Assembly (NCBI GenBank): GCA_963836235.1
Contig: CAWIIP010000001.1
Span: 49,191 to 113,190, forward strand
Source of the DNA: an uncultured Pseudomonadota bacterium
GTDB lineage: Bacteria > Oederibacteriota > Muellerivitia > Muellerivitales > Muellerivitaceae
Direction: 5' to 3'
Length of the DNA stretch: 64,000 nucleotides
Part shown: one piece after another, positions 1-64,000 of the stretch
How positions within the stretch are numbered: position 1 is the first letter of the stretch
How the letters are laid out: every line of letters begins with the position of its first letter
Position numbers and translations under genes: made by a program
The notes under the pieces: generated by a model
Seen by the model: the letters and a program-made list of their open reading frames with translations, nothing else
Told to the model about the DNA's origin: nothing
Databases searched by the model: none

Positions 1-435
1 GTGTTTCCCCAGATGGTTGCGTTTTTGACCTTCATTGCGTCGGCCACCGCCGAGGCCAATCGGGCCCCATTCGATATTCCCGAGGCCGAATCGGAATTAA
101 CGGGAGGGTTTCATACCGAGTATTCGGGGGTTAAATTTGCCATGTTTTTCTTGGGGGAATACATCGCCATTGTGGTTTCGGCGGCCGTGGCGGCGACGGT
201 TTTCCTGGGCGGCTGGCTTCCTCCACTCTATTTTTTGGGTTTTATTCCAGGTTTTGTTTGGTTCATTCTCAAAGTGCTTTTGATTATTTACCTCATCATG
301 GCTTTCCGGTGGACTTTCCCCAGACTGCGAGTGGACCAGTTAATGGATTTCGGTTGGAAGGTTTTGATCCCAGTCACGATTGCGAATATTCTAATAACCG
401 GTTTCGTGGTTCTGCTGTTTAGTAAGGGGGTTTAA
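1..435 (+). CDS. nuoH: NADH-quinone oxidoreductase subunit H, C-terminal part (5' end cut by window edge)
   Basis: Translation is a polytopic membrane protein with the conserved NuoH/ND1 C-terminal region (…EAESELTGGFHTEYSGVKFAMFFLGEYI…); followed directly by nuoI-J-K-L-M-N. Confidence 0.88.
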   Translation: MFPQMVAFLTFIASATAEANRAPFDIPEAESELTGGFHTEYSGVKFAMFFLGEYIAIVVSAAVAATVFLGGWLPPLYFLGFIPGFVWFILKVLLIIYLIMAFRWTFPRLRVDQLMDFGWKVLIPVTIANILITGFVVLLFSKGV

Positions 436-948
436 ATGACAACTTTATACGCGTACCTTAAAGCCATTGTTCTGGGACTTTGGAATTTGTTGGTGGGGCT
501 ATCCATCACTTCCAGTTATGTTTTCAAAAAAACAACGACCCAACAATATCCAGAAGAAAAACTTCCACTTCCAGCTCGAAGCCGCAGCATGATTAAGTTG
601 ATATATGACGGAGAAAAAGACCAGTTTAACTGTGTGGCCTGCATGATGTGCGCTAAGGCTTGCCCCAACAACTGCATCAAATTGGAAGGCGTTCGCGGAG
701 CGGATGGCAAACGCCGGATGACGACCTTCAAACTGGATTTTTCCACCTGTATTTTCTGCGGTTATTGCGTAGAAGCCTGTGGTTTTGATGCCCTGACATT
801 CGTATCGGAAGAATATGAGAATTCAGTTTATAAAAGGGGAAGTTTGTTGCAGGACGAGCACGCCATGAAGTGGGCTCGTCCCGCCCATCTCGCACCGGCA
901 CTCGAGGAAACCGCCAAAGTCGAAGCGGTGGCCGGAGCAAAAGCATGA
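436..948 (+). CDS. nuoI: NADH-quinone oxidoreductase subunit I (2x[4Fe-4S] ferredoxin)
   Basis: Two CxxCxxCxxxCP motifs (CVACMMCAKACP, CIFCGYCVEACG); position between nuoH and nuoJ. Confidence 0.9.
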   Translation: MTTLYAYLKAIVLGLWNLLVGLSITSSYVFKKTTTQQYPEEKLPLPARSRSMIKLIYDGEKDQFNCVACMMCAKACPNNCIKLEGVRGADGKRRMTTFKLDFSTCIFCGYCVEACGFDALTFVSEEYENSVYKRGSLLQDEHAMKWARPAHLAPALEETAKVEAVAGAKA

Positions 949-1517
949 CCGAAACAATTTTTTACGCCTTGGCGGGTGTTATTGTGGCCTCGGCCATCCT
1001 GGTTGTTTCAGTGAGAAATCTTTTCCATTGTGCTCTTGCCTTAGCCCTGACCATGTTCGGTATTTCGGGCATTTACCTCTATCTAGATTGGGAATTCTTG
1101 GCGGCCGTTCAAGTGTTGATTTATGTCGGAGCCGTGACAGTACTCATCATTTTCGGCATTATGTTGACCCGTAAAGTGATGGATGATAACGCGAGGGTCA
1201 TGAACAATCAGGTTTTGTTTTCGTTCTTAGCGGCTGTGGCTGTATTGTTCATTCTCTTTGAAGTCATTGGGCGATCATCCTTCCAACAAAATGACCATCC
1301 AACGGCGGCAATGGCGGCGGCTTCTTCCTTGGTTGGAACAACGCAAACGGGGGCTTCCGCATCTTTACCCGACAGTTATCAAAACGACGTCCTTTCTTTG
1401 GGAGGGGCGTTATTGAAGCCACAAAATGGCTTTGCTTTCGCATTTGAATTTGTCTCAATACTCCTTTTGTCAGCGCTGGTAGGTGCCGTCGTCATAGCCC
1501 GAAAGGATCCTGCATGA
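945..1517 (+). CDS. nuoJ: NADH-quinone oxidoreductase subunit J
   Basis: Start ATG at 945 overlaps the nuoI stop (ATGA); hydrophobic N-terminus MTETIFYALAGVIVASAILVV typical of NuoJ/ND6. The six-frame ORF begins earlier at 870 but that part overlaps nuoI. Confidence 0.82.
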   Translation: MTETIFYALAGVIVASAILVVSVRNLFHCALALALTMFGISGIYLYLDWEFLAAVQVLIYVGAVTVLIIFGIMLTRKVMDDNARVMNNQVLFSFLAAVAVLFILFEVIGRSSFQQNDHPTAAMAAASSLVGTTQTGASASLPDSYQNDVLSLGGALLKPQNGFAFAFEFVSILLLSALVGAVVIARKDPA

Positions 1518-1828
1518 CCCAAATACCGATAGCTCATTTTCTTTATCTTGCTGCCATTCTTTTCGGCATCGGCATTTTTGGAGTTTTGGCGCGCAAAAAT
1601 GCGATTTCGGTCCTTATGGGAATCGAACTTATGTTGAACGCTGTAAACATTAATTATTTGGCCTTCGCGAAATATTGGGGACAGGGCACGTTTAGCGGCC
1701 CGGTTTTTGTGGTTTTCGTCATTACTATCGCGGCCGCTGAGGCCGCCGTTGCGCTGGCCATCGTCATATCCATTTATCGTCAAATGAAGAGTACTAATGT
1801 GGATGATGCCCATTATTTGCGTGGGTAA
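1514..1828 (+). CDS. nuoK: NADH-quinone oxidoreductase subunit K
   Basis: About 100-aa three-TM protein with NuoK/ND4L-like sequence (…LMGIELMLNAVNINYLAF…); start overlaps nuoJ stop. Confidence 0.88.
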   Translation: MTQIPIAHFLYLAAILFGIGIFGVLARKNAISVLMGIELMLNAVNINYLAFAKYWGQGTFSGPVFVVFVITIAAAEAAVALAIVISIYRQMKSTNVDDAHYLRG

Positions 1829-1930
1829 TAAAACCGTTCCAACCGTTCAAAGCATCGGAAGCCTTCAGCTGTTTGTCGCCAGCCGTTGATCTTGAGTCGA
1901 GCCGTGACTTTAATTAGGTAAGGGGCAGGA

Positions 1931-3826
1931 ATGATCCAGTATTCGTGGTTGATACCCGTGATGCCGGCTTTGGCCTATGCGGTCATCATCTTTTTTACTC
2001 GTCGATCCAAGTCGCTTTCCGCCGCTATTTCCATTCTGACAATGGCCGCTTGTTTTTGCCTCTCCATAGGAGTCTTTTTGGAAATCGCCCAGCGGGATCC
2101 ATCGCAACCTCTTCCCAACTTAACTTGGATCTGGTTGTCGGTTCCGCCTTGGGACGCCCACGTGGGCGTACTTATCGACCACCTGAGCGTGAACATGCTG
2201 TTGGTAGTGACCTTAATCTCGCTGCTGGTGCAAATTTATTCCCTGGGCTATATGCATGATGATGAGCGGTTTTCGACCTATTATTCTTACCTCTCGCTTT
2301 TTACCGCTTCCATGCTGGTGCTGGTGGTTTCCAATAATTACCTCCAAATTTTCATTGGATGGGAGTTGGTGGGGCTTTGTTCCTATCTTTTAATCGGTTT
2401 CTGGTATTTCAAGCCCGAAGCGGCCAACGCCTGTAAAAAGGCCTTTGTCGTCAACCGCATTGGGGACATGGGGTTCCTGATGGGGGTCATTACCATTGGG
2501 ATGATGTTCCAAACCTTCGATTTCGCGAAAGTTCAGGAACTTCTGACGCAGGAAATCGCGAAGGGCACCTTCCAAGGCAATCATTACATCGCCGGAATCG
2601 CCATCCTCCTTTTCTGTGGGGCGGTAGGGAAGAGCGCCCAGTTTCCGCTCCATGTTTGGCTTCCGGACGCCATGGAAGGCCCGACCCCAGTGTCCGCCCT
2701 TATCCACGCGGCTACCATGGTGGCGGCCGGGGTTTACATGGTTGCCCGGACCTACAGTATTTTCTCCGCGGACCCCTGGTCCATGACGGTCGTGGCCTGG
2801 GTTGGCGGATTCACGGCTATCTTCGCCGCCTCCATCGCCTTGGCCCAAGACGACATCAAGCGCATCCTGGCCTATTCCACCTTGTCCCAATTGGGTTACA
2901 TGATTATGTCCTTAGGGGCTGGGGGTTACACTTCCGGCATGTTTCACCTGACCACCCATGCCTGTTTCAAGGCCCTTTTGTTCCTCGGCGCCGGAAGCGT
3001 TATTCACGGGGTGCATAACCAGGATATTTGGAAGATGGGCGGCCTTTGGAACAAAATGAAAATTACGGCAGCTACTTTCCTCATCGCCAACCTGGCTATT
3101 TCCGGGATTCCCCCTTTCGCCGGTTTCTTCTCCAAAGACGCCATTTTGGATGCGGTCCACGAAAGCACCGTTCCGGGCCACGAGATTCTTTATTACGCCG
3201 CCGTTTTCACGGCATTTCTCACTGCTTTTTACATGTTCCGGCTTTTCTTCGTGGTTTTTCTCGGGGAGCCGCGCGACCACCATGCCTACGACCATGCCCA
3301 TGAGTCCCCGCTTACCATGACCGGGCCCCTCATGTTCCTGGCCTTTTTGTCCATCTGTATCGGTTGGTTGAATTGGCCGGGGTTGAATTACTATTCTAAG
3401 TTCGTTTTTTTCGGTCCGGGCAGCCCCGAAGGGGCTTCGAGCTTCCTTCAATTATTGGCGCAATCCTGGCTTTCGCTTTTGGTCGCCTTACTGGGTATCG
3501 GTTTGTCCGCCGCTTTTTATTACTTCAAAGTGTTCTCGGCCGAAAACGTCGCCCGGCAATTCCAGCCCATCTATCTTTTGTTGAAGAACAAATATTACTT
3601 TGACGAGATGTATGGTTGGTTCGTGGATAAGATCGTTTTTGGGATCGCTTCAGTTTTCCATTGGTTCGACGAAGTCGTTGTCGATGACGGCATGGTCGAT
3701 GGGACGGGTTGGATCAACCGGAAAATGGGCAGCCTTTTCAGCCTGACCCAAACCGGCTATGTTCAAAATTACGCCTTGGTGATTTTCGGCGCGGTGGCCG
3801 TGATTTACCTGCTGGTTAGCTTCTAA
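1931..3826 (+). CDS. nuoL: NADH-quinone oxidoreductase subunit L (antiporter-like)
   Basis: 631-aa polytopic protein with NuoL/ND5 hallmarks (…GWEL VGLCSYLLIGFWY…, …AMEGPTPVSALIHAATMV…); SD-like AGGTAAGGGG upstream. Confidence 0.9.
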   Translation: MIQYSWLIPVMPALAYAVIIFFTRRSKSLSAAISILTMAACFCLSIGVFLEIAQRDPSQPLPNLTWIWLSVPPWDAHVGVLIDHLSVNMLLVVTLISLLVQIYSLGYMHDDERFSTYYSYLSLFTASMLVLVVSNNYLQIFIGWELVGLCSYLLIGFWYFKPEAANACKKAFVVNRIGDMGFLMGVITIGMMFQTFDFAKVQELLTQEIAKGTFQGNHYIAGIAILLFCGAVGKSAQFPLHVWLPDAMEGPTPVSALIHAATMVAAGVYMVARTYSIFSADPWSMTVVAWVGGFTAIFAASIALAQDDIKRILAYSTLSQLGYMIMSLGAGGYTSGMFHLTTHACFKALLFLGAGSVIHGVHNQDIWKMGGLWNKMKITAATFLIANLAISGIPPFAGFFSKDAILDAVHESTVPGHEILYYAAVFTAFLTAFYMFRLFFVVFLGEPRDHHAYDHAHESPLTMTGPLMFLAFLSICIGWLNWPGLNYYSKFVFFGPGSPEGASSFLQLLAQSWLSLLVALLGIGLSAAFYYFKVFSAENVARQFQPIYLLLKNKYYFDEMYGWFVDKIVFGIASVFHWFDEVVVDDGMVDGTGWINRKMGSLFSLTQTGYVQNYALVIFGAVAVIYLLVSF

Positions 3827-3846
3827 AACTCCGGAGGAAATAAAGA

Positions 3847-5427
3847 ATGCTTCCCGTACTCGCCACCATTTTGGTTCCTTTCGCAGCCATCTTTGCCCTT
3901 TTTTCTCAGGCTTCCGTCCATGGGCCGAATGTCTTGCCCCTCTTGACCACTTTTATCCTTATTCCCATTCTTTCCGCTTTTGCCATTATGGCCGCCCCCG
4001 AAAAATACACTCGTTGGATCAGTCTTTTTATGGCTTCCCTCGAATTGGGAGTTGCCTTCAAGGTCTTCGCTCTTTATCAAACCACCGTGGGTGGATTTCA
4101 ATTGGTGGAAGAAGTTCCCTGGCTGGGCAATTTTGGGATCAAATACCTTTTGGGCGTCGATGGAATGAGTACCTTGATGGTGTTTTTGGTCGGCTGCGTT
4201 TATTTCGCTGGGACACTCATTTCATGGAACGTCAGCCTCCGTAAAAAGGAATATTACGTCCTCTTTTCGCTTTTGGTCGGCGGAGTGGCCGGCGCTTATG
4301 AGAGCCTCGACTTGTTCTTCTTCTTCCTCTTTTACGAGTTCGCCGTTTTGCCCATGTACCTCCTGGTCGGAATCTGGGGATCGGGCCGTAAGGAATACGC
4401 GGCCATGAAGCTGACCCTTATGCTCTTGGCCGGGTCGGCCTTCATGCTGGTGGGCTTCATCGCCATGTACTTCACTTCCAATGTCCATACTTTCGACATC
4501 CGCGTATTAGGTGACCTGTCTAAAACTGGCTTTAGCCCCGATTTCCAAAACATTTGGTTTCCCCTCCTTTTCCTCGGTTTCGGAGTCATCGCGGCCGTTT
4601 TTCCCTTTCATACCTGGTCGCCTGATGGGTACGGTTCGGCTCCCACCGCCGCTTCCATGTTGCATGCGGGGGTTTTGAAGAGCCTGGGAGGATATAGCAT
4701 CATTCGGGTCGCATTGCCGGCCATGCCCTTAGGGGCAAAACACTGGCTTCCCATTCTGGTTCTTTTGACCCTGGTCAATATTCTCTACGCCGCCTTGGTT
4801 GCCTTAAAACAAAAGGACTTCAAGTATGTCATCGCTTATTCTTCCGTGTCTCATTGTGGCGCCATTCTTTTCGGCATTTGTACCCTCCAGGTCGCCGGTT
4901 TAAATGGGGCGGTCATCCAAACCCTTTCCCACGGAATCGTGGCGGCCATGACCTTCGCCTTAGTGGGGACGGTTTATGGCAAGGCCCACACGAGAGAACT
5001 AGCTAAGTTGGGCGGACTAGGAGCCTGCATGCCGGTTTTAGGCGGGCTTTTCGTGGCGGCGGCGATGGCCAACGTGGGATTACCCGGCTTAAGCGGTTTC
5101 GTGGGCGAGTTCCTTATTTTCCTGGGGTCCTACCGCAGCGGATACAACGGTGGATTCACGATCTTCCAAGTCCTTTTTCCCGTGGCCGTTCTAGCCATCG
5201 TCTTGACGGCTGTTTATTACCTTCGGCTTGTCCAAATGGTTTTTTATGGGCCTGTGAAGGATCCTCACTTTAAGGAAGAGGTTCATGATGGCACCTTCAT
5301 CGAAATTCTGCCGATCGCTTTTCTCCTGGCCGTTTCGCTCGCTGTGGGTTTATACCCGAAACCCTTTGTCGATATGTCCAACGCGACCATCGCGCCCTTG
5401 ATCGACTATATCGGAGGATTCAAGTGA
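3847..5427 (+). CDS. nuoM: NADH-quinone oxidoreductase subunit M
   Basis: 526-aa antiporter-like membrane subunit, NuoM/ND4-type; SD GGAGGAAA upstream. Confidence 0.88.
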   Translation: MLPVLATILVPFAAIFALFSQASVHGPNVLPLLTTFILIPILSAFAIMAAPEKYTRWISLFMASLELGVAFKVFALYQTTVGGFQLVEEVPWLGNFGIKYLLGVDGMSTLMVFLVGCVYFAGTLISWNVSLRKKEYYVLFSLLVGGVAGAYESLDLFFFFLFYEFAVLPMYLLVGIWGSGRKEYAAMKLTLMLLAGSAFMLVGFIAMYFTSNVHTFDIRVLGDLSKTGFSPDFQNIWFPLLFLGFGVIAAVFPFHTWSPDGYGSAPTAASMLHAGVLKSLGGYSIIRVALPAMPLGAKHWLPILVLLTLVNILYAALVALKQKDFKYVIAYSSVSHCGAILFGICTLQVAGLNGAVIQTLSHGIVAAMTFALVGTVYGKAHTRELAKLGGLGACMPVLGGLFVAAAMANVGLPGLSGFVGEFLIFLGSYRSGYNGGFTIFQVLFPVAVLAIVLTAVYYLRLVQMVFYGPVKDPHFKEEVHDGTFIEILPIAFLLAVSLAVGLYPKPFVDMSNATIAPLIDYIGGFK

Positions 5428-6893
5428 TCCAAGTTTCTTCTTTCCTGCCGGAGCTTTGGCTGGTGTGCACGGCCATACTGATCCTGCTGGTGGAATTGTT
5501 TTCGGAAAGCGACTCGACCCGCCGGATGCTGAATAGGATCGCGGTTTTAGGCGTCTTGGGCGCCTTGGTCACCCTGCCTTGCGTGGGGGGGCTTTGTTGT
5601 TCCGCGGCCTGTACATTGGGGTCCTTTCCGACGGAAGCCTTCAATGGTTTCCTTAAAACGGATGGCTTGGCGGCTTTTTTCAAGATGATCGTGTTGCTCG
5701 GCACGCTTCTGACCCTTTTCATCACCTTCCGCTACTTCAAAAGCCGGCCCACCCATTACCCGGCCGAATTCCTGGCCGTTCTTTTGTTTTCGGCGGCGGG
5801 GGCCTCGGCTTTGGCCTCGGCTCAGGAAATCATCACTCTTTACGTTTCGTTGGAAACCCTGACGATCAGCAGTTATTTACTGGCGTCTTTTATGAAAAAA
5901 GACAAGGGAAGTAACGAGGCGGGAATGAAATACCTATTGCTGGGGGCCTTTTCCTCCGCCATCCTTTTGCTGGGCTTCTCTTATATATATGGCCTGACCG
6001 GGACGACGGTTATCGCCCAAATCGGAAAAAGTCTGGCGGCCCAGCCTTTCTCGCCCATGCTGGCCCTGGCGATCATCTTGGTGACCGGCGGTTTGGGTTT
6101 CAAGATATCGCTGGCGCCCTTCCATATGTGGACGCCCGACGTTTACGAAGGAGCCCCGACTCCCGTGACGGCCTTTCTTTCCGTGGTTTCCAAAACGGCG
6201 GGATTCGCGGCTTTTGTCCGTATCTTCTGGGTAGGGCTCTCCAATTCCTCCGCCGCGCCGGTTTGGGCGGGACTTTTCGCGGTCCTGGCGGCGATGAGCA
6301 TTATCCTGGGCAATTTAGAAGCTATTCCCCAAAAAAACATCAAGCGCATGATGGCCTATTCCTCTATCGCCCAAGCTGGGTACATTTCAACGGGTTTCCT
6401 GGCGGGAGGGCAACTGGGCCTGACAGCGGTCCTCTTTTACCTCTTTGTCTATCTATTCGCCAACATGGGGGCCTTCCTGGCGATCGTGATTGTTTCCGGT
6501 AAAACAGGCAGCGACCAAATCGAGGATTTCGCCGGCATGTGGAAAAGATCCCCCCTGATAGGGGTTGTCCTGCTGGTATGCCTTCTTTCCCTCGCGGGAG
6601 TGCCGCCCTTCGCTGGTTTTTCGGGAAAGTGGTACTTATTCGGCGCCGCCATCCACATGGGGTACACTTGGCTGGCACTGGTGGGAATGGTTTTCAGCGT
6701 GGTATCCCTTTACTATTACCTGCAGGTGGTACGCCAGGCCCTGATGGTGGATGCCAAGGATTCCTCGCCCATCGAAATGAACCTTATCGAAAAAGTGATC
6801 TTGGTGGTCTGCATTGTTTCCACCGTTACCTTCGGTTTCTGGCCGACGCCCATCATGGATATGGCCCAAGCGGCTTCCACAGCCCTGTTTTAA
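5424..6893 (+). CDS. nuoN: NADH-quinone oxidoreductase subunit N
   Basis: 489-aa antiporter-like membrane subunit, last gene of the operon; GTG start overlaps nuoM stop. Confidence 0.88.
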   Translation: MIQVSSFLPELWLVCTAILILLVELFSESDSTRRMLNRIAVLGVLGALVTLPCVGGLCCSAACTLGSFPTEAFNGFLKTDGLAAFFKMIVLLGTLLTLFITFRYFKSRPTHYPAEFLAVLLFSAAGASALASAQEIITLYVSLETLTISSYLLASFMKKDKGSNEAGMKYLLLGAFSSAILLLGFSYIYGLTGTTVIAQIGKSLAAQPFSPMLALAIILVTGGLGFKISLAPFHMWTPDVYEGAPTPVTAFLSVVSKTAGFAAFVRIFWVGLSNSSAAPVWAGLFAVLAAMSIILGNLEAIPQKNIKRMMAYSSIAQAGYISTGFLAGGQLGLTAVLFYLFVYLFANMGAFLAIVIVSGKTGSDQIEDFAGMWKRSPLIGVVLLVCLLSLAGVPPFAGFSGKWYLFGAAIHMGYTWLALVGMVFSVVSLYYYLQVVRQALMVDAKDSSPIEMNLIEKVILVVCIVSTVTFGFWPTPIMDMAQAASTALF

Positions 6894-6918
6894 AAGTTTT
6901 TATCCCGCGGGTTTAAAC

Positions 6919-6946
6919 CTCCGGCTTTCCGCCGGGGGTTTTTTTG
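6919..6946 (+). terminator. Putative rho-independent terminator after nuoN
   Basis: Short GC stem (CCGGC / GCCGG, loop TTTCC) followed by a run of 7 T, about 26 bp after the nuoN stop. Confidence 0.45.
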
Positions 6947-7063
6947 TTTCTGGAGATTTCATCATGTCCCCTTTTGAGACGAGCGGGAAAGTTGTTTCAA
7001 AGTATAAAAAACGGTAGAGTGGTCGGGTTTGAGGGAGGTAGCGTCCTTTCGAGGGAGAATGCG

Positions 7064-7882
7064 ATGATGACTAATGGATTATTAGGAGCGGTGTTTTTCT
7101 TTTATGCTTTCAGCAGTTTTTACGCCTTCCGCTATTACCGCGGCCTGGACGAAGGTTCGGACCGATTGGCGGTCCGATGGCTATTAGCTGGATTCTTTTT
7201 CCAAGGGCTACTGCTGACGGCCCAATGGATGACGGATGGCTACGCCCCCCTGGTCACCCTTGAGGGCATTTTAACCGCCTTCTCCTTTTCGCTGGCAGCG
7301 GCTTTGCTCTTGGGTCGCCTCAAAACACCGGTACCGGTACTGACGTCGCTCTTCCTGCCTTTCATCCTCTTGGTAGCTCTCCTGGCCTTTTGGCTGGGCT
7401 TCAAGCCTACGGCCCTGATGGACAGCCGTTTAATGACTCCTGGAATGGCCAGCCATATTTTCCTCACCTTCATGGGTTTTTCCCATTTCACCTTAGGGTT
7501 CGGCGTGGGAGTGGCTTTTTGGGTCCAAGAAGGGCAATTAAAGCAGCATCAGGTCAAAAGCTGGAGCTACCGCCTCCCGGCGCTCGAGGCTTTGGACCGA
7601 TTGACCGTTTACTACATCGGACTGGGTTTTCTCTTCTGGCTCCTGGGGTTGTGGCTGGGAGCCGTCCAGGCTATCCAGGTTTGGAATCGGCTTCCCTTGG
7701 CGGATCCAAAAATCCTGGGCTCTTTCCTGGTTCTCATTATTTACGCCGGTTTCTTCCTGCTTCGATGGGGTTTTCGGATGAGGGGAAGAAAGTCCATGGT
7801 GCTGGTGATGGCGGGTTACCTCCTGGCCCTTTTTACCTTTGTGGGTGTCCGCGTCTTTTTAACCACCCAGCACGTACTTTAA
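7064..7882 (+). CDS. Cytochrome c assembly (CcsA/HemX) family membrane protein
   Basis: Polytopic membrane protein with a CcsA-family C-terminal region (…GLWLGAVQAIQVWNRLPLADPKILGSFLVLIIYAGFFLLRW…); directly upstream of hemA as in hemAXCDBL-type operons. Start at ATG 7064 (SD GAGGGAG upstream) preferred over the ORF-track start 6944. Confidence 0.6.
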   Translation: MMTNGLLGAVFFFYAFSSFYAFRYYRGLDEGSDRLAVRWLLAGFFFQGLLLTAQWMTDGYAPLVTLEGILTAFSFSLAAALLLGRLKTPVPVLTSLFLPFILLVALLAFWLGFKPTALMDSRLMTPGMASHIFLTFMGFSHFTLGFGVGVAFWVQEGQLKQHQVKSWSYRLPALEALDRLTVYYIGLGFLFWLLGLWLGAVQAIQVWNRLPLADPKILGSFLVLIIYAGFFLLRWGFRMRGRKSMVLVMAGYLLALFTFVGVRVFLTTQHVL

Positions 7883-7894
7883 GGCAAGGTCCCC

Positions 7895-9157
7895 ATGAAG
7901 TTTATCGCCTACGGATTAAACCACACGACGGCCCCCCTCGCGGTCAGGGAAAAATACGCCCTCCCGCCGGAAAAAGTTATGGAAGTTCTTCGGGGCCTGA
8001 AGACCCATTCGGCGGAAACGGTTTTTCTTTCCACTTGTAACCGGGTGGAATTTTATCTTTCCCCTGAACATGACGAAAATTGCCTGACCGAAATCCGCGA
8101 CACACTGGGAAAGTTCCACCGTTTAAAACCGGCGGAGGTTAAGAAATATTTTTACCTTCACGAGGGCCCGGAGGCTTTTTTACACCTCTTCCGGGTGGCC
8201 TCCTCACTGGATTCCATGGTGGTGGGGGAAGCCCAAATCCTGGGCCAGGTGAAAGAGGCCTTTCAGGAATCCCGGCAGGCCGGGCTGGCCGGCGCGGCTT
8301 TCCACGGTATTTTCGACCGGGCCTTCACCGCGGCCAAAAGGGTTCGCTCCCAAACCGAAATAGCCCGGATGCCGGTGAATGTCTCCAGCGTGGCGGTGGA
8401 CTTGGCCCGGAAAATCTTTACCACCATTTCAGAGCACTCGGCCCTGCTGTTAGGCGCGGGCGAAATGGGGGAATTGACAGCCAAATACCTGGTGGACGCG
8501 GGGGTGAATGATTTTTTTATCGCCAACCGGACCTTGGAAAAGGCCGAAGCCCTGGCCTCCAAAATGGGTGGGAAAGCCTTGCCATTAACGGAAAGCCTGA
8601 AAAAGATCGAACAGGTCGATATCATCCTGGCTTCCCTTGGGGGAGGTTCTTCCTGGCTTAAAAAGAAGGAAGTCGAACAGGCGATGAGGAACCGCAAAGG
8701 AAGGCCCCTTTTCATCATCGACATCGGGGTGCCACGGAATGTCGAACCTGAAACGGGTAAGATTGAATCCGTCTACCTTTATAACATTGATGACCTCTCC
8801 GCGATCGCCGAAGGAAACCGAGGCCAAAGGCAAATGGCGGTTGAGACCGCCGAATCGATTCTCCGGGAAGAGGTCAACAAGCTTTGCGACTGGCTGACGG
8901 GGTTGGAACTGGTTCCAACCGTCGTCAAGCTTCGGCAACATTTCGAGGGAATCCGCCAATCCGAATTGGCGGATTTTATGGAAAAGAACGGTCAGTTGAG
9001 TGAAAAGGACCGAAAGGCCGTTGACCGGCTGACCCATGATTTGACCGCAAAGCTTTTACACGATCCTTCCGTTAACCTGAAGGGCATCGCCAATGAGACG
9101 GACCGGTTTGAGTTTGCCCGGATGCTGAACGAAATTTTCTTGAAAAAGGACCATTAA
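7895..9157 (+). CDS. hemA: Glutamyl-tRNA reductase
   Basis: N-terminus MKFIAYGLNHTTAPLAVREKY and catalytic-Cys region …STCNRVEFY…; Rossmann NADPH domain; hem operon context. Confidence 0.9.
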   Translation: MKFIAYGLNHTTAPLAVREKYALPPEKVMEVLRGLKTHSAETVFLSTCNRVEFYLSPEHDENCLTEIRDTLGKFHRLKPAEVKKYFYLHEGPEAFLHLFRVASSLDSMVVGEAQILGQVKEAFQESRQAGLAGAAFHGIFDRAFTAAKRVRSQTEIARMPVNVSSVAVDLARKIFTTISEHSALLLGAGEMGELTAKYLVDAGVNDFFIANRTLEKAEALASKMGGKALPLTESLKKIEQVDIILASLGGGSSWLKKKEVEQAMRNRKGRPLFIIDIGVPRNVEPETGKIESVYLYNIDDLSAIAEGNRGQRQMAVETAESILREEVNKLCDWLTGLELVPTVVKLRQHFEGIRQSELADFMEKNGQLSEKDRKAVDRLTHDLTAKLLHDPSVNLKGIANETDRFEFARMLNEIFLKKDH

Positions 9158-9321
9158 CAGGATGTTGAAAAAGTCCGAAATCGAACTTTTTCCTTTTATG
9201 AACGAGCCACGGATCATATAAACCATATTTTAAGTGGCTCTTTCTATTCCATGGCTGTCGACAGGGCGCTGAAAATGCTTTTTCAGCACTCTGTTAAAAT
9301 CCAGGATAAGATGGGCATTCC

Positions 9322-10251
9322 ATGATACTGATAGGCACCCGAGGCAGCCAATTAGCCCTGACCCAGGCGGAAGGGGTCCGTTCGCAGATTGCCCTTTTAT
9401 TCCCCGGCGAAGAGGTTCGACTGGAAGTGGTGAAAACCCTGGGGGACCGTCTTTCCGCGAAGGAAGCCGCCGAGGAAAGGGAGGAACCCCCGCAGGGGCT
9501 CTTTACCAAAGAATTGGATGAGGCCCTTCTTTTGGGCCGCATTCGGGCCGCCATCCATAGCTTGAAGGACGTGCCGACAATCCTTCCCGCCGGAATCGGT
9601 TATGGAGCCTTCGTCAAGCGTGAGGACCCCAGGGATGTTTTGATCTCCAAATCAGGCTCTAAATTCTTTGAGTTACCTGCTGGTTCAGTTGTGGGCACCG
9701 GATCTCCCCGCCGGGAAGCGCAAATCCGGGCGGTCCGCTCCGACCTCAAGGTGGCGCCCCTGCGGGGGAACGTCGATACGCGCCTGCGAAAGCTGAGAGA
9801 AGGGGAATATGACGCCATCGTCATCGCGGCGGCGGGGCTGAAACGCCTGGGAAGGGGAAACGAAGCCACCGAGTTCCTCGATCCCGAAGTCATCCTTTCC
9901 GCCCCCGCCCAGGGAGTGCTTTGCGTGACGCTGCGGGAGAACGACCAGGCATTCATCAAGGCGCTTGAGCCTTTGGACGACAGGCCCACCCGAATTTGCG
10001 CGGAGGCCGAAAGATCTTTTTTAAGGACTTTACAAGGGGGCTGCCGCATCCCGGTGGGGGCATTGGCCAGCGTGGAAGGGGAAACGCTCCATCTTTCGGG
10101 GGTCATCGCCCATCCGAATGGCGAACAGATCATGCGCCACAGCCGAAAAGGCTCCATTCAACGGCCCAAAGAATTAGGGGACGAATTGGCCCGGCATTTT
10201 TTAGCCCAGGGGGCCCAAGAAATTTTAAACGGCTTTGGCCGGACGACTTAG
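9322..10251 (+). CDS. hemC: Hydroxymethylbilane synthase (porphobilinogen deaminase)
   Basis: N-terminus …IGTRGSQLALTQAE…; about 310 aa; between hemA and hemD. Confidence 0.9.
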   Translation: MILIGTRGSQLALTQAEGVRSQIALLFPGEEVRLEVVKTLGDRLSAKEAAEEREEPPQGLFTKELDEALLLGRIRAAIHSLKDVPTILPAGIGYGAFVKREDPRDVLISKSGSKFFELPAGSVVGTGSPRREAQIRAVRSDLKVAPLRGNVDTRLRKLREGEYDAIVIAAAGLKRLGRGNEATEFLDPEVILSAPAQGVLCVTLRENDQAFIKALEPLDDRPTRICAEAERSFLRTLQGGCRIPVGALASVEGETLHLSGVIAHPNGEQIMRHSRKGSIQRPKELGDELARHFLAQGAQEILNGFGRTT

Positions 10252-10275
10252 TGAGTTTTTAAGTTTAGGGAGCTT

Positions 10276-11811
10276 ATGAATCCAGGCAAAGTTTATCTCG
10301 TCGGCGCCGGGCCGGGTGATCCGGGCCTCTTGACCTTGAAAGGAAAAGAAATCCTTTCCCAGGCGGATGTGGTCGTCTATGACGCGCTGGTGCATCCTAA
10401 AATCCTGGAATTTATCCCCAAAGGCGCCCGGAAAATATTCCGCGGAAGCCGGGGCAAATCAGGCGCCATGAAGCAGGCCCAAATCAACGCTCTTTTGGTC
10501 CGGTTGGCGTCGCGGGGGAAAAAAGTGGTTCGTTTGAAAGGCGGGGACCCTTTTGTTTTTGGAAGAGGAGCCGAGGAAATCATGGCCTTAGCGGATAAAA
10601 AAATACCCTTTGAGGTTGTTCCGGGCGTCACCTCGTCGGTCGCGGTTCCGGCTTACGCGGGCATCCCGGTGACCCACCGCGACTTGAACTCCTCGTTTAC
10701 GGTTGTGACGGGCCACGAGGACCCATCGAGAGAAAATAGCCAATTGGATTGGACTCATTTGGCCCAGGACCGGGGAACCCTAATTTTTTTAATGGGACTT
10801 CATGCCCTTCCGGCGCTTTGCCGCCGTTTGATCGAGGAAGGTAAAAACCCACGGACACCAGCGGCGGTTATTCAAAGCGGCACAACCGTCCGGCAAAAGA
10901 CGCTGGTTGGAACTTTGGAGAATCTACCCGAGCTCGCTAAAAAAGCGGATTTTCAACCTCCGGCCACGGTGGTGGTGGGTGAAGTGGTGAATTTGAGGCC
11001 AAAACTCGATTGGCTTTCCCAAAAACCTCTCCGGGGTTTGCGAGTCCTGGTGACCCGGAACCAGGCGAAAGCCGGTTATCTCTCGGGCCTTCTTTCGGAA
11101 GAGGGTGCGGAAGTGGTTCCCATCGCCACCTTTGAGATCAAACCGCTTTCGTTAGACCGGCAGGGCAAAGAAGTCATCCATCGAAGCGGGAAATATGACT
11201 GGATCGTTTTCTCCAGCGTGAACGCGGTCGAATATTTCTTTGGGCATTTGTTAAAAGCGGGAATGACCGCCGGGGATTTAAAGACCGTCAAAATAGCTTG
11301 TATTGGGGAGGCCACCGCCAAGGCGGTGAAAGCTTTCGGGCACAAGGCGGCTTTGGTTCCGAACGACTATAAGCAGGAAGGTTTGGTGAAGGCTTTTCAA
11401 AGCATTTCCTTGAAAGGAAAGCGGGTTTTATTCGCCCGGGCTAAGGAAGGGCGGGACTTGTTGGTCAAGTTTTTCAAAAAGAAGAAAATTCATTGCGATC
11501 TTTTGGCGCTTTATGAAAACCAAGTCCCATCAGGGGCCCGGAAAGAACTCCAGGAATTGTTCTTGAAAGGTGGAGGGGTGGATTTACTGACTTTCGCTTC
11601 CTCTTCGGCCGTGGACCACTTTTACAGTCTTTTCAGCCCAGCCCAAAGAAAGAAATGGCTTGTCCGGGTTCCCGTGGCGGTCATCGGCCCGGTGACGGCG
11701 GCCTCCGTCAAGAAATGGGGCGGCAAAGTGGCCGTCCAGCCGGCCAAATACACCATGCCCGACCTTGTGGCGGCTATTGTCAAATGGGCGGGCAAGCGAT
11801 CTAATTCTTAG
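10276..11811 (+). CDS. Bifunctional uroporphyrinogen-III C-methyltransferase / uroporphyrinogen-III synthase (CobA-HemD fusion)
   Basis: N-terminal tetrapyrrole methylase motif VYLVGAGPGDPGLLTLKG; C-terminal half of about 250 aa has uroporphyrinogen-III synthase (HEM4) character; 511 aa total. Confidence 0.82.
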   Translation: MNPGKVYLVGAGPGDPGLLTLKGKEILSQADVVVYDALVHPKILEFIPKGARKIFRGSRGKSGAMKQAQINALLVRLASRGKKVVRLKGGDPFVFGRGAEEIMALADKKIPFEVVPGVTSSVAVPAYAGIPVTHRDLNSSFTVVTGHEDPSRENSQLDWTHLAQDRGTLIFLMGLHALPALCRRLIEEGKNPRTPAAVIQSGTTVRQKTLVGTLENLPELAKKADFQPPATVVVGEVVNLRPKLDWLSQKPLRGLRVLVTRNQAKAGYLSGLLSEEGAEVVPIATFEIKPLSLDRQGKEVIHRSGKYDWIVFSSVNAVEYFFGHLLKAGMTAGDLKTVKIACIGEATAKAVKAFGHKAALVPNDYKQEGLVKAFQSISLKGKRVLFARAKEGRDLLVKFFKKKKIHCDLLALYENQVPSGARKELQELFLKGGGVDLLTFASSSAVDHFYSLFSPAQRKKWLVRVPVAVIGPVTAASVKKWGGKVAVQPAKYTMPDLVAAIVKWAGKRSNS

Positions 11812-11854
11812 TCTAAGAGCCCTTTCGACGTTAAAATACAGCCCGGAGAAAACC

Positions 11855-12826
11855 ATGTCCTTTCCAACCCAACGCATGCGGCGCCTGAGGAAAACCAAGG
11901 CCTTGCGCCGTTTGTTCGAGGAAACCCGATTGAACCGGTCGGACTTTATCCTACCCCTTTTCGTGGAGGAAGGCCTGAAGTCCCCGGAACTCATTTCTTC
12001 CATGCCGGGCGTCCAACGCCACAGCTTTGGCTCCCTGGCCCGTGAAGCCGCTTCGGCGCAAGCCTTGGGAATCCCCGCGGTACTCTTATTCGGAATTCCC
12101 TCGAAAAAAGATTCGGGGGCTCTTCAGGCCTATCAAAAGAACGGCGTCATTCAAAAGGCCGTCCGGCTCTTGAAAAAAGAAACGCCGGATTTGGCCGTCA
12201 TCACGGATGTCTGCGCCTGCGAATATACCTCCCATGGCCATTGCGGCATTATCGTTAAGGGTGACGTGGATAACGACCAGACCCTCGGGTTGCTGCAAAA
12301 AATAGCCCTTTCCCACGCCGAAGCGGGGGCCGACATGGTAGCCCCCTCGGACATGATGGACGGGCGTATTTCAGCCATCCGTAAAAGCCTTGATCAAAAA
12401 GGTTTTTCCATGACGCCCATCCTGAGTTACGCGGCGAAATTTTCTACCTGCTTCTATGGGCCTTTCCGCGACGCGGCGGATTCAGCGCCTGCTTTTGGCG
12501 ACCGGAAAACCTATCAAATGCCCGCCTCCAATCCACGGGAAGCCTTGAAGGAAATTCAATTGGACATTGAGGAAGGCGCGGACGTGGTCATGGTCAAGCC
12601 AGCCCTGACGGCTTTGGATATCATCACCCGGGCCCGCCAACGCTTCTTGACCCCGCTCTGGGCCTATCACGTGTCCGGTGAGTATGCCATGGTCAAGGCG
12701 GCGGCGAAGTTGGGCTGGTTGTCGGAAGAAGCGGCCATGACGGAAAGCCTATTGGCCATCAAGCGGGCGGGAGCCGACCGGATTATCACTTATTGGGCGA
12801 AGGAAGCGGCGAAGCATTTTAAGTAA
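11855..12826 (+). CDS. hemB: Porphobilinogen synthase (delta-aminolevulinate dehydratase)
   Basis: Start …MSFPTQRMRRLR… typical HemB N-terminus; active-site region …AVITDVCACEYTSHGHCG…; ORF-track start 11765 overlaps the upstream gene. Confidence 0.9.
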   Translation: MSFPTQRMRRLRKTKALRRLFEETRLNRSDFILPLFVEEGLKSPELISSMPGVQRHSFGSLAREAASAQALGIPAVLLFGIPSKKDSGALQAYQKNGVIQKAVRLLKKETPDLAVITDVCACEYTSHGHCGIIVKGDVDNDQTLGLLQKIALSHAEAGADMVAPSDMMDGRISAIRKSLDQKGFSMTPILSYAAKFSTCFYGPFRDAADSAPAFGDRKTYQMPASNPREALKEIQLDIEEGADVVMVKPALTALDIITRARQRFLTPLWAYHVSGEYAMVKAAAKLGWLSEEAAMTESLLAIKRAGADRIITYWAKEAAKHFK

Positions 12827-12850
12827 ATTTCATCCTCAGACTCGGAAATC

Positions 12851-14155
12851 ATGAAAAACAAACTCAAGTTGGACAGGTCCCGCAAGTTATTTGAACTGGC
12901 GCAGAAACACCTAGTGGGCGGGGTCAACAGCCCGGTGCGGGCCTTCAAAGGGGTGGGGGGGGCACCCATCTTCTTCGCTCGGGGCAAGGGGCCCTATTTG
13001 ATCGACATGGATGGAAACCGCTACCTGGATTTGGTGGGTTCCTGGGGGCCGCTCATCCTGGGCCACGCGGATACTTCGGTTCTCAACTTGGTGCGCCGTT
13101 CCTTGAAAAAGGGATTCAGTTTTGGAGCGCCTTCATCGCTGGAAACCGATCTCGCCATCCGGGTCAAGAAAGCCTTTCCGTCCATCGATAAGGTCCGTTT
13201 CGTGAGTTCAGGTACCGAGGCGGTCTTAAGCGTTATTCGGCTGGCTCGGGCCGCTACGGGTAAAAAGCGTGTCCTCAAATTCGATGGCTGTTACCACGGG
13301 CATGGGGACAGTTTGTTAGTCGCCGCCGGAAGCGGGGCGGCCACCCTGGGGTTGCCGGACAGCCCGGGAGTTCCCGAAGAAATCGCGTCCCTTACCACCA
13401 GCTTGCCCTATAACGACCTTTCCGCGGTTCAAGAGGCCTTTTCAAAATTCAACGATATCGCGGCGGTCATCGTGGAGCCCGTGGCTGGGAATATGGGTCT
13501 GGTTCCACCGAAACCAGGTTTCCTGGAAGGCTTAAGGGACTTAACCACCCAGCACAAAGCTCTTCTCGTTTTCGACGAGGTGATGACCGGCTTTCGGGTG
13601 GCCTTTGGGGGCGCCCAGGAACTTTACGGCATCAAGCCCGACCTGACGACTTTGGGCAAGATCATCGGGGGCGGCCTGCCGGTTGGGGCCTATGGCGGTA
13701 GGGAGGGTCTGATGTCCCAAGTGGCCCCGGAAGGGCCGGTTTACCAGGCGGGAACCCTTTCGGGTAATCCCATCGCCATGGCGGCGGGTATCGCCACTTT
13801 GAAAAAATTATCAGACCGGAAAATTTACGACCAGTTGGAAGAATCGGCGGCTTTCGTGGAAGAGGGGATCAGGCGGGCCCTGGAAAAAACCGGGGTGAAA
13901 GCCGTTTTCCAAAGAGTGGGGAGCATGGCGACCTTATTTTTTTGCGGGCATGCGATCGAAAACTACGCCCAAGCCAAGGATTCGGACCGAAAAAAATACG
14001 CCCGGTTTTTCTGGGCCATGGCCCAAAGGGGCGTTTATCTCCCGCCTTCCCAATTCGAGGCGATTTTTTTCTCAGCGGCGCTGACGAAAGACCAGTTGAA
14101 AAAAATCGTCAAATCCATCGAGGAAAGCTTGGTCGCGGCCGAACAAGAAGTGTAA
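12851..14155 (+). CDS. hemL: Glutamate-1-semialdehyde 2,1-aminomutase
   Basis: Class-III aminotransferase with PLP-lysine context …TTLGKIIGGGLPVGAYGG…; 434 aa; last gene of hem operon. Confidence 0.9.
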   Translation: MKNKLKLDRSRKLFELAQKHLVGGVNSPVRAFKGVGGAPIFFARGKGPYLIDMDGNRYLDLVGSWGPLILGHADTSVLNLVRRSLKKGFSFGAPSSLETDLAIRVKKAFPSIDKVRFVSSGTEAVLSVIRLARAATGKKRVLKFDGCYHGHGDSLLVAAGSGAATLGLPDSPGVPEEIASLTTSLPYNDLSAVQEAFSKFNDIAAVIVEPVAGNMGLVPPKPGFLEGLRDLTTQHKALLVFDEVMTGFRVAFGGAQELYGIKPDLTTLGKIIGGGLPVGAYGGREGLMSQVAPEGPVYQAGTLSGNPIAMAAGIATLKKLSDRKIYDQLEESAAFVEEGIRRALEKTGVKAVFQRVGSMATLFFCGHAIENYAQAKDSDRKKYARFFWAMAQRGVYLPPSQFEAIFFSAALTKDQLKKIVKSIEESLVAAEQEV

Positions 14156-14238
14156 ATGAACATTAGAACGCAGATAAAAAATGAGTTAAATTCGGCTAAA
14201 ACTTGATAAAATTTGAGGCATCTGACGGGAGGTTGGAT

Positions 14239-14817
14239 TTGAAAAAACAGGGTTTTGGATGGTTGGTCACGGTATTGGCCTTAGGTTGTCTCATGGGGGG
14301 CAAGGATTCCAAGGTCTTTGGTGACACGGAAATCAATTTGGACGATGCTCTTCAGCCGACCTCGACTCCCGTCGTCTCCAAATCCAGTTCGGCCAAGCCG
14401 GCCGCGATGCCAACGGCCATTCCGACCGCCGCGCCCGTGCCCACGGCGGTCATTCAAGTTATGCAGGCGGCTCCCACACCCACGGAAGCCGTCGAGGATG
14501 ATTCAACCCCCGTTATTGTCCATGGGGTCTTGAAGATGAAGGACGTCTATGAGGCGGGCATCAAGGCCTATAAGGAGCAGGATTACGACAAGGCGATTCG
14601 TTACCTTAAAAAATCCTTGGAAATGGATGATCCCTATTCCGCCAAATTTTATTTCGCTGAGGCCAACGCCATGTTGGGGGTCATCTACCAATTTCACATC
14701 ATTCATTATAGTTGGGCCTACCGCTATTACCAGGCGGCCCTGAAGTACGAAAAGAAGAACCGGACAGCCCGCCGGCACATCAAGGAAGTCGCCAAATACA
14801 GGCATCAAAAAGGTTGA
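14239..14817 (+). CDS. Hypothetical secreted/lipoprotein with Pro/Thr/Ala-rich linker and C-terminal TPR-like domain (paralog A)
   Basis: Probable TTG start at 14239 (SD GGGAGG 6 nt upstream) giving signal peptide MKKQGFGWLVTVLALGC; low-complexity P/T/A linker; C-terminal TPR-like module …YFAEANAMLGVIYQFH… shared with the next gene. Function unknown. Confidence 0.5.
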   Translation: MKKQGFGWLVTVLALGCLMGGKDSKVFGDTEINLDDALQPTSTPVVSKSSSAKPAAMPTAIPTAAPVPTAVIQVMQAAPTPTEAVEDDSTPVIVHGVLKMKDVYEAGIKAYKEQDYDKAIRYLKKSLEMDDPYSAKFYFAEANAMLGVIYQFHIIHYSWAYRYYQAALKYEKKNRTARRHIKEVAKYRHQKG

Positions 14818-15920
14818 AATTGTTCCAACACCGGCTGGGATGGCGAGTTTTGGTGTTCCTGCTTTTAAGCCAGGCGGCTTTAGCGGACGTGGCTCCCATT
14901 TCCCTCACTTTTTTCGGCTTGTATGGAACGCCCGTCCAACCGGCGGCCTTATCCAGTTCCACGACGAATGGTTTTGGCCTTGACGCCTTAGGCGAGTGGA
15001 ACCCTTCCTATTATTTTTCCCTGGGCCTCAGTTTTGAGCAGGTCACTTTTTACAATTCGATCAATTTTTCCGTACCTATGTTCAATTTGGAAGGCCGGGT
15101 TTTCCCCTTTGAGAACGGGAAAGACAAGTTTTCACCTTATCTTTATGGCGGGGCGGGATTGGACCTCACCGACCCGGGCGGAGCGGCCCAGTTCAAGGCG
15201 GGTATCGGAAGCCGGGTTTCCATCGCAGGGCCTGTTTTCTTTGATATTGCCGCCGGCAGCCATTGGATCCAACCCCCGAACGAGTTTCAATATGTCGACG
15301 TCCGGGCGGGATTAAGCTGTTCCATCGATTTCAAACCAGCCGCCGCGAATTCCCCCACGCCGGCAGCGACTCCCGCCCTGGCTTCCCCCACGCCGCTCGC
15401 CCCAGCTTCCGGTACGCCCACCGTAATGGAGACGCCCACGGCCAGCCAGTCCCCGGAAGAGATCAGCCTGGAAGAGAGCACGACGCCTACCCCCATGCCC
15501 GTGATTGAAGCGGCGCCCGTGACCACCATCGCCGGGGTCAAAAAATACTACAAGTTGGGGATGCAGGCGTTTTTAGCCCAAAATTACAAACTGTCTTTCA
15601 AACTTTTGCATAAGTCTTTGGCCTCGAATGAAATCTTTGGCGCTTCTTATTATTACGCGGAAACTTACGCCACGCTTGGGGTGATCTATCAATTTCATTC
15701 CTCCAAGGTGAAGGATCACGATAAGAAAGCCTTGTTTTGCTACCAAAAGGCGCTGGCCATCGATCCAACAACGAAGTCGGCGAGACATTATTATAAGAAA
15801 CTCAAGGCGAAAATCGCAGCGGAGTCCAAAAAGAAACGCAGGCGCAAATCCGCACCAGTCCCGACTCCCACTGTCTCGGTTTCCACGGATACGAGTGGAT
15901 CGACGACCCCGACGCAATAA
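14814..15920 (+). CDS. Hypothetical secreted protein: beta-barrel-like N-domain + Pro/Thr-rich linker + C-terminal TPR-like domain (paralog B)
   Basis: Probable TTG start around 14814 giving signal peptide (M)KLFQHRLGWRVLVFLLLSQAALA; N-domain with alternating hydrophobic pattern (…YLYGGAGLDL…AGIGSRVSIAG…) consistent with a small outer-membrane beta-barrel; C-terminal …YYYAETYATLGVIYQFH… homologous to paralog A. Start uncertain (ORF track 14712). Confidence 0.5.
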   Translation: MKLFQHRLGWRVLVFLLLSQAALADVAPISLTFFGLYGTPVQPAALSSSTTNGFGLDALGEWNPSYYFSLGLSFEQVTFYNSINFSVPMFNLEGRVFPFENGKDKFSPYLYGGAGLDLTDPGGAAQFKAGIGSRVSIAGPVFFDIAAGSHWIQPPNEFQYVDVRAGLSCSIDFKPAAANSPTPAATPALASPTPLAPASGTPTVMETPTASQSPEEISLEESTTPTPMPVIEAAPVTTIAGVKKYYKLGMQAFLAQNYKLSFKLLHKSLASNEIFGASYYYAETYATLGVIYQFHSSKVKDHDKKALFCYQKALAIDPTTKSARHYYKKLKAKIAAESKKKRRRKSAPVPTPTVSVSTDTSGSTTPTQ

Positions 15921-16017
15921 TTCCAAATTTTTTTATTCAGCGGATTTATATTGGGTTTGTTTGACCAAAGGGTTCGCGTGCCTGCCCTATACCGGCAACA
16001 GATTCATTAGGATTTTT

Positions 16018-16368
16018 ATGAAAATTAATTTTGGAAGAACAATTAAATATATTTGGGTTTTCATAACTGTTTTGATTTACATGTGGTCTGTTTTTTCGGT
16101 ACCTTCGTATTCTGAAAGTATGCTTGTTTTGATGATTGGTTTAACTTATCCAATCAGTGCTTTGTCTTATTCCGGGTTATGCGAATTAAATGTTTTTATG
16201 GGGCATCAGTTTAATATGAAAAACCCTCCTTATTTTTTCTCTATAGCTTTTGATTGGTTTTTTCTTTTTGCTTTTGGATATTTGCAGTGGTTTATCTGTG
16301 TGCCATTTGTTTATCGCTTTTTTAAAAATTTGTTTAAGGACTATTTTTTATCTCGCAATAAACCTTGA
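16018..16368 (+). CDS. Hypothetical small hydrophobic protein in AT-rich islet
   Basis: ATG at 16018 (MKINFGRTIKYIWVFITVLIYMW…); strongly AT-rich codon usage unlike neighbours; 3-4 predicted TM segments; no recognisable family. ORF track starts at 15895. Confidence 0.35.
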   Translation: MKINFGRTIKYIWVFITVLIYMWSVFSVPSYSESMLVLMIGLTYPISALSYSGLCELNVFMGHQFNMKNPPYFFSIAFDWFFLFAFGYLQWFICVPFVYRFFKNLFKDYFLSRNKP

Positions 16369-16465
16369 AAAGGAAGTGGGTTGTTCTGAATGCGCAATCT
16401 GCATTTTCTCCTAATGACCGTTTGAATCAATTGAAAAAAACGTTTATTAAAAGCGGCCCTTCAAA

Positions 16466-17689
16466 ATGATTTTTTATTTGACCCGAAAATTAAAAATTGC
16501 TCTATTTCTTCTTTGCTTACTGGCATCAGTTCATTTCAATGTGGCCGCTCAAACCCAATCCCTCCCGGCCCCCCTGCTTCACGTGGACGGCCCGTTCCTT
16601 AAAGATCCTTCGGGAAAAAAAATAATATTACGGGGTATCAACCACCACGGTTTTCTCGACGTGCCCGACGGGGCTTGGGATTCGCCGGGAGCGCCACTCT
16701 ATTCGGGTATGGGGCATTGGGACCCAGACGTCGTCAAAAAAACACTCGAACAATATCACCAGCTGGGATTCAATGTGGTCCGCTTCCATACTATCGTTGA
16801 TTGGTGGAAGAATAATCCCAAAACCTATCAAGACTCCTACCGGAATGTCACCTATCCGGAGACTTACCGGCAAATGATGGAAGACACCGTGAAGTGGGCG
16901 GGGGAGCGGGGGCTTTACGTTATCTTTGATTTTTTCGCCCTGAAAAACGTGGGGGGCCAGCAATCAGGACAGGAATCCCTTCCTTGGCCGCCGGGGGGCA
17001 GATTTCCTGATGTTGTGAAGGACCGGGAGGAGTTTGAAAGCCTTTGGGTTTCCGCTGCCCAGCTGTTGGGCCGCTATCCCAATGTTCTTTTTGAACTGTA
17101 CAACGAGCCCCATGGGGACGCCAAGGCCGAGGAAGACTGGTTTCAATTCGTGAAAGAGGTTCTTCTCCAAATCCGTGCCGTAACCCCCAACCCGGTGATC
17201 GTTCAGTGGGATTACATGTGCTGGGTGAATTTGGACTATCCACCCCCGCAAAATTCGGCCTCCACCCTCGACTGGATCGGGAAGCATCCCCTTAACGACC
17301 CCAATCTCATCTATGGCACCCACTTGTACCGAAACTCCGGCAACGGCGGGCCGGGAACCGCTCATCGAAGCGGGCCTCCCTTGGTTAATCTTTGGGAACA
17401 CTCCGACATTGAGAAGGCGCTGACTTTGGCCCTGTTACCGGATGTCGCCCAAAAACTCCAGAAACCCCTACTGGTCACCGAGGTAGGCGCCTATCTGGCC
17501 AATGGAGGGGAAGACAAAGCCCACGAATTGGCCTGGTTCAAGAATACCTTGTCCATCCTGAATGGTTGGGGGATCGGCTATGTGGGTTGGGGTTGGGCCG
17601 ATGACCGCCAGATTGCCCATGGCATTCTTCACGATGGGAAGCCCAATGAGGCCGGGAAGGTACTTTTGGATTCGCTTGGCAAACATTGA
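16466..17689 (+). CDS. Secreted glycoside hydrolase family 5 (cellulase/mannanase-like)
   Basis: N-terminal signal peptide; GH5 hallmarks: acid/base …LFELYNEPHGD…, HxY (GTHLY), nucleophile …LLVTEVGAY…. Confidence 0.72.
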   Translation: MIFYLTRKLKIALFLLCLLASVHFNVAAQTQSLPAPLLHVDGPFLKDPSGKKIILRGINHHGFLDVPDGAWDSPGAPLYSGMGHWDPDVVKKTLEQYHQLGFNVVRFHTIVDWWKNNPKTYQDSYRNVTYPETYRQMMEDTVKWAGERGLYVIFDFFALKNVGGQQSGQESLPWPPGGRFPDVVKDREEFESLWVSAAQLLGRYPNVLFELYNEPHGDAKAEEDWFQFVKEVLLQIRAVTPNPVIVQWDYMCWVNLDYPPPQNSASTLDWIGKHPLNDPNLIYGTHLYRNSGNGGPGTAHRSGPPLVNLWEHSDIEKALTLALLPDVAQKLQKPLLVTEVGAYLANGGEDKAHELAWFKNTLSILNGWGIGYVGWGWADDRQIAHGILHDGKPNEAGKVLLDSLGKH

Positions 17690-17731
17690 TGGAATACTTT
17701 ATTAAAAAGACATAAACCAAAGTAACCTAAT

Positions 17732-18517
17732 TTAGTTCACAAGCTGCCTGATTCTCTCAATCTTCGTCGCCTTGCCATTTTCCTTGTCCACCGATACCAC
17801 CACGCACTGGAAAAGATAGGGCATTTCCTCCGAAACTTCGAAGCGGGAGGGGGCGCCGGTGAGGAAGCGGGATAACACCTGTGGCTGTTTCATTCCGATG
17901 ATCGAGTTGGGGGAGCCCGACATGCCGATGTCGGTCAAATAGGCCGTTCCGCCGGGCAGGATTTCCTCGTCCGCCGTCATGATGTGGGTGTGGGTGCCGG
18001 TGACCGAACTGACCCGGCCGTTTAAATACCAGCCCATGGCTCTTTTCTCGCTGGTGGCCTCGCCGTGCATATCCACGATGATGACTTTGGCCTTGCCCTG
18101 AATCTGCTGGAGAGCGCGGTCGGCGGCTTTGAAGGGGCAGTCGAGGTTGATGTTCATGAAGGTGCGGCCCATCAGGTTGAGGACGGCTACCGGCGTTCCC
18201 TTGCAGTCGTAAATGCCCAGGCCCGATCCGGGGTTTTCCACGGGGTAGTTGTGGGGGCGAAGAAGGCGGGGGTCGTGGCCTATGATTTCCCGGACCTCTT
18301 TTTTCGACCAAATATGGTTTCCCGAAGTGACCACGTCGGCGCCGATTTCGAGGATATTCTTGAAGGAATCGGGCTGGATGCCACTGCCGGCGGCCAGGTT
18401 TTCGCCGTTGGCGACGGTGAAGTCGATATTGTGGTCGGCCTTGACCCGGCCGATGCAGTTGTGCACCGCGTGCCGGCCCGGTTTGCCCATAATGTCGCCG
18501 ATGATGAGGATGTTCAT
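17732..18517 (-). CDS. YmdB-family metallophosphoesterase (2',3'-cyclic-nucleotide phosphodiesterase-like)
   Basis: N-terminus MNILIIGDIMGKPGR… and metal-ligand motifs (…VVTSGNHIW…, …VIIVDMHGEATSEK…) characteristic of the YmdB/TIGR00282 family. Confidence 0.78.
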   Translation of the reverse strand: MNILIIGDIMGKPGRHAVHNCIGRVKADHNIDFTVANGENLAAGSGIQPDSFKNILEIGADVVTSGNHIWSKKEVREIIGHDPRLLRPHNYPVENPGSGLGIYDCKGTPVAVLNLMGRTFMNINLDCPFKAADRALQQIQGKAKVIIVDMHGEATSEKRAMGWYLNGRVSSVTGTHTHIMTADEEILPGGTAYLTDIGMSGSPNSIIGMKQPQVLSRFLTGAPSRFEVSEEMPYLFQCVVVSVDKENGKATKIERIRQLVN

Positions 18518-18606
18518 AGGTGTTCCTTTTTCTTTAGAGTCGGTTGAGAGTAAACAATAATAAGAATAAACACAACCCTCGTGGTAGGCGCTGTTCCAAA
18601 GGGGTG

Positions 18607-19179
18607 TTATTTACAAAGCTGAAACCCTTTTTCGCTTAAAACGGCCTTGAGGGGAATGTCGTGGGGTTCGGTAGGGATTTTGTCCACGATTTGGAAAGAA
18701 TAGCCCAAGCCGATGGTCAGGGTTGATTTCCTTAACTGGGGAAGGACACGGTCGTAATAGCCCTTGCCGAAGCCCAGGCGGTTGCCGGTGAGGTCGAAGG
18801 CCAGGCCGGGAACCAGGACTAGGTTGATTTCTTCCCAATCGGCGGGCTTGTTGCCGGAGGGTTCTAAAATGCCAAAAGGTCCCTTGACCAGCGTTTTGAA
18901 GTCCTGTACGGGATAAAAATGAAAATGGTTTTTGTCCGTCACCACTTTCGGCAGGTACAGCTTTTTGCCCAGTTCCAGGGAGCCTTCCAAAATCGAATAG
19001 GTGTTGATTTCACTGGGGGTGGAGGCGAAAGCGCCGATGCCTTTGGCCTTATCGAATTCCGGGCGTTTGCAAAGAATATTCCAGACCCCCTGGGAAGCGG
19101 ATTCGGCGAAGGCGGGGTCCACTTGATCGCGCAATTGCTTCAACTTTTCCCGCAAGGGGGACTTATCGGAAGAGGTCAT
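18607..19179 (-). CDS. 5-formyltetrahydrofolate cyclo-ligase
   Basis: C-terminal signature …GLAFDLTGNRLGFGKGYYDR…; start overlaps rarA stop by 4 nt. Confidence 0.75.
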   Translation of the reverse strand: MTSSDKSPLREKLKQLRDQVDPAFAESASQGVWNILCKRPEFDKAKGIGAFASTPSEINTYSILEGSLELGKKLYLPKVVTDKNHFHFYPVQDFKTLVKGPFGILEPSGNKPADWEEINLVLVPGLAFDLTGNRLGFGKGYYDRVLPQLRKSTLTIGLGYSFQIVDKIPTEPHDIPLKAVLSEKGFQLCK

Positions 19180-20516
19180 GGTTGCGGCTTTCCACTTGGG
19201 CTCTGGGATTTTTCCAGTTTCTGGAGATGCTCCAACCAGGCCTTGATCTTGGCCTCGTAGCCCAAGTTGGTGGGGGAATAGTACCGGCCCAGGTTGGGGG
19301 CATATTCCTGTTTCACGTAATGGTCCGGATAGTCGTGGGCATATTGGTATCCTTTGCCATGCTCCAAAACCTTGGCGCCGGAATAATGGGCGTCTTTCAG
19401 GTGGAGAGGCACTTCCTTGTTCGTTTCCTTTTTAACGTCTTCCGTCGCCGATTCCAAACCAATATAGGAGGCGTTGCTTTTGGGGGCGCAGGCCAGATAG
19501 ACCGTGGCTTGGGCCAGGGGAATGCGGCCTTCGGGCAGACCGATGAATTCCAGGGCTTGTTGGGCGGCGACGGCCAGGGGCAGGGCCTGGGGATCGGCGT
19601 TGCCCACGTCTTCCGCCGCCGATATGACCAGCCTTCGGGCAATAAAACGGGGGTCTTCCCCGGCGTAAAGCATCTTGGCCAGCCAATGGAGGGCGGCGTC
19701 CGGATCCGAACCCCGGATACTTTTGATGAAGGCCGAAATGGTGTCGTAATGTTGGTCGCCGGAGGCGTCGTACTGAACCATTCTTTTCTGGATGGATTCC
19801 TGGGCGACTTCCAAGTCGAAGTGAATGATGCCGGCCTCGTCGGAAGGGGTGGTCATGACACCCACTTCCAGGGCGTTCAAGAGGGTGCGGGCGTCACCGG
19901 AAGCGGCTTTCAACAAATGGGTTTTCGCCTCCGGCGCCAGGTCCACCTTGTATTTTCCCAATCCTTTTTCGGAGTCCTGAAGGGCCTTTTCCAAAATAAC
20001 TCCGAGAGACTTTTCCTCCAAAGGCCGCAATTCGCAGACCCGGGAGCGGGAAAGCAGGGCGGTGTTGAGGGCGAAAAAAGGGTTCTGGGTGGTGGCGCCG
20101 ACGAGGATGATGGTGCCTTGCTCCAAATGGGGAAGAAGGGCGTCCTGCTGGCTTTTGTTGAAATGATGGATTTCATCTAAAAAGAGAATGGTGGATTGCT
20201 GGTAGAGTTTCTTGTTTTCAGCGGCTTCGTCAAAAACCTTTCTCAAGTCGGCGAGCCCTGAGGTGACGGCGTTGAGGGCCACAAAGCGGCTTTTCATCCG
20301 GCGCGCGACCAGGCGGGCGAAGGCGGTTTTGCCGGTGCCGGGGGGGCCGTAAAGAATCAAGGAAACGATCCGATTGGCTTCCAAGAGACGGCGCAGGAGT
20401 TTGCCGGGGCCTACCAGGTGTTCCTGCCCCACATAATCCTCAAGAGTCCGGGGAGACATGCGGATGGCCAGCGGGCGGGCGCTGCTTTCCTCAACGGCTG
20501 AATCAAACAAATCCAT
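19176..20516 (-). CDS. rarA: Replication-associated recombination protein A (AAA+ ATPase RarA/MgsA)
   Basis: Walker A …LYGPPGTGKTAFARLVAR…, Walker B …ILFLDEIHHFNK…, MgsA C-terminal domain; 446 aa. Confidence 0.9.
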   Translation of the reverse strand: MDLFDSAVEESSARPLAIRMSPRTLEDYVGQEHLVGPGKLLRRLLEANRIVSLILYGPPGTGKTAFARLVARRMKSRFVALNAVTSGLADLRKVFDEAAENKKLYQQSTILFLDEIHHFNKSQQDALLPHLEQGTIILVGATTQNPFFALNTALLSRSRVCELRPLEEKSLGVILEKALQDSEKGLGKYKVDLAPEAKTHLLKAASGDARTLLNALEVGVMTTPSDEAGIIHFDLEVAQESIQKRMVQYDASGDQHYDTISAFIKSIRGSDPDAALHWLAKMLYAGEDPRFIARRLVISAAEDVGNADPQALPLAVAAQQALEFIGLPEGRIPLAQATVYLACAPKSNASYIGLESATEDVKKETNKEVPLHLKDAHYSGAKVLEHGKGYQYAHDYPDHYVKQEYAPNLGRYYSPTNLGYEAKIKAWLEHLQKLEKSQSPSGKPQP

Positions 20517-20667
20517 GACTTTATGATAGAGAACTGGGTAAATGACAACAAGAGGGGAACCGTAGTTTTGAATTGTGGGCTGTCATTTAATCTGCCAATT
20601 AAATGATTTTTTGACTTAATTCGCGACCAAGGATTTAAAAGGTGGGACTGCTTTTTAAGAAAAAAAG

Positions 20668-20738
20668 GTGAGCCTGCCACCTGTGCCGGTTAAGACAGTA
20701 CTCTTCTGAGCCTGACCTAGTCAGGTGGGCGCCCTCAC
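20668..20738. repeat. Long imperfect inverted repeat (hairpin) in rarA-glgP intergenic region
   Basis: GTGAGCCTGCCACCTG (20668-20683) pairs with CAGGTGGGCGCCCTCAC (20722-20738); the loop contains a nested small hairpin CCTGA-CCTAG-TCAGG. Function unknown. Confidence 0.35.
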
Positions 20739-21080
20739 AAACGGTTCATTGCTTCCGAAGAAGACTATCCCCGATTGGTCTGTGGGAACCCATAATTGTT
20801 TTTTGTGGCTCAGAATTTCCCGCCCCAAGATCGAACACCGCAGGAGGCTCGAAAGTATTTTAAAAGGGGAATAGGACTTGTCAAGGCCGGTTCGGCGGAG
20901 GAAAAGCCGGATTTCGGTTTGGAACCACAAATTTGTTGACGGATACCCAAATGGCCGAAGTTCGATTTAACCAGGATTTGGTTTGAGAAAAAGGAGACTA
21001 TGACAAATGATTCAAATGAGCAGTTGAGAATTTAAGTTGGCTATTGGAAAATGCTTCCCGATTCAGGAAGGATTCCTCCG

Positions 21081-21356
21081 ATGCAAATTCATATCCGCTC
21101 CTCCCAACTGCCCCGATGGATTGTGCCGGTTTTGATACTCGTGGCGTTGGCCTTAATCCCTTTCGCCTTGATGCTGGGGTTGACCCTGGCCGCGGTGGCC
21201 ATCGGCGCCTCAGCCTTGCGGCTTTTATGGCCCTCTCCCGGGAAACAGGAAGCCGGTCCCAAGGAATTTCCTTTTTCGAAGGCCGAGAAAAGATTTTCCG
21301 ATCCTTCCGCCATCGACGCGGAATATGAGGTAAAGGACAGCGATGAAAAAAAATAA
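21081..21356 (+). CDS. Hypothetical small membrane protein
   Basis: ATG 21081 preceded by AGGAAGGA; one strongly hydrophobic TM segment (WIVPVLILVALALIPFALMLGLTLAAVAIGA) and charged C-tail; overlaps glgP start by 14 nt. Could be non-coding. Confidence 0.3.
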   Translation: MQIHIRSSQLPRWIVPVLILVALALIPFALMLGLTLAAVAIGASALRLLWPSPGKQEAGPKEFPFSKAEKRFSDPSAIDAEYEVKDSDEKK

Positions 21357-23853
21357 TTCCGTCAAAACCATCAAACGCCAAACGGACTCCAAAAGCGCCT
21401 CCGAGTTCGAGCTTTACAAGGGGATTCGGGCCGAGGACTTTAAACATTCCTTCCTGGAAAACCTCAAGTACCGGCTGATCAAGGAAAGCGAAACCGCCAC
21501 CGACTATGATCGTTACTTAAGTTTAGCTTACGCGATCCGCGACCGGCAGGTGGAAAATTGGGTCGCGACCCAAAAGACCTACCGGACCCAAAAAGTCAAA
21601 AGGGTTTATTACCTGTCCCTGGAGTTCCTGATGGGAAGGACCTTGGGCAACTCGGTCATCAATCTGCAGGTTTCGGACATGGTCTCGAAAGCCCTTCAGG
21701 ATTTGGGCCTCAACTTGGAGGAGATCCGGGAAGCCGAGATTGACGCGGGCCTGGGGAACGGCGGACTGGGCCGCTTGGCCGCCTGCTTCATGGATTCCCT
21801 GGCGACCTTGGAGATTCCGGCTTACGGTTACGGTATCCGCTACGATTACGGCATATTCCGGCAAAAAATCGTTCGGGGATACCAGGTGGAAGAGCCCGAC
21901 GAATGGTTGAGCATGGAAAACCCCTGGGAGAAAGCCCGGCCCGAATATACCTACCGCATCAAATTCGGGGGCCACGTGGTCCAACGCACCAACCGGAGCG
22001 GGAAACAAGTGTTCGATTGGGTGGACACCGAGGATGTCCTGGCCGCGGCTTACGACACTCCGATTCCCGGCTATGGAAACAAAACCGTGAACAACCTGAG
22101 GCTATGGTCGGCCAAGGCCACCGAGGAATTCGACCTCGACTTTTTCAACAAAGGGAACTACTTCGCCGCCACCTCCAAAAAGACCGAGACCGAATCCATT
22201 TCCAAGGTTCTTTACCCCAATGACAACAGCGCGGAAGGGCGGGAACTGCGCCTCAAGCAACAGTACTTTTTCGTGTCGGCTTCTATCCAGGATATCCTGC
22301 GGCGCTTTAAGCGGGAGCACGGGGATTTCCGCGTATTACCGGACGTGGCCGCCATCCAGCTCAATGACACGCACCCTACGATCGCCATCGCCGAATTCAT
22401 GCGCATCATGCTGGATTTGGAAGGGCTGGATTGGGAATTGGCTTGGGAAATGAACAAGTCGATCTTCGGTTACACCAACCATACCCTCCTGCCGGAAGCC
22501 TTGGAAAAGTGGCCGATCAACCTTTTTGGCCGCCTTTTTCCCCGGCATCTCCAGATTATCCAGGAAATCAACGCCCGGTTTTTAAGGGAAGTGGCCAACC
22601 GCTATCCGGGCGACAACGAACGGCTGCGCCGAATGTCCATTTTCGAGGAAGGCCCGGACCCGCATATCCGCATGGCCCACTTGGCCATCGTGGGAAGCCA
22701 TTCGGTGAACGGCGTCTCCGCCCTGCATACGGAACTGCTGAAAAGCGACGTGGTGCCCGATTTCAACGACCTTTATCCCGAACGTTTCAACAATAAAACC
22801 AACGGGATCACCCAAAGAAGGTGGCTGAGGAAGTGCAATACCGGACTTTCCGAACTGATCACCTCCAAAATCGGCGACAAGTGGGTGACCGATTTGGGCC
22901 AGCTGAAAAAATTGGAAAAATTCGCCGAAGACAAGAAATTCCAGGTTCTGTGGAGGGAAGTCAAGAAACAGAACAAGGAAAAACTGGCCTCCCTCATCGC
23001 CCTGGAACAGCGTCTGGCGATCGATACGACCTCCATTTTTGACGTCCAGGTCAAGCGCATCCATGAGTACAAACGCCAGCTTTTGAACGCCTTGCACGTT
23101 ATCGCTCTTTACCGGAGGATCAAGGCCGATCCCGGCGCTCCCTTCGTTCCCCGGAGCGTTTTCTTCGGCGGCAAAGCCGCTCCCGGCTACCACCTGGCCA
23201 AGCTCATCATCAAGTTTATCGGGGCCATCGGCGACGTGGTCAACCAGGACCCCCAGATCAAGGGGAAGCTGATGAGCGTCTTCCTCCCGAATTACCGGGT
23301 GTCCCTCGCGGAAAAAATCATTCCGGCGACCGACCTATCCGAACAAATCTCAACCGCCGGAAAGGAAGCTTCCGGCACCGGAAACATGAAATTCGCCCTC
23401 AATGGAGCCTTGACGATCGGGACCCTGGACGGGGCCAACGTTGAAATTAAAGAAGAAGTCGGCAACGAGAACATCTTTATCTTCGGGCTGACGGCGGAAG
23501 AAGTGACGCAAACCCGGCGGCAGGGATACAACCCCCGGGATTATTACCATAAATCGGCCGAATTAAAAGGCGTGCTGGATTTGATCGCCAGCGGATTTTT
23601 CTCCCCGGAAAATCCCGGTCTCTTCCAACCGATCTACGATACCCTCATGAACCATGATGAGTACCTGCTGTTGGCGGATTTTGACGCTTATGTGGAATGC
23701 CAAGACAAGGTCGCCCAGGTTTACCGGGACCAGAACGAGTGGGCGCGGATGTCCATTTTGAACGTGGCCCGCATGGGAAAGTTCTCAAGCGACCGGACGA
23801 TCCAAGAATACTGTGATGATATTTGGCGGGTGAGGCCGGTTAAGATCAGCTGA
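21343..23853 (+). CDS. glgP: Glycogen/maltodextrin phosphorylase
   Basis: 836 aa; PLP-binding signature …EASGTGNMKFALNGALTIGTLDGANVEI…; phosphorylase family throughout. Confidence 0.92.
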   Translation: MKKNNSVKTIKRQTDSKSASEFELYKGIRAEDFKHSFLENLKYRLIKESETATDYDRYLSLAYAIRDRQVENWVATQKTYRTQKVKRVYYLSLEFLMGRTLGNSVINLQVSDMVSKALQDLGLNLEEIREAEIDAGLGNGGLGRLAACFMDSLATLEIPAYGYGIRYDYGIFRQKIVRGYQVEEPDEWLSMENPWEKARPEYTYRIKFGGHVVQRTNRSGKQVFDWVDTEDVLAAAYDTPIPGYGNKTVNNLRLWSAKATEEFDLDFFNKGNYFAATSKKTETESISKVLYPNDNSAEGRELRLKQQYFFVSASIQDILRRFKREHGDFRVLPDVAAIQLNDTHPTIAIAEFMRIMLDLEGLDWELAWEMNKSIFGYTNHTLLPEALEKWPINLFGRLFPRHLQIIQEINARFLREVANRYPGDNERLRRMSIFEEGPDPHIRMAHLAIVGSHSVNGVSALHTELLKSDVVPDFNDLYPERFNNKTNGITQRRWLRKCNTGLSELITSKIGDKWVTDLGQLKKLEKFAEDKKFQVLWREVKKQNKEKLASLIALEQRLAIDTTSIFDVQVKRIHEYKRQLLNALHVIALYRRIKADPGAPFVPRSVFFGGKAAPGYHLAKLIIKFIGAIGDVVNQDPQIKGKLMSVFLPNYRVSLAEKIIPATDLSEQISTAGKEASGTGNMKFALNGALTIGTLDGANVEIKEEVGNENIFIFGLTAEEVTQTRRQGYNPRDYYHKSAELKGVLDLIASGFFSPENPGLFQPIYDTLMNHDEYLLLADFDAYVECQDKVAQVYRDQNEWARMSILNVARMGKFSSDRTIQEYCDDIWRVRPVKIS

Positions 23854-23869
23854 AATTTTCAAACGAATA

Positions 23870-23894
23870 CTCCGCCAGAAACGGAGGTTTTTTT
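23870..23894. terminator. Putative bidirectional terminator between glgP and zapA
   Basis: Hairpin CTCCG-(CCAGAAA)-CGGAG followed by T-run (GTTTTTTTATT); lies between convergent genes. Confidence 0.45.
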
Positions 23895-24735
23895 ATTCCA
23901 GGATGGCGTCGATTTTTTTGAAAAGATTTTTGAGTTTGTCTTCCGAGGGAAGAAAGTTTTCCGCGGCAGGTTGGGATTGGGCTGGAGAAGCGGCAGCCGG
24001 GGTTGATTTAGCCTTTTCCAAACTTTCCTGGGCCTGCTTGAATTCGAATTGAACGTGGTCGGACTTCGCTTTCAGATCCTTGATTTCGGCTTGCGCCTCG
24101 TCGTTCAACCCCTCGGCGGCCGCCAAATCCTCTTTTACCTTGTCGAGTTGGAGAGTCAGCGCTTGAACCTGGTTTTGCAACCGGTTGGCTTCTTTTGACG
24201 AATCTTCCTCTTTCAGTTTCGCGCTGTCCATGGCCTTCTTCGCGTTTTCTAATTCCAATTTCTGGCTATCCAAGGCCTTTTGGACATCCTCGAGCCCTTT
24301 TTTCGCTTTTTCAGCCTCGGCTATTTTTTGATCCGATTCTTTTTTGAGTTTCAGGAGCTCGACGGCGGCTTCCTCGAGTTTTTTCCTATTCTCGCTTGTC
24401 TCGCCTTTGAGCTTGTCCCCCTGATCCTTCAACTCCATTGTGTGTTTGAGGGACCCGTCGGCGGATTTTTTCATTTCCAGGAGATTTTTCTCGAGGGTTT
24501 CAATCAGCCGGAGGTTTTCGCTTTTTACTTTTTCCAGGCGGTGGAGCTCGTCGGCGATGTTCATGGAAACCAGGATGGCCACCTTGGCGGCGGGGGCGGA
24601 GGATTTCTTGCTGACCTCGCCCATTTTCGCGTCCACGAATTTGGCCAGTTCAGCGATATATTGGGGGTCGGCTTCGCCCTTTAAAGTGTATTCGTTGCCA
24701 TAGATCGTGACGGTAACGGCTTTTTTCTCGCTCAT
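23893..24735 (-). CDS. zapA: Cell division protein ZapA with extended C-terminal coiled coil
   Basis: N-terminal ZapA domain …VTVTIYGNEYTLKGEADPQYIAELAKFVDAKM…; remaining about 200 aa are K/E/L-rich heptad coiled coil; 280 aa. Confidence 0.68.
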   Translation of the reverse strand: MSEKKAVTVTIYGNEYTLKGEADPQYIAELAKFVDAKMGEVSKKSSAPAAKVAILVSMNIADELHRLEKVKSENLRLIETLEKNLLEMKKSADGSLKHTMELKDQGDKLKGETSENRKKLEEAAVELLKLKKESDQKIAEAEKAKKGLEDVQKALDSQKLELENAKKAMDSAKLKEEDSSKEANRLQNQVQALTLQLDKVKEDLAAAEGLNDEAQAEIKDLKAKSDHVQFEFKQAQESLEKAKSTPAAASPAQSQPAAENFLPSEDKLKNLFKKIDAILE

Positions 24736-24798
24736 GGTTTTCCTTGGAGCTTAACCGGGCGCTGAAAAAGTATTTTTCGGCGCCCGGTCGACAGCCCG

Positions 24799-25110
24799 TT
24801 AATGTTCTTCCAGCTTCAGCTCGCTGGCTAAGGATTCAATTCGCTGCAGGTTTTGTTTCACCTGTTTTAAATCTTCCAAGGCGTTTTCGTATTGTTTCCG
24901 GAGTTTTTGGTTTTCCTCGGGCGCAGGCGACTCCTCCGCCAGGGGCATATCCTTTAACTGGTTCCGCAAAAGGACATTTTCCTTCATCAATTGGGCGTTG
25001 GCGTTCCGAAGTTGGACGATTCCCTCTAAAAGGCGGTTAATCCGCTTTTCCAAGTCCTCCCATAGGGATTTGGGGGCCGGAGGATGCCCGAATAGGTCAT
25101 CGGAGTGCAA
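24799..25110 (-). CDS. Small coiled-coil protein (ZapB-like)
   Basis: 103-aa, almost entirely coiled coil (…LEGIVQLRNANAQLMKENVLLRNQLK…); located between pheT and zapA. Confidence 0.4.
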   Translation of the reverse strand: MHSDDLFGHPPAPKSLWEDLEKRINRLLEGIVQLRNANAQLMKENVLLRNQLKDMPLAEESPAPEENQKLRKQYENALEDLKQVKQNLQRIESLASELKLEEH

Positions 25111-27508
25111 TGGAATACCTCGATTTCAAGCCATCCACAATCTGGGATACTTTTTGGGCCACTTCCTGGTCGGTCAAGGTCCGTTCCTCGTTCAAGAATT
25201 GCATCCGGTAGGCGAGGCTTCGAACGCCGGTGGAAAGATGGGGGCCCCGATAAAGGTCAAATAAATGGACCTTTTTTAGATCCGGTTTTCCCATCTCTTC
25301 GATGGCCACCAAAACCTGGGTTGATGTTACACCATCCGGAACCATTAGGGCAATGTCCCTCCAAGCGGCGGGGAACTTGGGCAGGGGATGGTAGCTCTTG
25401 GAAGCCTGTGGAGCCTGTTGGAAAGCCTCGGGTTCTATTTCCAAAGCGAAAGCTGGAACGGAAATGTCATATTCCTTGAGGACTTTAGGGTGGAGGGCTC
25501 CGCCCCGGGCCAAAAGTTGTCCCCGCGGGGTCTTCACCTCGAAATTTTGAACCGGGTCATAGGGGGCCGACGCCGGTTGAAAGCTCCATTCGAATTCCGT
25601 AAGACCACAATTGGAGAGAATGCTTTCCACCAAGCCTTTGATATCGTAAAAGTCGGATTTTCGTTCCGGACTATGCCATTGGGCTTGGGAGGCCACTCCG
25701 GCCACAATCGCCGCCACCTGGATTCTTTCCGTAACCCGGCCCTCGGGACCGGGGGTGAAAACCTTATTCATCTCATATAGAGAAGCGGTTTCTTGCTGGT
25801 GGGAAAGGTTAAGCTGGATATTCGCAAGCAGGGAAGGCAGAAGCGATGGCCGTAAAACCCGCTGGTCGTCGGTGATGGGATTGGCGACTTCCTGAAACCG
25901 GCGTAAGGGGTGGTCTTCCGGCAGTTTGAGCTTTTGGGGAAAGGTTGAGGCCAAAAAAGTGGAATTGACCGCTTCATAAAAACCCGCTTGATGGAGGCTC
26001 GACCGGATTTCCTTTTCAAATGGGATCTCCGATCCGAGGGGAAAAAGAAAAGAAGGGATATTGGGGGAGACCACCGGGATTTTGTCATATCCGGAAAGCC
26101 GGGCCATTTCCTCGATCAGGTCGATCTCACGGGTCAAATCCAATCGATGGCTGGGGCATTGGACCGATAGCGTTTTGGATTTGGCGGTTCCTTTGACCTT
26201 GCATCCCAGGTTATTGAGAATTTGAATCTGAGTTTTGGCGGGTATCTCCAAGCCCAAAAGGGCATGAGTTCTTTGTGGCCGAAAGATAACCGGGGGATTT
26301 TTAATCGTCTTAGTCGAAACGGCGCCAATGCCCTTGGCTAAGTGGCCACCGGCCACTTCGAGAATCAGCGCAACGGCCCTTTCTAAGGCCGCTTGCACCC
26401 CTTTTGGATCCACGCCACGCTCGAAGCGGTAGGAAGAGTCCGTAGATATGCCGAAATGCCGCGCGGTTTTGCGCACACTACCCGGTAGAAATTGAGCCGA
26501 CTCCAAGAGGATATTTTGGGTTTGGCCGGTTACCTGGGAATTGCTACCGCCCATGATTCCGGCCAAGGCGATGGGACGGTCGGCATCGGCGATCACCAGC
26601 ATATGATCCTTCAGTTCGCGTTCCGTGCCGTCCAGAAGCGAAATTTTCTCTCCCTGGGCCGCTGTCCGCACGAGGATTTGACGGCCATGGATTTGTCCCA
26701 GGTCGAAAGCGTGAAGGGGCTGGCCGGTTTCCAAGAGGACGAAGTTCGTCACATCAACAATGTTGTTGATGGAACGTTGGCCCATTTTTTCCAAGGCTTG
26801 AGCCAGCCATTTCGGGGAAGGGCCTACTTTGACTTCCTCAATGGCTCGGCAGGTATAGAGGTGGCATAAATCTTTAGCTTCAATTTTAATGTGGATCAGC
26901 TTGGAGGTGGCGATGGAGCTTTCTTTGGGCTTCTTCGACTTGGGATATTGGACGGGTTTGTGGAAAAGGGCCCCCAATTCGCGCGCCACGCCCCAATGAC
27001 TTAAAAGGTCGGCACGGTTCGGGGTAATCTCGAGTACAAAAAGGGTGTCAGGTAAGCCCGAGTAGTTGAGAAACTCAGCCCCGAGGGGCGCATCGGGCGG
27101 CAAAATCAGGATACCTTCGGCATCTTCCGCCAAACCCAGTTCCTTGGCCGAACAAAGCATTCCAAAGGATTCGACTCCACGGATCTTGGCCGCCTTGATC
27201 TCGAAATTGCCCGGAAGAACGGCTCCCACTAAGGCCAGGGGCACCTTTTGCCCGGGCGCAATATTTTTAGCGCCGCAAACAACCTGGAAAGTTTCTTTTC
27301 CGGTGGAAACCTTGGTGAGGGATAGGCGATCGGCCTGGGGGTGTTTCTCAACGGACAAAAGTTCCGCCACCACCACGTGGGTGATGTCCCGGCCTAAGTG
27401 CTTGACGTTTTCAACCGCGACGCCCGCGTGGATCAACCGTTCGAGAACGGTTTCGACGGATTCTTTCAGCTGAATATATTGTTTAAGCCAGTTAAAAGAG
27501 ATGAGCAT
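25097..27508 (-). CDS. pheT: Phenylalanine--tRNA ligase beta subunit
   Basis: 803 aa; N-terminus MLISFNWLKQYIQL… typical of PheT; B3/4, B5 and FDX-ACB domain order consistent. Confidence 0.9.
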   Translation of the reverse strand: MLISFNWLKQYIQLKESVETVLERLIHAGVAVENVKHLGRDITHVVVAELLSVEKHPQADRLSLTKVSTGKETFQVVCGAKNIAPGQKVPLALVGAVLPGNFEIKAAKIRGVESFGMLCSAKELGLAEDAEGILILPPDAPLGAEFLNYSGLPDTLFVLEITPNRADLLSHWGVARELGALFHKPVQYPKSKKPKESSIATSKLIHIKIEAKDLCHLYTCRAIEEVKVGPSPKWLAQALEKMGQRSINNIVDVTNFVLLETGQPLHAFDLGQIHGRQILVRTAAQGEKISLLDGTERELKDHMLVIADADRPIALAGIMGGSNSQVTGQTQNILLESAQFLPGSVRKTARHFGISTDSSYRFERGVDPKGVQAALERAVALILEVAGGHLAKGIGAVSTKTIKNPPVIFRPQRTHALLGLEIPAKTQIQILNNLGCKVKGTAKSKTLSVQCPSHRLDLTREIDLIEEMARLSGYDKIPVVSPNIPSFLFPLGSEIPFEKEIRSSLHQAGFYEAVNSTFLASTFPQKLKLPEDHPLRRFQEVANPITDDQRVLRPSLLPSLLANIQLNLSHQQETASLYEMNKVFTPGPEGRVTERIQVAAIVAGVASQAQWHSPERKSDFYDIKGLVESILSNCGLTEFEWSFQPASAPYDPVQNFEVKTPRGQLLARGGALHPKVLKEYDISVPAFALEIEPEAFQQAPQASKSYHPLPKFPAAWRDIALMVPDGVTSTQVLVAIEEMGKPDLKKVHLFDLYRGPHLSTGVRSLAYRMQFLNEERTLTDQEVAQKVSQIVDGLKSRYSIALR

Positions 27509-27774
27509 TGGGGATCCGTAAAGAAGTATTGAAAAACCAGAAAAAACCTAAATTTTTAAGAAGTTTAGAGTAGAGCTTAGGGACTGTCAACAATAGCCGT
27601 CAGTGGGCCGATTGCCGCTCGCGGTTGATCGCAATGTCCAAGACAAGGAGACTTGGCTTGTTTTTTGATGATTTTCAAGAGTCGTGAATATATGCTGTCA
27701 CTTCTTAGACGCGGGTTTTTGTTCGCTGTGGGTCGCGTGCCCCGGCTTTCAGACGTATTTCACGAAAGGTGGTG

Positions 27775-28876
27775 ATGAGATTGGCGTTGTTCGAATTGGA
27801 CGTCAAGTCTCTGGAGAGAAAGTTTACCGAAGTGAGGGATCATCTTTGACCCCGCTCAAGTTAAGCGGGACATAGAGCGGCTCGAAGACCAGACCACCCA
27901 GCCCAAGTTTTGGGACGATCCTAAAAGTGCGCAGTCCGTGACCGCGCAATTGGCCCGGTTGAAAGACACCATGGCCTTGGTGCAGGATTTCGAGAAACAA
28001 TATCACGACCTGCTCACCTATAACGAATTGCTTAAGGAACAGCACGATCCCACCCTGATCGCCGAAATGGAGCAAAGCCACAAGAAGTTCGAAACGGACT
28101 TTCGCAACTTCGAGCTCAAGCGGAATTTCAGCGGCAAGTATGACTTCAATAACGCCTATGTTTCCATTCATCCCGGGGCGGGAGGCACGGAAAGCCAGGA
28201 CTGGGCTTCCATGCTTTTGCGCATGTACCTGCGGTGGATGGAATCCAAAGGCTATGAGGTAGAAACGCTCGATTACCAGGTGGCGGAAGAGGCGGGCATC
28301 AAATCCGTGTCCCTTTTCGTAAAAGGGCCCTGGGCCTATGGCTTTCTCAAAGTTGAGAAGGGTGTCCACCGATTGGTCCGTATTTCTCCCTTTGACGCCA
28401 ATAAACGCCGTCATACTTCCTTTTCTTCCGTCGACGTCATGCCGGAAGTGGACGATGTGGAGTTTGAACTAAGATGGGACGACATTAAGTTCGATACCTT
28501 TCGTTCGGGCGGCAAGGGAGGCCAGAACGTCAATAAGGTCGAGACGGCGGTAAGACTGACCCACATCCCCACGGGCCTCATTGTGGCCTGTCAGACCCAG
28601 CGCTCCCAGCTTCAAAATAAGGAACAGGCGTTGAAGATGTTGAAGGCCAAATTGTTCCAATATCACCAGGACCTGCATGACGAGGAGATGTCGAAGGTCG
28701 CCGGGGCCAAGAAAAAGATCGAGTGGGGAAGCCAGATTCGGTCCTACGTTTTCCAGCCCTACCAAATGGCCAAGGACCACCGCACGAACGTGGAAATGAA
28801 CGATATTAACCGGGTAATGGATGGGGATATCGATCCTTTCATCGAAGCGGCCCTCAAGGCCAAGTTAGTTGATTAA
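27775..28876 (+). CDS. prfB: Peptide chain release factor 2 (requires programmed +1 ribosomal frameshift at codon 25)
   Basis: Frame 0 from ATG 27775 (SD AAAGGTGG upstream) encodes [24 protein letters not shown] then in-frame TGA (27847-27849); +1 frame from 27848 continues [15 protein letters not shown]… into the main ORF with RF2-specific SPF motif (…[15 protein letters not shown]…) and GGQ (…[11 protein letters not shown]…). Confidence 0.85.
27834..27850 (+). promoter_or_regulatory. prfB autoregulatory +1 frameshift site (internal SD + CUU UGA C)
   Basis: Sequence GAGGGAU CAU CUU UGA C: SD-like element 3 nt upstream of the CUU slippery codon followed by UGA-C weak stop context, matching the canonical RF2 recoding site. 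Confidence 0.75.
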
Positions 28877-28923
28877 TTTTTAAATGTTATACTGGCTGTC
28901 CACTTCAAGGAGTTTTTTTAAAA

Positions 28924-30432
28924 ATGTCCGAACTCAACGAATTCATTAAAGTCCGTATCGACAAGTTGAAGGCGCTGAAAGAAAAAGGGATTAATCCCTA
29001 TCCTTCCGCGGCTTTCGCCATTAGCCGTCACTCGGCGGAAATTTTAGAAAAATACAAGGACCTTCAGGCCGGGGAACACAAAGAATCGGAGAAAGTCTCC
29101 ATAGCGGGAAGATTGATGACTATTCGAGGAATGGGGAAAAGTTCTTTCGCCCATATTCTCGATAGCCTTGGAAAGATCCAGATATACGTTAAAAAAGACG
29201 GCGTGGGTGAAAAGGCCTACGAAATCTTCAATTTATTGGATTTGGGAGACATCATCGGCATCAAAGGATTTCCTTTTAAAACAAAAACCGGCGAAGTCAG
29301 TATCCATGTCGAGTCTTTTGAAATCCTCTGCAAGTCCCTGCATCAGTTGCCGGAGAAGTGGCATGGCCTCACCGATGTCGAGGCCCGTTACCGCCATCGT
29401 TACGTGGATTTGATCGTCAATGACGCGGTCCGAAAGACTTTTGAAACCCGTTCTAAAGTTGTTGGAGCTATGCGCAAACACCTGGATGGAACGGGGTTTC
29501 TAGAAGTAGAAACCCCCATGATGCATCCCATCCCCGGCGGGGCCGCGGCCAAGCCCTTTTTGACCCATCACAACGCGTTGGATATGGATTTATTCCTGCG
29601 AATCGCCCCGGAACTTTATTTGAAACGACTTTTGGTGGGTGGTTTCGAGAAAGTTTATGAGATCAACCGCAATTTCCGCAATGAAGGCATCAGTATTAAG
29701 CACAATCCCGAATTCACCATGCTGGAGGCTTACCAGGCCTATGGGAACAATGAGACGGTAATGGCCCTGACCGAACAACTTTTGGCTGAAGCGGCCAAAG
29801 CCGCCGGGCAAGGCGTCAAGATTACGGTGGGTGATACCGAGTTAGACTTCACGCCTCCTTTTAAACGGATTCCACTTTTTCGGGCTTTGGAAGAGTTTGC
29901 TGGAATCGAATATGACGAAATCTCGATGGACGACTTGAAGAAACGATTGAAAACGACGGCCGCCCAGGTAAAGCATGTGGATTCCTTGTCTAAGGCTGAA
30001 CTGGCTTACCTTCTTTTCGGAGAGTTGGTGGAACCCAACTTGATTCAACCGACTTTTATCACCGATTTCCCGGTCGAAGTTTCACCGCTGGCCAAAGCCA
30101 AAACCGACAATCCCGAATTGACGGAGCGATTCGAACTTTTCATTTTGGGGCGTGAAATCGCCAATGGATTTTCCGAGTTGAATGACCCGATTGACCAGCG
30201 CCGCCGTTTTGAAAAACAAGTGGAATTGCGCAAGGCCGGGGACGAAGAAGGGATGTTTCTTGACGAGGACTTCATCCTGGCCCTTTCTTACGGCATGCCG
30301 CCCGCGGGAGGTGTCGGCATCGGAATCGACCGTCTTTTGATGCTTCTGACCAACAGCCCCTCCATCCGTGATGTCATCCTATTTCCGTTACTGCGTCAAA
30401 AGGATGACACTGAAAAAATGATATTTGAATAA
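28924..30432 (+). CDS. lysS: Lysine--tRNA ligase (class II)
   Basis: 502 aa; OB-fold anticodon-binding N-domain and class II motifs (…FRNEGISIKHNPEFTMLEAYQAY…, …GGVGIGIDRLLMLL…); downstream of prfB as in the conserved prfB-lysS arrangement. Confidence 0.9.
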   Translation: MSELNEFIKVRIDKLKALKEKGINPYPSAAFAISRHSAEILEKYKDLQAGEHKESEKVSIAGRLMTIRGMGKSSFAHILDSLGKIQIYVKKDGVGEKAYEIFNLLDLGDIIGIKGFPFKTKTGEVSIHVESFEILCKSLHQLPEKWHGLTDVEARYRHRYVDLIVNDAVRKTFETRSKVVGAMRKHLDGTGFLEVETPMMHPIPGGAAAKPFLTHHNALDMDLFLRIAPELYLKRLLVGGFEKVYEINRNFRNEGISIKHNPEFTMLEAYQAYGNNETVMALTEQLLAEAAKAAGQGVKITVGDTELDFTPPFKRIPLFRALEEFAGIEYDEISMDDLKKRLKTTAAQVKHVDSLSKAELAYLLFGELVEPNLIQPTFITDFPVEVSPLAKAKTDNPELTERFELFILGREIANGFSELNDPIDQRRRFEKQVELRKAGDEEGMFLDEDFILALSYGMPPAGGVGIGIDRLLMLLTNSPSIRDVILFPLLRQKDDTEKMIFE

Positions 30433-30471
30433 ATCCCATTTACTACTTTTGAATTTTGCTGAAGAGGTTGG

Positions 30472-31725
30472 ATGAAATACCCATTTGAAATCTTCCTCGG
30501 GCTTCGCTATCTCCGTTCCAAGCGTAAGCGCTCGGCCATTTCCATTCTCACTTGGCTTTCGGTTTTGGGCGTGGCCATTGGCGTGATGGCTCTCAACGTC
30601 GTTTTATCCGTCATGAATGGTTTCGATGAGGATTTAAAATCAAAGATCGTCGGGCTTAATGCCCATATCATCGTATCCGGTTTCCAAAACAGGCCTCTTT
30701 CCGACTACGATCAAATCACTCAAATCATTAAAAAAATGGATCATGTGAAGGCGGTGGGGCCTTACATGGAAGGCCAAGCTCTCGCCCGTTCGCGGGAACG
30801 TTCCCTGGGGGTCATGGTATGGGGAATCGACCCGGACGCGCCCCAAGCTATCGCGGATTTGAATAAGTACTTATGGCAAGTGAAAGCCACGGCTCTTAAA
30901 AACCCTTTCGCCGATGGTTCGGGTAGGGGTGAAAGGATTTTCTTGGGGGCGGAATTGGCCCGCCGCCTTCAGGTTAGTGTGGGGGATGATTTAATTCTTT
31001 TCCTCCCAATCCTTCAACAAACCCCCCTGGGTATGATGCCCAAGAGCATGAAATTCCAGATTGTGGGGTTGTTTTCAACCGGGATGTACGACTATGACGA
31101 GGCCTATACCTATGTTTCAATCGAAAACGGGCAAAAGATGTATCAATTCACGAATAACGTGACGGGAGTGGCTATCAAGGTAGACAACGTGGATCAGGCG
31201 CCAGAGGTAGCCAAGGCCATCCGAGAAAGGTTCGAGGGCCGGTATTTCGTCCAGGACTGGCTCCAAATGAACCATAATCTTTTCGTGGCGCTTCAAACGG
31301 AGAAGTGGGTGATGGGCATCATTCTTTCCCTCATCGTCCTGGTGGCATCCCTTAATATCATCAACCCCCTAACCATGATGGTCATCGAGAAGACAAAGGA
31401 AATCGGCATCTTGAAGGCCATGGGCGCGACCGACCGGAGCGTAATGTCCATTTTTATTTTCGAGGGCATGTTCATTGGCGTCATCGGTATTATCGTTGGC
31501 TTGATAGGCGGTTTCGTACTTTGCGAGATTATCGCCAGGGTGCCGATCCCTATGCCGGGCGGGGGAATGGTTTATTACATCGACCGACTGCCGGTAAAGG
31601 TTGATCCCAAAGTTTGTTATTTCATTATCCCTGTGATGTCGGTCCTGCTTTGTTTTATTTCGACTCTTTATCCCGCGCGACAGGCGGCCAAGCTGGAGCC
31701 GGTCGACGCTATCCGCTACAGTTAA
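30472..31725 (+). CDS. Lipoprotein-releasing system permease (LolC/LolE family, FtsX-like)
   Basis: 417 aa; N-terminal TM, large periplasmic MacB-like domain, C-terminal FtsX 3-TM bundle; followed by lolD. Confidence 0.78.
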   Translation: MKYPFEIFLGLRYLRSKRKRSAISILTWLSVLGVAIGVMALNVVLSVMNGFDEDLKSKIVGLNAHIIVSGFQNRPLSDYDQITQIIKKMDHVKAVGPYMEGQALARSRERSLGVMVWGIDPDAPQAIADLNKYLWQVKATALKNPFADGSGRGERIFLGAELARRLQVSVGDDLILFLPILQQTPLGMMPKSMKFQIVGLFSTGMYDYDEAYTYVSIENGQKMYQFTNNVTGVAIKVDNVDQAPEVAKAIRERFEGRYFVQDWLQMNHNLFVALQTEKWVMGIILSLIVLVASLNIINPLTMMVIEKTKEIGILKAMGATDRSVMSIFIFEGMFIGVIGIIVGLIGGFVLCEIIARVPIPMPGGGMVYYIDRLPVKVDPKVCYFIIPVMSVLLCFISTLYPARQAAKLEPVDAIRYS

Positions 31726-31732
31726 GGGACTT

Positions 31733-32413
31733 ATGGAAATCCTCAAAGTCGACAACGCGACCAAGACTTACCATATGGAGGGCGAAGAAGTACGTGCCCT
31801 TCGGGACGTCAGCTTTTCATTGGATGCGGGCGATATTACGGTCATTCTTGGTCCTTCAGGTTCCGGAAAGAGCACCCTTTTGACCCTCATGGGGGGCTTG
31901 GGCAGTCCGTCCGAGGGTAAGGTGTATTGTAAGGGAAAGTCCCTTTACGACATGAACGGCGAGGAATTGGCTTTTTGGCGCAACAAACTTTTCGGATTCA
32001 TATTCCAGTTCCACCACTTGATGCCGGAGCTTACCGCGTTGGAAAATGTCATTTTGCCGGGCCAAATAGCCCGCAAAGAATATGAAGACTGCCGGGTGAG
32101 GGCGGAGAAACTTTTGGCCCATGTTGGATTAAGGGATCGGATGACCCACAAACCAGGGGAATTGTCCGGCGGAGAACAACAGAGAGTGGCCGTATGCCGG
32201 GCTTTAATGAATGAGCCGGAAATTATCCTTGCCGACGAACCAACAGGCAATCTGGACGTCAAAACGGCGGAGGGAATCCATGATGTGCTTTGGGAGCTAT
32301 GTCAAAAAGAGGGGCGGACGTTGATTGTGGTGACGCATTATGAGCCCCTTGCCAAACGGGCGGATCAAATATTAACCCTCAACGCGGGGCAAGTTGTTAA
32401 GAAGAGAACTTAA
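31733..32413 (+). CDS. lolD: Lipoprotein-releasing system ATP-binding protein (ABC ATPase)
   Basis: Walker A GPSGSGKSTLL, ABC signature LSGGEQQRVAVCRAL, Walker B ILADEPTGNLD. Confidence 0.82.
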   Translation: MEILKVDNATKTYHMEGEEVRALRDVSFSLDAGDITVILGPSGSGKSTLLTLMGGLGSPSEGKVYCKGKSLYDMNGEELAFWRNKLFGFIFQFHHLMPELTALENVILPGQIARKEYEDCRVRAEKLLAHVGLRDRMTHKPGELSGGEQQRVAVCRALMNEPEIILADEPTGNLDVKTAEGIHDVLWELCQKEGRTLIVVTHYEPLAKRADQILTLNAGQVVKKRT

Positions 32414-32434
32414 AACTAATTTTTTGGAGTTTTT

Positions 32435-33001
32435 ATGCTTTGTCAAAGATGTCAACAACGCCAAGCCACTGTTTTTTTCTCGCAGACCATCGGTAACCAA
32501 ACGACCCAGGCTCATTTGTGCGAAGTTTGTGCCCGGGAGCAAACCCAGGGATATGGCGGCATGAGTCCTTTTGCTTTTAATCCCTTTTCCGCCCTCTCGG
32601 ATTTTCTCAATAATTTCATGAATTGGAACGAGGGCGCTATCGCCGAAGTGAATTCGGGGCGGACCGGTTCGGTGGCGGTCGATCCCCAACTCCAATGTCC
32701 CTATTGTGGTTACCAACTTTCAACTTTCCGGCAAAATGGCCGCTTGGGATGCACCAAGTGTTATGAATCCTTTAAGAGCGCCCTGCAGCCTTTGATTTCC
32801 AGCATTCACGGAAATGTCCAACATGTTGATGAGGGTGTGGACTTGAAAAAACCCGAAAATCAAGCAGCGGCATCGGGGGAAAATATTTCAAGCCCTGAAA
32901 TCAAGGCTTTGAGGGAGAAACTAAAACAACTCATTGCGAGCGAAAAGTTCGAGGATGCGGCCCGTTTGCGGGATCAAATCAAAAACTTGGAGAATGACTA
33001 A
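32435..33001 (+). CDS. mcsA: Protein-arginine kinase activator McsA (zinc-finger + UVR domain)
   Basis: Four CxxC pairs (CQRC, CEVC, CPYC, CTKC) and C-terminal UVR-like motif (…EKFEDAARLRDQIKNLE…); immediately upstream of mcsB-clpC. Confidence 0.75.
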   Translation: MLCQRCQQRQATVFFSQTIGNQTTQAHLCEVCAREQTQGYGGMSPFAFNPFSALSDFLNNFMNWNEGAIAEVNSGRTGSVAVDPQLQCPYCGYQLSTFRQNGRLGCTKCYESFKSALQPLISSIHGNVQHVDEGVDLKKPENQAAASGENISSPEIKALREKLKQLIASEKFEDAARLRDQIKNLEND

Positions 33002-34063
33002 ATGGCTTTCGAGGACCTGTTGGCTTGCGAAGATGACTGGTTCCTGAAAACGGGGCCTTCCTGCGATGTGGTTGTTTCCAGCCGAGTGCGACTCGCCCGC
33101 AACTTAGAGGGAAGGAAGTTTCCTCATCACGCCAGCGCAATCGAGCAAAAACTGGTGGTGGATGAAGTACAAACCGCAGTTGGAACTCTATCACAAGCCA
33201 ACGGTCTCAAGTTCGTCCGCTTAAATGAAATTTCCTCCCTTGACCGCCAATTTTTGACGGAACACCAACTGATCTCCGCCGAACACGCGGCAAGCTTGGG
33301 GGAAAGGGCCGTTGCTTTTGATTCCAAGGAGGGCCTGAGTTTTCTCATCAATGAGGAAGATCATTTGAGACTTCAGGCATTCCGGACCGGGTTGAACCTG
33401 AAGGAAGCCTTTCAGTATTTGACGCAAATCGACCAGAACCTCGGCCAAAAGCTTCAATATGCCAAAGATACGCAATTGGGTTACCTAACCGCCTGTCCGA
33501 CCAATCTGGGGATGGCTCTACGAGCCAGCGTGATGCTCCATCTTCCGGCTCTGGTTTATACCAACCGGGCGGCCCAGGTTTTTCAGGGGGTCACCCAGGT
33601 TGGTTTGACAGTCCGGGGTCTTCAAGGAGAAACGACCCAGGTGGCCAGCGCCTTTTTCCAAATTTCCAACCAATCCTCACTTGGTAAAAGGGGGGTAGAG
33701 ATCGTCGACCATGTGGACCGGGTCGCCCACCAATTGGTGGAAGTGGAACTACAAACCCAAAAAGCTGTTTTCCAACAAGAAGGCCTAAAGCTTCAGGATC
33801 GCATTTGTCGGGCGCTGGGTACCCTTCGGAGCGCTAAAATTATTAGCCTTCAGGAAGCTTTGGACGGGCTTTCGGCTATCCGAGTTGGGGTGGAGCAAAA
33901 GATTTTAACCGGCATCGACTTGCCAAAACTCAACAGTCTTCTGATCTTGATACAACCGGCCCACTTAGCCAAAATTGCGGCACGGGAGTTAAACCCGGAG
34001 CAGGAGGCGATGGAAAGAGCGGGGATTTTAGGGATGTATTTGAAGACAGCTGAAGCAGCTTAA
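33002..34063 (+). CDS. mcsB: Protein arginine kinase McsB (ATP:guanido phosphotransferase family)
   Basis: 353 aa; phosphagen-kinase-like core with …VVSSRVRLARNLEGRKFP… and …CPTNLGMALRASV… (conserved Cys-Pro-Thr-Asn-Leu-Gly catalytic loop). Confidence 0.85.
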   Translation: MAFEDLLACEDDWFLKTGPSCDVVVSSRVRLARNLEGRKFPHHASAIEQKLVVDEVQTAVGTLSQANGLKFVRLNEISSLDRQFLTEHQLISAEHAASLGERAVAFDSKEGLSFLINEEDHLRLQAFRTGLNLKEAFQYLTQIDQNLGQKLQYAKDTQLGYLTACPTNLGMALRASVMLHLPALVYTNRAAQVFQGVTQVGLTVRGLQGETTQVASAFFQISNQSSLGKRGVEIVDHVDRVAHQLVEVELQTQKAVFQQEGLKLQDRICRALGTLRSAKIISLQEALDGLSAIRVGVEQKILTGIDLPKLNSLLILIQPAHLAKIAARELNPEQEAMERAGILGMYLKTAEAA

Positions 34064-34218
34064 CGACCGCTCATAGTTTGCGCTTACAAGTTGGTCAACA
34101 GGAACCGGAATTTAACCCTGATGGACTCAAATCCATCCGGCAATTATGACTCTAATCATTGATTTATGGGCCTAATTCAGTTGAAATAGGCCGCAAGCCA
34201 TCCTTTAAGGAGAAAGCC

Positions 34219-36669
34219 ATGTTCGAAAGATTCACCGAACGAGCTAAAAAAGTCATTAACCCATTGGCGAAGGAAGAAGCCCGCCGACTGAACCACAATT
34301 TTATAGGAACCGAACATCTTTTGTTGGGTCTCATTCGTGAAGGCGGCGGAGTCGCCGTTGCCGTTTTGGAATCCTTGGGTGTGGACTTGGAATCCGTTCG
34401 GATTGAAGTGGAAAATCTAACAACACCTTCCTCAGATACCTTAACCATCGGTGACCCTCAATTTACCCCCTCGGCCAAAAAGGTATTGGAATTGGCTGCC
34501 GAGGAATCCCAGAAATTGGGCCACAACTATATTGGTACCGAGCATTTGTTGCTAGGACTGATCCAGGAAGGAGAGGGCGTGGCTGCCCGCGCCTTGGAAA
34601 ACCTGGGTGTTACCTATGAGAAGTCCCGCGACATGGTCATTAACCTTTTAGGCGGAACCTTTCCGAAATTTTCAAAACAAGTCAAAAAATCCAAGACTCC
34701 GGCTCTCGACACTTTTGGCAGGGATTTGACCCAAATGGCTAAAGATGGAAAACTGGACCCGGTCATAGGTCGTGAGGATGAAATCGAACGGGTGATCCAA
34801 ATTCTTTCCCGCCGCACAAAGAATAACCCGGTGCTCATTGGGGAACCGGGTGTAGGGAAAACGGCCATTGCTGAAGGCTTGGCGCAACGGATTAAGGAAG
34901 GTAATGTTCCCGAATTGCTACTAGATAAACGCATTGTGACCTTGGATTTGGCGGCCCTCGTGGCCGGGACCAAATACCGTGGGGAATTCGAAGAACGGTT
35001 GAAGGCCGTCATTAACGAAATCCGCCAATCGGGGAAAGTCGTTCTTTTCGTGGATGAGCTTCATACATTAGTAGGAGCGGGCGCCGCCGAGGGAGCCATT
35101 GACGCCTCCAATATGTTGAAGCCTGCTTTGGCCCGTGGGGAATTGCAATGCATCGGAGCCACGACCCTCAATGAATATCGAAAATACATCGAGAAGGATG
35201 GCGCCTTGGAGCGCCGTTTTCAAATGATTATGGTCGATGAGCCCTCGGTAGACGAAACTATCCAAATTATTAAGGGTTTGAGGGACCGCTATGAAGCCCA
35301 TCACCGCGTGCGTATTACGGATGATGCCATTGTGGCCTCGGCCCAATTGTCCCATCGTTACATCTCCGGCAGATTTCTTCCGGATAAGGCTATTGATTTG
35401 ATCGATGAAGCGGGAAGCCGTACACGACTTCGCATAACGACCATGCCTCCTGAAATTCGAACTTTAGACAAAGAAGTGGAAAAGATTAAGCAAGAGAAGG
35501 AAGAAGCTATCAAGACCCAGGAGTTTGAAAGGGCGGCAGATTTGCGCGATAAAATGAAAAAAATGCGCCAAAAGCTGCAGGAAGAAAAAGAAAAATGGGA
35601 AAACATGAAATCCAAGGAAGAGGCGGTTGTTACTTGGGAAGACATTGCTTATGTCGCCTCCAAGTGGACGGGAATTCCCATGATCAAGCTGGGTGAAAAG
35701 GAAAGCGAGAAGCTTTTGCGCATGGAAGAAGAGCTCCATAAGCGCGTGGTGGGACAGGAAGAGGCTATCGTGGCCGTTTCCAAAGCCATTCGCCGCAGCA
35801 GGGCCGGGATCGGAAATCCCAAAAAACCGATTGGAAGTTTTATGTTTATGGGACCGACGGGTGTTGGAAAGACCGAATTGGCCCGGGCTTTGGCTCAGTT
35901 CCTTTTTGATGACGAGGATGCTTTGATTCGTTTTGACATGAGCGAATACATGGAAAAATTCAACGTGTCGCGTCTGGCGGGAGCTCCACCGGGATACGTG
36001 GGACACGACGAGGGCGGCCAATTGACCGAGAAGGTTCGGCGGAAACCCTATAGCGTGGTTCTTTTTGACGAGATTGAAAAGGCCCATCCGGAAATCTTTA
36101 ATGTCATGTTACAAATCTTAGAGGACGGGCGTTTGACCGACAGTTTGGGACGGGTGGTGGATTTCCGCAACACGGTTGTCATCATGACCAGCAACCTAGG
36201 CGCAAGGGAAATGGGGATTGAAAGGAATCTTGGTTTCAACCCCGATGGCGCTGAAATGTCCTTTGAAAGCATGAAAACAAAAATCCAATCCGAATTGAAG
36301 AAAGCCTTTAATCCGGAATTTCTGAACCGGGTGGATGACATCATTGTTTTCCATCCTCTGGAAAAGTCCCACATTGAAAAGATCGTGGACATACAACTTG
36401 AGGACGTTCAGAAACGTCTAAAAGACAAGAGCATCACACTGGCGCTCGAAGCCTCGGCCCGGGATTTTCTGATCGAAAAGGGTTACGACAAGGTCTATGG
36501 CGCTCGCCAGATGAAGCGATCGATTCAAAAATATGTGGAGGACGCTTTGGCCGAGGAACTATTGCGCGGAAACATTAAAGAAGGTGCCAGCGTTGTTTTG
36601 AAGTCGGCTGGCGACAAATTAGAGTTCGTTTCCGGCGAGGTTAGGCCTGCGTCTGCCGCTACCGTTTGA
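34219..36669 (+). CDS. clpC: ATP-dependent Clp protease ATP-binding subunit ClpC
   Basis: Start ATG 34219 (SD AAGGAGAAA); Clp-N repeats, two AAA+ modules ([16 protein letters not shown]), UVR-like linker; ORF track start 34159 is upstream of the RBS. Confidence 0.9.
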
Positions 36670-36682
36670 AACGAGGTAGGGC

Positions 36683-39600
36683 ATGAAAGCGAAGCCTGAA
36701 GCCGATTCCGGCTTCGTAAAGGCGACGCCGGACAATAGGGATAAGCCGAGAAAATTTCAGCGACTTCGCTGGGTTCTCTTGATCATGGCGATTTTAACCG
36801 GGGCTTTTTTGTTCTTTCAATACCGGATCGTCGATACCCAACTCCGGCCGATCATTGAAAAGCAGTTGGCCCAGGCCGTTCATTCTCCTGTATCCATCGG
36901 TTCGGTCAGGGCCGGGCTTACCGGCAATGTGGTTTTGAACCATGTTTCCCTAATGGTTCCCGGATCCCCTTGGGAAAGTCGGTTGGTCGTCGAACAAATT
37001 TCGGTCAGTGTTGACCTGTTCAGTCTGTTATTCCACCGAAAACCCCTGGAAGATTGTTTTGAAAGCTTGTTTTTTCTCCATCCCGATATTGTTTTGGTGA
37101 AAAATATAACATCTCCGGTCCCGTTAGCCGGTCTTTCCGGATCAGCGACCGTCGTTGCTCCAGCGGTGACCGTCCCCATTCCAGTATTTCCTGTTCCCAA
37201 AATTTCAGTTCGGGAAGGCTCTTTTTCAATCCAGGCGGAGAAAACGCCCCGTGAGGTTCTACATGGCTTAAACTTTAGCGCAGCCACCGATAATGGCGCC
37301 ATCTGGGGACTTTCGCTCTTGGCCCATTCTCCTGAAGCTGGAAGCCAGGGAATCGTCCAATTTGATGGCAGCCTTCGATTGGAAGATTTGAGAGTGAGAG
37401 GGGTTACGAAATTACACCAGTGGCCCCTTGCCTCCACCAGTTCGACTTTAAAAGATACTACCGGGTGGGAATTATCTTCGGGGACAATCGATATGGAATC
37501 GCCGGTAGTCCTCCAACCAGGCCGGCCCATTTGGTTTGACGCCAAAGCGGACTTGTCTCAAGCAGTCCTTAAATCACCTAATCCCGTTGGGGTTACTTTC
37601 GCACAAATCACCGGCCGGGCCATGATTCGCCCTAATGAGGTGACAGTTCCGGGTGAAATCAAGTTCCAGGTTGGGGAAACCCCTTGGCGTGCCTCAGGTC
37701 TTATCCCTTTTGATGGCCGTCCTCTTTCCGTCCGTACTTCCACAGATGAATTATTTCTCTCAAGCGTTTTTGAGGATATTTTGAAGTTAAAAGACATGAA
37801 AGCGGGTGGAAAAGGTTCCGCCACGCTATCGGTTGCCGGGACTTTTTCAAATCCCATTATCGATGGAACGGCCCAATTGGGTCCTTCCAGCGTAGGGGAT
37901 TGGCAGTTGGATTCCTTAAGTCTGAAAGCGGGCTACGAAAACGGGCAGTTTCAATTGAAAGAAGCGGACGGACAACTCTACGAAGGAACTTTGACGGCCA
38001 ATGGATTCTTGGCCTTATCGGGACAACCCGACGCTCCCGTATCACTCAATGTAAACCTGGTAAATGTTGAGGCTGAAAAAGTCGCATCGACTTTAGGAAT
38101 ATCGGGAACCGAAGGTCGGATTGATCAGGAAGTCCACATTGGTGGATCGATGGAAAAACCGATTATTTCTTCTAGTGGCCAGATGGAGTTGGCTCGTACT
38201 TTGAGGAACACCCTCTTCCATTACTCCATTCGCAATAACGTTCAAATGAAAGATCAAAAACTCCAAATTTCGGCCACCATAAATGATAAATCCCGTTTGG
38301 AAGGTCTTTTTGATGAAAAAACAGACTATTGGGAGCTTCAAAAGTTTTCGATTATGGCTGGGAAAAAAATCGTAAAACTGGTTGGAACCGGCGTTTTGCC
38401 TAAATCAGATGATAAACCCATGCAAATTGAGGTTTCTGGAAAGGATATACCCATCGAGAATCTGCCTTTCTTTAACGACCAGTTTCAAGATATTACCGGA
38501 AAGGTAAATTTAGATTTCCAGGCCTCCGGCACTCGAAAGGAACCCCGAGAATTAGTTCATCTTGTCTCTGATGCGGTAACTATAAAAACCATCAGTGACG
38601 AGTCAACGTCCGCGGAGGTTGAGTCTTATTCTTTAGAGGCCTTGCTGTCCTGGGAACCTGATGAAGTAAAATTTCAAAAATTAACAATCGGAGATCCCTC
38701 CAATGAAATATTTTCAGCTGTTGGATATCTTGGACGAAAGCCGGAATCATCAAATGACCTAAAAGTCACAGCCAATGGGTTTCCTATCCAGCATATTGCT
38801 GAAATCACCCAATGGAATAATCCACCTCAACCTTTTGAGGGGTCGGTCACGGGGCATATGCATATTTCCGGTTCGGCCGACAACCCAATCGTGGAGGGAG
38901 ATGATATTGGGATTGAAGATTTGAAAGTTGGGGATTGGCATGCCGCAAAAGTGGCGGCTTCCTTGAACATGGAAGATGGAAAACTCCATTTCAAAAAGTT
39001 AAAACTAGATCAAGGATTGGGTTTCCTTGCCGCTAGCGGCTCATGGGATACGAAGGCTCAGCCCGGGATATTGACACTTCGGTTTTCGATGACCGAATTT
39101 CAGTTGGGGAGCGGACCTTATCTTTCCGGCGATTTTCTTTTGGATGCGAAAACCACCGGAGATCCCTTCTGGCAAAACTGGAATGGCAACTTTTCGACCA
39201 CCGCATTCGATTTGAGGGATTTAAAAAACAAAACCTATCATTTTAATAATTTTTCCATGGCGGCCGTTTTTGCCGACATGGTGTTAAAAGGAAGATTAAC
39301 GCTGGGTAAAGCCATTGATGGATCGGCAATTTTGGACCTATCCGGAACGGTTCCCACCGTCCAAGCGGATTTGAAAATACAACCATCCCTGCTTTCGGAA
39401 GTGCCCGAACTTATCCAGTTTTTACCCCCCTCCTTAAAAGTTGCGGGGTACATTTCGGGAGGCATAAAACTGAAACAAGGGACCTTAGAAGAACTTCCGA
39501 TAGAGGGGTCTGTGTCTGTTACAAATGGAAAAATTCAAAAGTATAGCTTTGACCGCATGGGGTTCAACTTTAATGGTGGAAAGACGAAGGTTTCTTCCAG

Positions 39601-42589
39601 TTTCACGCTGGCGCGAGGCGAGGCTAGTTATAATCTCGCCGGGACTCTTGAATCGGCTCGAGCCATTTGGGATCCAGACAGCAAGATTGATGTTAATGGG
39701 CCTGTTGAAAAGGAAAAACTTCAAAATATTCTCGCTCTTTTGGGAATTGATACTGAAAAGCATAAAGTTGGAGGCGAGGTCAATGGAAATTTGTCCATTA
39801 CCGGACTTTTAGCCAGCCCCGTTGTTGGCTTTTCAGTTACGGGACAAAATTTAAGATACGACAATAATATCTTTCCTTCGGCTGAATTGCATTTTTCGGC
39901 CGCCGATGGAAAAATTAATTTGGAAAAAAACAAGATAACGTTGCCAAAAGGCCAAGTAAATATTGACAGCGGAAACGCCTACTTGGACCCAAAGGATTCA
40001 ACCGTTGTTGTGATGGACCTGCGGGGATCCACCCAAAATTTGCCTATCGCTGTTTTTGACCTGACAAGTCAAATCCATTTATCCGGTCGTCTAGCGCTTG
40101 AAGAAAAAGAAACGCGCCCAACTTTTGATGGGCTTCTTTCTATCATCGAATCGGGGCAGGATCCCAAAAACATCGTTCCTTTTGACTTGGCTTTAGGTGT
40201 TCATAACAAAATAATTGATTTCAAACCTTTAGACAGCACCGAAGCCCAGTTAGTGGGTCGGTTAGACCTTTCCGAGGATGGGAAAATCATTTTTAAGGAT
40301 TTGCACCTTTTGAATACCGTCGGTTCTTTTACCGTTGACGGAACTTTAGATTTCAATGGACCCTGCCAATTAGTTTCAGACGCGAAAGATGTACCGATTC
40401 AAGAAGTTTGGAAATGGATTTTCCCCAAGTTTCCATTGAGCGGAACCGGCAATTACCATCTTATTTTAAATGGAACATTGGATGATCCGTTGTTTACCAA
40501 TTCTATCTCCGTCTCCAATGGAAAAGTTGGTGACCTGAATTTTGACCTTTTGAATGGTGAAATAAAATCCCATGATAACACCCTTTACTTTGGGACTAAG
40601 GACAGTCCGCTTATGCTAAGCCGGAAGGGGCAATTTACCTTCACCGTGGGAGGCAAAATGCCATTTGCCATGACCACGGCTAGTTGGCTTAAAGTTCAAA
40701 ATCACGAAATGGACATTACAGCCAATATGGATCAAGGCGATTTTGGCATCATTCTTCTGGCGGGTTTTGCGAAACAGGCGTCGGGTAGTATGGATTTTTC
40801 AGCCCATGTTGGGGGAACACTTGATAATCCAAATGTCATCAGCATGGACCTGGATTTAAATAAATGTCGGTTGGTTCCTGAGATTGTGGCGCAATCAATT
40901 GAGGATATCAGTGGACGAATTAAGATTCGGAACAACCACTTAGGTGTTGAGGACCTTAATGGACGAATTGGACAAGGCCGCGTTTTTATCACTTCGGATC
41001 CTGTTGAAAAAAGCAAAATGGTTCTGGAAAATTTTATCCCCCAATATTTGGATTTTCACGTTCGAACGGTTGGGGATCATGGCTTATGGCTTAGCATTCC
41101 AACTATTATGAAAAAAGGAGAATGGGGTGAAATTTATTTTTATGGTTCCAGCCCCGATGATGACATGCTTGTCAAGGGGTCGTTGGAAGAGCCTCATGTC
41201 ATTGGAACGGCTTTTTTGGATACAGGCCATTTTACCTTTCCGCCGGAACCGGCGGTTGATGAACATGGGAAACCAATCGAGTACCGGGAATTGGCTGGAG
41301 TTTATTTTCAGTTAAAACTGAAAGCCGGAAAAAACACTTGGTATTCCAATGACTTTGATACTCAATATTTGGAGTTGAAGGTTGATCCCGGTGATGAAAT
41401 TTCCATTGAGGGAAAAGACGCTGATCGTACACTCGAGGAAGCAGGAATCAAGTGTGTTGGTGAGGCTGGGTCCAAGCAAGGCTGGCTCCGGTATTTGGGA
41501 CATGAGTTTCAATTGGAGGAGGCGACTCTCCATATTCCAAAAGGGAAACCCCCCATTATGCAGGGGCGTGCGACAGATCGTCTTAGGGGAATTGAAGTTC
41601 CGTCGGCAGGAGGGGTTCAGAAGACCGACATGGATATATGGGTTGATTTCAACGGATCTTTTGGAAAAATCGACTTTACCCTTGATTCAAACCCTCGATT
41701 CAGCATGACTGATAAGGACATACAACAAAAGTTATTACTTTCTTATATCATGTTTGGCCGTGACATGACCGGGTATACAAGTCAACAGCTGCAACAGTAT
41801 TTTCAGCAAAATAACGGTCAAGTGGTCAGCGATTCTCTTCTCGAGACATTCGATCGTATTTCATCAAGTCAAGCCACACAGTTACTGAGGCCATTAGGGC
41901 AAAAGCTTGGTGGAATTGATATGACGGTCGACGCCAATCTCGGTAGCGCTCTTTACGGTAGTAATCAAAATAATTCTTCAGTTACCACAACGGGCGGAGT
42001 ATCCCAAGTTGTTCCGGTGGGCCAGGCTAATAATGTAGTAGGAGCGACTGTTCCGTTGGTCCAGGTTAAGATTATCAAACCGCTTGATAGTAAGCTTTCA
42101 ATTTTAGCCGTTCCAGGAGTTAACCGGGATTCTTTGACGGGAATTGCTGGCCTGCAGGGACAATTTGGTCTTCAGTACGATTTGTCCCGTAATTTGAACC
42201 TCAACGCAACCACGGGTGCAAATGATATTGGTCAGCAGGAAACAAAAGTTGGATTTGAACTTCACCAATCTTTGCCTGATATTATGAGTCCGAAAAAGGG
42301 CGACACAGTCAAACCTCATTTTGAAAGAACCGACGCTTACACCATTGGAACTGGCAAATATCAGCTTATCTGGGTCACGGATAAAGTAACGAGGAGCGAA
42401 GTAAAGATAGTGGATGAAAATGGGCAGGTGGTTCAAGATGTTTCTGAAAATACTGAACACGAATACGACCATCAGATGATTGTGGATAAACTAAATCCAG
42501 CCGCAGACTACAAGGTTGAAATCTTGGTCAAGGATTTAAACGAAAACGAAAACGAAGCTATTTTAAAGATTTCCGCTTCAGAAGATTAA
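36683..42589 (+). CDS. Giant TamB/AsmA-like translocation and assembly module protein
   Basis: 1968 aa; N-terminal signal-anchor TM, very long beta-rich repetitive body, C-terminal region with TamB/DUF490 character; located directly upstream of bamA. Family assignment from architecture and context, not a database hit. Confidence 0.62.
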   Translation: MKAKPEADSGFVKATPDNRDKPRKFQRLRWVLLIMAILTGAFLFFQYRIVDTQLRPIIEKQLAQAVHSPVSIGSVRAGLTGNVVLNHVSLMVPGSPWESRLVVEQISVSVDLFSLLFHRKPLEDCFESLFFLHPDIVLVKNITSPVPLAGLSGSATVVAPAVTVPIPVFPVPKISVREGSFSIQAEKTPREVLHGLNFSAATDNGAIWGLSLLAHSPEAGSQGIVQFDGSLRLEDLRVRGVTKLHQWPLASTSSTLKDTTGWELSSGTIDMESPVVLQPGRPIWFDAKADLSQAVLKSPNPVGVTFAQITGRAMIRPNEVTVPGEIKFQVGETPWRASGLIPFDGRPLSVRTSTDELFLSSVFEDILKLKDMKAGGKGSATLSVAGTFSNPIIDGTAQLGPSSVGDWQLDSLSLKAGYENGQFQLKEADGQLYEGTLTANGFLALSGQPDAPVSLNVNLVNVEAEKVASTLGISGTEGRIDQEVHIGGSMEKPIISSSGQMELARTLRNTLFHYSIRNNVQMKDQKLQISATINDKSRLEGLFDEKTDYWELQKFSIMAGKKIVKLVGTGVLPKSDDKPMQIEVSGKDIPIENLPFFNDQFQDITGKVNLDFQASGTRKEPRELVHLVSDAVTIKTISDESTSAEVESYSLEALLSWEPDEVKFQKLTIGDPSNEIFSAVGYLGRKPESSNDLKVTANGFPIQHIAEITQWNNPPQPFEGSVTGHMHISGSADNPIVEGDDIGIEDLKVGDWHAAKVAASLNMEDGKLHFKKLKLDQGLGFLAASGSWDTKAQPGILTLRFSMTEFQLGSGPYLSGDFLLDAKTTGDPFWQNWNGNFSTTAFDLRDLKNKTYHFNNFSMAAVFADMVLKGRLTLGKAIDGSAILDLSGTVPTVQADLKIQPSLLSEVPELIQFLPPSLKVAGYISGGIKLKQGTLEELPIEGSVSVTNGKIQKYSFDRMGFNFNGGKTKVSSSFTLARGEASYNLAGTLESARAIWDPDSKIDVNGPVEKEKLQNILALLGIDTEKHKVGGEVNGNLSITGLLASPVVGFSVTGQNLRYDNNIFPSAELHFSAADGKINLEKNKITLPKGQVNIDSGNAYLDPKDSTVVVMDLRGSTQNLPIAVFDLTSQIHLSGRLALEEKETRPTFDGLLSIIESGQDPKNIVPFDLALGVHNKIIDFKPLDSTEAQLVGRLDLSEDGKIIFKDLHLLNTVGSFTVDGTLDFNGPCQLVSDAKDVPIQEVWKWIFPKFPLSGTGNYHLILNGTLDDPLFTNSISVSNGKVGDLNFDLLNGEIKSHDNTLYFGTKDSPLMLSRKGQFTFTVGGKMPFAMTTASWLKVQNHEMDITANMDQGDFGIILLAGFAKQASGSMDFSAHVGGTLDNPNVISMDLDLNKCRLVPEIVAQSIEDISGRIKIRNNHLGVEDLNGRIGQGRVFITSDPVEKSKMVLENFIPQYLDFHVRTVGDHGLWLSIPTIMKKGEWGEIYFYGSSPDDDMLVKGSLEEPHVIGTAFLDTGHFTFPPEPAVDEHGKPIEYRELAGVYFQLKLKAGKNTWYSNDFDTQYLELKVDPGDEISIEGKDADRTLEEAGIKCVGEAGSKQGWLRYLGHEFQLEEATLHIPKGKPPIMQGRATDRLRGIEVPSAGGVQKTDMDIWVDFNGSFGKIDFTLDSNPRFSMTDKDIQQKLLLSYIMFGRDMTGYTSQQLQQYFQQNNGQVVSDSLLETFDRISSSQATQLLRPLGQKLGGIDMTVDANLGSALYGSNQNNSSVTTTGGVSQVVPVGQANNVVGATVPLVQVKIIKPLDSKLSILAVPGVNRDSLTGIAGLQGQFGLQYDLSRNLNLNATTGANDIGQQETKVGFELHQSLPDIMSPKKGDTVKPHFERTDAYTIGTGKYQLIWVTDKVTRSEVKIVDENGQVVQDVSENTEHEYDHQMIVDKLNPAADYKVEILVKDLNENENEAILKISASED

Positions 42590-42807
42590 ACTTTAGTTGG
42601 ATTGAATCTCGTATAAAATTTCTAATAAAAATAACCCTTCCTGTTCTCTGAAAACGTCTATAAATCAGACAAATGCCGCCTTGAAAGTGGCTCTCAGAAA
42701 TCTTATTTCATCCAAGACCTTTGTTTAAGTATCATTTGCTGATTCCCGTGGGGCCTGCTAGAATGCGCGTCTTTGCATGGCTTTTTGACGGCATTTAGAT
42801 CCGATTA

Positions 42808-45174
42808 GTGAATGTTTTGTCTATTTCAGAAGTGAAAGGTTTGTTTTTGCGACGCTTTAAATCAACTCCGTTTTTTCTCGGCTTAAGCCTAGCTTTTGCA
42901 TTCACTTTTTGTCTCTTTTGTGCCGGTTCTTTACGAGCACAGGATGACGCCGAAACCGCCAAAATATCCGCTCTTAAAATCGAAGGAAACAAAAACGTCT
43001 CCAGTTTAATTATTTACGGACATATACAAGAGAAGGAGGGCGATGTCTTCTCTTTGCGTCGTGTTCGAATGGATATTCATAATCTTTTTTCCATGGGTGA
43101 TTTTAAAAATGTGAAAGTGGAAGCTTTACCGGGTGAAAAGGCAAATCAAATCATACTGATTTTTAAAGTCGAGGAACGGTCAATTATCGGCAAGATGGTT
43201 TTTAGGGGAAACAAAAAATGGGAAGCGAAAAAATTCCTTGAGGAAATGAAGCTGGCTCCCAAAGCCGCCTTCAATCAGGCGAAATTAAACGACGATTTGG
43301 CTGCCATCAAAAAGCTTTATATGGATGAAGGTTATTCAAACGTCCTTGTCCAATCCCAAATTAAGTCTGGAGCGCAGGAAAACACGATCGACCTTATCAT
43401 TGAAATTACAGAAGGGTTTCAAATTAAAGTTGGCGGTGTTGACGTTATTGGCGCCCAGGCTTTCAGCGGTAATAAAGTGGCTGATCAAATGAAGGAAAAC
43501 AAAAAAGGGGAAAAATACAAACCCGATGTTTTAAATGACGACATGAAAGCCATTGAGGAATTTTATCACGATGAGGGGTACTTAAAAGCGGTCGTTTTGG
43601 ATCATGAGGAAAAAGTAAATGAACAAAAGAAAAGAGTTTATCTGACAATCACGGTAAAAGAAGGCGTTAGGTACACCTTGGGAGACTTAAAAATAACCGG
43701 TAACATCCTCTTGGATGATTCGGAACTTTTAAAAGCTTTTGGCTTGAAAAAGGGAAACCTTTTGAGAAAGAAGGATCTGGACGAGGGAACGCGTAACATG
43801 AGGTCAATGTATGCCGACCGGGGTTACATTTATTCAAACATTAATCCTGTAATGACCTACGATGATGATCTTAAAAAAGCTGATATTACTTTTGAGGTGA
43901 CGGAGGGACAGGTTGCTTATATCCAAGATATTAAAATTGTTGGAAATTATAAAACTCAGGATTATGTCATTCGCCGGGAACTGGAAATCAAAGCAGGGGA
44001 CAAGTTTGAGGCCGCTAAGATTAAGTTGTCCATACAAAACCTTATGAATTTGGGGTTTTTCGAGGAAGTTAATCCGGATGTTGAACCAGGCGATGGTCCG
44101 GGGAAGGAAATCCTTGTTTTCAAAGTGAAAGAACGAAAAACCGGATCGATTAGTGTGGGTGGTGGGTATAGTTCCGTGGATGGTTTCGTGGGAAATGTTA
44201 AGTTGGAGGAAGGGAACCTATTCGGAAAAGGACAAAAAGCAACTTTGGATATTGAATTTGGGGCTTCACGCACAAGCTTTAGTGTCGGCTTTACCGAACC
44301 CTGGCTTTTCAATACGAGAACCTCGCTGAGTATTAATCTTTTTGACACAACTCGAATTTTCACTACGGCGGTTTTGAATCCAGATGGTACCAACAATTTT
44401 TACACCGAAACCGAAATCGGAGGTACGGTTAGCTTGGGTCGGCGTTTGAGCCGATATTGGAGTCTATACGGTTCTTATACGCTACAAAATGTTGATGTTT
44501 ATAACGTTGATTCCTATTACGCCACTATCGGCAGCCCGCAATATATCGCTGCGACAGATTCGACCACCAGTAGTGTCACTCCCCGAATTGTTTATGACAG
44601 TAGGGACAATTATTTTGATACCACATCTGGTTGGAAACACCAGCTTTCCATAGAGTTTGCGGGTGGGCCCCTAGGATTTGACAATAACTTCGTAAAAGCC
44701 ATAGAAGACAGCAGTCATTTTATTCCCCTGCCCGCGGGTTTTGTGATCGGAGAACATGTTCGTTTAGGCGCGGGACAGGGTTATTGGTTTGCAGGAAGGG
44801 GATATTCCGATTTGCCCCTCTACGAAAAATTTTTTGCGGGTGGTACGGACACTATCCGGGGTTATAACGAAAGAAGCGTCGGCCCTGTCGCTGGTGGGAA
44901 CGCCCTTTTTGTCTCTAACACGGAACTCAAGCACCCTATTGTGGGCCCGCTTCGTGGCGTTGTTTTCTTTGACGCAGGAGACGCCTGGACAAATATTTGG
45001 AATACGGATGAATCGCATGTCCAATATGGGGCAGGAGTGGGGCTGCGATTAACGATTCCCGGAACGATTATGGATATACGTCTTGACTATGGTTGGCCCA
45101 TTCATTCGGATTTGTCTTCGGAGGCTGCGCCACCAGGCGGTGTACTGCATTTTAACTTGGGGAATCTCTTTTAA
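42808..45174 (+). CDS. bamA: Outer membrane protein assembly factor BamA (Omp85, POTRA repeats + 16-strand barrel)
   Basis: 788 aa; signal peptide, repeated POTRA-like modules (…VGNYKTQDYVIRRELEIKAGDKFEAAKIK…), C-terminal beta-barrel ending in aromatic residue (…HFNLGNLF). Start may be GTG 42832 rather than 42808. Confidence 0.85.
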   Translation: MNVLSISEVKGLFLRRFKSTPFFLGLSLAFAFTFCLFCAGSLRAQDDAETAKISALKIEGNKNVSSLIIYGHIQEKEGDVFSLRRVRMDIHNLFSMGDFKNVKVEALPGEKANQIILIFKVEERSIIGKMVFRGNKKWEAKKFLEEMKLAPKAAFNQAKLNDDLAAIKKLYMDEGYSNVLVQSQIKSGAQENTIDLIIEITEGFQIKVGGVDVIGAQAFSGNKVADQMKENKKGEKYKPDVLNDDMKAIEEFYHDEGYLKAVVLDHEEKVNEQKKRVYLTITVKEGVRYTLGDLKITGNILLDDSELLKAFGLKKGNLLRKKDLDEGTRNMRSMYADRGYIYSNINPVMTYDDDLKKADITFEVTEGQVAYIQDIKIVGNYKTQDYVIRRELEIKAGDKFEAAKIKLSIQNLMNLGFFEEVNPDVEPGDGPGKEILVFKVKERKTGSISVGGGYSSVDGFVGNVKLEEGNLFGKGQKATLDIEFGASRTSFSVGFTEPWLFNTRTSLSINLFDTTRIFTTAVLNPDGTNNFYTETEIGGTVSLGRRLSRYWSLYGSYTLQNVDVYNVDSYYATIGSPQYIAATDSTTSSVTPRIVYDSRDNYFDTTSGWKHQLSIEFAGGPLGFDNNFVKAIEDSSHFIPLPAGFVIGEHVRLGAGQGYWFAGRGYSDLPLYEKFFAGGTDTIRGYNERSVGPVAGGNALFVSNTELKHPIVGPLRGVVFFDAGDAWTNIWNTDESHVQYGAGVGLRLTIPGTIMDIRLDYGWPIHSDLSSEAAPPGGVLHFNLGNLF

Positions 45175-45206
45175 GTTCCATTCAATTTCTTGATATTGAG
45201 TGCTGA

Positions 45207-45231
45207 ATTCAACCAGTAAGTGCAACACCTA
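45207..45231. repeat. IS30-family left terminal inverted repeat
   Basis: TTCAACCAGTAAGTGCAACACCTAG; core matches the reverse complement of 46223-46247. Confidence 0.5.
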
Positions 45232-46189
45232 GACGAAAGACCTGCTCCGGCGTTTTGAAGCGAAGGCACTTGCGTGGACGGCTGTTGAGAGCCCGCTCCA
45301 CACGTCGCACGTTCGCTGGAGTTATGGTAGCAAAATCGGTTTTCTTTGGATAGAAGCGCCGCACCAAACCATTAGTGTTTTCGACGGTTCCCTTTTCCCA
45401 ACTGTGGAAAGGAAGACAGAAAAAGGAACGGGTTCCTAAGAGATTGTTAACTTGAAGATGCTCGATGTTTTCAGAGCCGTTGTCGTAAGTAATGGTCCGG
45501 CGTAACCCCTTCGGAAAGAGGGTGAGCCGTCGATTGATAGCTGCTCGTGTTTTCGAAGCGGACTTTTGAGGCAACCAGGCGAGTTTCACGAGGCGGCTTT
45601 TTCGTTCGACCATCACCAAAAGGGAGGCTTTACTTTTTCTGGAGATGATGGTGTCCGCTTCCCAGTGACCAAATTGACGCCGCGTCTGCACGATGGCGGG
45701 TCGTTGAGTGATCGGAGTTCGTTCTGGAATATGGCTTTTTCGATGTTTGTGCGAATGCCATCGGCGAAGCCGCTTTCGATGGGAACGAGCCAAGAGAGGG
45801 ATGAGGTTTCGGGCTTCGGAATAAATGAACTGGTAGACGGCCTCGTGGGAAATGAATAGTTTGGAGTTCTCAAGGCGAAGCTGACCAGCAATTTGTTCGG
45901 GAGAAAACCCCTGATGAAGCTTACGCAAAACATGTTGTCGGATCCCTGGTTTTTTGAGACGCAGATGGGTCCGAGAGAGTTGGTTACGCTGGGTAGATCG
46001 CAGGTGAGCCCGAGCTGGTAGATAACGGCCAGGACGTAAAGGTGGTGCGTTACGCTTCAACTCTCGGGAAACACTGGACACATCACGTTCGAGGCGTCGG
46101 GCGATTTCTCGTATGGAGAGGCCTTCTGCCTTCCAAACTGCGATTTCTTCACGTTCGGCCAACGACAGGTGCTTGTAGGATTGTTTCAT
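45209..46189 (-). CDS. IS30-family DDE transposase
   Basis: 326 aa; N-terminal HTH (…LSLAEREEIAVWKAEGLSIREIARRL…), DDE catalytic core (…HWEADTI…, …ITYDNGSEN…, …SWEKGTVENTNGLVRR…). Confidence 0.85.
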   Translation of the reverse strand: MKQSYKHLSLAEREEIAVWKAEGLSIREIARRLERDVSSVSRELKRNAPPLRPGRYLPARAHLRSTQRNQLSRTHLRLKKPGIRQHVLRKLHQGFSPEQIAGQLRLENSKLFISHEAVYQFIYSEARNLIPLLARSHRKRLRRWHSHKHRKSHIPERTPITQRPAIVQTRRQFGHWEADTIISRKSKASLLVMVERKSRLVKLAWLPQKSASKTRAAINRRLTLFPKGLRRTITYDNGSENIEHLQVNNLLGTRSFFCLPFHSWEKGTVENTNGLVRRFYPKKTDFATITPANVRRVERALNSRPRKCLRFKTPEQVFRLGVALTG

Positions 46190-46222
46190 AAAACTTAGGA
46201 TAACCCCCGGATTCTGCCGGGG

Positions 46223-46247
46223 CTAAGTGTTGCACTTCGCTATTGAA
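46223..46247. repeat. IS30-family right terminal inverted repeat
   Basis: CTAAGTGTTGCACTTCGCTATTGAA; reverse complement shares AAGTGCAACAC core and TTCAA with the left end. Confidence 0.5.
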
Positions 46248-46322
46248 CTGGGGAGTTTTAAATTTTCGTAATAATTGATTTAGAACTTAAAACTGCCCCC
46301 CAAAAACAAATATAATGCCGAC

Positions 46323-47096
46323 ATGAAAATTCTTCTGACTAATGATGACGGAATCGACGCATTTGGCCTAAAGGCCCTTTACGAAGCGGTCAAACATTTA
46401 GGTGAGATCGCTGTTTCGGCACCAGATAGGCAAGCAAGTGCCACTGGCCATTCCATTTCGCTCAATACTCCATTTCGTGTTCTTTCCTCAGCCTGGCCCG
46501 AGGTTCCTTATTCTTACAGTGTCTCCAGCACTCCGGCGGATTGCGTGAGAACCGCGGTCCTAAAGCTATTGCCTTGGAAACCTGATTTAGTGATATCCGG
46601 CATCAACCAGGGCGCTAATTATGGCTCACTCATCCTTTATTCAGGCACGGTAGCTGCGGCGGCGGAAGCGGTGTTATTAGGAATTCCATCGATGGCTATT
46701 TCATTGACTAGCCATACTTTTAAGGATTTTACCGTTAGTGCTCAATTTGCCAAAAAAATCAGCCAATGGATCATAGAAAAGGGTTTGAGCCCTGGAATCT
46801 TCCTGAATGTGAATGTACCTGCACTTGAAATGGGAAAGATCAAAGGTATGGTTTTAACGCATCAAGGTCAGTTTCGCCATGTTGAAGATTTAGAACATCA
46901 TGAAAAACTAGAAGGTCATTTCAATTACATTTTAAATAGCCCCAGCGAACCATCCCTGGAACATCCTAATTCGGATGTCGCTACCGTAAAAGAAGGTTTT
47001 GTTTCGGTGACACCGCTTCATTTAGATTTGACCGCAAAACATTATTTTTCTCATTTTTCCGATTGGTCCTGGGAGGATAAGTTTTGGATGGAATAA
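46323..47096 (+). CDS. surE: 5'/3'-nucleotidase SurE
   Basis: N-terminus MKILLTNDDGIDAFGL… (metal-binding DDG motif) and …GINQGANYG…; 257 aa. Confidence 0.85.
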   Translation: MKILLTNDDGIDAFGLKALYEAVKHLGEIAVSAPDRQASATGHSISLNTPFRVLSSAWPEVPYSYSVSSTPADCVRTAVLKLLPWKPDLVISGINQGANYGSLILYSGTVAAAAEAVLLGIPSMAISLTSHTFKDFTVSAQFAKKISQWIIEKGLSPGIFLNVNVPALEMGKIKGMVLTHQGQFRHVEDLEHHEKLEGHFNYILNSPSEPSLEHPNSDVATVKEGFVSVTPLHLDLTAKHYFSHFSDWSWEDKFWME

Positions 47097-47254
47097 TGGA
47101 GGATAATTCTCTTTTGCCCTCGAAAGATTCAATGGTCGGTTTAAGAACATAATTACTGATACGGTCTCGGTGACACGCTCGACAGTTCTCAAAAGGGAAA
47201 AAACAAAAATCCAATGGATGACCCTGTTGCGAGATTGCCTAATACTGGAGGTCT

Positions 47255-47479
47255 TTGATGAAGGAACGCATTGAAAAAGTTTTGGATGAAATTCGTCACA
47301 TCCTTCAAGCTGATGGTGGTGATGTGCAGTTTATTCACGTCACGGATGATGGCATTGTCCAAATTCATATCAAAGGAACCTGCGACACTTGTACGAGTTC
47401 GATGATGACCTTGAAGTGGGGGATTGAACAGTTGGTTATGGAACAGATTCCTGAAGTCAAAAAAGTGATCACAGTATAA
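47255..47479 (+). CDS. NifU-like (Nfu-type) Fe-S cluster scaffold domain protein
   Basis: 74 aa with CxxC pair (…KGTCDTCTSS…) in a Nfu/NifU C-terminal-domain-like context. Confidence 0.65.
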   Translation: MMKERIEKVLDEIRHILQADGGDVQFIHVTDDGIVQIHIKGTCDTCTSSMMTLKWGIEQLVMEQIPEVKKVITV

Positions 47480-47710
47480 TTTTTGTTGAACTGCTTCGGC
47501 TCATCCATAGGTTTAAGGGATGGGTTTTTTGTTGGTGGAAGCCTCAAAGTTTCCTATACTGTCTTCGTTTTCCTCGGCTGTTTTCCTTTCTTCGCTCATC
47601 TGTTGCGGCAGGTTTGAATTTTAAATCAAGGTTCTTTTTCACCCGCAAAGGTGGAAAGTTTTTCCGATTCAAAATTCAAGATCATCAATTTGGGATTTAA
47701 GGGAGTTTTT

Positions 47711-49006
47711 TTGATACCGCGTTACACTTTGTCGGAAATGGGCGCCCTCTGGTCCGAGCAGTCTAAATACGATTCCTGGCTGAAGGTTGAGATTGCCGCC
47801 TGCGAGGCTTGGGCTCGGATTGGCCAGATTCCCAAAAAAGACCTGAAAATTATAAAGAAAAAAGCCAAGTTTTCGGTCAAGCGTATTGATGCCATCGAAC
47901 GTAAAACAAACCATGATTTAATTTCCTTTTTGACTTCAGTTGCAGAAAACGTAGGCCCTTCCTCTCGATTTATCCATCTGGGTCTTACTTCCACCGATGT
48001 GGTGGACACAGCCCAGGCGCTTCAATTAGTCCCGGCTGCTGACCTGATATTAGGTCAGTTGAGAAAACTCCGTGAGATTCTGAAACGTCTGGCTAAAGAA
48101 CATCGTTATTCCATGATGATAGGTCGCACCCATGGAGTGCATGCTGAGCCAGTCACTTTCGGTCTCAAAATGGCCCTTTGGTACGATGAAATCGGCCGCC
48201 AAATTGATCGATTGAGTTTAGCTAGGGAGCAGGTGGCGGTGGGCATGATTTCCGGGGCCGTTGGAACTTTCGCCAATATCGATCCGCGGGTTGAAAAGCA
48301 TGTCTGCAAATTACTGGGGTTGAAACCCGCCACGGTTTCCACCCAAACTCTCCAACGTGACCGACACGCTTATTTCCTCTCGGTCCTGGCCGTGATCGCT
48401 TCCTCGTTGGAAAAATTCGCCACTGAAATTCGAAATCTCCAGCGTACTGAAATTCTGGAAGTGGAGGAATATTTTGCCGAGGGCCAAAAGGGTTCTTCTG
48501 CCATGCCCCACAAGCGCAATCCTTTAACTGCTGAGAGGGTGGCGGGGTTGGCCCGGGTGATGCGGGGCTATGCCTTGGCTGCCCAGGAAAATGTCGCTCT
48601 TTGGCATGAGCGGGATATCACCCATTCATCGGCCGAGCGCATTATTTTGCCGGACGCGACGATTCTACTTCATTACATGTTGGCCAAGTTCATTGGGGTG
48701 ATGGAAAAACTGAACATTTATCCCGATCGCATGAAGCGCAATATTCAACTCACCCGGGGATTGGTTTCCTCCCAACAGGTGCTTTTGGCTCTGGTGAAGA
48801 GGGGCATTACCCGTGAAAAGGCCTATGCCATCGTTCAAAGAAATGCCTTGAATGCCTGGAAAAATGAGGAGAATTTTCGGCGTTTAATCGAGGTCGATCC
48901 TGAAGTCGTTAAAATGTTGACCCCGTCGGAGATTGAAGAATGCTTTAATCTTTCTTATCACATGAAGAATGTGGATTATATTTTGAAACGGGCCGGAATA
49001 CTTTAA
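47711..49006 (+). CDS. purB: Adenylosuccinate lyase
   Basis: Probable TTG start 47711 (SD AAGGGAG upstream) giving (M)IPRYTLSEMGALW…, typical PurB N-terminus; fumarate-lyase signature region (…GSSAMPHKRNP…). ORF track begins at 47651. Confidence 0.88.
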   Translation: MIPRYTLSEMGALWSEQSKYDSWLKVEIAACEAWARIGQIPKKDLKIIKKKAKFSVKRIDAIERKTNHDLISFLTSVAENVGPSSRFIHLGLTSTDVVDTAQALQLVPAADLILGQLRKLREILKRLAKEHRYSMMIGRTHGVHAEPVTFGLKMALWYDEIGRQIDRLSLAREQVAVGMISGAVGTFANIDPRVEKHVCKLLGLKPATVSTQTLQRDRHAYFLSVLAVIASSLEKFATEIRNLQRTEILEVEEYFAEGQKGSSAMPHKRNPLTAERVAGLARVMRGYALAAQENVALWHERDITHSSAERIILPDATILLHYMLAKFIGVMEKLNIYPDRMKRNIQLTRGLVSSQQVLLALVKRGITREKAYAIVQRNALNAWKNEENFRRLIEVDPEVVKMLTPSEIEECFNLSYHMKNVDYILKRAGIL

Positions 49007-49018
49007 GGAGTGGCGTCT

Positions 49019-49273
49019 ATGGGCTGGCATGTGAATGTTTATGTGACCTTAAAACCCTCGGTTCAAGATCCCCAAGGAGCCACGGTTCAACGGGCTTTGA
49101 ACCAGATGGGCTATAACGGTGTTTTGGGTGTTCGTATGGGAAAGTTCACGGAATTGGAATTTGACGGGTCTCTTTCCGAATCCGACGTAAAAAAACAGTC
49201 GGATGAAATCTGCGACAAGCTTTTGGCCAACCCCAATATTGAGTCCTATCATTTCACTGTGGAGAAGAAATGA
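49019..49273 (+). CDS. purS: Phosphoribosylformylglycinamidine synthase subunit PurS
   Basis: About 84 aa; [20 protein letters not shown]… typical PurS; SD AAGGAG 7 nt upstream of ATG 49019. Confidence 0.85.
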
Positions 49274-49968
49274 AGTTTTCCGTCACGGTTTTTCCGGGTT
49301 CCAATTGCGATCATGATTGCGAATACGTGATCCGGGATGTCATGGGCCAGAAAGTCGAGATGATCTGGCACAAGGAAACCGACTTAAGGAATCCCGATTG
49401 TGTGGTCGTGCCGGGTGGGTTTTCCTATGGAGATTACCTGCGAACCGGGGCCATCGCCCGGTTTTCCCCGGTGATGAAATCCGTAGCCGATTTCGCCGCC
49501 AAAGGCGGGCTTGTGATCGGTATCTGCAACGGCTTCCAGATACTCTGCGAAGCAGGGCTTTTACCAGGAGCCCTTATCCGTAATAAGACCCTTCAATTTA
49601 TCTGCAAAAATCTCTATATCAAGGTCGAACAGACCGACACGCCTTTCACGAATGCCTGCAAACCGGGGCAGGTCTTGAAAATTCCTATCGCCCATGGCGA
49701 AGGAAACTACTTTATTGATTCGGAAGGTCTTAAGAAGCTTGAGATGAATCGCCAGATCGTTGTTCGCTATTGTGACGCGCAAGGGAAGTTGACCGCCGAA
49801 GCTAATCCCAATGGCTCATTGGAGAATATCGCCGGGATTTGTAACATTGAACGCAATGTTTTTGGGCTAATGCCCCATCCTGATCGTTCCGGCGAGGATA
49901 TTTTGGGCAGCCATGACGGGCAATTTATCTGGAAATCTATTTTGGCCGCCAAGGTAGGCGCATTATGA
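49270..49968 (+). CDS. purQ: Phosphoribosylformylglycinamidine synthase subunit PurQ (glutaminase)
   Basis: Class I glutamine amidotransferase with catalytic Cys (…GICNGFQIL…) and His/Glu (…MPHPDRS…); overlaps purS stop. Confidence 0.88.
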
Positions 49969-51656
49969 GTTCCTCGATCATGGAAGTCGAAATCACCCCC
50001 CAAATTATCAAGGAACATGGCCTCAAACCTGATGAATACGACCGGATTTGCAAGATTCTGAGCCGCAAGCCTAATATCACCGAATTGGGGCTTTATTCGG
50101 TCATGTGGAGCGAGCATTGCGGTTACAAGCATTCCAGGGCCCTTTTGAAAACCCTGCCGACTAAGGGGCCTAAGGTTCTACAGGGGCCCGGCGAAAATGC
50201 CGGCATCGTGGATATTGGCGAAGGTTGGGCGGTTGCTTTTAAGGTGGAATCCCACAACCACCCCTCGGCGATTGAACCTTATCAAGGGGCCGCCACGGGA
50301 GTGGGCGGCATTCTTCGGGATATCTTTACCATGGGCGCCCGGCCCATCGCTTCCTTGAATTCATTGCGGTTTGGTTCTCTCGCGGACCCCAAGGTTAAGA
50401 GGCTTTTTACGGGCGTTGTCAGGGGAATCGCGGACTATGGCAATTGCATGGGTATTCCGACAGTGGCCGGAGAAGTGGTTTTCGATGAAAGCTACTCAGA
50501 GAATTGTCTGGTCAACGCCATGTCGGTCGGATTGGTAAGGCACGAACATATCATCAAAGGGAAAGCCACCGGGGTGGGGAATCCGGTCATCTATATCGGG
50601 GCGACCACGGGGCGGGATGGAATTCATGGCGCAACTTTCGCCTCTACCGAAATAAGCGACGAATCCACCGAAAAGCGGAGCGCAGTCCAGGTCGCTGATC
50701 CCTTTATGGAAAAGCTACTGATGGAAGCCACGTTGGAACTCATCCATAGCGATCTTTTGGTGGGAATTCAGGACATGGGGGCGGCCGGTCTCACCTGTTC
50801 CACCTGTGAAATGGCGAGCCGAGGTGGGGCCGGAATCGAAATCGACGTGGCTAAGGTTCCCAAGCGTGAAAAGGGAATGACGCCTTATGAAATCCTGCTT
50901 TCCGAATCCCAGGAGCGCATGTTGCTCGTGGCAAAGCCGGGTTGTGAACAAAAAGTCCATGATATCTTGGCCAAGTGGGACTTACACGCGGCCACAATTG
51001 GGGTTGTGACGGATACGGGCCGCATGGTGGTGAAGGAAAACGGCAAGGTCGTGGCGGACGTTCCTGCTGATTCCTTGACCGAAGCGCCCGTCTATCATCC
51101 GGCCAAGAGCGAACCGGCGATCTTGAAAAAGCATCGTGAATTCGACGAGTCAAGCGTCCCCACTTCAAAGAATCTGCAGGATGTCCTTGAAAAATTACTT
51201 TCGGATCCAACCATCGCCAGCAAAAGATGGGTTTACCAGCAATACGACCATATGGTCCGTTCCAATTCGCTAGTGCGGCCCGGGTCGGACGCGGCGGTTA
51301 TCCGGGTGAAAGGGACATCATTGGGATTGGCGATGACTATTGACGGATTGGGTTCCTATTGCGCTCTGGACCCTTATGAAGGGGCGAAGATCGTAGTGGC
51401 GGAAGCCGCCCGTAATATCGCCTGTTCCGGGGCCGAACCAATTGGCATGACCGACTGTCTGAATTTTGGAAGCCCTGAAAAACCTGAAGTTTACTACTAT
51501 TTTGACCGTGTCATCGCGGGGTTAGGCGACGCCTGCAGGGCATTTAATATTCCCATCACTGGTGGAAATGTCTCTCTTTACAACGAAAATCCATCGGGTG
51601 CCATTGATCCAACTCCCATCGTTGGGATGATGGGACTTTTTTCCAATGTCGGATAA
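49965..51656 (+). CDS. purL: Phosphoribosylformylglycinamidine synthase subunit PurL - N-terminal 563 codons; reading frame breaks at 51637-51656
   Basis: Clear PurL (FGAM synthase II) sequence; ORF stops prematurely after …[12 protein letters not shown]; PurL continues in the +1 frame from 51646. Confidence 0.85.
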
Positions 51657-52195
51657 AGCCGTGACCCAATGGTTTAAAGAAGAGGGTGATTTTGTTTATT
51701 TGTTAGGAAATATTGGGGATTCCATTGGTGGAAGCCGCTATTTACAGCTCATCCATGGAAAAAAGACTGGGGCTTGTCCTAAATTAGATTTAGAGGTCGA
51801 GTTGAAATTGCATCAAGCCCTGAAGGTTATGGCCGATGAAAAGCTTCTTCAAAGCGCCCACGATTGCTCCGATGGGGGTTTTGCTGTGGCTTTAGCTGAA
51901 TGCTGTGTGACGGGCTTAACCCATGAGGCGAAAACCCAGGGGGCCAAAGCTACTTTGCCGGGTACGGGACGGTTGGATGGCCGCCTTTTTGGGGAAGCTC
52001 AATCGAGAGCGATTGTTTCTTGTAAACCCGACTCTGGGGCCTCAAGTTGAAGCTCAGGCCCGGAAATTAGGCGTACCTTGCGTCAAAATCGGTCAAGTCG
52101 GCGGGGATTCTTTGGTGATTGAAAATGTAATCAAGGCACCCGTCAACCTATTGGCGGATTTGTTTTTCACTAGCATTGAAAAGATGATGGCCTAG
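51646..52195 (+). pseudogene. purL: purL C-terminal remainder split over two further frames (frameshifted gene or sequence indels)
   Basis: 51646-52050 encodes PurL-like …[31 protein letters not shown]…SAHDCSDGGFAVALAE…; a second +1 shift near the G-run at 52035-52038 leads into …PQVEAQARKLGVPCVKIGQVGGDSLVIE… (51923-52195). Removing one T from the T6 run (51637-51642) and one G from the G4 run restores a single ORF of about 740 aa. Confidence 0.7.
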
Positions 52196-52214
52196 CCATT
52201 TAAAGGAGCCACCT

Positions 52215-53516
52215 GTGTCTCAGATGTTAGAGGATGATAAGCCCCACGATCAGTGCGGTGTTTTCGGCGTCTTCGGTCATCCCGAGGCGGCTAAGATCAC
52301 CTATTTAGGTTTGCATTCACTCCAGCATCGGGGCCAAGAATCCGCGGGTATTTGCACGATGGATGAGGGACGCCTTTATAACCACAAGCGGATGGGTTTG
52401 GTCGCGGACATTTTTGACGAGACTGCGTTTAAAGAATTACCTGGGAAGACGGCTATCGGCCATGTGCGATATTCCACCACTGGGTCCAGCCAATTGAGAA
52501 ACGCCCAGCCCATCGCCGTTGAGTACGCACGGGGCAGTATCGCCATCGCCCACAACGGAAACCTGGTCAACGCTCGCCGCATCCGAGACGAATTGGAAGC
52601 CCGAGGTTCCATTTTTGTTTCCACCGTTGATTCAGAAGTCATCGTGCATCTTTTGGCCCGTTCTACCAACCACACCTTGATCGAGGGAGTCATCGAGTCC
52701 TTAAAGCAAGTGAGGGGAGCCTATTCGCTTCTCATCTTGTCCGATGACGGCATGTTGGGTATGCGGGATCCCCATGGTTTCCGGCCTCTTTGTCTGGGCA
52801 AGCTGGGGGATTCCTATGTTTTGGCCAGCGAGACCTGTGCATTTGATATTGTCGACGCCAAATACATCCGTGATGTGGAACCGGGGGAAATCGTTCTTAT
52901 CAATGAGAATGGCTTGGTTTCCATTAAGCCATTCGAGAAAATCCAGTCGGCCATGTGTATTTTCGAATTTATCTATTTTGCTAGACCTGATTCCCGTATT
53001 TACGATACCAGCGTGCAAAAAGTAAGAAAGCGGCTGGGAGCCATTTTGGCGCAGGAAGCTTATGTCGAAGCTGACGTGGTTGTTCCGGTCCCCGATTCTT
53101 CCAACATGGCGGCTACAGGTTACGCGGAAGAAGCCAAAATTCCCTATGAAATGGGGCTCATCCGCAACCATTACATCGGACGAACCTTCATCGAGCCGGA
53201 TCAAGCCATCCGTGACTTCGGTGCCCGTTTAAAATACAACCCGGTTCGGGAGGCCATGGAAGGAAAGCGAGTCATCCTCATCGACGATTCCATCGTCCGG
53301 GGAACAACAATGCGTAAGATCGTCAAAATGATCCGAAATGTTGGGGCCAAAGAGGTGCATCTTGCGCATCACCTCGCCGCCCATTATTTCACCTTGTTTT
53401 TACGGAATGGACTTTCCAAGCCGGAAGGAGCTTATCGCGGCCACCCACAGCCTGGAAGAGATCAAAACCTATCTTACGGGTCGACAGTCTTTCTTATTTA
53501 TCAGTGGATGGAATGA
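52215..53516 (+). CDS. purF: Amidophosphoribosyltransferase PurF - frame correct to about 53363, then disrupted
   Basis: GTG start with SD AAGGAG; propeptide then catalytic Cys in …DQCGVFGVFG…; PRPP-binding region …VILIDDSIVRGTT…. After …GAKEVHL the authentic PurF sequence continues in the +1 frame. Confidence 0.85.
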   Translation: MSQMLEDDKPHDQCGVFGVFGHPEAAKITYLGLHSLQHRGQESAGICTMDEGRLYNHKRMGLVADIFDETAFKELPGKTAIGHVRYSTTGSSQLRNAQPIAVEYARGSIAIAHNGNLVNARRIRDELEARGSIFVSTVDSEVIVHLLARSTNHTLIEGVIESLKQVRGAYSLLILSDDGMLGMRDPHGFRPLCLGKLGDSYVLASETCAFDIVDAKYIRDVEPGEIVLINENGLVSIKPFEKIQSAMCIFEFIYFARPDSRIYDTSVQKVRKRLGAILAQEAYVEADVVVPVPDSSNMAATGYAEEAKIPYEMGLIRNHYIGRTFIEPDQAIRDFGARLKYNPVREAMEGKRVILIDDSIVRGTTMRKIVKMIRNVGAKEVHLAHHLAAHYFTLFLRNGLSKPEGAYRGHPQPGRDQNLSYGSTVFLIYQWME

Positions 53517-53632
53517 TGAAAGCCGTTGAAGGAACCCCTCAGGGTCATTGTGCGGCCTGCTTTACGGCTAAGTATCCGGTTCCTTTTGATGAGGAGACAG
53601 AAAAGTACAGTCTCGAAGTCTCCAAGTGTTGA
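53338..53632 (+). pseudogene. purF: purF C-terminal remainder in two further frames (two +1 frame breaks)
   Basis: +1 frame from about 53365 reads RITSPPIISPCFYGMDFPSRKELIAATHSLEEIKTYL (PurF Fe-S cluster region); a second +1 shift near 53470 reads …VDSLSYLSVDGMMKAVEGTPQGHCAACFTAKYPV… to stop at 53630-53632. Confidence 0.7.
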
Positions 53633-53698
53633 AGAACGGTAGTTTTTAACAATAGTTTTCCGGAAGAAACTACCCGGTTACGGCCTTTTTCCTTGGCT

Positions 53699-54919
53699 TC
53701 ATATAGTGAATGGTCGGCTCGTTTGATAACCTCTTCCGGAGTTTTCCGGGCCTTTTCCGGCAAAAGCTACTCCCGCGCTAAAGGTGATGTTTACCTTTTT
53801 GCCCCTATGCTTTTCCTTTTTAAACGGCAGGCTCATTCCTTCGTAGTTCGAGCTTCGTTTGCTGCGCAAGGTAAACTTCCGTTTTTCCATCGTTGCACGG
53901 GCCTTTTCCATCATCTCGACGGCTGATTCCTGGGTGGGGCCTTCGAAAATCACGCAAAATTCTTCACCTCCATAGCGATAAACCCGATCACCGAGGTGTT
54001 CTTGCAGATGTTGGGCAACCATTCTGAGCACATTATCACCCTCGGCATGTCCATAGGTATCATTGAACTTCTTAAAATGGTCGATATCGACCATGGCGAG
54101 GGCGTAATGGCCTGAAAGGGTATGAAGGCGCTCATCCATGGCCTGCCGGTTGGAAACAGCGGTAAGGGGGTCCAAATAAACCTTCTGCACGTACATCCGA
54201 AACAGGGCAAAAAGCAGGATACCGTCATGGTGGCAAAGGCGATAATGATGTGGGAAACCAGGGATATCCTGGTGGTCGAGTTGCCATTGATGAGGTTGGC
54301 CTGGATACAAAAGAGGAAGGGAACAAAAGTGGTCATAAGAGCAATCAGGAAGGGTTTGATTTTGAGATCCGGTAGATAAGTAACGACCAAAAGGAATAAG
54401 CCGGTAGCGACCCAGGAAAACTTAGGAAGGGATGTTAATTGGGTAGGAACGGCCTGTCCCCAGAAGAAAAGCTTCTGGTAGATATCCGGGGCCCAACTGA
54501 AAAGGCAGATGAAAAGCAGAAGGGGGAAGAGAGCCAAGAGGAACCGGGCCAGGCTGAGATCGCTCCAAAGACGGCTTTCCTTTAAGAGGTAGATGACGCA
54601 GAGCGCCAGGGGATAGGCCACACTGACAATCTGAAGGGTTTGAGGCCCAGCCCGTGGCCGTGACGGTAAAGGTATCAGGATGAAGGAGATAATAGTAAAA
54701 AGCCAAGAGAAGTATGGTGGACCAAAAGATACGGGTTTGGTTGATTTGCCAGCCCAGGATAGCAATCACGGTGAGGCCCACATAGGGAGCGAAAATGAGG
54801 AAGTCGGTAATGGCCCGATGTGAAACTATTTCAGGACTTAGTGGGGGAAGAAAATAGAAAAAAAGGGGAATGAAACAAACTAAAAGATAGATACCGGCCC
54901 ATTTGGCTTTTTCGGACAC
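53699..54919 (-). pseudogene. Membrane-anchored diguanylate cyclase (multi-TM N-domain + GGDEF), reading frame split into three overlapping frames
   Basis: 54919-54422 and 54765-53950 encode consecutive hydrophobic TM segments in two frames; 54310-53699 encodes a GGDEF domain (…DPLTAVSNRQAMDE…, …RYGGEEFCVIFEG…). Either an authentic pseudogene or two indels in the sequence. Confidence 0.6.
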
Positions 54920-55069
54920 GTTTGATCCTTAAAGGGAATTGAAAGAAGAATGGCTTAATTTAATGGTCCTTGGGTTATTTGTAAATGAAAGTCGGTCGAA
55001 CGAAAGAGGGTGTTGGGAAGCTTTTCGAGGGTATATTGGACGGATGTAATCCTAATCATTTTGTAATGG

Positions 55070-55558
55070 ATGGTTTTCTCGATGGGGTTGTTTAATTTTT
55101 TCTCTAAGCGAAAAATTTATGAAAATGCCAATCTTGAAAAAGTAATGATGGAAATGTCGCTTCGTCCGGTCATGAAAACAAGGCGAGTTTTATACGCGGA
55201 ATTATTGAAAAGCACTCTACTTCTTCCCACTCCCAGTCCATTGGAATCTTCTACATTCGAAACATCTTTAAAAGAGATTCAACTGGTGACCCAGCCTGGG
55301 CCCAAGAATGAGTTGGTTTGGATTGCCTTTACCAGTAAGGAGGCCCTTCGACAGTGGCGGCCTCAATTTGAGGATGCTTATGTAGCCATCCAAGGAACCC
55401 TTTTATTCGCGTTGGCGGTCCAAAACCGAGTGGAAAATATCTTGATCAATCTTGCGGGACCAGTGAGTGGGAAAATCACTGGAATGGAATTGCAAATGCT
55501 TGCGGAAGGGATTTTGCCGAGGGATGAGGACGGCAATACCAAAAACACTAAAGCCTAG
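55070..55558 (+). CDS. Hypothetical protein, SseB-like
   Basis: 162-aa soluble protein; pattern (…LLLPTPSP…ELVWIAFTSKEALRQW…) resembles the SseB N-terminal domain family; low confidence, from memory of the family only. Confidence 0.35.
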   Translation: MVFSMGLFNFFSKRKIYENANLEKVMMEMSLRPVMKTRRVLYAELLKSTLLLPTPSPLESSTFETSLKEIQLVTQPGPKNELVWIAFTSKEALRQWRPQFEDAYVAIQGTLLFALAVQNRVENILINLAGPVSGKITGMELQMLAEGILPRDEDGNTKNTKA

Positions 55559-55589
55559 GTTTTGTTGACTGGAAGCCGGTGGTTAAGGC

Positions 55590-56054
55590 TTAAGGAATGT
55601 AGACGACACCCGTCATGCCCGTGCAAGCGGCACTACAAACGCTGGTCCCGCAAGTTGGAGAATGAATACTACAGTGATAATGGTAGGTGCCGGCAGTTCC
55701 AAAAGGAACGGTTACGACAATTGAGCTGGACGCTGGAACCGTAATGCCTCCAGGAATACAAGTTCCCGTTCCGGCACCATTGTCGACATAAATTATATGC
55801 GAACTAAAACCAGTCGTATCCACGAAGGTAATGGAGCCGCCAGGCGCAATAGTAACGGCAGCGGGGTTAAAAGTATAAGTAGTGGTTCCGATCAGAGTGA
55901 CGCTTGTTGTTAGGGATGGAGTGGGTGTAGCAGGCCCGTATTGAACAGGATATTGAGGGCCGACCGTCGGGCAACCTAAAGAAAAAAGCGACATCATCGC
56001 GCATCCCGTGCAAAAAGCTAAAATAGATAGGCGTTTCATAATCACCTCACTCAA
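55590..56054 (-). CDS. Secreted/lipoprotein cupredoxin-like (type 1 copper) domain protein
   Basis: Signal peptide with Cys near cleavage region (…LFSLGC…); cupredoxin-like C-terminal ligand pattern …GTYHYHCSIHSP…GM…; Thr/Gly-rich beta-sandwich-like body. Confidence 0.4.
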   Translation of the reverse strand: MSEVIMKRLSILAFCTGCAMMSLFSLGCPTVGPQYPVQYGPATPTPSLTTSVTLIGTTTYTFNPAAVTIAPGGSITFVDTTGFSSHIIYVDNGAGTGTCIPGGITVPASSSIVVTVPFGTAGTYHYHCSIHSPTCGTSVCSAACTGMTGVVYIP

Positions 56055-56528
56055 GATAATGAATAATGGATTATCTTACTAAACCCTGGAAGGTTCAAGG
56101 AAGCCGTGAAAAAACTCACACATACGGCTGTTTTTATTTAATGTCTTAACTCAGTGCATTTTAACACCTTTGAAAATATCCAAACTTAGTTCTCGTGGTT
56201 CATTTGCGGTTGTTTTTATGGATGGAGAATGGTTTTAAAATCCCCTTAATTGAGTTGTCCTGTCAAAAGGAGGGGGCGTGTTGAAGTTTTTCCAAGTGTC
56301 TAATATGGGATAATTATTTTGGAAAATAGTATTAGATAAAAAAGTTTCAAAATTCCCGTTTTAAACATACAAAAAAATTCCTCGCAATTTGACCGCTTTG
56401 TTTGACCTGGCTTTGGTTTTACCGCTTGTTCTCCGATAACGTAGCCCTTACGATAGGGCCGAAATCGGTTATTTTCCCGCTTTGAATTTGAAATTGATTC
56501 ACTAAGTCTGCGCTATAAGGAGATTTTC

Positions 56529-57569
56529 TTGAAATCCACTAAATCCGTTACTTATAAATCCGCCGGTGTGAATATTGACGCGGGCAATGAAACTGTCAAC
56601 CGCATCAAAAAACAAGTCGCTTCAACATTCAATGAAAATGTCCTTTCCGATATCGGCCTTTTTGGCGGGTTGTTCGAATTCAAAGCCAAAAAGTACAAAA
56701 AACCGGTGTTTGTTTCTTCTACTGACGGGGTGGGAACCAAAATTCAAATCGGCGTTGCCATGAGGAGATACAAGGGTCTGGGGCGGGACATCGTGGGCCA
56801 TTCCATCAATGACATACTCGTGCAGGGAGCTAAACCCCTCTTTTTTCTTGATTACCTTGCGGCTGGAAAATTGGATCCAGCGGTGGTCGAAGAGATTGTT
56901 TCTGGAATGGCGGAAGAATGCCGGAAAGCAGGAGTTGCCCTTATTGGAGGGGAAACCGCTGAAATGCCCTCAGTTTACCGGGAAGGGGATTATGACATTG
57001 CGGGAACCATTGTTGGGGTGGTGGAAAAGAAAAAAATTATTCGGGGGGAAGAGGTGGAACCGGGAGACGTTTGCATCGGATTGCCATCTGTTTCCCTTCA
57101 CACCAACGGTTATTCCCTAGCCCGCAAAATTGTCTTGGACGTGGCGGGATTGAAGTACACCGACCGCGTACCTGAATTGAACGGAGTGATTGGAGACATC
57201 CTACTAACGCCCCATAAATCATATTTCCATGAAATCTACCCGATATTAGATGAAGTGAATATTAAGGCGATGGCCCACATTACGGGTGGAGGATTGATTG
57301 ATAACCCGCCGCGCGTGCTTCCGGAAGGTTGCCGTATCCGGTTTAAAGAAGGGTCCTGGAAGGTTTTGCCAATCATGGACTGGCTTGTTAAAAACGGAAA
57401 TGTTCCCAAGGAAGATGCCTACAGAACTTTCAATATGGGGTTAGGTATGGTGTTAATTGTGAGCCCAAAGAAGGTGGAAAAGGCTTTGAAAAAGCTCCGT
57501 AAGAATGGCGCTAATCCCGTGGTTGTCGGAGAGGTCATTGAGGGGAAAAAAGGCGTGGAATTCGTCTGA
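56529..57569 (+). CDS. purM: Phosphoribosylformylglycinamidine cyclo-ligase (AIR synthase)
   Basis: TTG start with SD AAGGAG; PurM N-terminus …YKSAGVNIDAGNE… and AIRS/AIRS_C domain pattern (…GVGTKIQI…); 346 aa. Confidence 0.88.
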   Translation: MKSTKSVTYKSAGVNIDAGNETVNRIKKQVASTFNENVLSDIGLFGGLFEFKAKKYKKPVFVSSTDGVGTKIQIGVAMRRYKGLGRDIVGHSINDILVQGAKPLFFLDYLAAGKLDPAVVEEIVSGMAEECRKAGVALIGGETAEMPSVYREGDYDIAGTIVGVVEKKKIIRGEEVEPGDVCIGLPSVSLHTNGYSLARKIVLDVAGLKYTDRVPELNGVIGDILLTPHKSYFHEIYPILDEVNIKAMAHITGGGLIDNPPRVLPEGCRIRFKEGSWKVLPIMDWLVKNGNVPKEDAYRTFNMGLGMVLIVSPKKVEKALKKLRKNGANPVVVGEVIEGKKGVEFV

Positions 57570-57647
57570 CTTCTATTCAATTTGGTGTGCCACAAGTCTT
57601 TAGCCTTTTTGAAAAGTCCGTGATCCGGTTCTCACCTGTGGAACTTT

Positions 57648-59687
57648 ATGGATGAAATAAAAAAAAGTTCGAATGGAATGCATGGGTGGATTTTGGCCTT
57701 GGAGCGGGCACCTCAGTTCCTTGCGGTTCTGCTAATTTTTATCCTGCCTTTCTTGACTCAATGGCAAGGTACCGACAAGCTTTTTCCAAAGTGGGCTATT
57801 ACCCAACTCCTGATATTACTCATGCTCAGCACCTGGGTCATCAAGGTGGCTATAACCGGGAAATTAACTTGGGTCTATTCCCGGGCTCATCTGATTTTGT
57901 TGATTCTGATGATTTGGATTGTCCTGACTTGTTTTCTTTCCCCCTATCCCCAAGCCGGTCTTTTAGCCATGCGGGACGATGTGGTTTATCCCCTTTGGTA
58001 CCTGCTATTGACCTTTACCTGTATCGAGCTTTGGCAGGCTGAAAACCTTTTAATCGTGTTACTTATTTCAGGGCTTGCGACGTGTCTTTGGGCTATAAGC
58101 CAGGCTCTGGGTCTGGGGACCGGGCCTTGGGAAACGCTAGTTAAAACTCAGTTTAGCGGAAGAGTCATCGCGGGGATGGGGAATCCGGACTTTCTGGCCG
58201 GCTATTTACTCATGATTTGGCCCCCGGTCCTTGCCCTCTTATTTCGGGCTGGGATGAAGTTTTCCAGGATTTTTTGGAGTTTTTTATTAATGGTCTGTCT
58301 TTTTGCCCTTTTATTCACGGGCAGTCAAACAGGATATTTGGGTTTTTTTGCGGGTGTATTGGTTTTTTCTTTTTTTAGTTTTAAAGACCAGGTGAAGGGT
58401 GCCTTCCCTTGGTTATTGGTCCTTTTGGGTTTTCTGACACTTTCTTTTTTCCTACCGCCTATGTCGGGACGGCTTCAGGAACTACTGAGTAAGAAAAGCG
58501 AAGTTTTCCCATTTCAAGAACAAGTTTGGTCGGGAACTTTGGACATGGTGAAGAAAAGTCCTATTTTCGGCGTTGGATACGGAGCCTTTGCGTCGGTTTT
58601 TCCCGCGCACCGGCCTGCTTGGCTGGGGCTTCACCAGGTTGAGAAAACGGATGGCGGAAATCATGCCTACAATTGGGTCTTGGAATGGACTGCCGAGACG
58701 GGTGTGGTTGGGTTATTGCTGTTGCTAGCTTTCTGGTTTTATGTTCTTGCCCAATGGTGGAGACTTTACAACGCCAATGCCATTCCCAAGGTTTTGGCGA
58801 TAGGTTTCTTCGCGGTAGTTTCGGGAGTGGCTGTTGATAACCTTTTTGAAGCGAACAGTTCTGAACCTTTCATCCTGATGCCGTTACTTTTCCTGGCGGC
58901 TTTCCCGGTTGCGCTTTCCCAAAGGTTTTATCGAATAGAAGGTTTCCCGGTCCGACTCAAAGAATTGAACCTTTCGAAATTCAAAGCCTTTCTTTTACCA
59001 TTGGCGGTTGTAATTATCTTTTTGGCGTTTTTTCAAATTGTGGATGTTTTTAAGCGCCAGGAAGCGGATATCCTTTGTGAAAAGGCGGCAGTTTCAACCC
59101 AATTAGGAAAATGGGATGAAGCTCTTGAGCTCTATACCCAGGCTTTAAAATTGGATCCATCGAACTTTGAAACCCGCTATTTACAGGGTTCGGTCTATCT
59201 GGACCGGGACAAAGAAGGAGACTTGGAGGCCGCATTGGCGGATTTTAACACCTTAGATCCGGTGGCTCCGGACTACCAGCTTATTCATTTCAAAAAATAT
59301 GAGGTTTTGAATTCCTTGAAACGAGAGGAAGAAGCCAAAACCGAATTAAAACGCGCCGTTCGTTTGGACTCGACGCTGATTTATCTCTTGGATGATTTCA
59401 AAAAGGCGAGACAACTCACCGCGAGCGACCATCTTTCCGAAGCATTAGTCGTTTATCAAGGGTTGATTTTAGATTATCCTACCTGCGTTCCGATGTTGAT
59501 TGACTACGCCAACTGCCTCGCCTTATCCCAAGATTACGAGTCGGCTATCAATCTTTATCGAAGCGTATTAGTCTTGGATCCTGGAAACGTTAAAGCCTCC
59601 GACGACCTTCAGAAGGTGCAAGAGATTACGCTGAGAGCCCAAGAGTTGAATCGTCCCAAAGCAAATGTTCTGGGAAGCGAATTGTAA
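57648..59687 (+). CDS. O-antigen ligase/polymerase-like polytopic membrane protein with C-terminal TPR repeats
   Basis: About 10 predicted TM helices with Wzy_C-like segment (…LLFTGSQTGYLGFFAG…); C-terminal about 200 aa soluble TPR-like repeats (…ALELYTQALKLDPSNFETRYLQGSVY…). Confidence 0.55.
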   Translation: MDEIKKSSNGMHGWILALERAPQFLAVLLIFILPFLTQWQGTDKLFPKWAITQLLILLMLSTWVIKVAITGKLTWVYSRAHLILLILMIWIVLTCFLSPYPQAGLLAMRDDVVYPLWYLLLTFTCIELWQAENLLIVLLISGLATCLWAISQALGLGTGPWETLVKTQFSGRVIAGMGNPDFLAGYLLMIWPPVLALLFRAGMKFSRIFWSFLLMVCLFALLFTGSQTGYLGFFAGVLVFSFFSFKDQVKGAFPWLLVLLGFLTLSFFLPPMSGRLQELLSKKSEVFPFQEQVWSGTLDMVKKSPIFGVGYGAFASVFPAHRPAWLGLHQVEKTDGGNHAYNWVLEWTAETGVVGLLLLLAFWFYVLAQWWRLYNANAIPKVLAIGFFAVVSGVAVDNLFEANSSEPFILMPLLFLAAFPVALSQRFYRIEGFPVRLKELNLSKFKAFLLPLAVVIIFLAFFQIVDVFKRQEADILCEKAAVSTQLGKWDEALELYTQALKLDPSNFETRYLQGSVYLDRDKEGDLEAALADFNTLDPVAPDYQLIHFKKYEVLNSLKREEEAKTELKRAVRLDSTLIYLLDDFKKARQLTASDHLSEALVVYQGLILDYPTCVPMLIDYANCLALSQDYESAINLYRSVLVLDPGNVKASDDLQKVQEITLRAQELNRPKANVLGSEL

Positions 59688-59710
59688 GGTAAAAGTTCAG
59701 GAGCTTTTTT

Positions 59711-60334
59711 TTGATTAAAATAGCTATATTTGCTTCAGGGGGCGGCTCAAACCTTCAGGCACTGATCGATGGGCAAGATACGGGGCTTTTTAAGGGTAAA
59801 ATCGGTCTGGTTTTCTCCAATGTGCCGGAATCGGGGGCCATGGAACGGGCCGAGAACCAGCGTATCGAATCCGTCGCCATTGCCAGCAAAGGATATCCGG
59901 GGAGTCGGGAAGAGTACGACCGGGAAGTTTTGGAACTTTGCCAACACAAGAAAATTGACCTGATTTGCCTTGCCGGGTATATGCGAATCCTGACGCCGGT
60001 TTTGATCAAACCCTATTTGTATAAGGTGATGAATATCCACCCAGCCCTCCTGCCGAAATTTGGTGGGGAAGGTATGTATGGTCACCATGTGCATGAGGCG
60101 GTGATTAAAGCGAAAGAAAAAGAATCGGGCGCCACAGTGCATTTTGTGACCGAGGGGGTGGATGCGGGCCCTATTATCCTACAAGGAAATGTAAGGGTTT
60201 TGCCCAATGACACGACTCAAACCCTGGCTGAAAAGGTTTTAAAAGTGGAGCATCATCTTTACCCGGAAGCGGTTCGGTTGTTTTGTGCGGGGAAAATTAA
60301 AGTAAGTGACGGACGAGTGAAAATATTGCCTTAA
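59711..60334 (+). CDS. purN: Phosphoribosylglycinamide formyltransferase
   Basis: N-terminus (M)IKIAIFASGGGSNLQALID; catalytic region …MNIHPALLPKFGG…H…; 207 aa; TTG start with SD AGGAG. Confidence 0.88.
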   Translation: MIKIAIFASGGGSNLQALIDGQDTGLFKGKIGLVFSNVPESGAMERAENQRIESVAIASKGYPGSREEYDREVLELCQHKKIDLICLAGYMRILTPVLIKPYLYKVMNIHPALLPKFGGEGMYGHHVHEAVIKAKEKESGATVHFVTEGVDAGPIILQGNVRVLPNDTTQTLAEKVLKVEHHLYPEAVRLFCAGKIKVSDGRVKILP

Positions 60335-60344
60335 AAGGTGTCCT

Positions 60345-60896
60345 GTGAAAGAAACCCCGTTGTTACCGCAGATTATTAAAACTTCTAAATCTGCAAGGTT
60401 ATTTGGTGGAATTGGGTCTGCGATTTTGATTTTCTTTATATTCCTTATCCCTTTGTTTGCATTGAAACCGCTTGGTTTAAATGACCTTTTGATGGTCGCT
60501 TTTGGCCTTTGTTCTTTGGCTTTATTACTTTTGCTGAAATGTTTTCAAAGTGTTCATTGTTCAGAAGAAGGGCTGGAGTTTTTTAAACTTATTTTTAAAA
60601 CAAAGAAAATATTATGGGATGAAATAGAGAAAGCGGAATTTGTTCGAAAAACAGGTTCTTATCAACTGACCTTTTATCCATATTCCATTATAAAATTTAC
60701 TGTTAAAGATGGTGGAAGTTTTGAATTGGTAAACAGCATTTTTTTTAACTTGAAGGATGTTTTGATCATTTGCGATTTGTTGAAAATGAAAGCGTTTAAT
60801 GCTGATGTGAATATCGATTCAAAGATGGTGGCGAAAGAGTTTGTTGTTGAAAAAAATTATGGAAATGGTGAGAGAAAATGTCTGAAGACAAAGTGA
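60345..60896 (+). CDS. Hypothetical membrane protein (2 TM + PH-like soluble domain), AT-rich orphan
   Basis: AT-rich codon usage unlike flanking pur genes; two N-terminal TM helices then about 110-aa domain resembling bacterial PH (YdbT-like) folds; overlaps purH start by 19 nt. Confidence 0.4.
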   Translation: MKETPLLPQIIKTSKSARLFGGIGSAILIFFIFLIPLFALKPLGLNDLLMVAFGLCSLALLLLLKCFQSVHCSEEGLEFFKLIFKTKKILWDEIEKAEFVRKTGSYQLTFYPYSIIKFTVKDGGSFELVNSIFFNLKDVLIICDLLKMKAFNADVNIDSKMVAKEFVVEKNYGNGERKCLKTK

Positions 60897-62452
60897 AAAT
60901 TAAAAGAGCGTTATTGAGCGTTTCGGACAAAACGGGATTGATTGATTTTGCCAAGCAATTGGTTGGACACGGGGCGGAGCTCATTTCAACAGGGGGAACC
61001 GCCAAAGCTATTAAGAACGCTGGTTTGGCCGTGAAGGATATTTCTGAAGTCACTGGTTTTCCCGAAATGTTGGACGGCCGGGTGAAGACCCTGCATCCAG
61101 TGGTACATGGCGGCCTCCTGTCTCTTCGCGACAATAAAGAACACATGGAAACCATCGCCAAACACAATATAAAGCCTATCGACTTGGTTTGTGTGAACCT
61201 CTATCCTTTCGAAGCTACGATTTCTAAACCCAACGTCGAACTCCACGAGGCCATTGAGAACATAGATATTGGCGGCCCGTCCATGATCCGCTCAGCGTCT
61301 AAAAACTACCGAAGTGTCACCGTGGTGACTTCGGCCTCCCAATACGCGGCGGTGGTCCGGGAAATGACTGAAAATAATGGGGCGACCACGTTTAAACTGC
61401 GGCAGGAACTGGCCATTGAGGCTTTTGGTAACACGGCCCGTTATGACGGAACCATTCATGAATACCTGCACCGCCGCCTTTCCGAAAAGAAATGGCCGGA
61501 TATCTTCACGATATCGGGGTTGAAAGTCCAAGAAATGCGTTACGGAGAGAATCCCCATCAGCCGGCAGCCTTTTATAAAGACCGCAATAATGCTTTGCCG
61601 ACTATCGCCAATGGCAAACAGTTGCAGGGCAAGGAACTTTCCTACAACAACATCATGGATGCGGACGCGGCCCTAGCCTTGGTGAAAGAATTTGACGATC
61701 CAGCCGCTACAATCATCAAACACACGAATCCATGTGGAACAGCCATTGGTACGGATGTTGCGGAAGCCTTTGCCAAGGCCTTCGCTTCGGATTCCTTATC
61801 CGCTTTTGGGGGCATCGTGGCGGTCAACCGTCCGGTCACCGAAAATACAGCCAAGATGATTTTAGAGAAGCTGAGCTTTTTCGAGATTATGCTGGCACCG
61901 TCCTACGACGAAGGGGTTTTGAAGGCTTTCGAAGCACGGAAAAACTTGAGGGTCATGTCGGTGGAAGGTTTGGGCAGATCGAAAGAAATCATCCCCGGTT
62001 ACCATGTGCGCCGGGTGGAAGGCGGCTTCCTGGTACAAGATTTCGACCAGGCGGTGGAGGATAAGGCCCAATTTAAGGTCGTGACCCAGGCACATCCTGA
62101 TCCGAAACTGGCTAAAGACATGGATTTCGGTTGGAAACTGGTGAAGCATGTGAAGTCTAACGGTATCGTTCTGGTCAAGAATGGGGTTTCCATTGGAGTT
62201 GGCGCCGGCCAGATGAACCGGGTCGGATCTTTGGAAATTGCCATCAAACAGGCGGGAGATATGGCCAAGGGAAGTGTGATGGCGTCCGACGCCTTATTAC
62301 CCTTCCGGGATAGCGTGGATGCCTGTGCCAAGGCGGGAGTGGCGGCGATTATTCAAACCGGGGGAAGCGTGAGAGATGGGGAAGTCATCGAGGCCGCCAA
62401 CCAGCATGGGATTCCAATGATTTTTACAACTTATCGGCATTTCAAGCATTAA
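60878..62452 (+). CDS. purH: Bifunctional AICAR transformylase / IMP cyclohydrolase
   Basis: MGS-like N-domain (…ALLSVSDKTGL…ISTGGTAK…) and AICARFT domain; 524 aa. Confidence 0.9.
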   Translation: MSEDKVKIKRALLSVSDKTGLIDFAKQLVGHGAELISTGGTAKAIKNAGLAVKDISEVTGFPEMLDGRVKTLHPVVHGGLLSLRDNKEHMETIAKHNIKPIDLVCVNLYPFEATISKPNVELHEAIENIDIGGPSMIRSASKNYRSVTVVTSASQYAAVVREMTENNGATTFKLRQELAIEAFGNTARYDGTIHEYLHRRLSEKKWPDIFTISGLKVQEMRYGENPHQPAAFYKDRNNALPTIANGKQLQGKELSYNNIMDADAALALVKEFDDPAATIIKHTNPCGTAIGTDVAEAFAKAFASDSLSAFGGIVAVNRPVTENTAKMILEKLSFFEIMLAPSYDEGVLKAFEARKNLRVMSVEGLGRSKEIIPGYHVRRVEGGFLVQDFDQAVEDKAQFKVVTQAHPDPKLAKDMDFGWKLVKHVKSNGIVLVKNGVSIGVGAGQMNRVGSLEIAIKQAGDMAKGSVMASDALLPFRDSVDACAKAGVAAIIQTGGSVRDGEVIEAANQHGIPMIFTTYRHFKH

Positions 62453-62482
62453 CAATAGAACCTAACTTGTTTGGAGGTTGGC

Positions 62483-63760
62483 TTGGATATTTTGGTTGTT
62501 GGTTCGGGTGGCCGGGAGCATGCCATGTGCTGGGCGCTTTCCAAATCCATTAGAAAACCCAAACTCTATTGCGCCCCGGGAAACGCCGGAATCGCCCAAT
62601 TGGCCGAATGCCTGGATATCTTGGCAGATGACATTCCCTCACTAGTGAAATGGGTAAAAGATCACGATCCCCATTTAGTTGTGATCGGCCCAGAAGTTCC
62701 CCTTTGCATGGGTTTGGCGGATGAGCTTTTAAAGGAAGGTTTCCAGGTTTTCGGACCCACCAAAGATGGAGCCCAAATGGAGGGAAGTAAGGATTTCGCC
62801 AAGAGGATTCTCCTGGATAACCATATTCCCACCGCAAAAGCCCAGACCTTTACCGACTATAAAAAAGCCTTAACCTATTTGCGAGCCCAAGGGGCGCCGA
62901 TTGTCATCAAGGCAGACGGATTGGCCGCCGGCAAAGGGGTGACGGTTTGCGAAACGCTTCCACAAGCCGAGGCGGCTTTAGAAGAATCCATGAAGAAGAA
63001 AGTTTTCGGCGATGCGGGTTCAAAAGTCGTCATTGAAGAATTTTTAGAAGGCGAAGAGGCCTCGATTCTCGCTTTTGTTGACGGAGAAACGATAGTGCCC
63101 ATGGTGAGCGCCCAGGACCATAAACGTGTCTTTGACGGCGACCAGGGGCCTAATACGGGCGGTATGGGGTCCTATTCACCCGCTCCAGTTGTTACGGAGA
63201 AACTAAATGAGGAGATACTAGAGAAAATTCTGAAGCCCACCGTAGCCGCGTTGAAACGCTTGGGAATCATCTATAAGGGCGTTTTGTACGCCGGGCTAAT
63301 GATCACAAAAGAGGGGCCCAAAGTGATCGAGTACAACTGTCGTTTTGGCGATCCCGAAACCCAAGTGGTTTTACCCCGTTTGAAAACCGATTTTGTGAAT
63401 ATATGCATGGCGGTAGCCCAAGGTAAACTCTCCCACCTGAAAGTTGAGTGGAACGAAGAGCAAGCGGCTTGCGTAGTGATGGCCTCGCAGGGATATCCAA
63501 GTTCTTACCCCAAAGGAAAAGTCATTGAAGGCCTTGAAAAAGCAGCCCAAAACCCTGATACCTATGTTTTCCATGCTGGAACCGCGTTGGAAGGCGGCAA
63601 AGTGGTGACATCGGGTGGTCGGGTACTATGTGTGACGGGTGTGGGAAAGACCCTCCAGAAGGCCATCGAAAAGGCTTATGGGGCGGTAAAGGAAATTCGG
63701 TTTGACGGAGCCCATTACCGTAAAGACATCGCTTGGCGTGCCTTGAAAAGCAATCGTTAG
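62483..63760 (+). CDS. purD: Phosphoribosylamine--glycine ligase
   Basis: Probable TTG start 62483 (SD GGAGG) giving (M)DILVVGSGGREHA…; ATP-grasp fold; ORF track starts at 62471. Confidence 0.88.
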   Translation: MDILVVGSGGREHAMCWALSKSIRKPKLYCAPGNAGIAQLAECLDILADDIPSLVKWVKDHDPHLVVIGPEVPLCMGLADELLKEGFQVFGPTKDGAQMEGSKDFAKRILLDNHIPTAKAQTFTDYKKALTYLRAQGAPIVIKADGLAAGKGVTVCETLPQAEAALEESMKKKVFGDAGSKVVIEEFLEGEEASILAFVDGETIVPMVSAQDHKRVFDGDQGPNTGGMGSYSPAPVVTEKLNEEILEKILKPTVAALKRLGIIYKGVLYAGLMITKEGPKVIEYNCRFGDPETQVVLPRLKTDFVNICMAVAQGKLSHLKVEWNEEQAACVVMASQGYPSSYPKGKVIEGLEKAAQNPDTYVFHAGTALEGGKVVTSGGRVLCVTGVGKTLQKAIEKAYGAVKEIRFDGAHYRKDIAWRALKSNR

Positions 63761-64000
63761 TCATCACATCTAAAATACATTAAATAGTTTTAGGATTTGG
63801 CAGAAGCTTTGCTTTATCGCGCTTGAACCATGAAAATTTTCAGTTTTTGTGCTGAAAAATCCATATTTCTTTGAGAAGATTAAACCAAGGCTAGATATGT
63901 TGATCGAGAAAGCGTACTTTTGACGAATGGAAAAAAACATGAGTGAACAAACCAATCTCAAATCATTGCCTTATTCCCCGGCCAACTTGTCGCAAGTTGC

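Follow-up and report, generated by a model that had tools for sequence, protein, structure and literature searches.

Most accounts still treat protein degradation guided by arginine phosphorylation, the pArg "degron" pathway, as a Gram-positive speciality, and they give a central place to two layers of control: CtsR, and the pArg-driven self-assembly of the kinase McsB. The ctsR gene is normally the first gene of the clpC operon, as in Bacillus subtilis and Geobacillus stearothermophilus, where ctsR-mcsA-mcsB-clpC (class III heat-shock, pArg-ClpCP) is followed by radA-disA. McsB has an allosteric pArg receptor site (R337, D338, R341, and S285) that in B. subtilis drives its oligomerization and auto-activation, and in an R337A/D338A mutant the multimers collapse to dimers (PMC8370763). 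McsA structurally replaces the N-domain of phosphagen kinases, without its specificity loop, and the basic H-x-G-K-x-P motif in its L3 loop touches an acidic surface of McsB, K127 reaching E233 and N143 (PMC11046695). In ClpC, residues E32 and E106 are crucial pArg determinants (PMC12583610).

McsAB and ClpC in a diderm, with no CtsR reported, have a precedent in Chlamydia trachomatis, considered here from its publications. It keeps McsA (CT676), McsB (CT675) and ClpC, and no CtsR is described for it (PMC10128030, PMC11708050). Arginine-phosphorylated casein is a substrate for degradation by its ClpCP in vitro (PMC10128030, PMC11708050). The chlamydial mcsAB genes form an operon apart from clpC, flanked by tRNA genes and suggested to have been acquired horizontally (PMC10128030).

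The stretch of DNA analyzed here (64 kb, the window) comes from a soil bacterium with an outer membrane, a member of the uncultured candidate phylum FCPU426. The window has mcsA, mcsB and clpC as three adjoining genes on the + strand (32435-36669), in the same order as in Bacillus and Geobacillus; in contrast to Chlamydia, they are contiguous, and syntenic phylum-wide. They lie in a conserved co-directional run on the + strand that opens with prfB (release factor 2; 27775..28876; TIGR00020, 459 bits), whose programmed +1 frameshift site CTT TGA C (~27843-27849, + strand) is kept in 16 of 17 aligned loci. Then come lysS (lysine-tRNA ligase; 28924..30432; NF001756, 708 bits), a lolCE-type lipoprotein-release permease gene (30472..31725; TIGR02212, 374 bits, cut-off 362) and a lolD-like ABC ATPase gene (31733..32413; best match TIGR02211, 263 bits, below the cut-off of 308), which ends 21 nt before the start of mcsA. 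Beginning 13 nt past the clpC stop, and syntenic in the FCPU426 loci that reach so far, is a gene for a giant AsmA/YhdP/TamB-like envelope protein of 1968 aa (36683..42589), followed by bamA (42808..45174; TIGR03303, 536 bits; five POTRA domains and an Omp85 domain). The former gene had been called tamB; it is TamB-like, and we prefer the name AsmA/TamB-like because its Pfam matches, YhdP and DUF748 among them, lie under their cut-offs, with the exception of AsmA (34.8 bits). The sole mobile-element gene of the neighborhood, a strain-specific one downstream of bamA, encodes an IS30-like transposase.

This neighborhood is not peculiar to the window. The run prfB-lysS-lolCE-lolD-mcsA-mcsB-clpC-tamB-bamA was found again across 26 related FCPU426 genome loci, each covering up to 10 kb on either side of mcsB as far as the contig allows; the nine-gene order is shown by the loci long enough to span it, and McsB identity there is 60-95%. 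The diderm gene context of the original prediction, with lolCE-lolD before the module and bamA after it, thus holds across these loci. Some FCPU426 contigs, which have lolD, a conserved motif discussed below and then clpC, are without mcsAB at this site, so McsAB are not needed by ClpC in all members of the phylum.

A recent horizontal gain of a Firmicute clpC operon, which landed among outer-membrane genes and lost ctsR en route, would fit the Firmicute order of mcsA-mcsB-clpC, the high similarity of ClpC to B. subtilis ClpC (1090 bits) and the presence or absence of mcsAB among FCPU426 contigs, as for a mobile cassette. Such a gain is nevertheless very unlikely. GC content is even along the window (~0.50) and the three genes have the composition of their flanks; the phylum keeps the neighborhood as a whole, with McsB down to 60% identity; and the only mobile-element gene nearby is the transposase mentioned above. 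McsB and McsA are also nearer to Omnitrophota-like sequences than to those of Firmicutes: the closest outside relatives of McsB are Omnitrophota-like (43-47% identity, vs 37% for Firmicute McsB, the B. subtilis protein included), and McsA is 32-39% identical to Omnitrophota-like sequences vs 30-33% for Firmicutes (33% for B. subtilis). In addition, the upstream context lysS-lolCE-lolD, in which lysS is syntenic in both groups, is common to FCPU426 and the Omnitrophota-like loci (L036, L037, L038, L115, and L117). The latter likewise have no ctsR and continue into envelope genes. They differ in having an aminotransferase IV gene between lolD and mcsA, and mlaE/F/D (plus radA in L038) downstream instead of tamB-bamA. 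Adjacency of mcsAB and clpC was seen in FCPU426, in the Omnitrophota-like loci, in Firestonebacteria, in Opitutales and in one Planctomycetota locus.

The identities of the three contiguous genes, predicted as mcsA (four CxxC plus UVR), mcsB and clpC, are upheld by Pfam matches and by alignments with known proteins. The product of mcsA (32435..33001, + strand), a predicted arginine kinase activator of 188 aa, has a pair of Cys4 zinc fingers followed by a UVR/coiled coil at the C terminus, the Zn1-Zn2-coiled coil arrangement of Bacillus and Geobacillus. In its translation the CxxC pairs occupy residues 3/6, 29/32, 88/91, and 107/110, and all eight zinc cysteines are invariant in 25/25 FCPU426 and 11/11 other sequences. 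The UVR motif matches Pfam PF02151 (3.7e-9), and alignment with B. subtilis McsA (PDB 8wtb_B; 6.7e-26) runs over the full length; with NF053706 the protein scores under the NCBIfam equivalog cut-off (128.4 vs 210).

The start codon of mcsB (33002..34063, + strand; 353 aa) abuts the stop codon of mcsA. Its product, a predicted protein-arginine kinase, carries the ATP-gua_Ptrans domain (PF00217, 7e-60, residues 52-250). This is the catalytic domain of the phosphagen-kinase superfamily, and arginine and creatine kinases match more weakly, as would be expected if the enzyme acted on free arginine or another guanidino compound for energy buffering and not on proteins. We regard this as extremely improbable. 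The protein has no N-terminal helical domain of the phosphagen-kinase type, the gene is translationally abutted to a McsA, and the alignment with solved McsB structures (8wtb, 6tv6, and 6fh1; E ~1e-68) is full-length, extending over residues 11-343 and including the C-terminal dimerization domain; PF27454 (McsB_C) is recorded on a protein (P0001) that is 93% identical to the window McsB. Loss of catalytic residues would have spoken against a McsB, but N119, E120, E121, and D122 of the NEEDH motif and C167 of the CPTN motif, both features of the Bacillus and Geobacillus enzymes, are present in 78/78 FCPU426 sequences, and H123 in 71/78, with Q in the other seven. The McsB score falls just short of one NCBIfam equivalog cut-off (NF002194, 368.1 vs 385) and is 315.3 with NF053707, whose cut-off is 500; the near miss is consistent with a divergent subfamily.

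The third gene, clpC (34219..36669, + strand), encodes an AAA+ unfoldase of 816 aa with two Clp_N repeats, each with a GTEH motif, and two AAA modules (Pfam Clp_N twice, AAA, AAA_lid_9, AAA_2, and ClpB_D2-small). A start at 34159 had been given for it, which is merely where the open frame has its first TTG; the true start is the ATG at 34219, kept in 27/27 aligned loci and preceded by a conserved Shine-Dalgarno sequence, AAGGAG (34207..34212, + strand). The protein gives a single full-length alignment with B. subtilis ClpC, whereas ClpB matches in two stretches, and it has a short M-domain with a UVR motif (ORF residues 437-471) and not the long M-domain of ClpB. Both GTEH motifs align with their B. 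subtilis counterparts, with equivalents of E32 and E106 kept, and a predicted ClpP-docking LGF loop, ERNLGFNPD, aligns with KYVGFNVQ at the VGF loop position of B. subtilis. ClpC thus shares with Bacillus and Geobacillus the two pArg-site glutamates, the short M-domain and the ClpP loop. Its identity of 88-95% across FCPU426 indicates very strong purifying selection. Neither tblastn nor Pfam scans of ORFs found a ClpP in the 64-kb window, and no YwlE-type pArg phosphatase was found there by tblastn or Pfam.

We consider it probable that these genes constitute a functional McsA-McsB-ClpC module for pArg-dependent degradation in diderm FCPU426, inherited with its neighborhood and not recently borrowed from Firmicutes. 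The steps that follow are modeled on the Bacillus and Geobacillus system, and what is conserved here is the sequence of the parts. The second zinc finger of McsA and the loop that follows it would bind McsB and activate it, and McsB would then phosphorylate arginines of client proteins. The ClpC N-domain would bind the tag in its two pArg pockets, after which ClpC would unfold the client and hand it to ClpP via the LGF loop.

The proposed McsA-McsB contact differs in FCPU426 from the one described for Bacillus and Geobacillus. Whereas G126, K/R127, and P129 of McsA are present in 11/11 sequences of other lineages, FCPU426 McsA has D or E at position 126 in 22/25 and at 127 in 23/25, so that the basic G-K-x-P is gone. 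On the McsB side, E233 is found in 46/46 sequences of other lineages vs 0/78 in FCPU426, where K231 and R/K232 have been gained. By these residues, the K127-E233 contact is charge-swapped in FCPU426, apparently in a compensating manner, which argues that McsA and McsB still work as a pair.

The pArg receptor site has diverged as well. In the window McsB, R337 is replaced by E, D338 by A, and S285 by L. Among FCPU426 sequences R337 occurs in 0/78, D338 in 1/78, and S285 in 0/78, vs 44/46, 44/46, and 38/46 in other lineages; R341 alone of the receptor residues is kept (75/78). FCPU426 McsB also differs from that of Bacillus and Geobacillus in being without the R194 switch and in its active-site loop, YGEG, which is invariant in other lineages and reads QGE[T/S] in FCPU426, so the activity or specificity of the enzyme could differ. 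The Omnitrophota-like loci, in contrast, keep the R-D of the receptor site, YGEG, McsB E233, and McsA G-K-x-P. FCPU426 McsB has thus lost the pArg receptor pocket, as a lineage-specific change. With the pocket gone, control of the kinase must rest on McsA, expression level or another factor.

CtsR, the other control layer, is not found at the locus, in agreement with the original prediction. A CtsR probe gave no tblastn match in the window, no CtsR domain turned up in Pfam scans of the 53 ORFs called in it (70 aa or longer), and there was no ctsR match in the 26 FCPU426 loci (up to ±10 kb of mcsB). As a positive control, the same probe detects ctsR directly upstream of mcsA in a Bacillota locus (L033), with 44% identity. 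The CtsR operator was sought as (A/G)GTCAAA-N3-(A/G)GTCAAA. At up to two mismatches the window has four matches vs 2.7 expected by chance, none in promoter position. With no more than one mismatch allowed, the FCPU426 loci have no match close to mcsA or clpC; in the control locus, a perfect box precedes ctsR by 50 nt.

A different mode of regulation had been suggested for the module, and the upstream sequences bear this out in outline. No conserved element was found upstream of mcsAB among the compared loci. The lolD-mcsA spacers are 0-515 nt, mostly short and unconserved, and mcsAB follow lolD by 0-30 nt in 11/24 loci, the window included; mcsAB are probably transcribed by read-through from the housekeeping run prfB-lysS-lolCE-lolD. 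The clpC gene, unlike that of Bacillus and Geobacillus, has a separate conserved element upstream. The mcsB-clpC spacer varies from 30 to 309 nt among FCPU426 loci, and its only alignable part is a promoter-like block of 38 bp, ATCATTGATTTAT-N13-TTGAAATAGGCC (34155..34192, + strand), a candidate promoter and/or operator of clpC. The block reads TTGATT (34159-34164), a 17-nt spacer and TGAAAT (34182-34187). It is found in 22/26 related loci (17-56 bits, most 34-56) as a single copy per locus, and is kept in the FCPU426 contigs without mcsAB; Omnitrophota-like loci, with mcsB-clpC spacers of 16-53 nt, are without it. In the window it scores 54.6 bits and the next-best match 6.5 bits, and no second copy, as would define a regulon, was found.

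Conserved promoters of pheT and prfB, recovered with the same method, share the -35/N17/-10 geometry of the clpC block. Sigma-70 promoters need an A where the -10-like hexamer of the clpC block, TGAAAT, has a G, so instead of a promoter the block might be an operator or an element that acts at the RNA level. The non-canonical -10 suggests a dedicated sigma factor or regulator. Both clpC and the AsmA/TamB-like gene are probably under the control of this element.

The seemingly separate transcriptional inputs of mcsAB and clpC bear on whether the kinase and the unfoldase still work together. McsB might be a regulatory kinase or a stand-alone adaptor, with targets such as envelope-biogenesis or translation factors encoded nearby, while ClpC relies mainly on other adaptors or serves as a chaperone, their adjacency being historical. 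These separate inputs, the variable mcsB-clpC spacers, the dispensability of mcsAB at the locus in some lineages where clpC and its element remain, and the loss of the pArg receptor pocket all fit such an uncoupling, and the chaperone activity of Chlamydia ClpC is not raised by B. subtilis McsAB (PMC10128030). Degradation by chlamydial ClpCP, on the other hand, required arginine-phosphorylated casein (PMC10128030). Since both pArg-site glutamates are retained in the ClpC N-domain, selection on ClpC is evidently very strong, and mcsAB-clpC adjacency is retained in the lineages listed above, Firestonebacteria and Opitutales included, we think uncoupling unlikely and favor a pArg degradation module that is still intact.

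The same arrangement admits a more specific reading, which we offer as speculative and rather improbable: in FCPU426 and the Omnitrophota-like bacteria, pArg-ClpC might be wired to outer-membrane biogenesis and not to a heat-shock repressor. Here mcsAB would be co-transcribed with the Lol lipoprotein exporter, and clpC with the AsmA/TamB-like lipid transporter from the conserved non-canonical promoter/operator with its own factor. If this were true, the module would clear lipoprotein, OMP or envelope precursors that fail export, and a regulator other than CtsR would be the regulatory substrate of the kinase. A McsB devoid of its pArg receptor pocket would then stand for a simpler form of control, by McsA alone.

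Taken as encoded, the FCPU426 module represents a diderm phylum that keeps the predicted catalytic core (McsA, McsB, and the pArg pockets of ClpC) but, at this locus at least, has neither control layer, which implies that CtsR and pArg-driven self-assembly are not universal features of the system, whereas the trio of kinase, activator and unfoldase is widespread in diderms and independent of CtsR. The charge-swapped McsA-McsB contact, as a putative natural compensatory pair, lends support to the interface seen in crystals and may be of use in engineering. For a search for the regulator that takes the place of CtsR, the conserved clpC element is a concrete starting point, and the presence or absence of mcsAB beside an unchanged clpC block allows a comparative look at what McsAB contribute to ClpC function.

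The module lies in an unbroken run of nine co-directional genes on the + strand, from 27.8 to 45.2 kb of the window. The run opens with prfB (+, ATG start at 27775), which carries a programmed +1 frameshift site, CTT-TGA-C, and continues with lysS (+), a gene for a LolCE-type permease (+) and one for a LolD-like ATPase (+). These are followed by mcsA (32435-33001, +), encoding the McsA kinase activator with four CxxC pairs and a C-terminal UVR motif, and mcsB (33002-34063, +), encoding the protein-arginine kinase and starting at the base right after the mcsA stop. The alignment of McsA with its B. subtilis counterpart spans both proteins from end to end, and McsB matches solved McsB structures over both domains (E ~1e-68). 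The gene for the AAA+ unfoldase, clpC (+), starts at ATG 34219 behind an AAGGAG ribosome-binding site, in a reading frame that opens at 34159; this start is kept in every related locus, and the 816-aa product aligns over its full length with B. subtilis ClpC (1090 bits). An AsmA/YhdP/TamB-like gene (+, 1968-aa product) begins 13 nt after clpC, so that the two may share a transcript, and bamA (+) closes the run. Gene calls and alignments confirm the original prediction that mcsA, mcsB and clpC are contiguous amid lol, tamB-like and bamA genes; its gene identities stand, while its clpC start had to be moved from 34159 to 34219 and 'tamB' is too loose a name.

Frame 0 of prfB runs from ATG 27775 to CTT TGA at ~27843-27848, with a Shine-Dalgarno-like GAGGGA before the site, and all but one of the 17 related loci in the alignment keep the frameshift site 'GGGATCATCTTTG'. 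Between bamA and surE lies an IS30-like transposase gene (HTH_38 + rve; 45209-46189, -). It is missing from all related loci, and surE directly follows bamA in the metagenome contigs L060 and L101, which makes it a strain-specific insertion. The purL gene (FGAM synthase II; 49965-52050) is split into two overlapping ORFs, 49965-51656 and 51646-52050, whether by a frameshift or through faulty assembly. The clpC gene of L001, the 95%-identical relative with a long-read-looking assembly, is likewise broken up over three frames. A GH5 cellulase gene is found at 16466-17689 (+), and a single-cell genomics paper on cellulose degraders reportedly mentions FCPU426.

A scan of the genome collection for McsB yielded 35 loci, 26 of which have the gene order of the window and a McsB 60-95% identical to its own, the best at 95%; an exact-sequence lookup of the window McsB gave no existing record. 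Most of the 26 are labelled 'candidate division FCPU426', a phylum-rank candidate lineage, and a few only uncultured bacterium or proteobacterium. The order pheT(-) / prfB-lysS-lolCE-lolD-mcsA-mcsB-clpC-tamB-like-bamA is present in every one of them that is long enough, and identities across the phylum are 88-95% for ClpC, 60-95% for McsB and 48-86% for McsA. Outside FCPU426, Omnitrophota-like McsB and McsA come closest (43-47% and 32-39% identity), with those of Firmicutes more distant (37% and 30-33%). The Omnitrophota-like contigs L036, L037, L038, L115 and L117 read (secA-lnt-)lysS-lolCE-lolD-aminotransferase IV-mcsA-mcsB-clpC-unknown-mlaE, so the link of lysS and lol genes to mcsAB-clpC crosses phyla. 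L038 runs on past mlaE with mlaF-mlaD-radA and a PIN protein, and its downstream radA recalls the B. subtilis clpC operon. In B. subtilis, we take lysS to lie just upstream of ctsR-mcsA-mcsB-clpC-radA-disA; if this order is right, ctsR sits where these diderms have lolCE-lolD. A literature search found no report of lysS-ctsR adjacency. Firestonebacteria, Opitutales and one Planctomycetota locus have mcsA-mcsB-clpC without lol genes. A recent transfer of the module from Firmicutes is unlikely: GC content is flat across the region (~0.50), and composition, identities, synteny, the closer Omnitrophota-like relatives and the wider set of mcsA-mcsB-clpC loci all speak against it.

The McsB alignment comprises 78 FCPU426 sequences and 46 others (Omnitrophota, Planctomycetota, Firestonebacteria, Opitutales, Bacillota, and B. 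subtilis). It does not bear out the doubt raised with the original prediction, that McsB might lack catalytic residues: NEEDH and Cys167 are invariant in FCPU426 (with H123 replaced by Q in 7), and among the others NEEDH is near-invariant (N119 in 44/46) and C167 is found in 46/46. That the homologue is a phosphagen kinase is excluded, as its architecture rules against it. The receptor site for phospho-arginine (pArg) was read with the pocket residues given for B. subtilis (PMC8370763). R337 and D338, in gapless and clear columns, occur in 0/78 and 1/78 FCPU426 sequences and each in 44/46 of the others; S285 occurs in 0/78 and 38/46, in a column that may be off by one, many FCPU426 McsB having serine at the neighbouring position; R341 is present in 75/78 and 45/46. 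In the YGEG loop, which is QGE[T/S] in FCPU426, Y210 (44/46 of the others) and G213 (46/46) are both at 0/78. In B. subtilis, the R337A/D338A exchange reduces McsB from multimers to dimers, and the kinase is stimulated when it binds pArg (PMC8370763).

FCPU426 McsA keeps all eight zinc cysteines, Y103, H118 and H124. Its loop H-x-G-K-x-P, found in 11/11 other lineages, is H-x-[D/E]-[D/E] in FCPU426. McsA K127 bonds McsB E233 (PMC11046695), a residue present in all 46 other sequences and in 0/78 from FCPU426, which have gained K231 and R/K232. The charges on the two sides of this contact, known from a crystal structure, have been exchanged, which is good evidence for a complex still being formed by McsA and McsB. 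Both proteins miss the NCBIfam curated equivalog cut-offs, narrowly or clearly, which fits a divergent subfamily. ClpC keeps the LGF loop at the ClpP-docking position and both GTEH motifs, within which lie its pArg determinants E32 and E106 (PMC12583610). McsAB and ClpC could be functionally uncoupled, but these conserved pArg pockets and the recurrent adjacency of mcsAB and clpC count against it. Relative to B. subtilis QKVLALAQEEA, a one-residue Pro insertion in the first N-domain helix (window 34219-34260) is present in every FCPU426 ClpC N-terminus read.

The Firmicute clpC operon is repressed by CtsR through a tandem heptad operator (CtsR box). In tblastn, probes for CtsR, the pArg phosphatase YwlE and the protease partner ClpP, the first validated on the control locus L033, gave no match in the window, and none of its 53 called ORFs of >=70 aa gave a Pfam match to a CtsR, low-molecular-weight phosphatase or ClpP domain. 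The CtsR probe gave no match in any FCPU426, Firestonebacteria, Opitutales or Planctomycetales locus. In L033, the sole Bacillota locus, it finds ctsR (44% identity) immediately upstream of mcsA, and 50 nt before this ctsR stands a CtsR box without mismatch, GGTCAAAGATAGTCAAA. At <=1 mismatch, none of the FCPU426 loci has a CtsR box close to mcsA or clpC, and the 4 two-mismatch matches to the operator in the window are at the level of chance, with 2.7 expected. With the L033 control positive, the claim that ctsR and its operator are missing holds for the window and the FCPU426 loci; judged within the 64-kb window and the related loci, the module appears to be without CtsR.

The spacers between lolD and mcsA (n=24) measure 0-515 nt, with <=30 nt in 11/24 and 21 nt in the window, and have no conserved block in common. 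The simplest reading is therefore that mcsAB are transcribed by read-through from lolCE-lolD. Between mcsB and clpC, the spacers (30-309 nt) cannot be aligned except in one block, which immediately precedes the ribosome-binding site of clpC: ATCATTGATTTAT-N13-TTGAAATAGGCC (window 34155-34192). Its weight matrix gives 54.6 bits at this site and 6.5 bits at the next best window match, and finds exactly one site per locus in 22 of the 26 related loci, the block being diverged or missing in the four most distant. With TTGATT and TGAAAT 17 nt apart, and the latter ending 32 nt ahead of the clpC ATG, the block has the layout of a promoter. Since sigma-70 promoters require A at a position where the -10-like hexamer carries G, and conserved bases outside the hexamers include TTTAT and, within the spacer, a TTC, the block could plausibly serve a dedicated sigma factor, bind an activator or overlap an operator. 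The suggestion that the module may be regulated differently is broadly supported by mcsAB spacers without an element and a clpC with its own conserved block. The same alignment approach gave TTGACA-N17-TAAACT for pheT (27562-27590, -) and TTGATG-N17/18-TAWAWG (TTTTTTGATGATTTT...TAWAWG) for prfB (~27665-27700, +), two divergent promoters in one intergenic region that are conserved across the phylum and offer a first picture of FCPU426 housekeeping promoters.

Scanned for consensus promoters and terminators, the region gave no more than shuffled expectation and the block was missed, and an Rfam scan of 27400-37000 (E <=1) found no RNA family. An RNA hairpin at the block was rejected, as pairing of the spacer with the sequence downstream occurs in some loci only (GGCCTA/TAGGCC in the window, TCAACC/GGTTGA in the related locus L034) and most are without it. 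A sigma-32 reading with GTTGAAA as -35 was also rejected, as the -10 it needs would land in an unconserved stretch abutting the Shine-Dalgarno. As a regulon test, metagenome contigs were scanned with TTGATTTAT-N8-TTC-N3-TGAAATA, and 8 of the 76 matches are further FCPU426 clpC upstream regions. The others are unrelated AT-rich or coding sequence, or sites such as one upstream of leuA in another organism. The scan gave no evidence of additional regulon members and no other target gene in the FCPU426 lineage. A near-identical family that fits the motif, GGTTGATTTATTNCTGRAATTCTATTGAAATATTCGTT, recurs in metagenome loci L046, L056, L058, L061, L064, L066, L067, L069, L072, L074, L077, L081, L082, L090, L106 and L113; it lies inside an opposite-strand ORF of unrelated metagenome organisms and was taken as a chance match. 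In L065, L088 and L103, from another GC-rich soil organism, the two-box pattern CTTGATTTATCCCTCGTTTTCCTCTGAAATAAC stands 25 nt upstream of a 2-isopropylmalate-synthase-like ORF, a position which suggests that TTGATTTAT/TGAAATA can be an ordinary promoter elsewhere.

The FCPU426-type metagenome contigs L042, L060 and L101 read lolCE-lolD, ~200 nt, the conserved block and clpC-tamB-like-bamA-surE; mcsAB is missing, and no remnant of it can be recognised. In the sequence of the block they come closest to L012, a locus that does carry mcsAB, so even members that are fairly closely related differ in having the pair. Neither ClpC nor its control element depends on the McsAB kinase pair.

The literature still frames the pArg pathway as Gram-positive (PMC11046695; PMC8370763). 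The diderm Chlamydia trachomatis has mcsAB unlinked to clpC, and its ClpCP breaks down casein phosphorylated on arginine (PMC10128030; PMC11708050). Homologues from Omnitrophota and Planctomycetota already carry the public annotation 'protein arginine kinase'. Finding the module in a diderm that lacks ctsR is thus not new in kind. To our knowledge of the literature searched, what is new is the module in phylum FCPU426, its synteny across that phylum with Lol, TamB-like and BamA genes (partly common to Omnitrophota), the loss of the McsB pArg receptor pocket, the charge-swapped McsA-McsB contact, the conserved clpC element and the mcsAB presence/absence polymorphism. In sequence, the parts of the module are conserved. 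By analogy with Bacillus and Geobacillus, McsA-activated McsB would tag proteins on arginine, the tag would be bound by the ClpC N-domain, and ClpC would feed the client to ClpP. Unlike that of Firmicutes, the control logic in FCPU426 has no CtsR derepression loop and would probably lack pArg-driven McsB self-assembly or auto-activation; mcsAB expression would be tied to a housekeeping translation and lipoprotein-export operon, and clpC has a separate, conserved and unusual candidate promoter or operator.

Follow-up and report, generated by a model that had tools for sequence, protein, structure and literature searches.

An unnamed IS30-family insertion sequence located between bamA and surE of an uncultured, probably FCPU426-like bacterium

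In the 64,000-nucleotide stretch of DNA analyzed in this study (hereafter the window), a transposase gene flanked by inverted repeats (IRs) is situated between bamA and surE, which raises the questions of what kind of element it is, where exactly it ends, whether it is still mobile and whether its arrival affected the two neighboring genes. The results described below make it very likely that the element is a complete and autonomous insertion sequence (IS) of the IS30 family and an unnamed member of a lineage present in FCPU426, and that its insertion is intergenic and probably neutral; by analogy, it would move by IS30-type transposition.

The transposase gene (45209..46189, minus strand) is an intact open reading frame (ORF) that starts with ATG and encodes a polypeptide of 326 amino acid residues followed by a stop codon. 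The ORF accounts for 981 bp of the 1,052-bp element; it starts 64 bp inside the IRL end and stops 7 bp before the right end. Compact elements of this kind are about 1.0–1.7 kb in length and possess one near-full-length ORF, and the 1,052-bp element falls within this description. The IS30-family equivalog of NCBIfam (NF033563) matched the transposase with 255.1 bits against a cut-off of 80 (E 8.7e-76), and the match spanned profile positions 1–267 of 267. The Pfam domain HTH_38 was found at the N-terminal part of the transposase (residues 4–47, E 1.4e-19), and both Pfam and the alignment with InsI1 of E. coli K-12 IS30 revealed a single helix-turn-helix (HTH) region. The transposase was 37% identical to InsI1 over the full length (BLASTP, E 3e-61), with its residues 2–325 pairing with residues 53–382 of InsI1. 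The catalytic triad consists of D179, D236, and E270, which are separated by 56 and 33 intervening residues, respectively, as computed from their positions. All three were invariant in an alignment of the transposase with about 6–7 relatives that were 51–83% identical to it, and they fall within the blocks conserved between the transposase and InsI1. In ISfinder/TnPedia, the IS30 family is characterized by a second D and an E that lie about 33 residues apart. Moreover, the best matches among 72,556 plasmids were 37–43% identical to the transposase and all of them were annotated as 'IS30 family transposase.' The initial annotation had described an IS30-family element with an intact 326-residue DDE transposase whose N-terminus carries an HTH, and the profile match, the homology to InsI1, the triad, the HTH, the IRs and the short target-site duplication (TSD) all fit this description. 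The element is a previously unnamed member of the known IS30 family.

The ends of the element were set with the help of other copies. An exact look-up of the transposase returned seven contigs of about 1.1 kb (L001–L007) from seven different SRA-derived (Logan) assemblies. They were 100% identical to the window at the nucleotide level across 45202/45203..46253 and continued into unrelated flanks, the two points of divergence being exactly 46253 and 45202/45203. In addition, about 25–26 related copies of 1051–1053 bp from FCPU426 metagenome-assembled genomes (MAGs) aligned end to end and had the termini CCCCAG...TTCAGC. All 33 other copies shared these termini, and none of them differed at the base of 46253. 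When both flanks were present, including those of the window copy, perfect 3-bp duplications were found at 25 of 26 sites. From the divergence points of the identical copies and from the related copies, the complete IS is 1,052 bp long and located at 45202..46253 (minus strand). Based on the sequence and the homologous boundaries in related copies, its TSD is AGT, with the left copy at 45199..45201 and the right copy at 46254..46256 (both plus strand). The initial annotation had placed the ends at 45207 and 46247 and considered no TSD resolvable. The seven identical and 26 related copies correct both points: those ends lay inside the true ones by 5 and 6 bp, and the duplication was thus invisible.

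Because two of the Logan contigs (L005 and L006) end one base short of 45202, a right terminus at 45203 is conceivable in principle; the position 45202 is preferred, as 25 of 26 copies show the corresponding TSD pattern. For the same reason, ends at 45203..46253 without a TSD were rejected, since perfect 3-bp TSDs result in these 25 of 26 when CCCCAG...TTCAGC is taken as the boundaries. Ends at 45201..46252 with GAG as the TSD were also rejected, given these same TSDs and the invariant base at 46253. The GC content of the IS was 51.5% and that of the window 49.7%, so a compositional anomaly was absent.

The terminal IRs are 31 bp long and imperfect, agreeing with each other at 21 of 31 positions. 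IRL, which is upstream of the transposase, is located at 46223..46253 (minus strand) and reads CCCCAGTTCAATAGCGAAGTGCAACACTTAG inward, while IRR is at 45202..45232 (plus strand) and reads GCTGAATTCAACCAGTAAGTGCAACACCTAG inward. Both contain a TTCAA box at IR positions 7–11 and the box AAGTGCAACAC at positions 17–27. The latter is the 11-bp perfect core already recognized in the initial annotation: it occurs exactly twice in the window, at 45218–45228 (plus strand) and 46227–46237 (minus strand), and the two copies are inverted with one on each side of the transposase ORF. Moreover, the IR ends of the window copy matched those of all other copies. IRR overlaps the final eight codons and the stop codon of the transposase gene, and its core encodes the C-terminal residues G-V-A-L-T. 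The core is thus constrained as coding sequence and presumably also as a box bound by the transposase. Between IRL and the ATG of the transposase gene, there is a 6-bp perfect hairpin, CCCCGG-ATTCTG-CCGGGG, at 46205–46222. A sister IS whose transposase is 55% identical carries another hairpin, of the sequence GCCGCAT...ATGCGGC, at the corresponding spot just 5' of the ATG. RNAalifold analysis of five variants revealed no conserved 5'-UTR structure, as the consensus was weak (-7.4 kcal/mol) with essentially no covariation, and no support was obtained for a function of the hairpin.

Similar to IS30, the window IS is filled by a single transposase ORF whose product has a DDE core. The IRs of the two elements are homologous in register: IRL of the window IS agrees with that of IS30 at 15 of 27 positions (TGTAGATTCAATTGGTCAACGCAACAG against CCCCAGTTCAATAGCGAAGTGCAACAC), and the blocks common to their IRs are TTCAAT at positions 7–12 and GCAACA at positions 21–26. 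In IS30, IRR likewise extends over the 3' end of the transposase gene, which reads ...GGTGTTGCATTGACA and encodes GVALT. Different from the window IS, however, IS30 is 1,221 bp long with a transposase of 383 residues, and the window IS is therefore 169 bp shorter. As residue 2 of the window transposase aligns with residue 53 of InsI1, the window transposase has no counterpart of the N-terminal ~50 residues of InsI1. In the work of Olasz and Kiss, these residues are said to carry a first HTH, which is implicated in hot-spot targeting. IS30A of K-12 is flanked by a 2-bp duplication (AC/AC), whereas the window IS has one of 3 bp. A further difference concerns the six outermost positions of the IRs, which are TGTAGA in IS30 and CCCCAG/GCTGAA in the window IS. 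ISApl1, the member of the IS30 family that mobilizes mcr-1, is similarly compact to the window IS (1,070 bp with a 307-residue transposase), and the IRs of both are imperfect (21/27 in ISApl1 and 21/31 in the window IS). However, ISApl1 makes 2-bp instead of 3-bp duplications, and its hosts are Gammaproteobacteria and plasmids, whereas the window IS is found in an uncultured candidate phylum. The plasmid-borne relatives of the window transposase were all at most 43% identical to it, and the likeness to ISApl1 is one of described features.

A scan of species-representative genomes identified 243 relatives, of which the best 80 were listed. Among these listed matches, all close relatives of the IS were from MAGs of FCPU426, a candidate phylum of which, to our knowledge, there is no cultured representative. 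The closest listed relative in the genome collection was found in FCPU426 bog_1179 (L073), which had one copy with 91% amino acid and 86% nucleotide identity. Two long-read FCPU426 MAGs contained at least 8 and at least 18 copies, respectively, at 83% amino acid identity. A flank of one of these relatives (L015) matched window positions 18606–20481 at 70% nucleotide identity, and from this match and the FCPU426 origin of the close relatives, the host is probably an FCPU426-like bacterium. The elements of bog_1179, MFD05580.bin.1.91, and MFD03726.bin.1.149 are similar to the window IS in length (1051–1053 bp), termini (CCCCAG...TTCAGC) and 3-bp TSD; their transposases were 83–91% and their DNA 77–86% identical to those of the window IS. 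Copies are commonly regarded as the same IS at about 95% protein or 90% DNA identity. With nucleotide identities of 77–86%, below the threshold of about 90%, the FCPU426 elements are different iso-forms or species of IS. In addition, the second IS type of those MAGs, at 55% amino acid identity, shares the IR layout, the AAGTGCAACAC box and the 3-bp TSDs. Among the matches listed, the 100%-identical copies were found only as Logan contigs of about 1.1 kb; the exact transposase was also present on long contigs, in four blocks of at least 0.2 Mb.

The two IS30-family elements together reached at least 52 copies in MAG MFD03726.bin.1.149 (CAWKAR01; L016–L034, L040–L075, and L082), of which at least 18 were of the 83%-identity type and at least 34 of the 55%-identity type among the 80 loci kept. 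This MAG shows marked IS expansion, and members of the lineage occur in multiple copies in genomes of FCPU426, an uncultured candidate division. Two individual copies deviated from the common pattern. On CAVYSE010000010.1, two inverted IS copies (L010 and L013) are located ~7 kb apart with near-identical inner flanks (AAATAATAATCCCGCA...), and L010 was the sole copy of 26 that lacked a matching TSD (CAA/AAA), which points to a rearrangement involving the two copies or to a composite structure formed by them. The copy of L073 (2937–3987) is 1,051 bp long and flanked by a perfect TTT/TTT duplication; a 1-nt deletion in it results in four stops on straight translation. This is either a decaying copy or an assembly error.

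Nucleotide-identical copies of the window IS were present at no fewer than seven different sites in different samples. An identity of 100% with copies at this many other sites points to recent transposition, and the window copy is probably still active. By analogy with the family, its pathway is most likely the copy-out/paste-in transposition of IS30 type. The N-terminal HTH would most likely bind the conserved boxes of the 31-bp IRs (TTCAA and AAGTGCAACAC). Similar to what occurs in IS30 and ISApl1, the DDE core would then cut and join the ends to yield an IR–IR junction in the form of a circle or a tandem dimer. This junction would attack an AT-rich target with a 3-bp stagger, the repair of which would generate the AGT duplication. 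The junction would have the form IRR-NN(N)-IRL, or GGTTGAATTCAGC-N2-3-CCCCAGTTCAAT. A pattern search of 131 loci revealed no abutted IRR-N(0-8)-IRL junction, a negative that says little about the pathway. Neither the scan nor inspection by eye turned up a convincing promoter at the junction or a native one for the transposase. In 25 reconstructed targets, the flanks were 100% AT at position -6 and 92–96% AT at positions +5/+6, against a background of 50%, and the enrichment was roughly symmetric about the duplication. This AT-rich pattern of the lineage is similar to that of ISApl1, which strongly prefers AT-rich targets, with AT approaching 100% at positions that lie symmetrically a few bp from the duplication (PMC6349718).

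The element was correctly located by the initial annotation between bamA (42808–45174; TIGR03303, E 1.2e-160) and surE (46323–47096). The insertion point is 27 bp past the bamA stop codon, and the transposase gene converges on bamA. Excision of the IS together with one AGT leaves a spacer of 93 bp between the bamA stop at 45174 and the surE start at 46323, and the reconstructed empty site reads ...CTTGATATTGAGTTTTAAATTTTCG.... A SurE-based scan identified 16 related metagenome contigs, whose SurE and BamA were 62–83% and 51–93% identical to the window proteins, respectively. In all 16, surE follows bamA directly, without an IS between the two genes and with spacers of 19–114 bp; in the nearest relative (L089) the spacer is 87 bp, compared with the reconstructed 93 bp. 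As judged from gene order, this shows the bamA–surE adjacency to be ancestral and intact. The suggestion that the element may have displaced or disrupted a neighbor was thus not borne out, as excision restores a 93-bp spacer and the relatives have surE next to bamA. Because the spacers of the relatives are too diverged for alignment across the insertion point, the ancestral empty site rests on synteny and the TSD. A search of public assemblies with the exact SurE protein for the exact empty allele recovered a single contig, and this contig carries the same insertion.

The initial annotation also referred to a tamB-bamA pair, of which bamA is confirmed by TIGR03303. The gene 5' of bamA (36683–42589, plus strand) encodes a protein of 1,968 residues that matched the TamB profile over residues 1001–1138 with 31 bits, far from the cut-off of 825 (E 4.5e-8). 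With this weak profile match, tamB was not confirmed, and the TamB label is plausible from context. On the other side of the IS, a consensus scan identified a promoter-like site for surE, TTAAAA-18-TATAAT, at 46287..46316 (plus strand), which is outside the IS and intact. One such site was found in the surE spacer where 1.3 were expected by chance, and a lone consensus match of this kind is weak. However, the AACTTAAAA and ATATAATGCCG blocks of the site are conserved in the bamA–surE spacers of L089 and L091, and this conservation supports an intact putative surE promoter. No outward or hybrid promoter from the IS toward surE was found in the scan or by eye. The insertion cuts no coding sequence and leaves the putative surE promoter on the far side of the IS, and is therefore probably neutral in effect.

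Several other explanations were weighed against these results. Weak matches of the transposase to the IS21 profile NF033546 (40 bits), the IS481 profile NF033577 (25.4 bits) and, below threshold, the Pfam rve/DDE integrase core would be consistent with another DDE family that has an rve-type core, such as IS481, IS21, or IS3. The IS21 and IS481 scores, however, are far under their cut-offs of 160 and 224, while the IS30 profile scored 255 against 80. Furthermore, the element has one ORF without an IstB helper and without a frameshifted orfAB, its D–E spacing is 33 residues and its IRs are homologous to those of IS30 itself. Membership in IS481 or IS21 was rejected on these scores and on the lack of an IstB-like second gene, and assignment to any family other than IS30 can hardly be entertained. 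It is also very unlikely that the copy is a dead relic or that its transposase has been domesticated and become immobile. Although no IR–IR junction was found in the 131 loci and the ORF of the relative in L073 is broken by its 1-nt deletion, the window copy retains an intact ORF, catalytic triad, both IRs and a perfect TSD. The identical copies elsewhere, which imply recent transposition, and the relatives with dozens of copies per genome also argue for an IS that is still able to move.

With regard to the site, the insertion might not be neutral if it uncoupled surE from tamB–bamA read-through, removed the terminator of bamA or gave rise to antisense transcription into the 3' end of bamA. 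The proximity of the IS to the bamA stop codon and the convergent orientation of the transposase gene are in keeping with such effects. The same is true of the inverted repeats of the target spacer that span the insertion point (45169–45178 with 46283–46292) and of the AGTTTTAA/TTAAAACT inverted repeat (46254–46261 with 46288–46295), which could have formed a structure at the 3' end of bamA. However, a scan for a terminator-like site in the spacer predicted none, and the spacers of relatives, besides varying from 19 to 114 bp, show little sequence conservation at the insertion point. Moreover, the promoter-like site with its conserved -10 TATAAT is kept in relatives and lies between the IS and surE, and the presence of the same insertion in an independent sample indicates that it is at least tolerated. 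A regulatory effect is therefore unlikely, and a neutral insertion is preferred. A further alternative is an assembly artefact, in which a repeat was collapsed or mis-joined between bamA and surE: IS copies are classic points of breaks and mis-joins, and apparent frameshifts in the downstream essential genes purL and purF suggest an error-prone assembly. Such an artefact is nevertheless highly improbable, as the element is surrounded by a perfect 3-bp TSD and its excision gives a plausible spacer of 93 bp. In addition, the independent short-read contig L008 (ERR11718638) begins 28 bp inside the IS end and runs into surE with 100% identity. Its IS-end/surE junction is identical to that of the window, and thus the insertion is real and not a mis-join.

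The identical copies at seven or more sites across unrelated metagenome samples and the MAG with 52 or more copies raise the possibility that this IS30 lineage is now bursting in FCPU426, a reading that we hold tentatively and at slightly less than even weight. If true, it would mean an ongoing IS expansion, possibly with a recent population bottleneck or a shift in lifestyle, and it would provide a ready-made, host-adapted transposon for FCPU426 genetics. The IS30 family, its chemistry and intergenic insertions of this kind are textbook matters, and the significance of the results is mostly one of annotation. The gain consists of the exact ends, IRs, TSD length and target preference of an unnamed FCPU426 element of the IS30 family, as well as the finding that some FCPU426 genomes are IS-rich.

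Neither a second copy nor a fragment of the IS was found in the window by tblastn and blastn. When 40 additional ORFs with a minimum length of 150 residues were scanned with Pfam, no other transposase or integrase came up; 31 of these ORFs had housekeeping domains and nine were without a match. As far as tested, the element is therefore the only mobile element in the window, as had been proposed. The remainder of the window is of housekeeping nature and includes nuo, hem, glgP, pheT, prfB, lysS, lolCD-like, mcsAB-clpC, and pur genes.

Downstream of the IS, purL, purF and a GGDEF gene together show a cluster of apparent frameshifts that is confined to ~3.5 kb. The purL gene (49965–52195, plus strand) apparently lies in three frames (49965–51656, 51646–52050, and 51923–52195), with its first break just past a T6 run at 51637–51642; either purL is a pseudogene or the long-read assembly contains indel errors. 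In purF (ORF 52215–53516), the C-terminal part is garbled at 53350–53650 (plus strand), where the expected segments ...RITSPPI..PCFYGMDFP... and ...GVDSLSYLS...CAACFTAKYPVPF... are found in the two other frames, implying two more frameshifts. The gene of a membrane-anchored GGDEF diguanylate cyclase (53699–54919, minus strand) is seemingly broken into the frames 54422–54919, 53950–54765, and 53699–54310. In prfB, which encodes RF2, the classical programmed +1 frameshift site CTT TGA C is present at 27844–27850 (plus strand), and the N-terminal ~25 codons are out of frame with the main PCRF/RF-1 ORF at 27938–28876. Three consecutive ORFs at 14203–16368 (plus strand; 14203–14817, 14712–15920, and 15895–16368), which are just 5' of a GH5 cellulase gene (16466–17689), remained without a Pfam match at an E-value threshold of 1e-5. 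Finally, an mcsA-like gene with a UVR motif, mcsB for an arginine kinase, and clpC are located at 32435–36669 (plus strand), directly 5' of the TamB-like and BamA genes. The protein-arginine-phosphorylation module of mcsA, mcsB, and clpC is best known from Firmicutes, and here it is found in a bacterium with genes for outer-membrane biogenesis.

Follow-up and report, generated by a model that had tools for sequence, protein, structure and literature searches.

Indel errors are said to fragment genes in long-read assemblies, a point reportedly made by Watson and Warr in Nat Biotechnol in 2019. Errors of this class are commoner at low coverage (proovframe, 10.1101/2021.08.23.457338; Kastor, PMC12007338; Sereika 2022, PMC9262707; PMC12313526), and the Microflora Danica MAGs—assembled with metaFlye and a single Medaka round, with no short reads—show signs of error where coverage is low (PMC12313526). 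Where short reads map poorly, polishing with them can also leave islands of residual indels in assemblies that are accurate elsewhere, as described for Polypolish (PMC8812927). For true gene decay the reference point is the set of curated bacterial pseudogenes, in which insertions and deletions stand at 300:396, with 131 of the 396 deletions being 1 nt in length (PMC6054270).

Against this background, the window (the whole 64,000-nt stretch of DNA analysed here, from a MAG of candidate division FCPU426) carries eight one-base indels, seven certain and one probable, all lying between positions 51650 and 54645, with the rest of the sequence clean. All are of exactly 1 nt, seven of them being insertions and the other a deletion; purL and purF contain two apiece, as the earlier note had proposed for each of three genes, but the third, encoding a GGDEF diguanylate cyclase, contains four. 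The clustering described in that note (six breaks in ~3.3 kb) stands, whilst the count does not: there are seven certain breaks, probably eight, inside 3 kb, with an insertion at 53751–53756 and a probable one at 53649–53670 having been overlooked. Were events placed at random, the chance of all falling inside 2995 of 64000 bp would be 7e-8 for seven of them and 4e-9 for eight. Within the patch the indel density is about 0.27%, or ~1 per 400 bp, with no detectable substitution errors.

The indels were placed by MAFFT alignment against seven relatives, by a position scan, and by comparison with the closest relative, the intact JGI contig L109 (86% nucleotide identity), relative to which the window contains no coding indels of 2 nt, 3 nt or more. 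Searches by tblastn with intact orthologues pass through the frames in the order 3>1>2 for purL, 3>1>2 for purF, and -1>other>-1>-2 for the GGDEF gene. Undoing the indels (seven bases out, one in) yields three full-length proteins with no internal stops and complete Pfam architectures. The comparison with orthologous regions of related genomes, suggested previously and run here by alignment, shows all of the indels to be unique to the window and absent from every relative aligned.

The purL gene (FGAM synthase subunit II; 49965..52195, forward strand) encodes 742 amino acids once two inserted bases are removed; as deposited, it is broken into open reading frames at 49965..51656, 51646..52050 and 51923..52195. 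Its first 1685 nt are indel-free. The repaired protein presents the FGAR-AT_linker domain plus two AIRS/AIRS_C pairs, and is 87–94% identical in amino acid sequence to intact orthologues. Indel 1, located by alignment, position scan and comparison with L109, is a 1-nt insertion at 51650..51652 (forward strand; GT[C]GG within aatgtCGGataa, relatives reading aatgt-GGataa), and not, as first thought, in the T6 run at 51637–51642; that run is shared by two relatives (L007 and L002) and the residues GLFSNV, encoded downstream of it, are still in frame, so it is not the site of the break. Indel 2, also a 1-nt insertion, lies at 52027..52042 (forward strand) in a variable stretch that leaves the exact site ambiguous, the best protein score being obtained at 52040–52042 (ggggCCTcaag); a break had been assigned to the G4 run at 52035–52038, which agrees with this interval, the involvement of G4 itself being ambiguous.

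In purF (amidophosphoribosyltransferase; 52215..53632, forward strand), removal of two inserted bases gives a protein of 471 amino acids in place of the deposited fragments 52215..53516, 53338..53529 and 53504..53632; among the matches listed, PurF relatives of >85% identity are 470–486 amino acids in length, except for one entry of 423. The two breaks predicted at about 53364 and about 53470 are borne out, and map to 1-nt insertions on the forward strand at 53360..53364 (indel 3; gcaTCTTGcg, relatives TC-TG or TT-TG) and 53472..53477 (indel 4; ctaTCTTACggg, relatives TA-CCT or TA-TTT), both defined by alignment, position scan and L109.

On the opposite strand, the gene for a membrane-anchored diguanylate cyclase (53646..54919, reverse strand) encodes about 420 amino acids when corrected, with a GGDEF domain in which the GGEEF motif is intact; its N-terminal half is hydrophobic and probably membrane-spanning. 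The deposited version consists of 54422..54919, 53950..54765, 53699..54310 and 53545..53763, whilst the repaired protein has 93% amino acid identity to an orthologue (P0144) that is intact at 421 amino acids. Alignment, position scan and L109 together place three of its indels, all on the reverse strand: a 1-nt insertion at 54643..54645 (indel 7; gtttgAGGccc, relatives TG-GGCCC); the sole deletion, of 1 nt, at 54219..54220 (indel 6), which puts reading back into the frame of the cyclase start; and a 1-nt insertion at 53751..53756 (indel 5; ccgggCCTTTTccgg), which parts the GGDEF core from KTPEEVIKRADHSLYEAKEKGRNRV, a conserved sequence at the C-terminus. Breaks had been proposed here at about 54700 and about 54280; the actual positions are 54643–54645 (+1) and 54219/54220 (-1).

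A further 1-nt insertion (indel 8; 53649..53670, reverse strand) is probable within the final codons of the cyclase, on the basis of the C-termini of relatives, all of those checked stopping 4–5 amino acids past NRxV. Left unrepaired, the cyclase frame overruns the terminus of its relatives by ~40 codons, into purF antisense; with one base removed it closes as ...NRVVSSENYC followed by a stop, in agreement with TCGGAAAAC of L108, a short JGI metagenome contig. An apparent excess of private substitutions at amino acids 222–244 of the cyclase disappeared once the L007/L108 lineage was added, and reflects lineage-specific changes as opposed to errors.

Outside the patch, the statement that other genes are intact holds throughout: there is no frame break elsewhere in the 64 kb, except for a programmed site in prfB. 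The other orthologues between 38.8 and 62.4 kb each match in one frame, and elsewhere the Pfam domains match from one end to the other. As boundary controls, purQ upstream (49270..49968, forward strand; 232 amino acids) and an SseB-like gene downstream (55070..55558, forward strand; Pfam SseB covered over 1–122 of 124) are both intact. So too are purB, purQ, purM, purN, purH and purD, whose domains are complete and whose dN/dS, for those in which it was measured, is low; the ~8 kb of other pur genes in the window carries no indels. Three overlapping reading frames at 14.2–16.4 kb were considered as a further frame-broken gene and rejected; they are separate genes, as indicated by stop and start codons overlapping in TTGA, a start like that of a signal peptide, and C-terminal ends that are paralogous.

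The clustering is positional and not functional, as the patch starts 1685 nt into purL, crosses to an unrelated gene on the opposite strand and spares the other pur genes; it covers genes of two unrelated functions on both strands, and the GGDEF gene is hit as densely as the pur genes. All 41 homopolymers of at least 7 nt in the window are frame-neutral, and no indel site coincides with a run of ≥5 nt; each insertion could be read as lengthening a run of 1–4 nt by one base (1>2, 2>3 or 3>4). No relevant repeat, tandem or otherwise, was found in the window to mark the patch, and neither composition nor similarity to relatives changes at its boundaries. A motif common to the sites (e.g. for methylation) was also sought; CCGG occurs near two or three of them, but is far too frequent across the window to account for a cluster of 3 kb.

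One reading of such sites is programmed recoding, in which the proteins are made whole by frameshifting of the ribosome or by slippage during transcription. Recoding does exist in this genome, as evidenced by the true programmed +1 site of prfB (around 27839–27851; CTT TGA C with upstream AGGGAT). None of the eight sites, however, has a slippery or stall motif, their contexts differ, one is a -1 change and no site is conserved in any relative; it is this last feature that effectively refutes recoding, to which we attach next to no probability. Eight recoding events across three genes would, to our knowledge, be without precedent.

If the breaks were instead real and very recent, purL, purF and the cyclase would all have been lost from this FCPU426 population, or from the strain dominating the sample, leaving a purine auxotroph living on the purines of its community. 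Auxotrophy is frequent in uncultured soil bacteria; the frame breaks are present in the deposited sequence, each would truncate its protein, and +1 insertions in short runs are ordinary spontaneous mutations. Set against this are eight independent hits in 3 kb versus none in the remaining ~8 kb of pur genes, equally dense hits in an unrelated neighbour, and an insertion bias and uniform 1-nt size that are atypical of pseudogenes. Nor is there any stop-gain mutation in purL, purF or the cyclase, any larger indel, or any excess of replacements at invariant sites.

Once frame-corrected, the genes show neither relaxed selection nor any sign of decay. Values of dN/dS for the corrected segments are 0.02–0.09, versus 0.015–0.18 for intact neighbours, and even the downstream out-of-frame segments retain conservation like that of purifying selection. 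Private changes at invariant columns number 0 of 370 in PurL, 0 of 266 in PurF (27 relatives) and 2 of 87 in the cyclase, where relatives have 0–5. If, as we estimate, 3–10 substitutions accompany each indel, eight neutral indels should have brought ~24–80 of them, with ~7–22 hits expected at the 367 invariant codons of the cluster, versus the one seen (Poisson P ~0.01 or far less). As a counterpoint, very recent real mutations would likewise leave no substitution signal. On balance, we regard real pseudogenes as improbable, and the more specific proposal that a soil FCPU426 population has newly become a purine auxotroph, through a recent burst of clustered 1-nt insertions, as improbable too.

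A single localized event, such as error-prone repair or a recombination patch, might have made all of the indels in one lineage, and would explain their tight clustering, why they disregard strand and gene function, and why no time-dependent substitutions accompany them. It would also have inactivated two essential biosynthetic genes and yet become the population consensus, and no imported or recombinant segment stands out in the profile of identity to relatives. We know of no bacterial process that gives only 1-nt insertions at ~1/400 bp over 3 kb without substitutions, and consider such an event very unlikely. A foreign or chimeric patch was considered separately and rejected, identity to four relatives being flat across the region.

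We think it highly likely, from this comparison of sequences, that the frame breaks are a local consensus artefact in a contig of the long-read MAG type. The truncated reading frames, among them a PurL fragment of 563 amino acids and a PurF fragment of 430, sit on a 576,174-bp NCBI/ENA contig, a size typical of long-read MAGs. In the mechanism we propose, the consensus over ~3 kb of the FCPU426 contig (about 51.65–54.65 kb) would be of far poorer quality than the sequence around it, possibly because read depth dipped, very few long reads supported it, strains were mixed in the pile-up or polishing passed it over; the outcome would be random 1-nt indels in the deposited consensus, and not mutations in the organism, which most likely has working copies of purL, purF and the diguanylate cyclase. 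The long homopolymers that are the classic site of Nanopore error are spared, such that a cause peculiar to this patch has to be invoked.

A precedent, and a direct parallel, comes from the sister lineage. All of the relatives whose genes were checked are intact, except for L007, a noisy Nanopore MAG with at least 10 frameshifts spread across 21.7 kb. Over 6 kb, L108 matches it at 99.75% identity with two gaps, and has as single reading frames both the cyclase and a Wzy-like gene that are split in L007. An error hotspot common to the window and L007 was rejected, as the frameshifts of the latter cover the whole 21.7 kb. Our search for an assembly of the same population found none amongst genome contigs (best L007, 84% nucleotide identity) or metagenome contigs (L099 and L108, ~84%), and the best protein matches to PurF and the repaired cyclase (98% and 93% amino acid identity) both lie on L109; none of these contigs is from the same species.

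As the best relative is only 86% identical at the nucleotide level, we infer the artefact as opposed to observing it directly, and the same holds both for the technical origin of the breaks and for which technical cause was at work. The earlier note had offered low consensus quality and decay of purine synthesis as two explanations between which the sequence could not by itself decide; comparison with relatives does tell them apart, favouring the former and disfavouring the latter, albeit with the artefact falling short of proof.

Taken at face value, the annotation would describe this candidate-phylum organism as a purine auxotroph lacking one diguanylate cyclase, a distortion both of metabolic reconstruction and of the tally of pseudogenes, which is averted when the region is seen as a local error patch. 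It also suggests a rule that can be applied without reads: where frameshifts are all of 1 nt, clustered by position and not by pathway, and accompanied by a perfectly conserved repaired protein, treat them as consensus errors. Were the indels real, they would constitute a modestly interesting case of very recent pathway loss; were the burst real, it would point to an unknown, localized and insertion-prone mutational process.

Amongst known systems, the +1 site of prfB (RF2) resembles the eight sites in being a frame change inside a gene, and lies in the same window, but couples a conserved CTT TGA C to an upstream Shine-Dalgarno-like element, whereas the indel sites have neither motif nor conservation. 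True pseudogenes of reductive evolution are alike in their multiple frameshifts per gene and in the loss of a biosynthetic pathway; they differ in an excess of deletions over insertions, a broad range of sizes, a build-up of nonsynonymous changes and pathway-wide decay (PMC6054270), none of which is seen here. The islands of the Polypolish type differ in that no repeat or duplicated sequence marks the patch in the window. Unlike the usual long-read errors, the breaks in the window occupy one 3-kb patch, are biased towards insertion and fall off the long homopolymers; with the indel errors of Nanopore and PacBio assemblies they share 1-nt splits, genes that can be repaired and orthologues that are intact.

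As deposited, three adjacent genes are split into overlapping reading frames in the ORF listing: purL (+) into 49965..51656, 51646..52050 and 51923..52195; purF (+) into 52215..53516, 53338..53529 and 53504..53632; and, convergent with purF, a GGDEF diguanylate cyclase gene (53646..54919, minus strand) into 54422..54919, 53950..54765, 53699..54310 and 53545..53763. A scan of species-representative genomes assigns the window to candidate division FCPU426: its PurL is 88-93% identical to that of a set of soil and peat MAGs, with gene order collinear between window and relatives from ~38.8 to 62.4 kb. In L004, an Illumina palsa MAG, the same genes are unbroken (ORFs of 754 aa for purL, 484 aa for purF and 422 aa for the cyclase); with its proteins as tblastn queries, the frame path runs 3>1>2 through both purL and purF, and from -1 to another frame, -1 again and then -2 through the cyclase. 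Between bamA and surE lies an IS30-like transposase gene (HTH_38 + rve; 45209..46189, minus strand), and since ~1.1 kb at this site is missing from L004, from L109 (the closest intact relative) and from L007 (a Nanopore MAG of a sister lineage), the insertion is specific to the window genome.

Alignment of positions 49270-54930 with seven relatives (MAFFT), each break being placed by scanning for the best protein score against those relatives, yields seven 1-nt indels unique to the window: insertions in purL at 51650-52 and near 52040 (range 52027-52042), in purF at 53360-64 and 53472-77, and in the cyclase at 53751-56 and 54643-45, together with a cyclase deletion at 54219/20. The same seven are recovered against L109 alone. 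An eighth, an insertion in the final cyclase codons (53649-53670), is probable from the sequence: the uncorrected frame overruns the end point of the relatives checked by ~40 codons, into purF antisense, and removing one base here gives ...NRVVSSENYC*, agreeing with TCGGAAAAC of L108, a short JGI metagenome contig. The cluster described in the earlier note is real and highly non-random, its count of six becoming seven with a probable eighth; the T6 run that it took for a break site is also present in two relatives, and residues beyond it are still in frame. After correction, the cyclase-purF spacer is only 13 nt; L109 carries two small extra genes there (11306-11934), encoding 118 aa with a faint Zn_ribbon_3 match and 71 aa.

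The frame breaks are confined to this patch, and the intactness previously reported for the other long genes holds. All orthologues from 38.8 to 62.4 kb except purL, purF and the cyclase match the window in a single frame, the remaining gaps against L109 (44.3-64 kb) are all intergenic or whole-gene differences, and upstream Pfam domains are covered end to end (nuo, hem, glgP, pheT, clpC, lysS, lolCDE-like, mcsB and others). None of the window's 41 homopolymers of >=7 nt breaks a gene, and none lies within the cluster; seven random events would all land inside a 2995-bp stretch of the 64 kb with a probability of 7e-8, and eight with one of 4e-9. The one further frame change is normal: AGGGAT CAT CTT TGA C at 27839-27851, the canonical release factor 2 programmed +1 site, accompanies the main prfB ORF (27938..28876, +); since the N-terminus is encoded in the upstream frame, the Pfam PCRF match of this ORF begins only at position 29 of the profile. 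Recoding of this kind as the source of the breaks in the patch is barely credible. A suspected frame-broken gene at 14.2-16.4 kb was rejected, its three overlapping ORFs being separate genes; 14203..14817 and 14814..15920 (+), coupled via a TTGA stop/start overlap and without Pfam matches, have similar TPR-like C-terminal ends (…GVIYQFH…), the second with a signal-peptide-like start, and are probably tandem paralogues with no assigned function.

The window's truncated PurL and PurF ORFs are present in the protein collection (NCBI/ENA) on a 576,174-bp contig; for a candidate-phylum MAG from soil, a contig of this length points to long-read assembly. Several near relatives are Microflora Danica Nanopore MAGs, built by metaFlye followed by a single round of Medaka, no short reads being used; their authors report error signs at low coverage (PMC12313526). 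The public record of one of these, L007 (CAWJKT010000003.1, MFD05512.bin.2.30), is itself error-rich, with at least 10 frameshifts scattered over its whole 21.7-kb locus (in bamA, purB, purQ, purL, purF, the cyclase and a Wzy-like gene). Over 6 kb, L108 (Ga0364881_10218) matches L007 at 99.75% identity with 2 gaps, and it has as single ORFs the cyclase and Wzy-like genes that L007 splits; frameshifts in this lineage's long-read MAGs therefore look like artefacts. No independent assembly of the window's own species turned up in the collections searched (best match, 86% nucleotide identity). The patch edges are unmarked, with no repeat found in the window, no composition shift and unchanged similarity to relatives, so that a specific technical cause can only be inferred; a depth dip, strain mixture or unpolished stretch would be candidates.

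The earlier note left a consensus error and real decay of purine synthesis undecided; taken together, the comparisons make a local consensus-quality artefact the best explanation and very probable; it is of low biological interest, if a useful annotation warning. Decay is unlikely: once purL or purF was lost, selection would no longer maintain any of the pathway, but purB, purQ, purM, purN, purH and purD in the window are untouched (between purN and purH, a 534-nt segment missing from L109 holds a 183-aa ORF, 60345..60896, +, with no Pfam match). With inserted bases taken out and the deleted base put back, PurL (742 aa), PurF (471 aa) and the cyclase (~420 aa) have complete domain sets and no internal stops. 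Against 15-27 relatives, PurL and PurF show no private changes at 370 and 266 otherwise invariant columns, respectively, and the cyclase two at 87 (0-5 in relatives); an apparent cyclase excess in a smaller alignment was rejected, the changes being lineage-specific and common to L007 and L108. Against the nearest intact sequences, dN/dS is 0.02-0.09 in affected segments and 0.015-0.18 in intact neighbours, although with dS close to saturation the test says no more than that a neutral period, if there was one, must have been very brief. By our estimate, eight neutral indels imply roughly 24-80 substitutions, ~7-22 of them at the patch's 367 invariant codons, where one change is observed (P ~0.01 or far lower). 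The cyclase, functionally unrelated and on the opposite strand, is broken at the same density as purL and purF. A localized burst of real mutation is more doubtful still than decay. In real bacterial pseudogenes, deletions outnumber insertions (396 versus 300) and only about a third of deletions are of 1 nt (PMC6054270); in the window, by contrast, all eight lesions, counting the probable one, are of 1 nt and seven of the eight are insertions.

Follow-up and report, generated by a model that had tools for sequence, protein, structure and literature searches.

A small gene for a predicted membrane-anchored PH-type protein at the variable purN-purH junction of FCPU426 bacteria

The 64-kb stretch of DNA analysed here (the window) comes from an uncultured soil bacterium, which the relatives of its purH place in the candidate phylum FCPU426. 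It carries a small AT-rich gene between purN and purH, which we call the slot gene. This gene is real but dispensable: an old, clade-specific passenger of the purine operon that has often been lost and has possibly been exchanged between lineages. The reading that we favour, with moderate confidence, is that of an accessory gene confined to one clade, deleted there time and again and perhaps also exchanged, which encodes a membrane-anchored protein of the bacterial PH type and would be expressed by way of the pur operon. We describe the locus first, then the predicted protein, its relatives at the same junction, and the other histories that could have produced this pattern.

The slot gene and its setting in the pur operon

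Neighbouring genes were assigned by Pfam. The features to which the text refers are listed below, in window coordinates.

56529-57569: purM (Pfam)
57648-59687: Wzy_C/TPR membrane protein (O-antigen-ligase-like, with TPR repeats), between purM and purN (Pfam)
59711..60334, + strand: purN, the upstream flank (Pfam Formyl_trans_N, E 3e-48)
60332..60340, + strand: purN stop codon TAA (60332-60334), then the SD-like motif AAGGTG (60335-60340), read from the sequence
60345..60896, + strand: slot gene, an ORF of 183 aa with a GTG start and a TGA stop (60894-60896); predicted 2TM hairpin and PH-like cytoplasmic domain
60369..60380, + strand: predicted N-terminal beta-strand, residues 9-12 (LPQI), from DSSP on the model and family alignments
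60387..60542, + strand: predicted TM hairpin, TM1 (residues 15-38) and TM2 (45-66) with a 7-residue loop, from AlphaFold and hydropathy
60546..60791, + strand: predicted PH-like beta-sandwich, six strands within residues 68-130 and a capping helix, 136-149
60792..60893, + strand: C-terminal tail, the conserved motif NAD(V/I)N(I/L)D and then about 25 residues particular to this genome, from alignment and model
60867..60896, + strand: purH ribosome-binding region inside the slot-gene 3' end, with GGTGAGAG at 60867-60874, the purH ATG at 60878 and a 19-nt overlap at 60878-60896
60878..62452, + strand: purH, the downstream flank (Pfam MGS and AICARFT_IMPCHas, E 3e-113)
62471-63760: purD (Pfam)

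The initial annotation had reported a 183-aa ORF that overlaps the start of purH by 19 nt. The ORF is confirmed on the + strand, and the overlap is exact. The purH start at 60878 is itself supported by alignment, as the purH of relatives begins MAEDKVKIKRAL... The annotation had also placed the gene within a conserved pur run. It does lie between purN and purH with purD downstream, but the run is not purely one of pur genes, with the Wzy_C/TPR gene standing between purM and purN.

The slot gene is tightly fitted to both of its neighbours. It begins 10 nt after the end of purN, with 4 nt between the AAGGTG motif and its GTG. At the other end its TGA falls 19 nt into purH, so that the purH SD motif is embedded in the slot-gene 3' end. 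Across eight occupied loci the upstream gap is 9-19 nt and the downstream distance -19 to +40 nt, each with an SD-like motif (the upstream gap of L116 could not be measured), and the AT-rich homologs have their stop codon 1-24 nt ahead of purH. Because the slot-gene SD directly follows the purN stop, and the purH SD and start lie in the slot-gene 3' end, we infer translational coupling, together with co-transcription with the pur operon by read-through. A promoter or terminator belonging to the slot gene was considered and rejected, since promoter- and terminator-like sites around it are as frequent as in shuffled sequence, and no + strand promoter-like site lies within it. A riboswitch or small RNA was also discarded: an Rfam scan of 55000-64000, made with particular regard to a ZTP/pfl motif ahead of purH, returned no such element and only a chance match to SpR10 (E 0.3). 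From this anatomy the slot gene would have neither promoter nor terminator of its own, be transcribed within the pur operon and be translated by coupling. It would ride on a constitutively needed operon, and by analogy its role would be something other than a step in purine synthesis.

The composition of the gene sets it apart from its surroundings. Its GC content is 0.33 (0.38, 0.29 and 0.32 at the three codon positions), compared with 0.49 for purN (GC3 0.51) and 0.51 for purH (GC3 0.58). When the window is divided into its 48 non-overlapping ORFs of 100 aa or more, GC content averages 0.503 (sd 0.051) and the slot gene comes last, some 3.5 sd under that average; among 552-nt windows, no more than 0.4 % reach the same AT-richness. 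The AT-rich codon usage first noted for the gene is borne out, and it recurs in every lineage with an AT-rich slot gene, GC3 being 0.26-0.38 in these genes and 0.51-0.74 in the host flanks.

Relatives of the slot protein are few. A word-indexed search across 5.8 billion proteins returned nothing but the slot protein itself; when 1.84 billion representatives were scanned exhaustively with HMMER, five more proteins came to light, with identities of 26-30 %, and a profile search then added a few further members. The two billion-scale searches bring the family to about ten members. The exact protein is present on only two contigs. Eight other FCPU426-type contigs carry AT-rich homologs (24-35 % identity) in the same purN-purH slot, and the distant family members P0004-P0006 adjoin unrelated genes. 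The gene had been called an orphan, and near-orphan describes it better: it has about ten relatives in searches of this scale and is missing from its closest relatives, but homologs do exist in the same slot. That it is unrelated to the purine enzymes was correct, as no enzyme family matched.

The ten family sequences share an N-terminal (I/L)PW, two hydrophobic helices, an invariant Cys within a V.C..(E/D)G motif, W..I, and a C-terminal NA.(I/V)N. Nei-Gojobori omega values for four independent homolog pairs are 0.36, 0.21, 0.25 and 0.25; their bootstrap intervals all stay under 0.6, and pN reached pS in none of 500 codon bootstraps. By these sequence measures, the slot ORF is a genuine protein-coding gene. 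Within the window, profiles of the AT-rich family and of the STM3941 type (discussed below) match nothing besides the slot gene itself. Searches for mobile or defence cargo were likewise negative, with no hits from PADLOC or PHROGs, no tblastn match to phage and plasmid collections, and nothing significant in BFVD. The boundaries of the insert carry no flanking mobility repeats beyond a duplicated GGTG SD motif.

A predicted membrane hairpin with a PH-like domain

Two TM helices and a PH-like soluble domain had been proposed for the protein, and Kyte-Doolittle hydropathy, AlphaFold and Foldseek all support them. With the 10-sequence alignment AlphaFold gave a model of pLDDT 79 and pTM 0.67; from the single sequence alone the model was poor (pLDDT 47). 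The order of elements in the alignment-based model is a strand, the two hairpin helices, the six strands, the capping helix, a further helix (159-173) and a disordered tail. Hydropathy places its peaks at residues 22-40 and 48-66, followed by about 117 soluble residues. The N-terminus has four K/R against one D/E, and under the positive-inside rule the predicted topology is N-in/C-in, with the 7-residue loop outside and the PH-like domain in the cytoplasm.

The LPQI strand corresponds to the conserved (I/L)PW motif of the family. Although it precedes the TM helices, its predicted partner is the sheet behind them, and such pairing would give a PH-like domain split by the hairpin. The predicted fold has the features of the PH superfold, a beta-sandwich of about seven strands with a C-terminal amphipathic capping helix. 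Within the domain, C72 is invariant across the family, and W91 and I94 are nearly so. In the C-terminal tail, which runs into purH, the last 10 residues have a pLDDT below 50. Foldseek with the model matched Pob3N (E 4e-3) and also listed the bacterial PH protein 3b77; against BFVD it gave nothing significant. If the model is right, the slot protein would be an N-in/C-in hairpin of the inner membrane that carries a cytoplasmic PH-like sandwich, one strand of it ahead of the hairpin and six, with the capping helix, behind.

This architecture is a known one among bacteria. The 2TM PHb families have an intracellular PHb domain after two TM helices, and Xu et al. (2010, PMC2817789) proposed that they oligomerise to cap membrane complexes. 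The membrane-anchored PHb proteins (DUF1200/DUF2244, YdbS/YdbT and DdE/DdF) share with the slot-protein model the two TM helices and the helix-capped, intracellular PH-like sandwich. The two differ in strand beta1, which is seemingly missing from the 2TM PHb families (Xu et al. 2010, PMC2817789), whereas the model of the slot protein places a short strand ahead of the TM hairpin. None of the Pfam bPH models (bPH_1 to bPH_6) matched any of eight family members at E <= 1, the sole PH-related line being FERM_C in one member (E 0.45). By analogy with these families, the slot protein might serve some membrane complex from the cytoplasmic side, as a module for protein interaction or oligomerisation.

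EROS/CYBC1 (PDB 8kei chain D), the eukaryotic, ER-resident chaperone of NOX2, may resemble the model in architecture as well. Its sequence identity with the slot protein is 9 %, and neither the single sequence nor the family profile matched EROS or any other PDB entry. Such a resemblance may be convergent.

The junction across FCPU426 and the kinship of the slot gene

A comparison of the purN-purH spacing in related genomes was suggested at the outset, and we extended it to 13 related genomes, six related metagenome contigs reached through purN relatives, and the contigs that encode family members. The FCPU426 junction exists in at least six states. In the tight state purN and purH are 11-37 nt apart with a single T(G/A)A-GGTGA-n-ATG (L001, L002, L004, L007, L009, L010, L023, L036, L037 and L038). 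The AT-rich 2TM/PH-like gene occupies the junction in the window and in L003, L027, L011, L028/L029, L035, L030 and L039, which spread over at least four FCPU426 sublineages or crown branches. A third state, found in two deeper branches (L040 and L116/P0012), is a canonical member of the STM3941 family with near-normal GC; L116 has only the purH side on its contig, and the two share their downstream synteny. The remaining states are an unrelated G/K-rich secreted ORF (L005), an IS110 transposase directly 3' of purN (L061), and a 220-nt non-coding spacer (L006 and L008). A MITE in this spacer was considered and rejected, since the repeat search found nothing in L006 and only one 19-nt pair, 79 % complementary, in L008. 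An apparent frameshift in the purH of L011 proved to be a masked run of N.

The gene is thus missing from the closest relatives of the window (L009 and L036, purH 91 %), in which the junction measures 12-13 nt, but homologs fill the same slot in at least four sublineages. An insertion unique to this genome, as first supposed, does not hold. The finding that was to refute it, the same gene at this position in distant relatives, was made within FCPU426; it was not made in other phyla. All members of the basal clade (L007, L010 and L037) have the tight junction, and in L007 and L010, where the upstream region is available, the Wzy_C/TPR gene is absent as well.

NJ trees of purH and purN place unlike junctions side by side. 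Supported pairings that differ in the state of the slot include the window with L009 and L036 (98 %), L011 with L005 (93 %), L116 with L004 (88 %) and L040 with L006 and L008 (97 %), and for almost all occupied lineages the trees give a well-supported sister in which the slot is empty or differently filled. Decayed remnants of the gene were sought in the gaps of L004, L005, L006 and L008, and only chance-level tblastn and blastn matches appeared.

In all other phyla sampled, the slot gene is absent, and the junction is either empty or filled by purC or a GNAT gene. From reading the translations, purC is the insert in L053 and L058. L059 carries a GNAT acetyltransferase, a member of a large known family; L070 and L078 have near-identical ORFs, and L084 has a more divergent ORF of similar size. 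Given such inserts, it is no rarity as such for purN and purH to be separated by a non-pur gene. The claim that a small, unrelated membrane gene is unusual in this operon therefore needs narrowing: extra genes at the junction are seen elsewhere, but they have normal GC, and none is a small, AT-rich membrane protein.

The nearest named relative of the slot protein is the STM3941 family (NF041635). The only paper found on STM3941 describes an indole-induced 'putative inner membrane protein' (PMC3405474). The slot protein matches NF041635 with 18.1 bits (E 0.002) over model positions 9-102 of 157, short of the curated cutoff of 40 bits, while L040, as a positive control, scores 84.8 bits. Among eight members of the AT-rich family only one matches NF041635 at E <= 1. 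An hhalign comparison of the AT-rich family with the alignment of canonical members gave a probability of 55 % (E 1.2e-4, 47 columns) for a region that covers the first PH strands and the W.EIE motif, the shared stretch reading 'SxEG ... W.EIE'; HMM-versus-sequence scores in both directions lay within the range of shuffled controls. The check by structure prediction and remote homology that was proposed with the first description recovers a PH-like fold and, in sequence, a match below threshold. Because the curated cutoff is missed, one member in eight matches, and scores fall within the shuffled range, we do not file the slot protein as a member of NF041635.

The layout of the proteins and the position of their genes nevertheless connect them. 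STM3941 proteins and the slot protein share a layout of about 160 aa, with two N-terminal TM helices (predicted for L040 and P0012) ahead of a C-terminal domain that is soluble and about 100 aa long, and the canonical members L040 and P0012/L116 occupy the very slot of the AT-rich family in related FCPU426 genomes. This agreement in architecture, slot and clade, together with the sub-threshold NF041635 match and the hhalign match, leads us to regard the AT-rich family as probably a strongly diverged offshoot of an STM3941-type slot gene. The two forms differ at residue 72, an invariant Cys in the AT-rich family and Ser in the canonical members, and in composition, with a GC3 of about 0.3 in the AT-rich slot genes and 0.62-0.72 in the canonical ones. 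They do not differ in constraint: omega of the canonical slot genes is about 0.25, and that of the AT-rich genes is no higher. Relaxed selection therefore does not account for the persistently low GC3, and recent import does not account for it either, since no donors were found in the phage and plasmid collections.

Passenger, exchanged cassette or functional partner

The slot gene evolves quickly by comparison with its neighbours. Its dN exceeds that of purN and purH by 3-7x within sublineages and by 7-10x between them, and these ratios are compatible with long residence at the junction, fast evolution and many deletions. The history that we favour would begin with a 2TM/PH-type gene of the STM3941 kind, which entered the purN-purH junction after the basal clade had split off. 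It would then have diverged strongly and turned AT-rich in the crown lineages, where it would have been deleted many times, and where recombination in the conserved flanks may have carried it from one lineage to another.

The last of these steps is suggested by one genome in particular. The flanks of L028 are as close to the window as those of L009 (purN 92 %, the purH N-terminus 96 % and the upstream gene 88 %). Its slot gene, however, matches that of the more distant L011 far better (60 % identity) than that of the window (33 %), the window and L011 genes being 35 % identical. Simple vertical descent is contradicted by this pairing of window-like flanks with an L011-type gene. The pattern would fit cassette exchange, long-lived allelic lineages, or a burst of change on the window branch.

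Taken further, exchange could be the whole of the matter. The junction might be a hot spot at which small genes are swapped among FCPU426 lineages by homologous recombination in the flanks, and the window gene might be one allele of a diversifying set, for example with a function in immunity, exclusion or envelope conflict, in place of a vertical passenger. We regard this as possible but rather unlikely. In its favour, nearly equidistant flanks enclose three states of the slot, namely the window-type gene, an empty junction (L009/L036) and the L011-type gene (L028), and the slot contents within this one clade, at least six, include the IS110 transposase and the G/K-rich secreted ORF. All alleles share the atypical GC3, and membrane PHb proteins of the YdbT type, DdE/DdF, have been implicated in bacteriocin export (PMC8657885). 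The pS between the L011 and L028 slot genes (0.60) is also lower than that of the adjacent purN (0.76), a comparison that is confounded by composition-dependent saturation. On the other hand, omega values of 0.2-0.36 speak of purifying and not diversifying selection within allele types, and the three identities (33 %, 35 % and 60 %) would also follow from a burst on the window branch alone. The lack of flanking repeats other than the duplicated GGTG, and of matches in the defence, phage and plasmid libraries, weighs against exchange as well.

A stronger form of the same idea, which we consider improbable, would make the junction a dedicated expression slot in which the PH-like family diversifies and is exchanged, its GC3 of about 0.3 held by selection or by unusual mutation, with a role in conflict or at the envelope. 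By analogy, the family might then serve in immunity, in exclusion, or in an EROS-like chaperoning of a variable membrane client, drawing on the transcription of an essential operon.

A functional partnership with purine synthesis has a lower probability still. Here the PH-like domain would act at the membrane to tether or regulate PurN/PurH or the Wzy_C/TPR protein, and this would account for the constant position of the gene and for its translational coupling. Protein interaction is what PH folds serve as modules (PMC2817789), and two sequence-distinct forms have been at the same position for long (purH dS is saturated between lineages), in tight coupling to both neighbours. The clade with slot genes is moreover the clade in which the operon has the Wzy_C/TPR gene, L007 and L010 being without both. 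Against such a partnership, the slot gene has been lost repeatedly while purN, purH and the Wzy_C/TPR gene stayed intact (L001, L002, L004, L009, L023, L036 and L038), it evolves 3-10x faster than its supposed partners, and the distant members P0004-P0006 have unrelated genes as neighbours. By the standard of a core gene of the purine operon, it matches no enzyme family and is absent from the basal FCPU426 clade, the closest relatives and all other phyla sampled. Since the gene is repeatedly lost beside intact pur genes and absent outside the clade, a direct role in purine synthesis is unlikely.

The first interpretation, a recent insertion of a horizontally acquired AT-rich orphan into the intact operon of this one genome, now has very little probability. 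The AT-richness of the gene extends to each of the three codon positions, L009 and L036 are without it, and the exact protein occurs on two contigs only, as such an insertion would have it. However, at least four other sublineages have same-slot homologs, and deeper branches have an STM3941-family protein with the same architecture by TM prediction. Searches of phage, plasmid and BFVD collections found neither mobile-element signatures nor donors, and the slot gene outpaces its flanks by similar factors between lineages (about 7-10x) and within them (3-7x).

That the ORF is a chance reading frame in an AT-rich spacer or in a regulatory leader (riboswitch or internal promoter) can be dismissed almost entirely, for while it has no Pfam match and a poor single-sequence model, and stop-free stretches do occur in AT-rich DNA by chance, if few, four homolog pairs have an omega significantly lower than 1, architecture and motifs persist across 10 sequences at 24-35 % identity, the alignment-based model is confident, Rfam (with the ZTP riboswitch in mind) gives no match, and promoter-like sites are not in excess.

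We therefore return to the clade-restricted passenger gene as the reading to be carried forward. It adds one very small, previously unnamed sequence family, from an uncultured phylum, to the bacterial membrane-anchored PH-like proteins; the fast-evolving family is new, while its architectural kind, the 2TM-PHb, was already known. Its interest is modest and mainly evolutionary, and lies in the variability of the slot, the anomalous composition and the possible exchange of cassettes. A junction inside an essential biosynthetic operon is here a variable slot, sometimes empty and sometimes filled by a 2TM gene in one of its two forms, by an IS element or by an ORF unrelated to these. The passenger evolves several times faster than its neighbours and keeps its anomalous base composition throughout. 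If cassette exchange is true, the locus would offer a simple natural model for accessory genes that parasitise the expression of an operon, and for a composition maintained against the host background. If the junction is in addition a dedicated expression slot, it would be a chromosomal hypervariable cassette system that operates without integrase or repeats.

Small AT-rich ORFs and distant family members

Within the window, a single other ORF matches the AT-richness of the PH-like gene with two transmembrane (TM) helices that occupies the purN-purH junction:

window 15895-16368, + strand: ORF of 157 aa, GC 0.33, GC3 0.34

Its product is hydrophobic and multi-TM-like, no Pfam match was found for these 157 aa, and it is flanked by a gene for a TPR/beta-barrel-like protein on one side and a glycoside-hydrolase-like gene on the other. 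It may represent a second small AT-rich membrane 'orphan'. More distant members of the junction gene's family (P0004, P0005 and P0006) have unrelated genes as neighbors:

L031 (contig carrying P0004) 597-2399: surroundings of the P0004 gene

Here the P0004 gene is followed by a small AT-leaning ORF (158 aa, GC 0.39, weak DUF6703 match), and a MazE/PIN toxin-antitoxin pair also lies downstream. An alpha/beta-hydrolase gene is found downstream of the P0005 gene and a melibiase gene downstream of that for P0006. Of these three genes, only that for P0005 shows a clear AT-shift (GC 0.36 versus 0.54 in its neighbor).

Variable contents of the purN-purH junction

Some FCPU426 relatives carry something else at this junction:

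L061 (FCPU426-type metagenome contig) 435-1508, + strand: IS110-family transposase (NF033542, 223 bits)
L005 (sister lineage of L011) 5378-5869, + strand: ORF of 163 aa, unrelated to the AT-rich gene
L006 and L008 (two relatives) 5781-6000: non-coding purN-purH spacer of 220 nt

In the one contig L061, the transposase adjoins the 3' side of purN, at the place where purH is expected, a further case of this junction serving as an insertion site. The L005 ORF, with a normal GC of 0.54, encodes a signal-peptide-like N-terminus followed by a Gly/Lys-rich low-complexity body for which no family match was found. The spacer is conserved between L006 and L008 and holds neither an ORF nor a remnant of the AT-rich gene. 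Inverted repeats occur in it only in L008; they are imperfect, with 79% complementarity between arms of 19 nt.

In six members of other phyla, the interval measures approximately 850-1190 nt and also contains a gene. This looks like purC in L053 and L058 from translations read by eye only, while L059, L070, L078 and L084 have a GNAT-like ORF of approximately 270-300 aa. Both Pfam and NCBIfam assign the L059 ORF to the GNAT-family acetyltransferases, and its counterparts in L070 and L078 are almost identical in sequence. The L084 ORF is more divergent and a putative member of this group. Such an extra gene is therefore not unique to FCPU426.

Membrane-protein genes gained by the pur operon

Two further features lie at the upstream end of the operon:

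window 55950-56550: AT-rich intergenic region of approximately 470 nt, 5' of purM, GC 0.34-0.38
window 57648-59687, + strand: Wzy_C/O-antigen-ligase-like gene, 679 aa, between purM and purN

The former is likely the promoter region of the operon; Rfam found no purine or ZTP riboswitch there at E <= 1. The latter encodes a polytopic membrane protein with TPR repeats at its C-terminal end. Outside the basal clade, where purN directly follows purM (L007 and L010), every FCPU426 relative examined carries this gene. Four relatives (L001, L003, L004 and L023) have a second paralog, 25% identical, just 5' of the first. With this gene and the AT-rich gene both inside it, the pur operon of the FCPU426 clade has therefore gained two membrane-protein genes.
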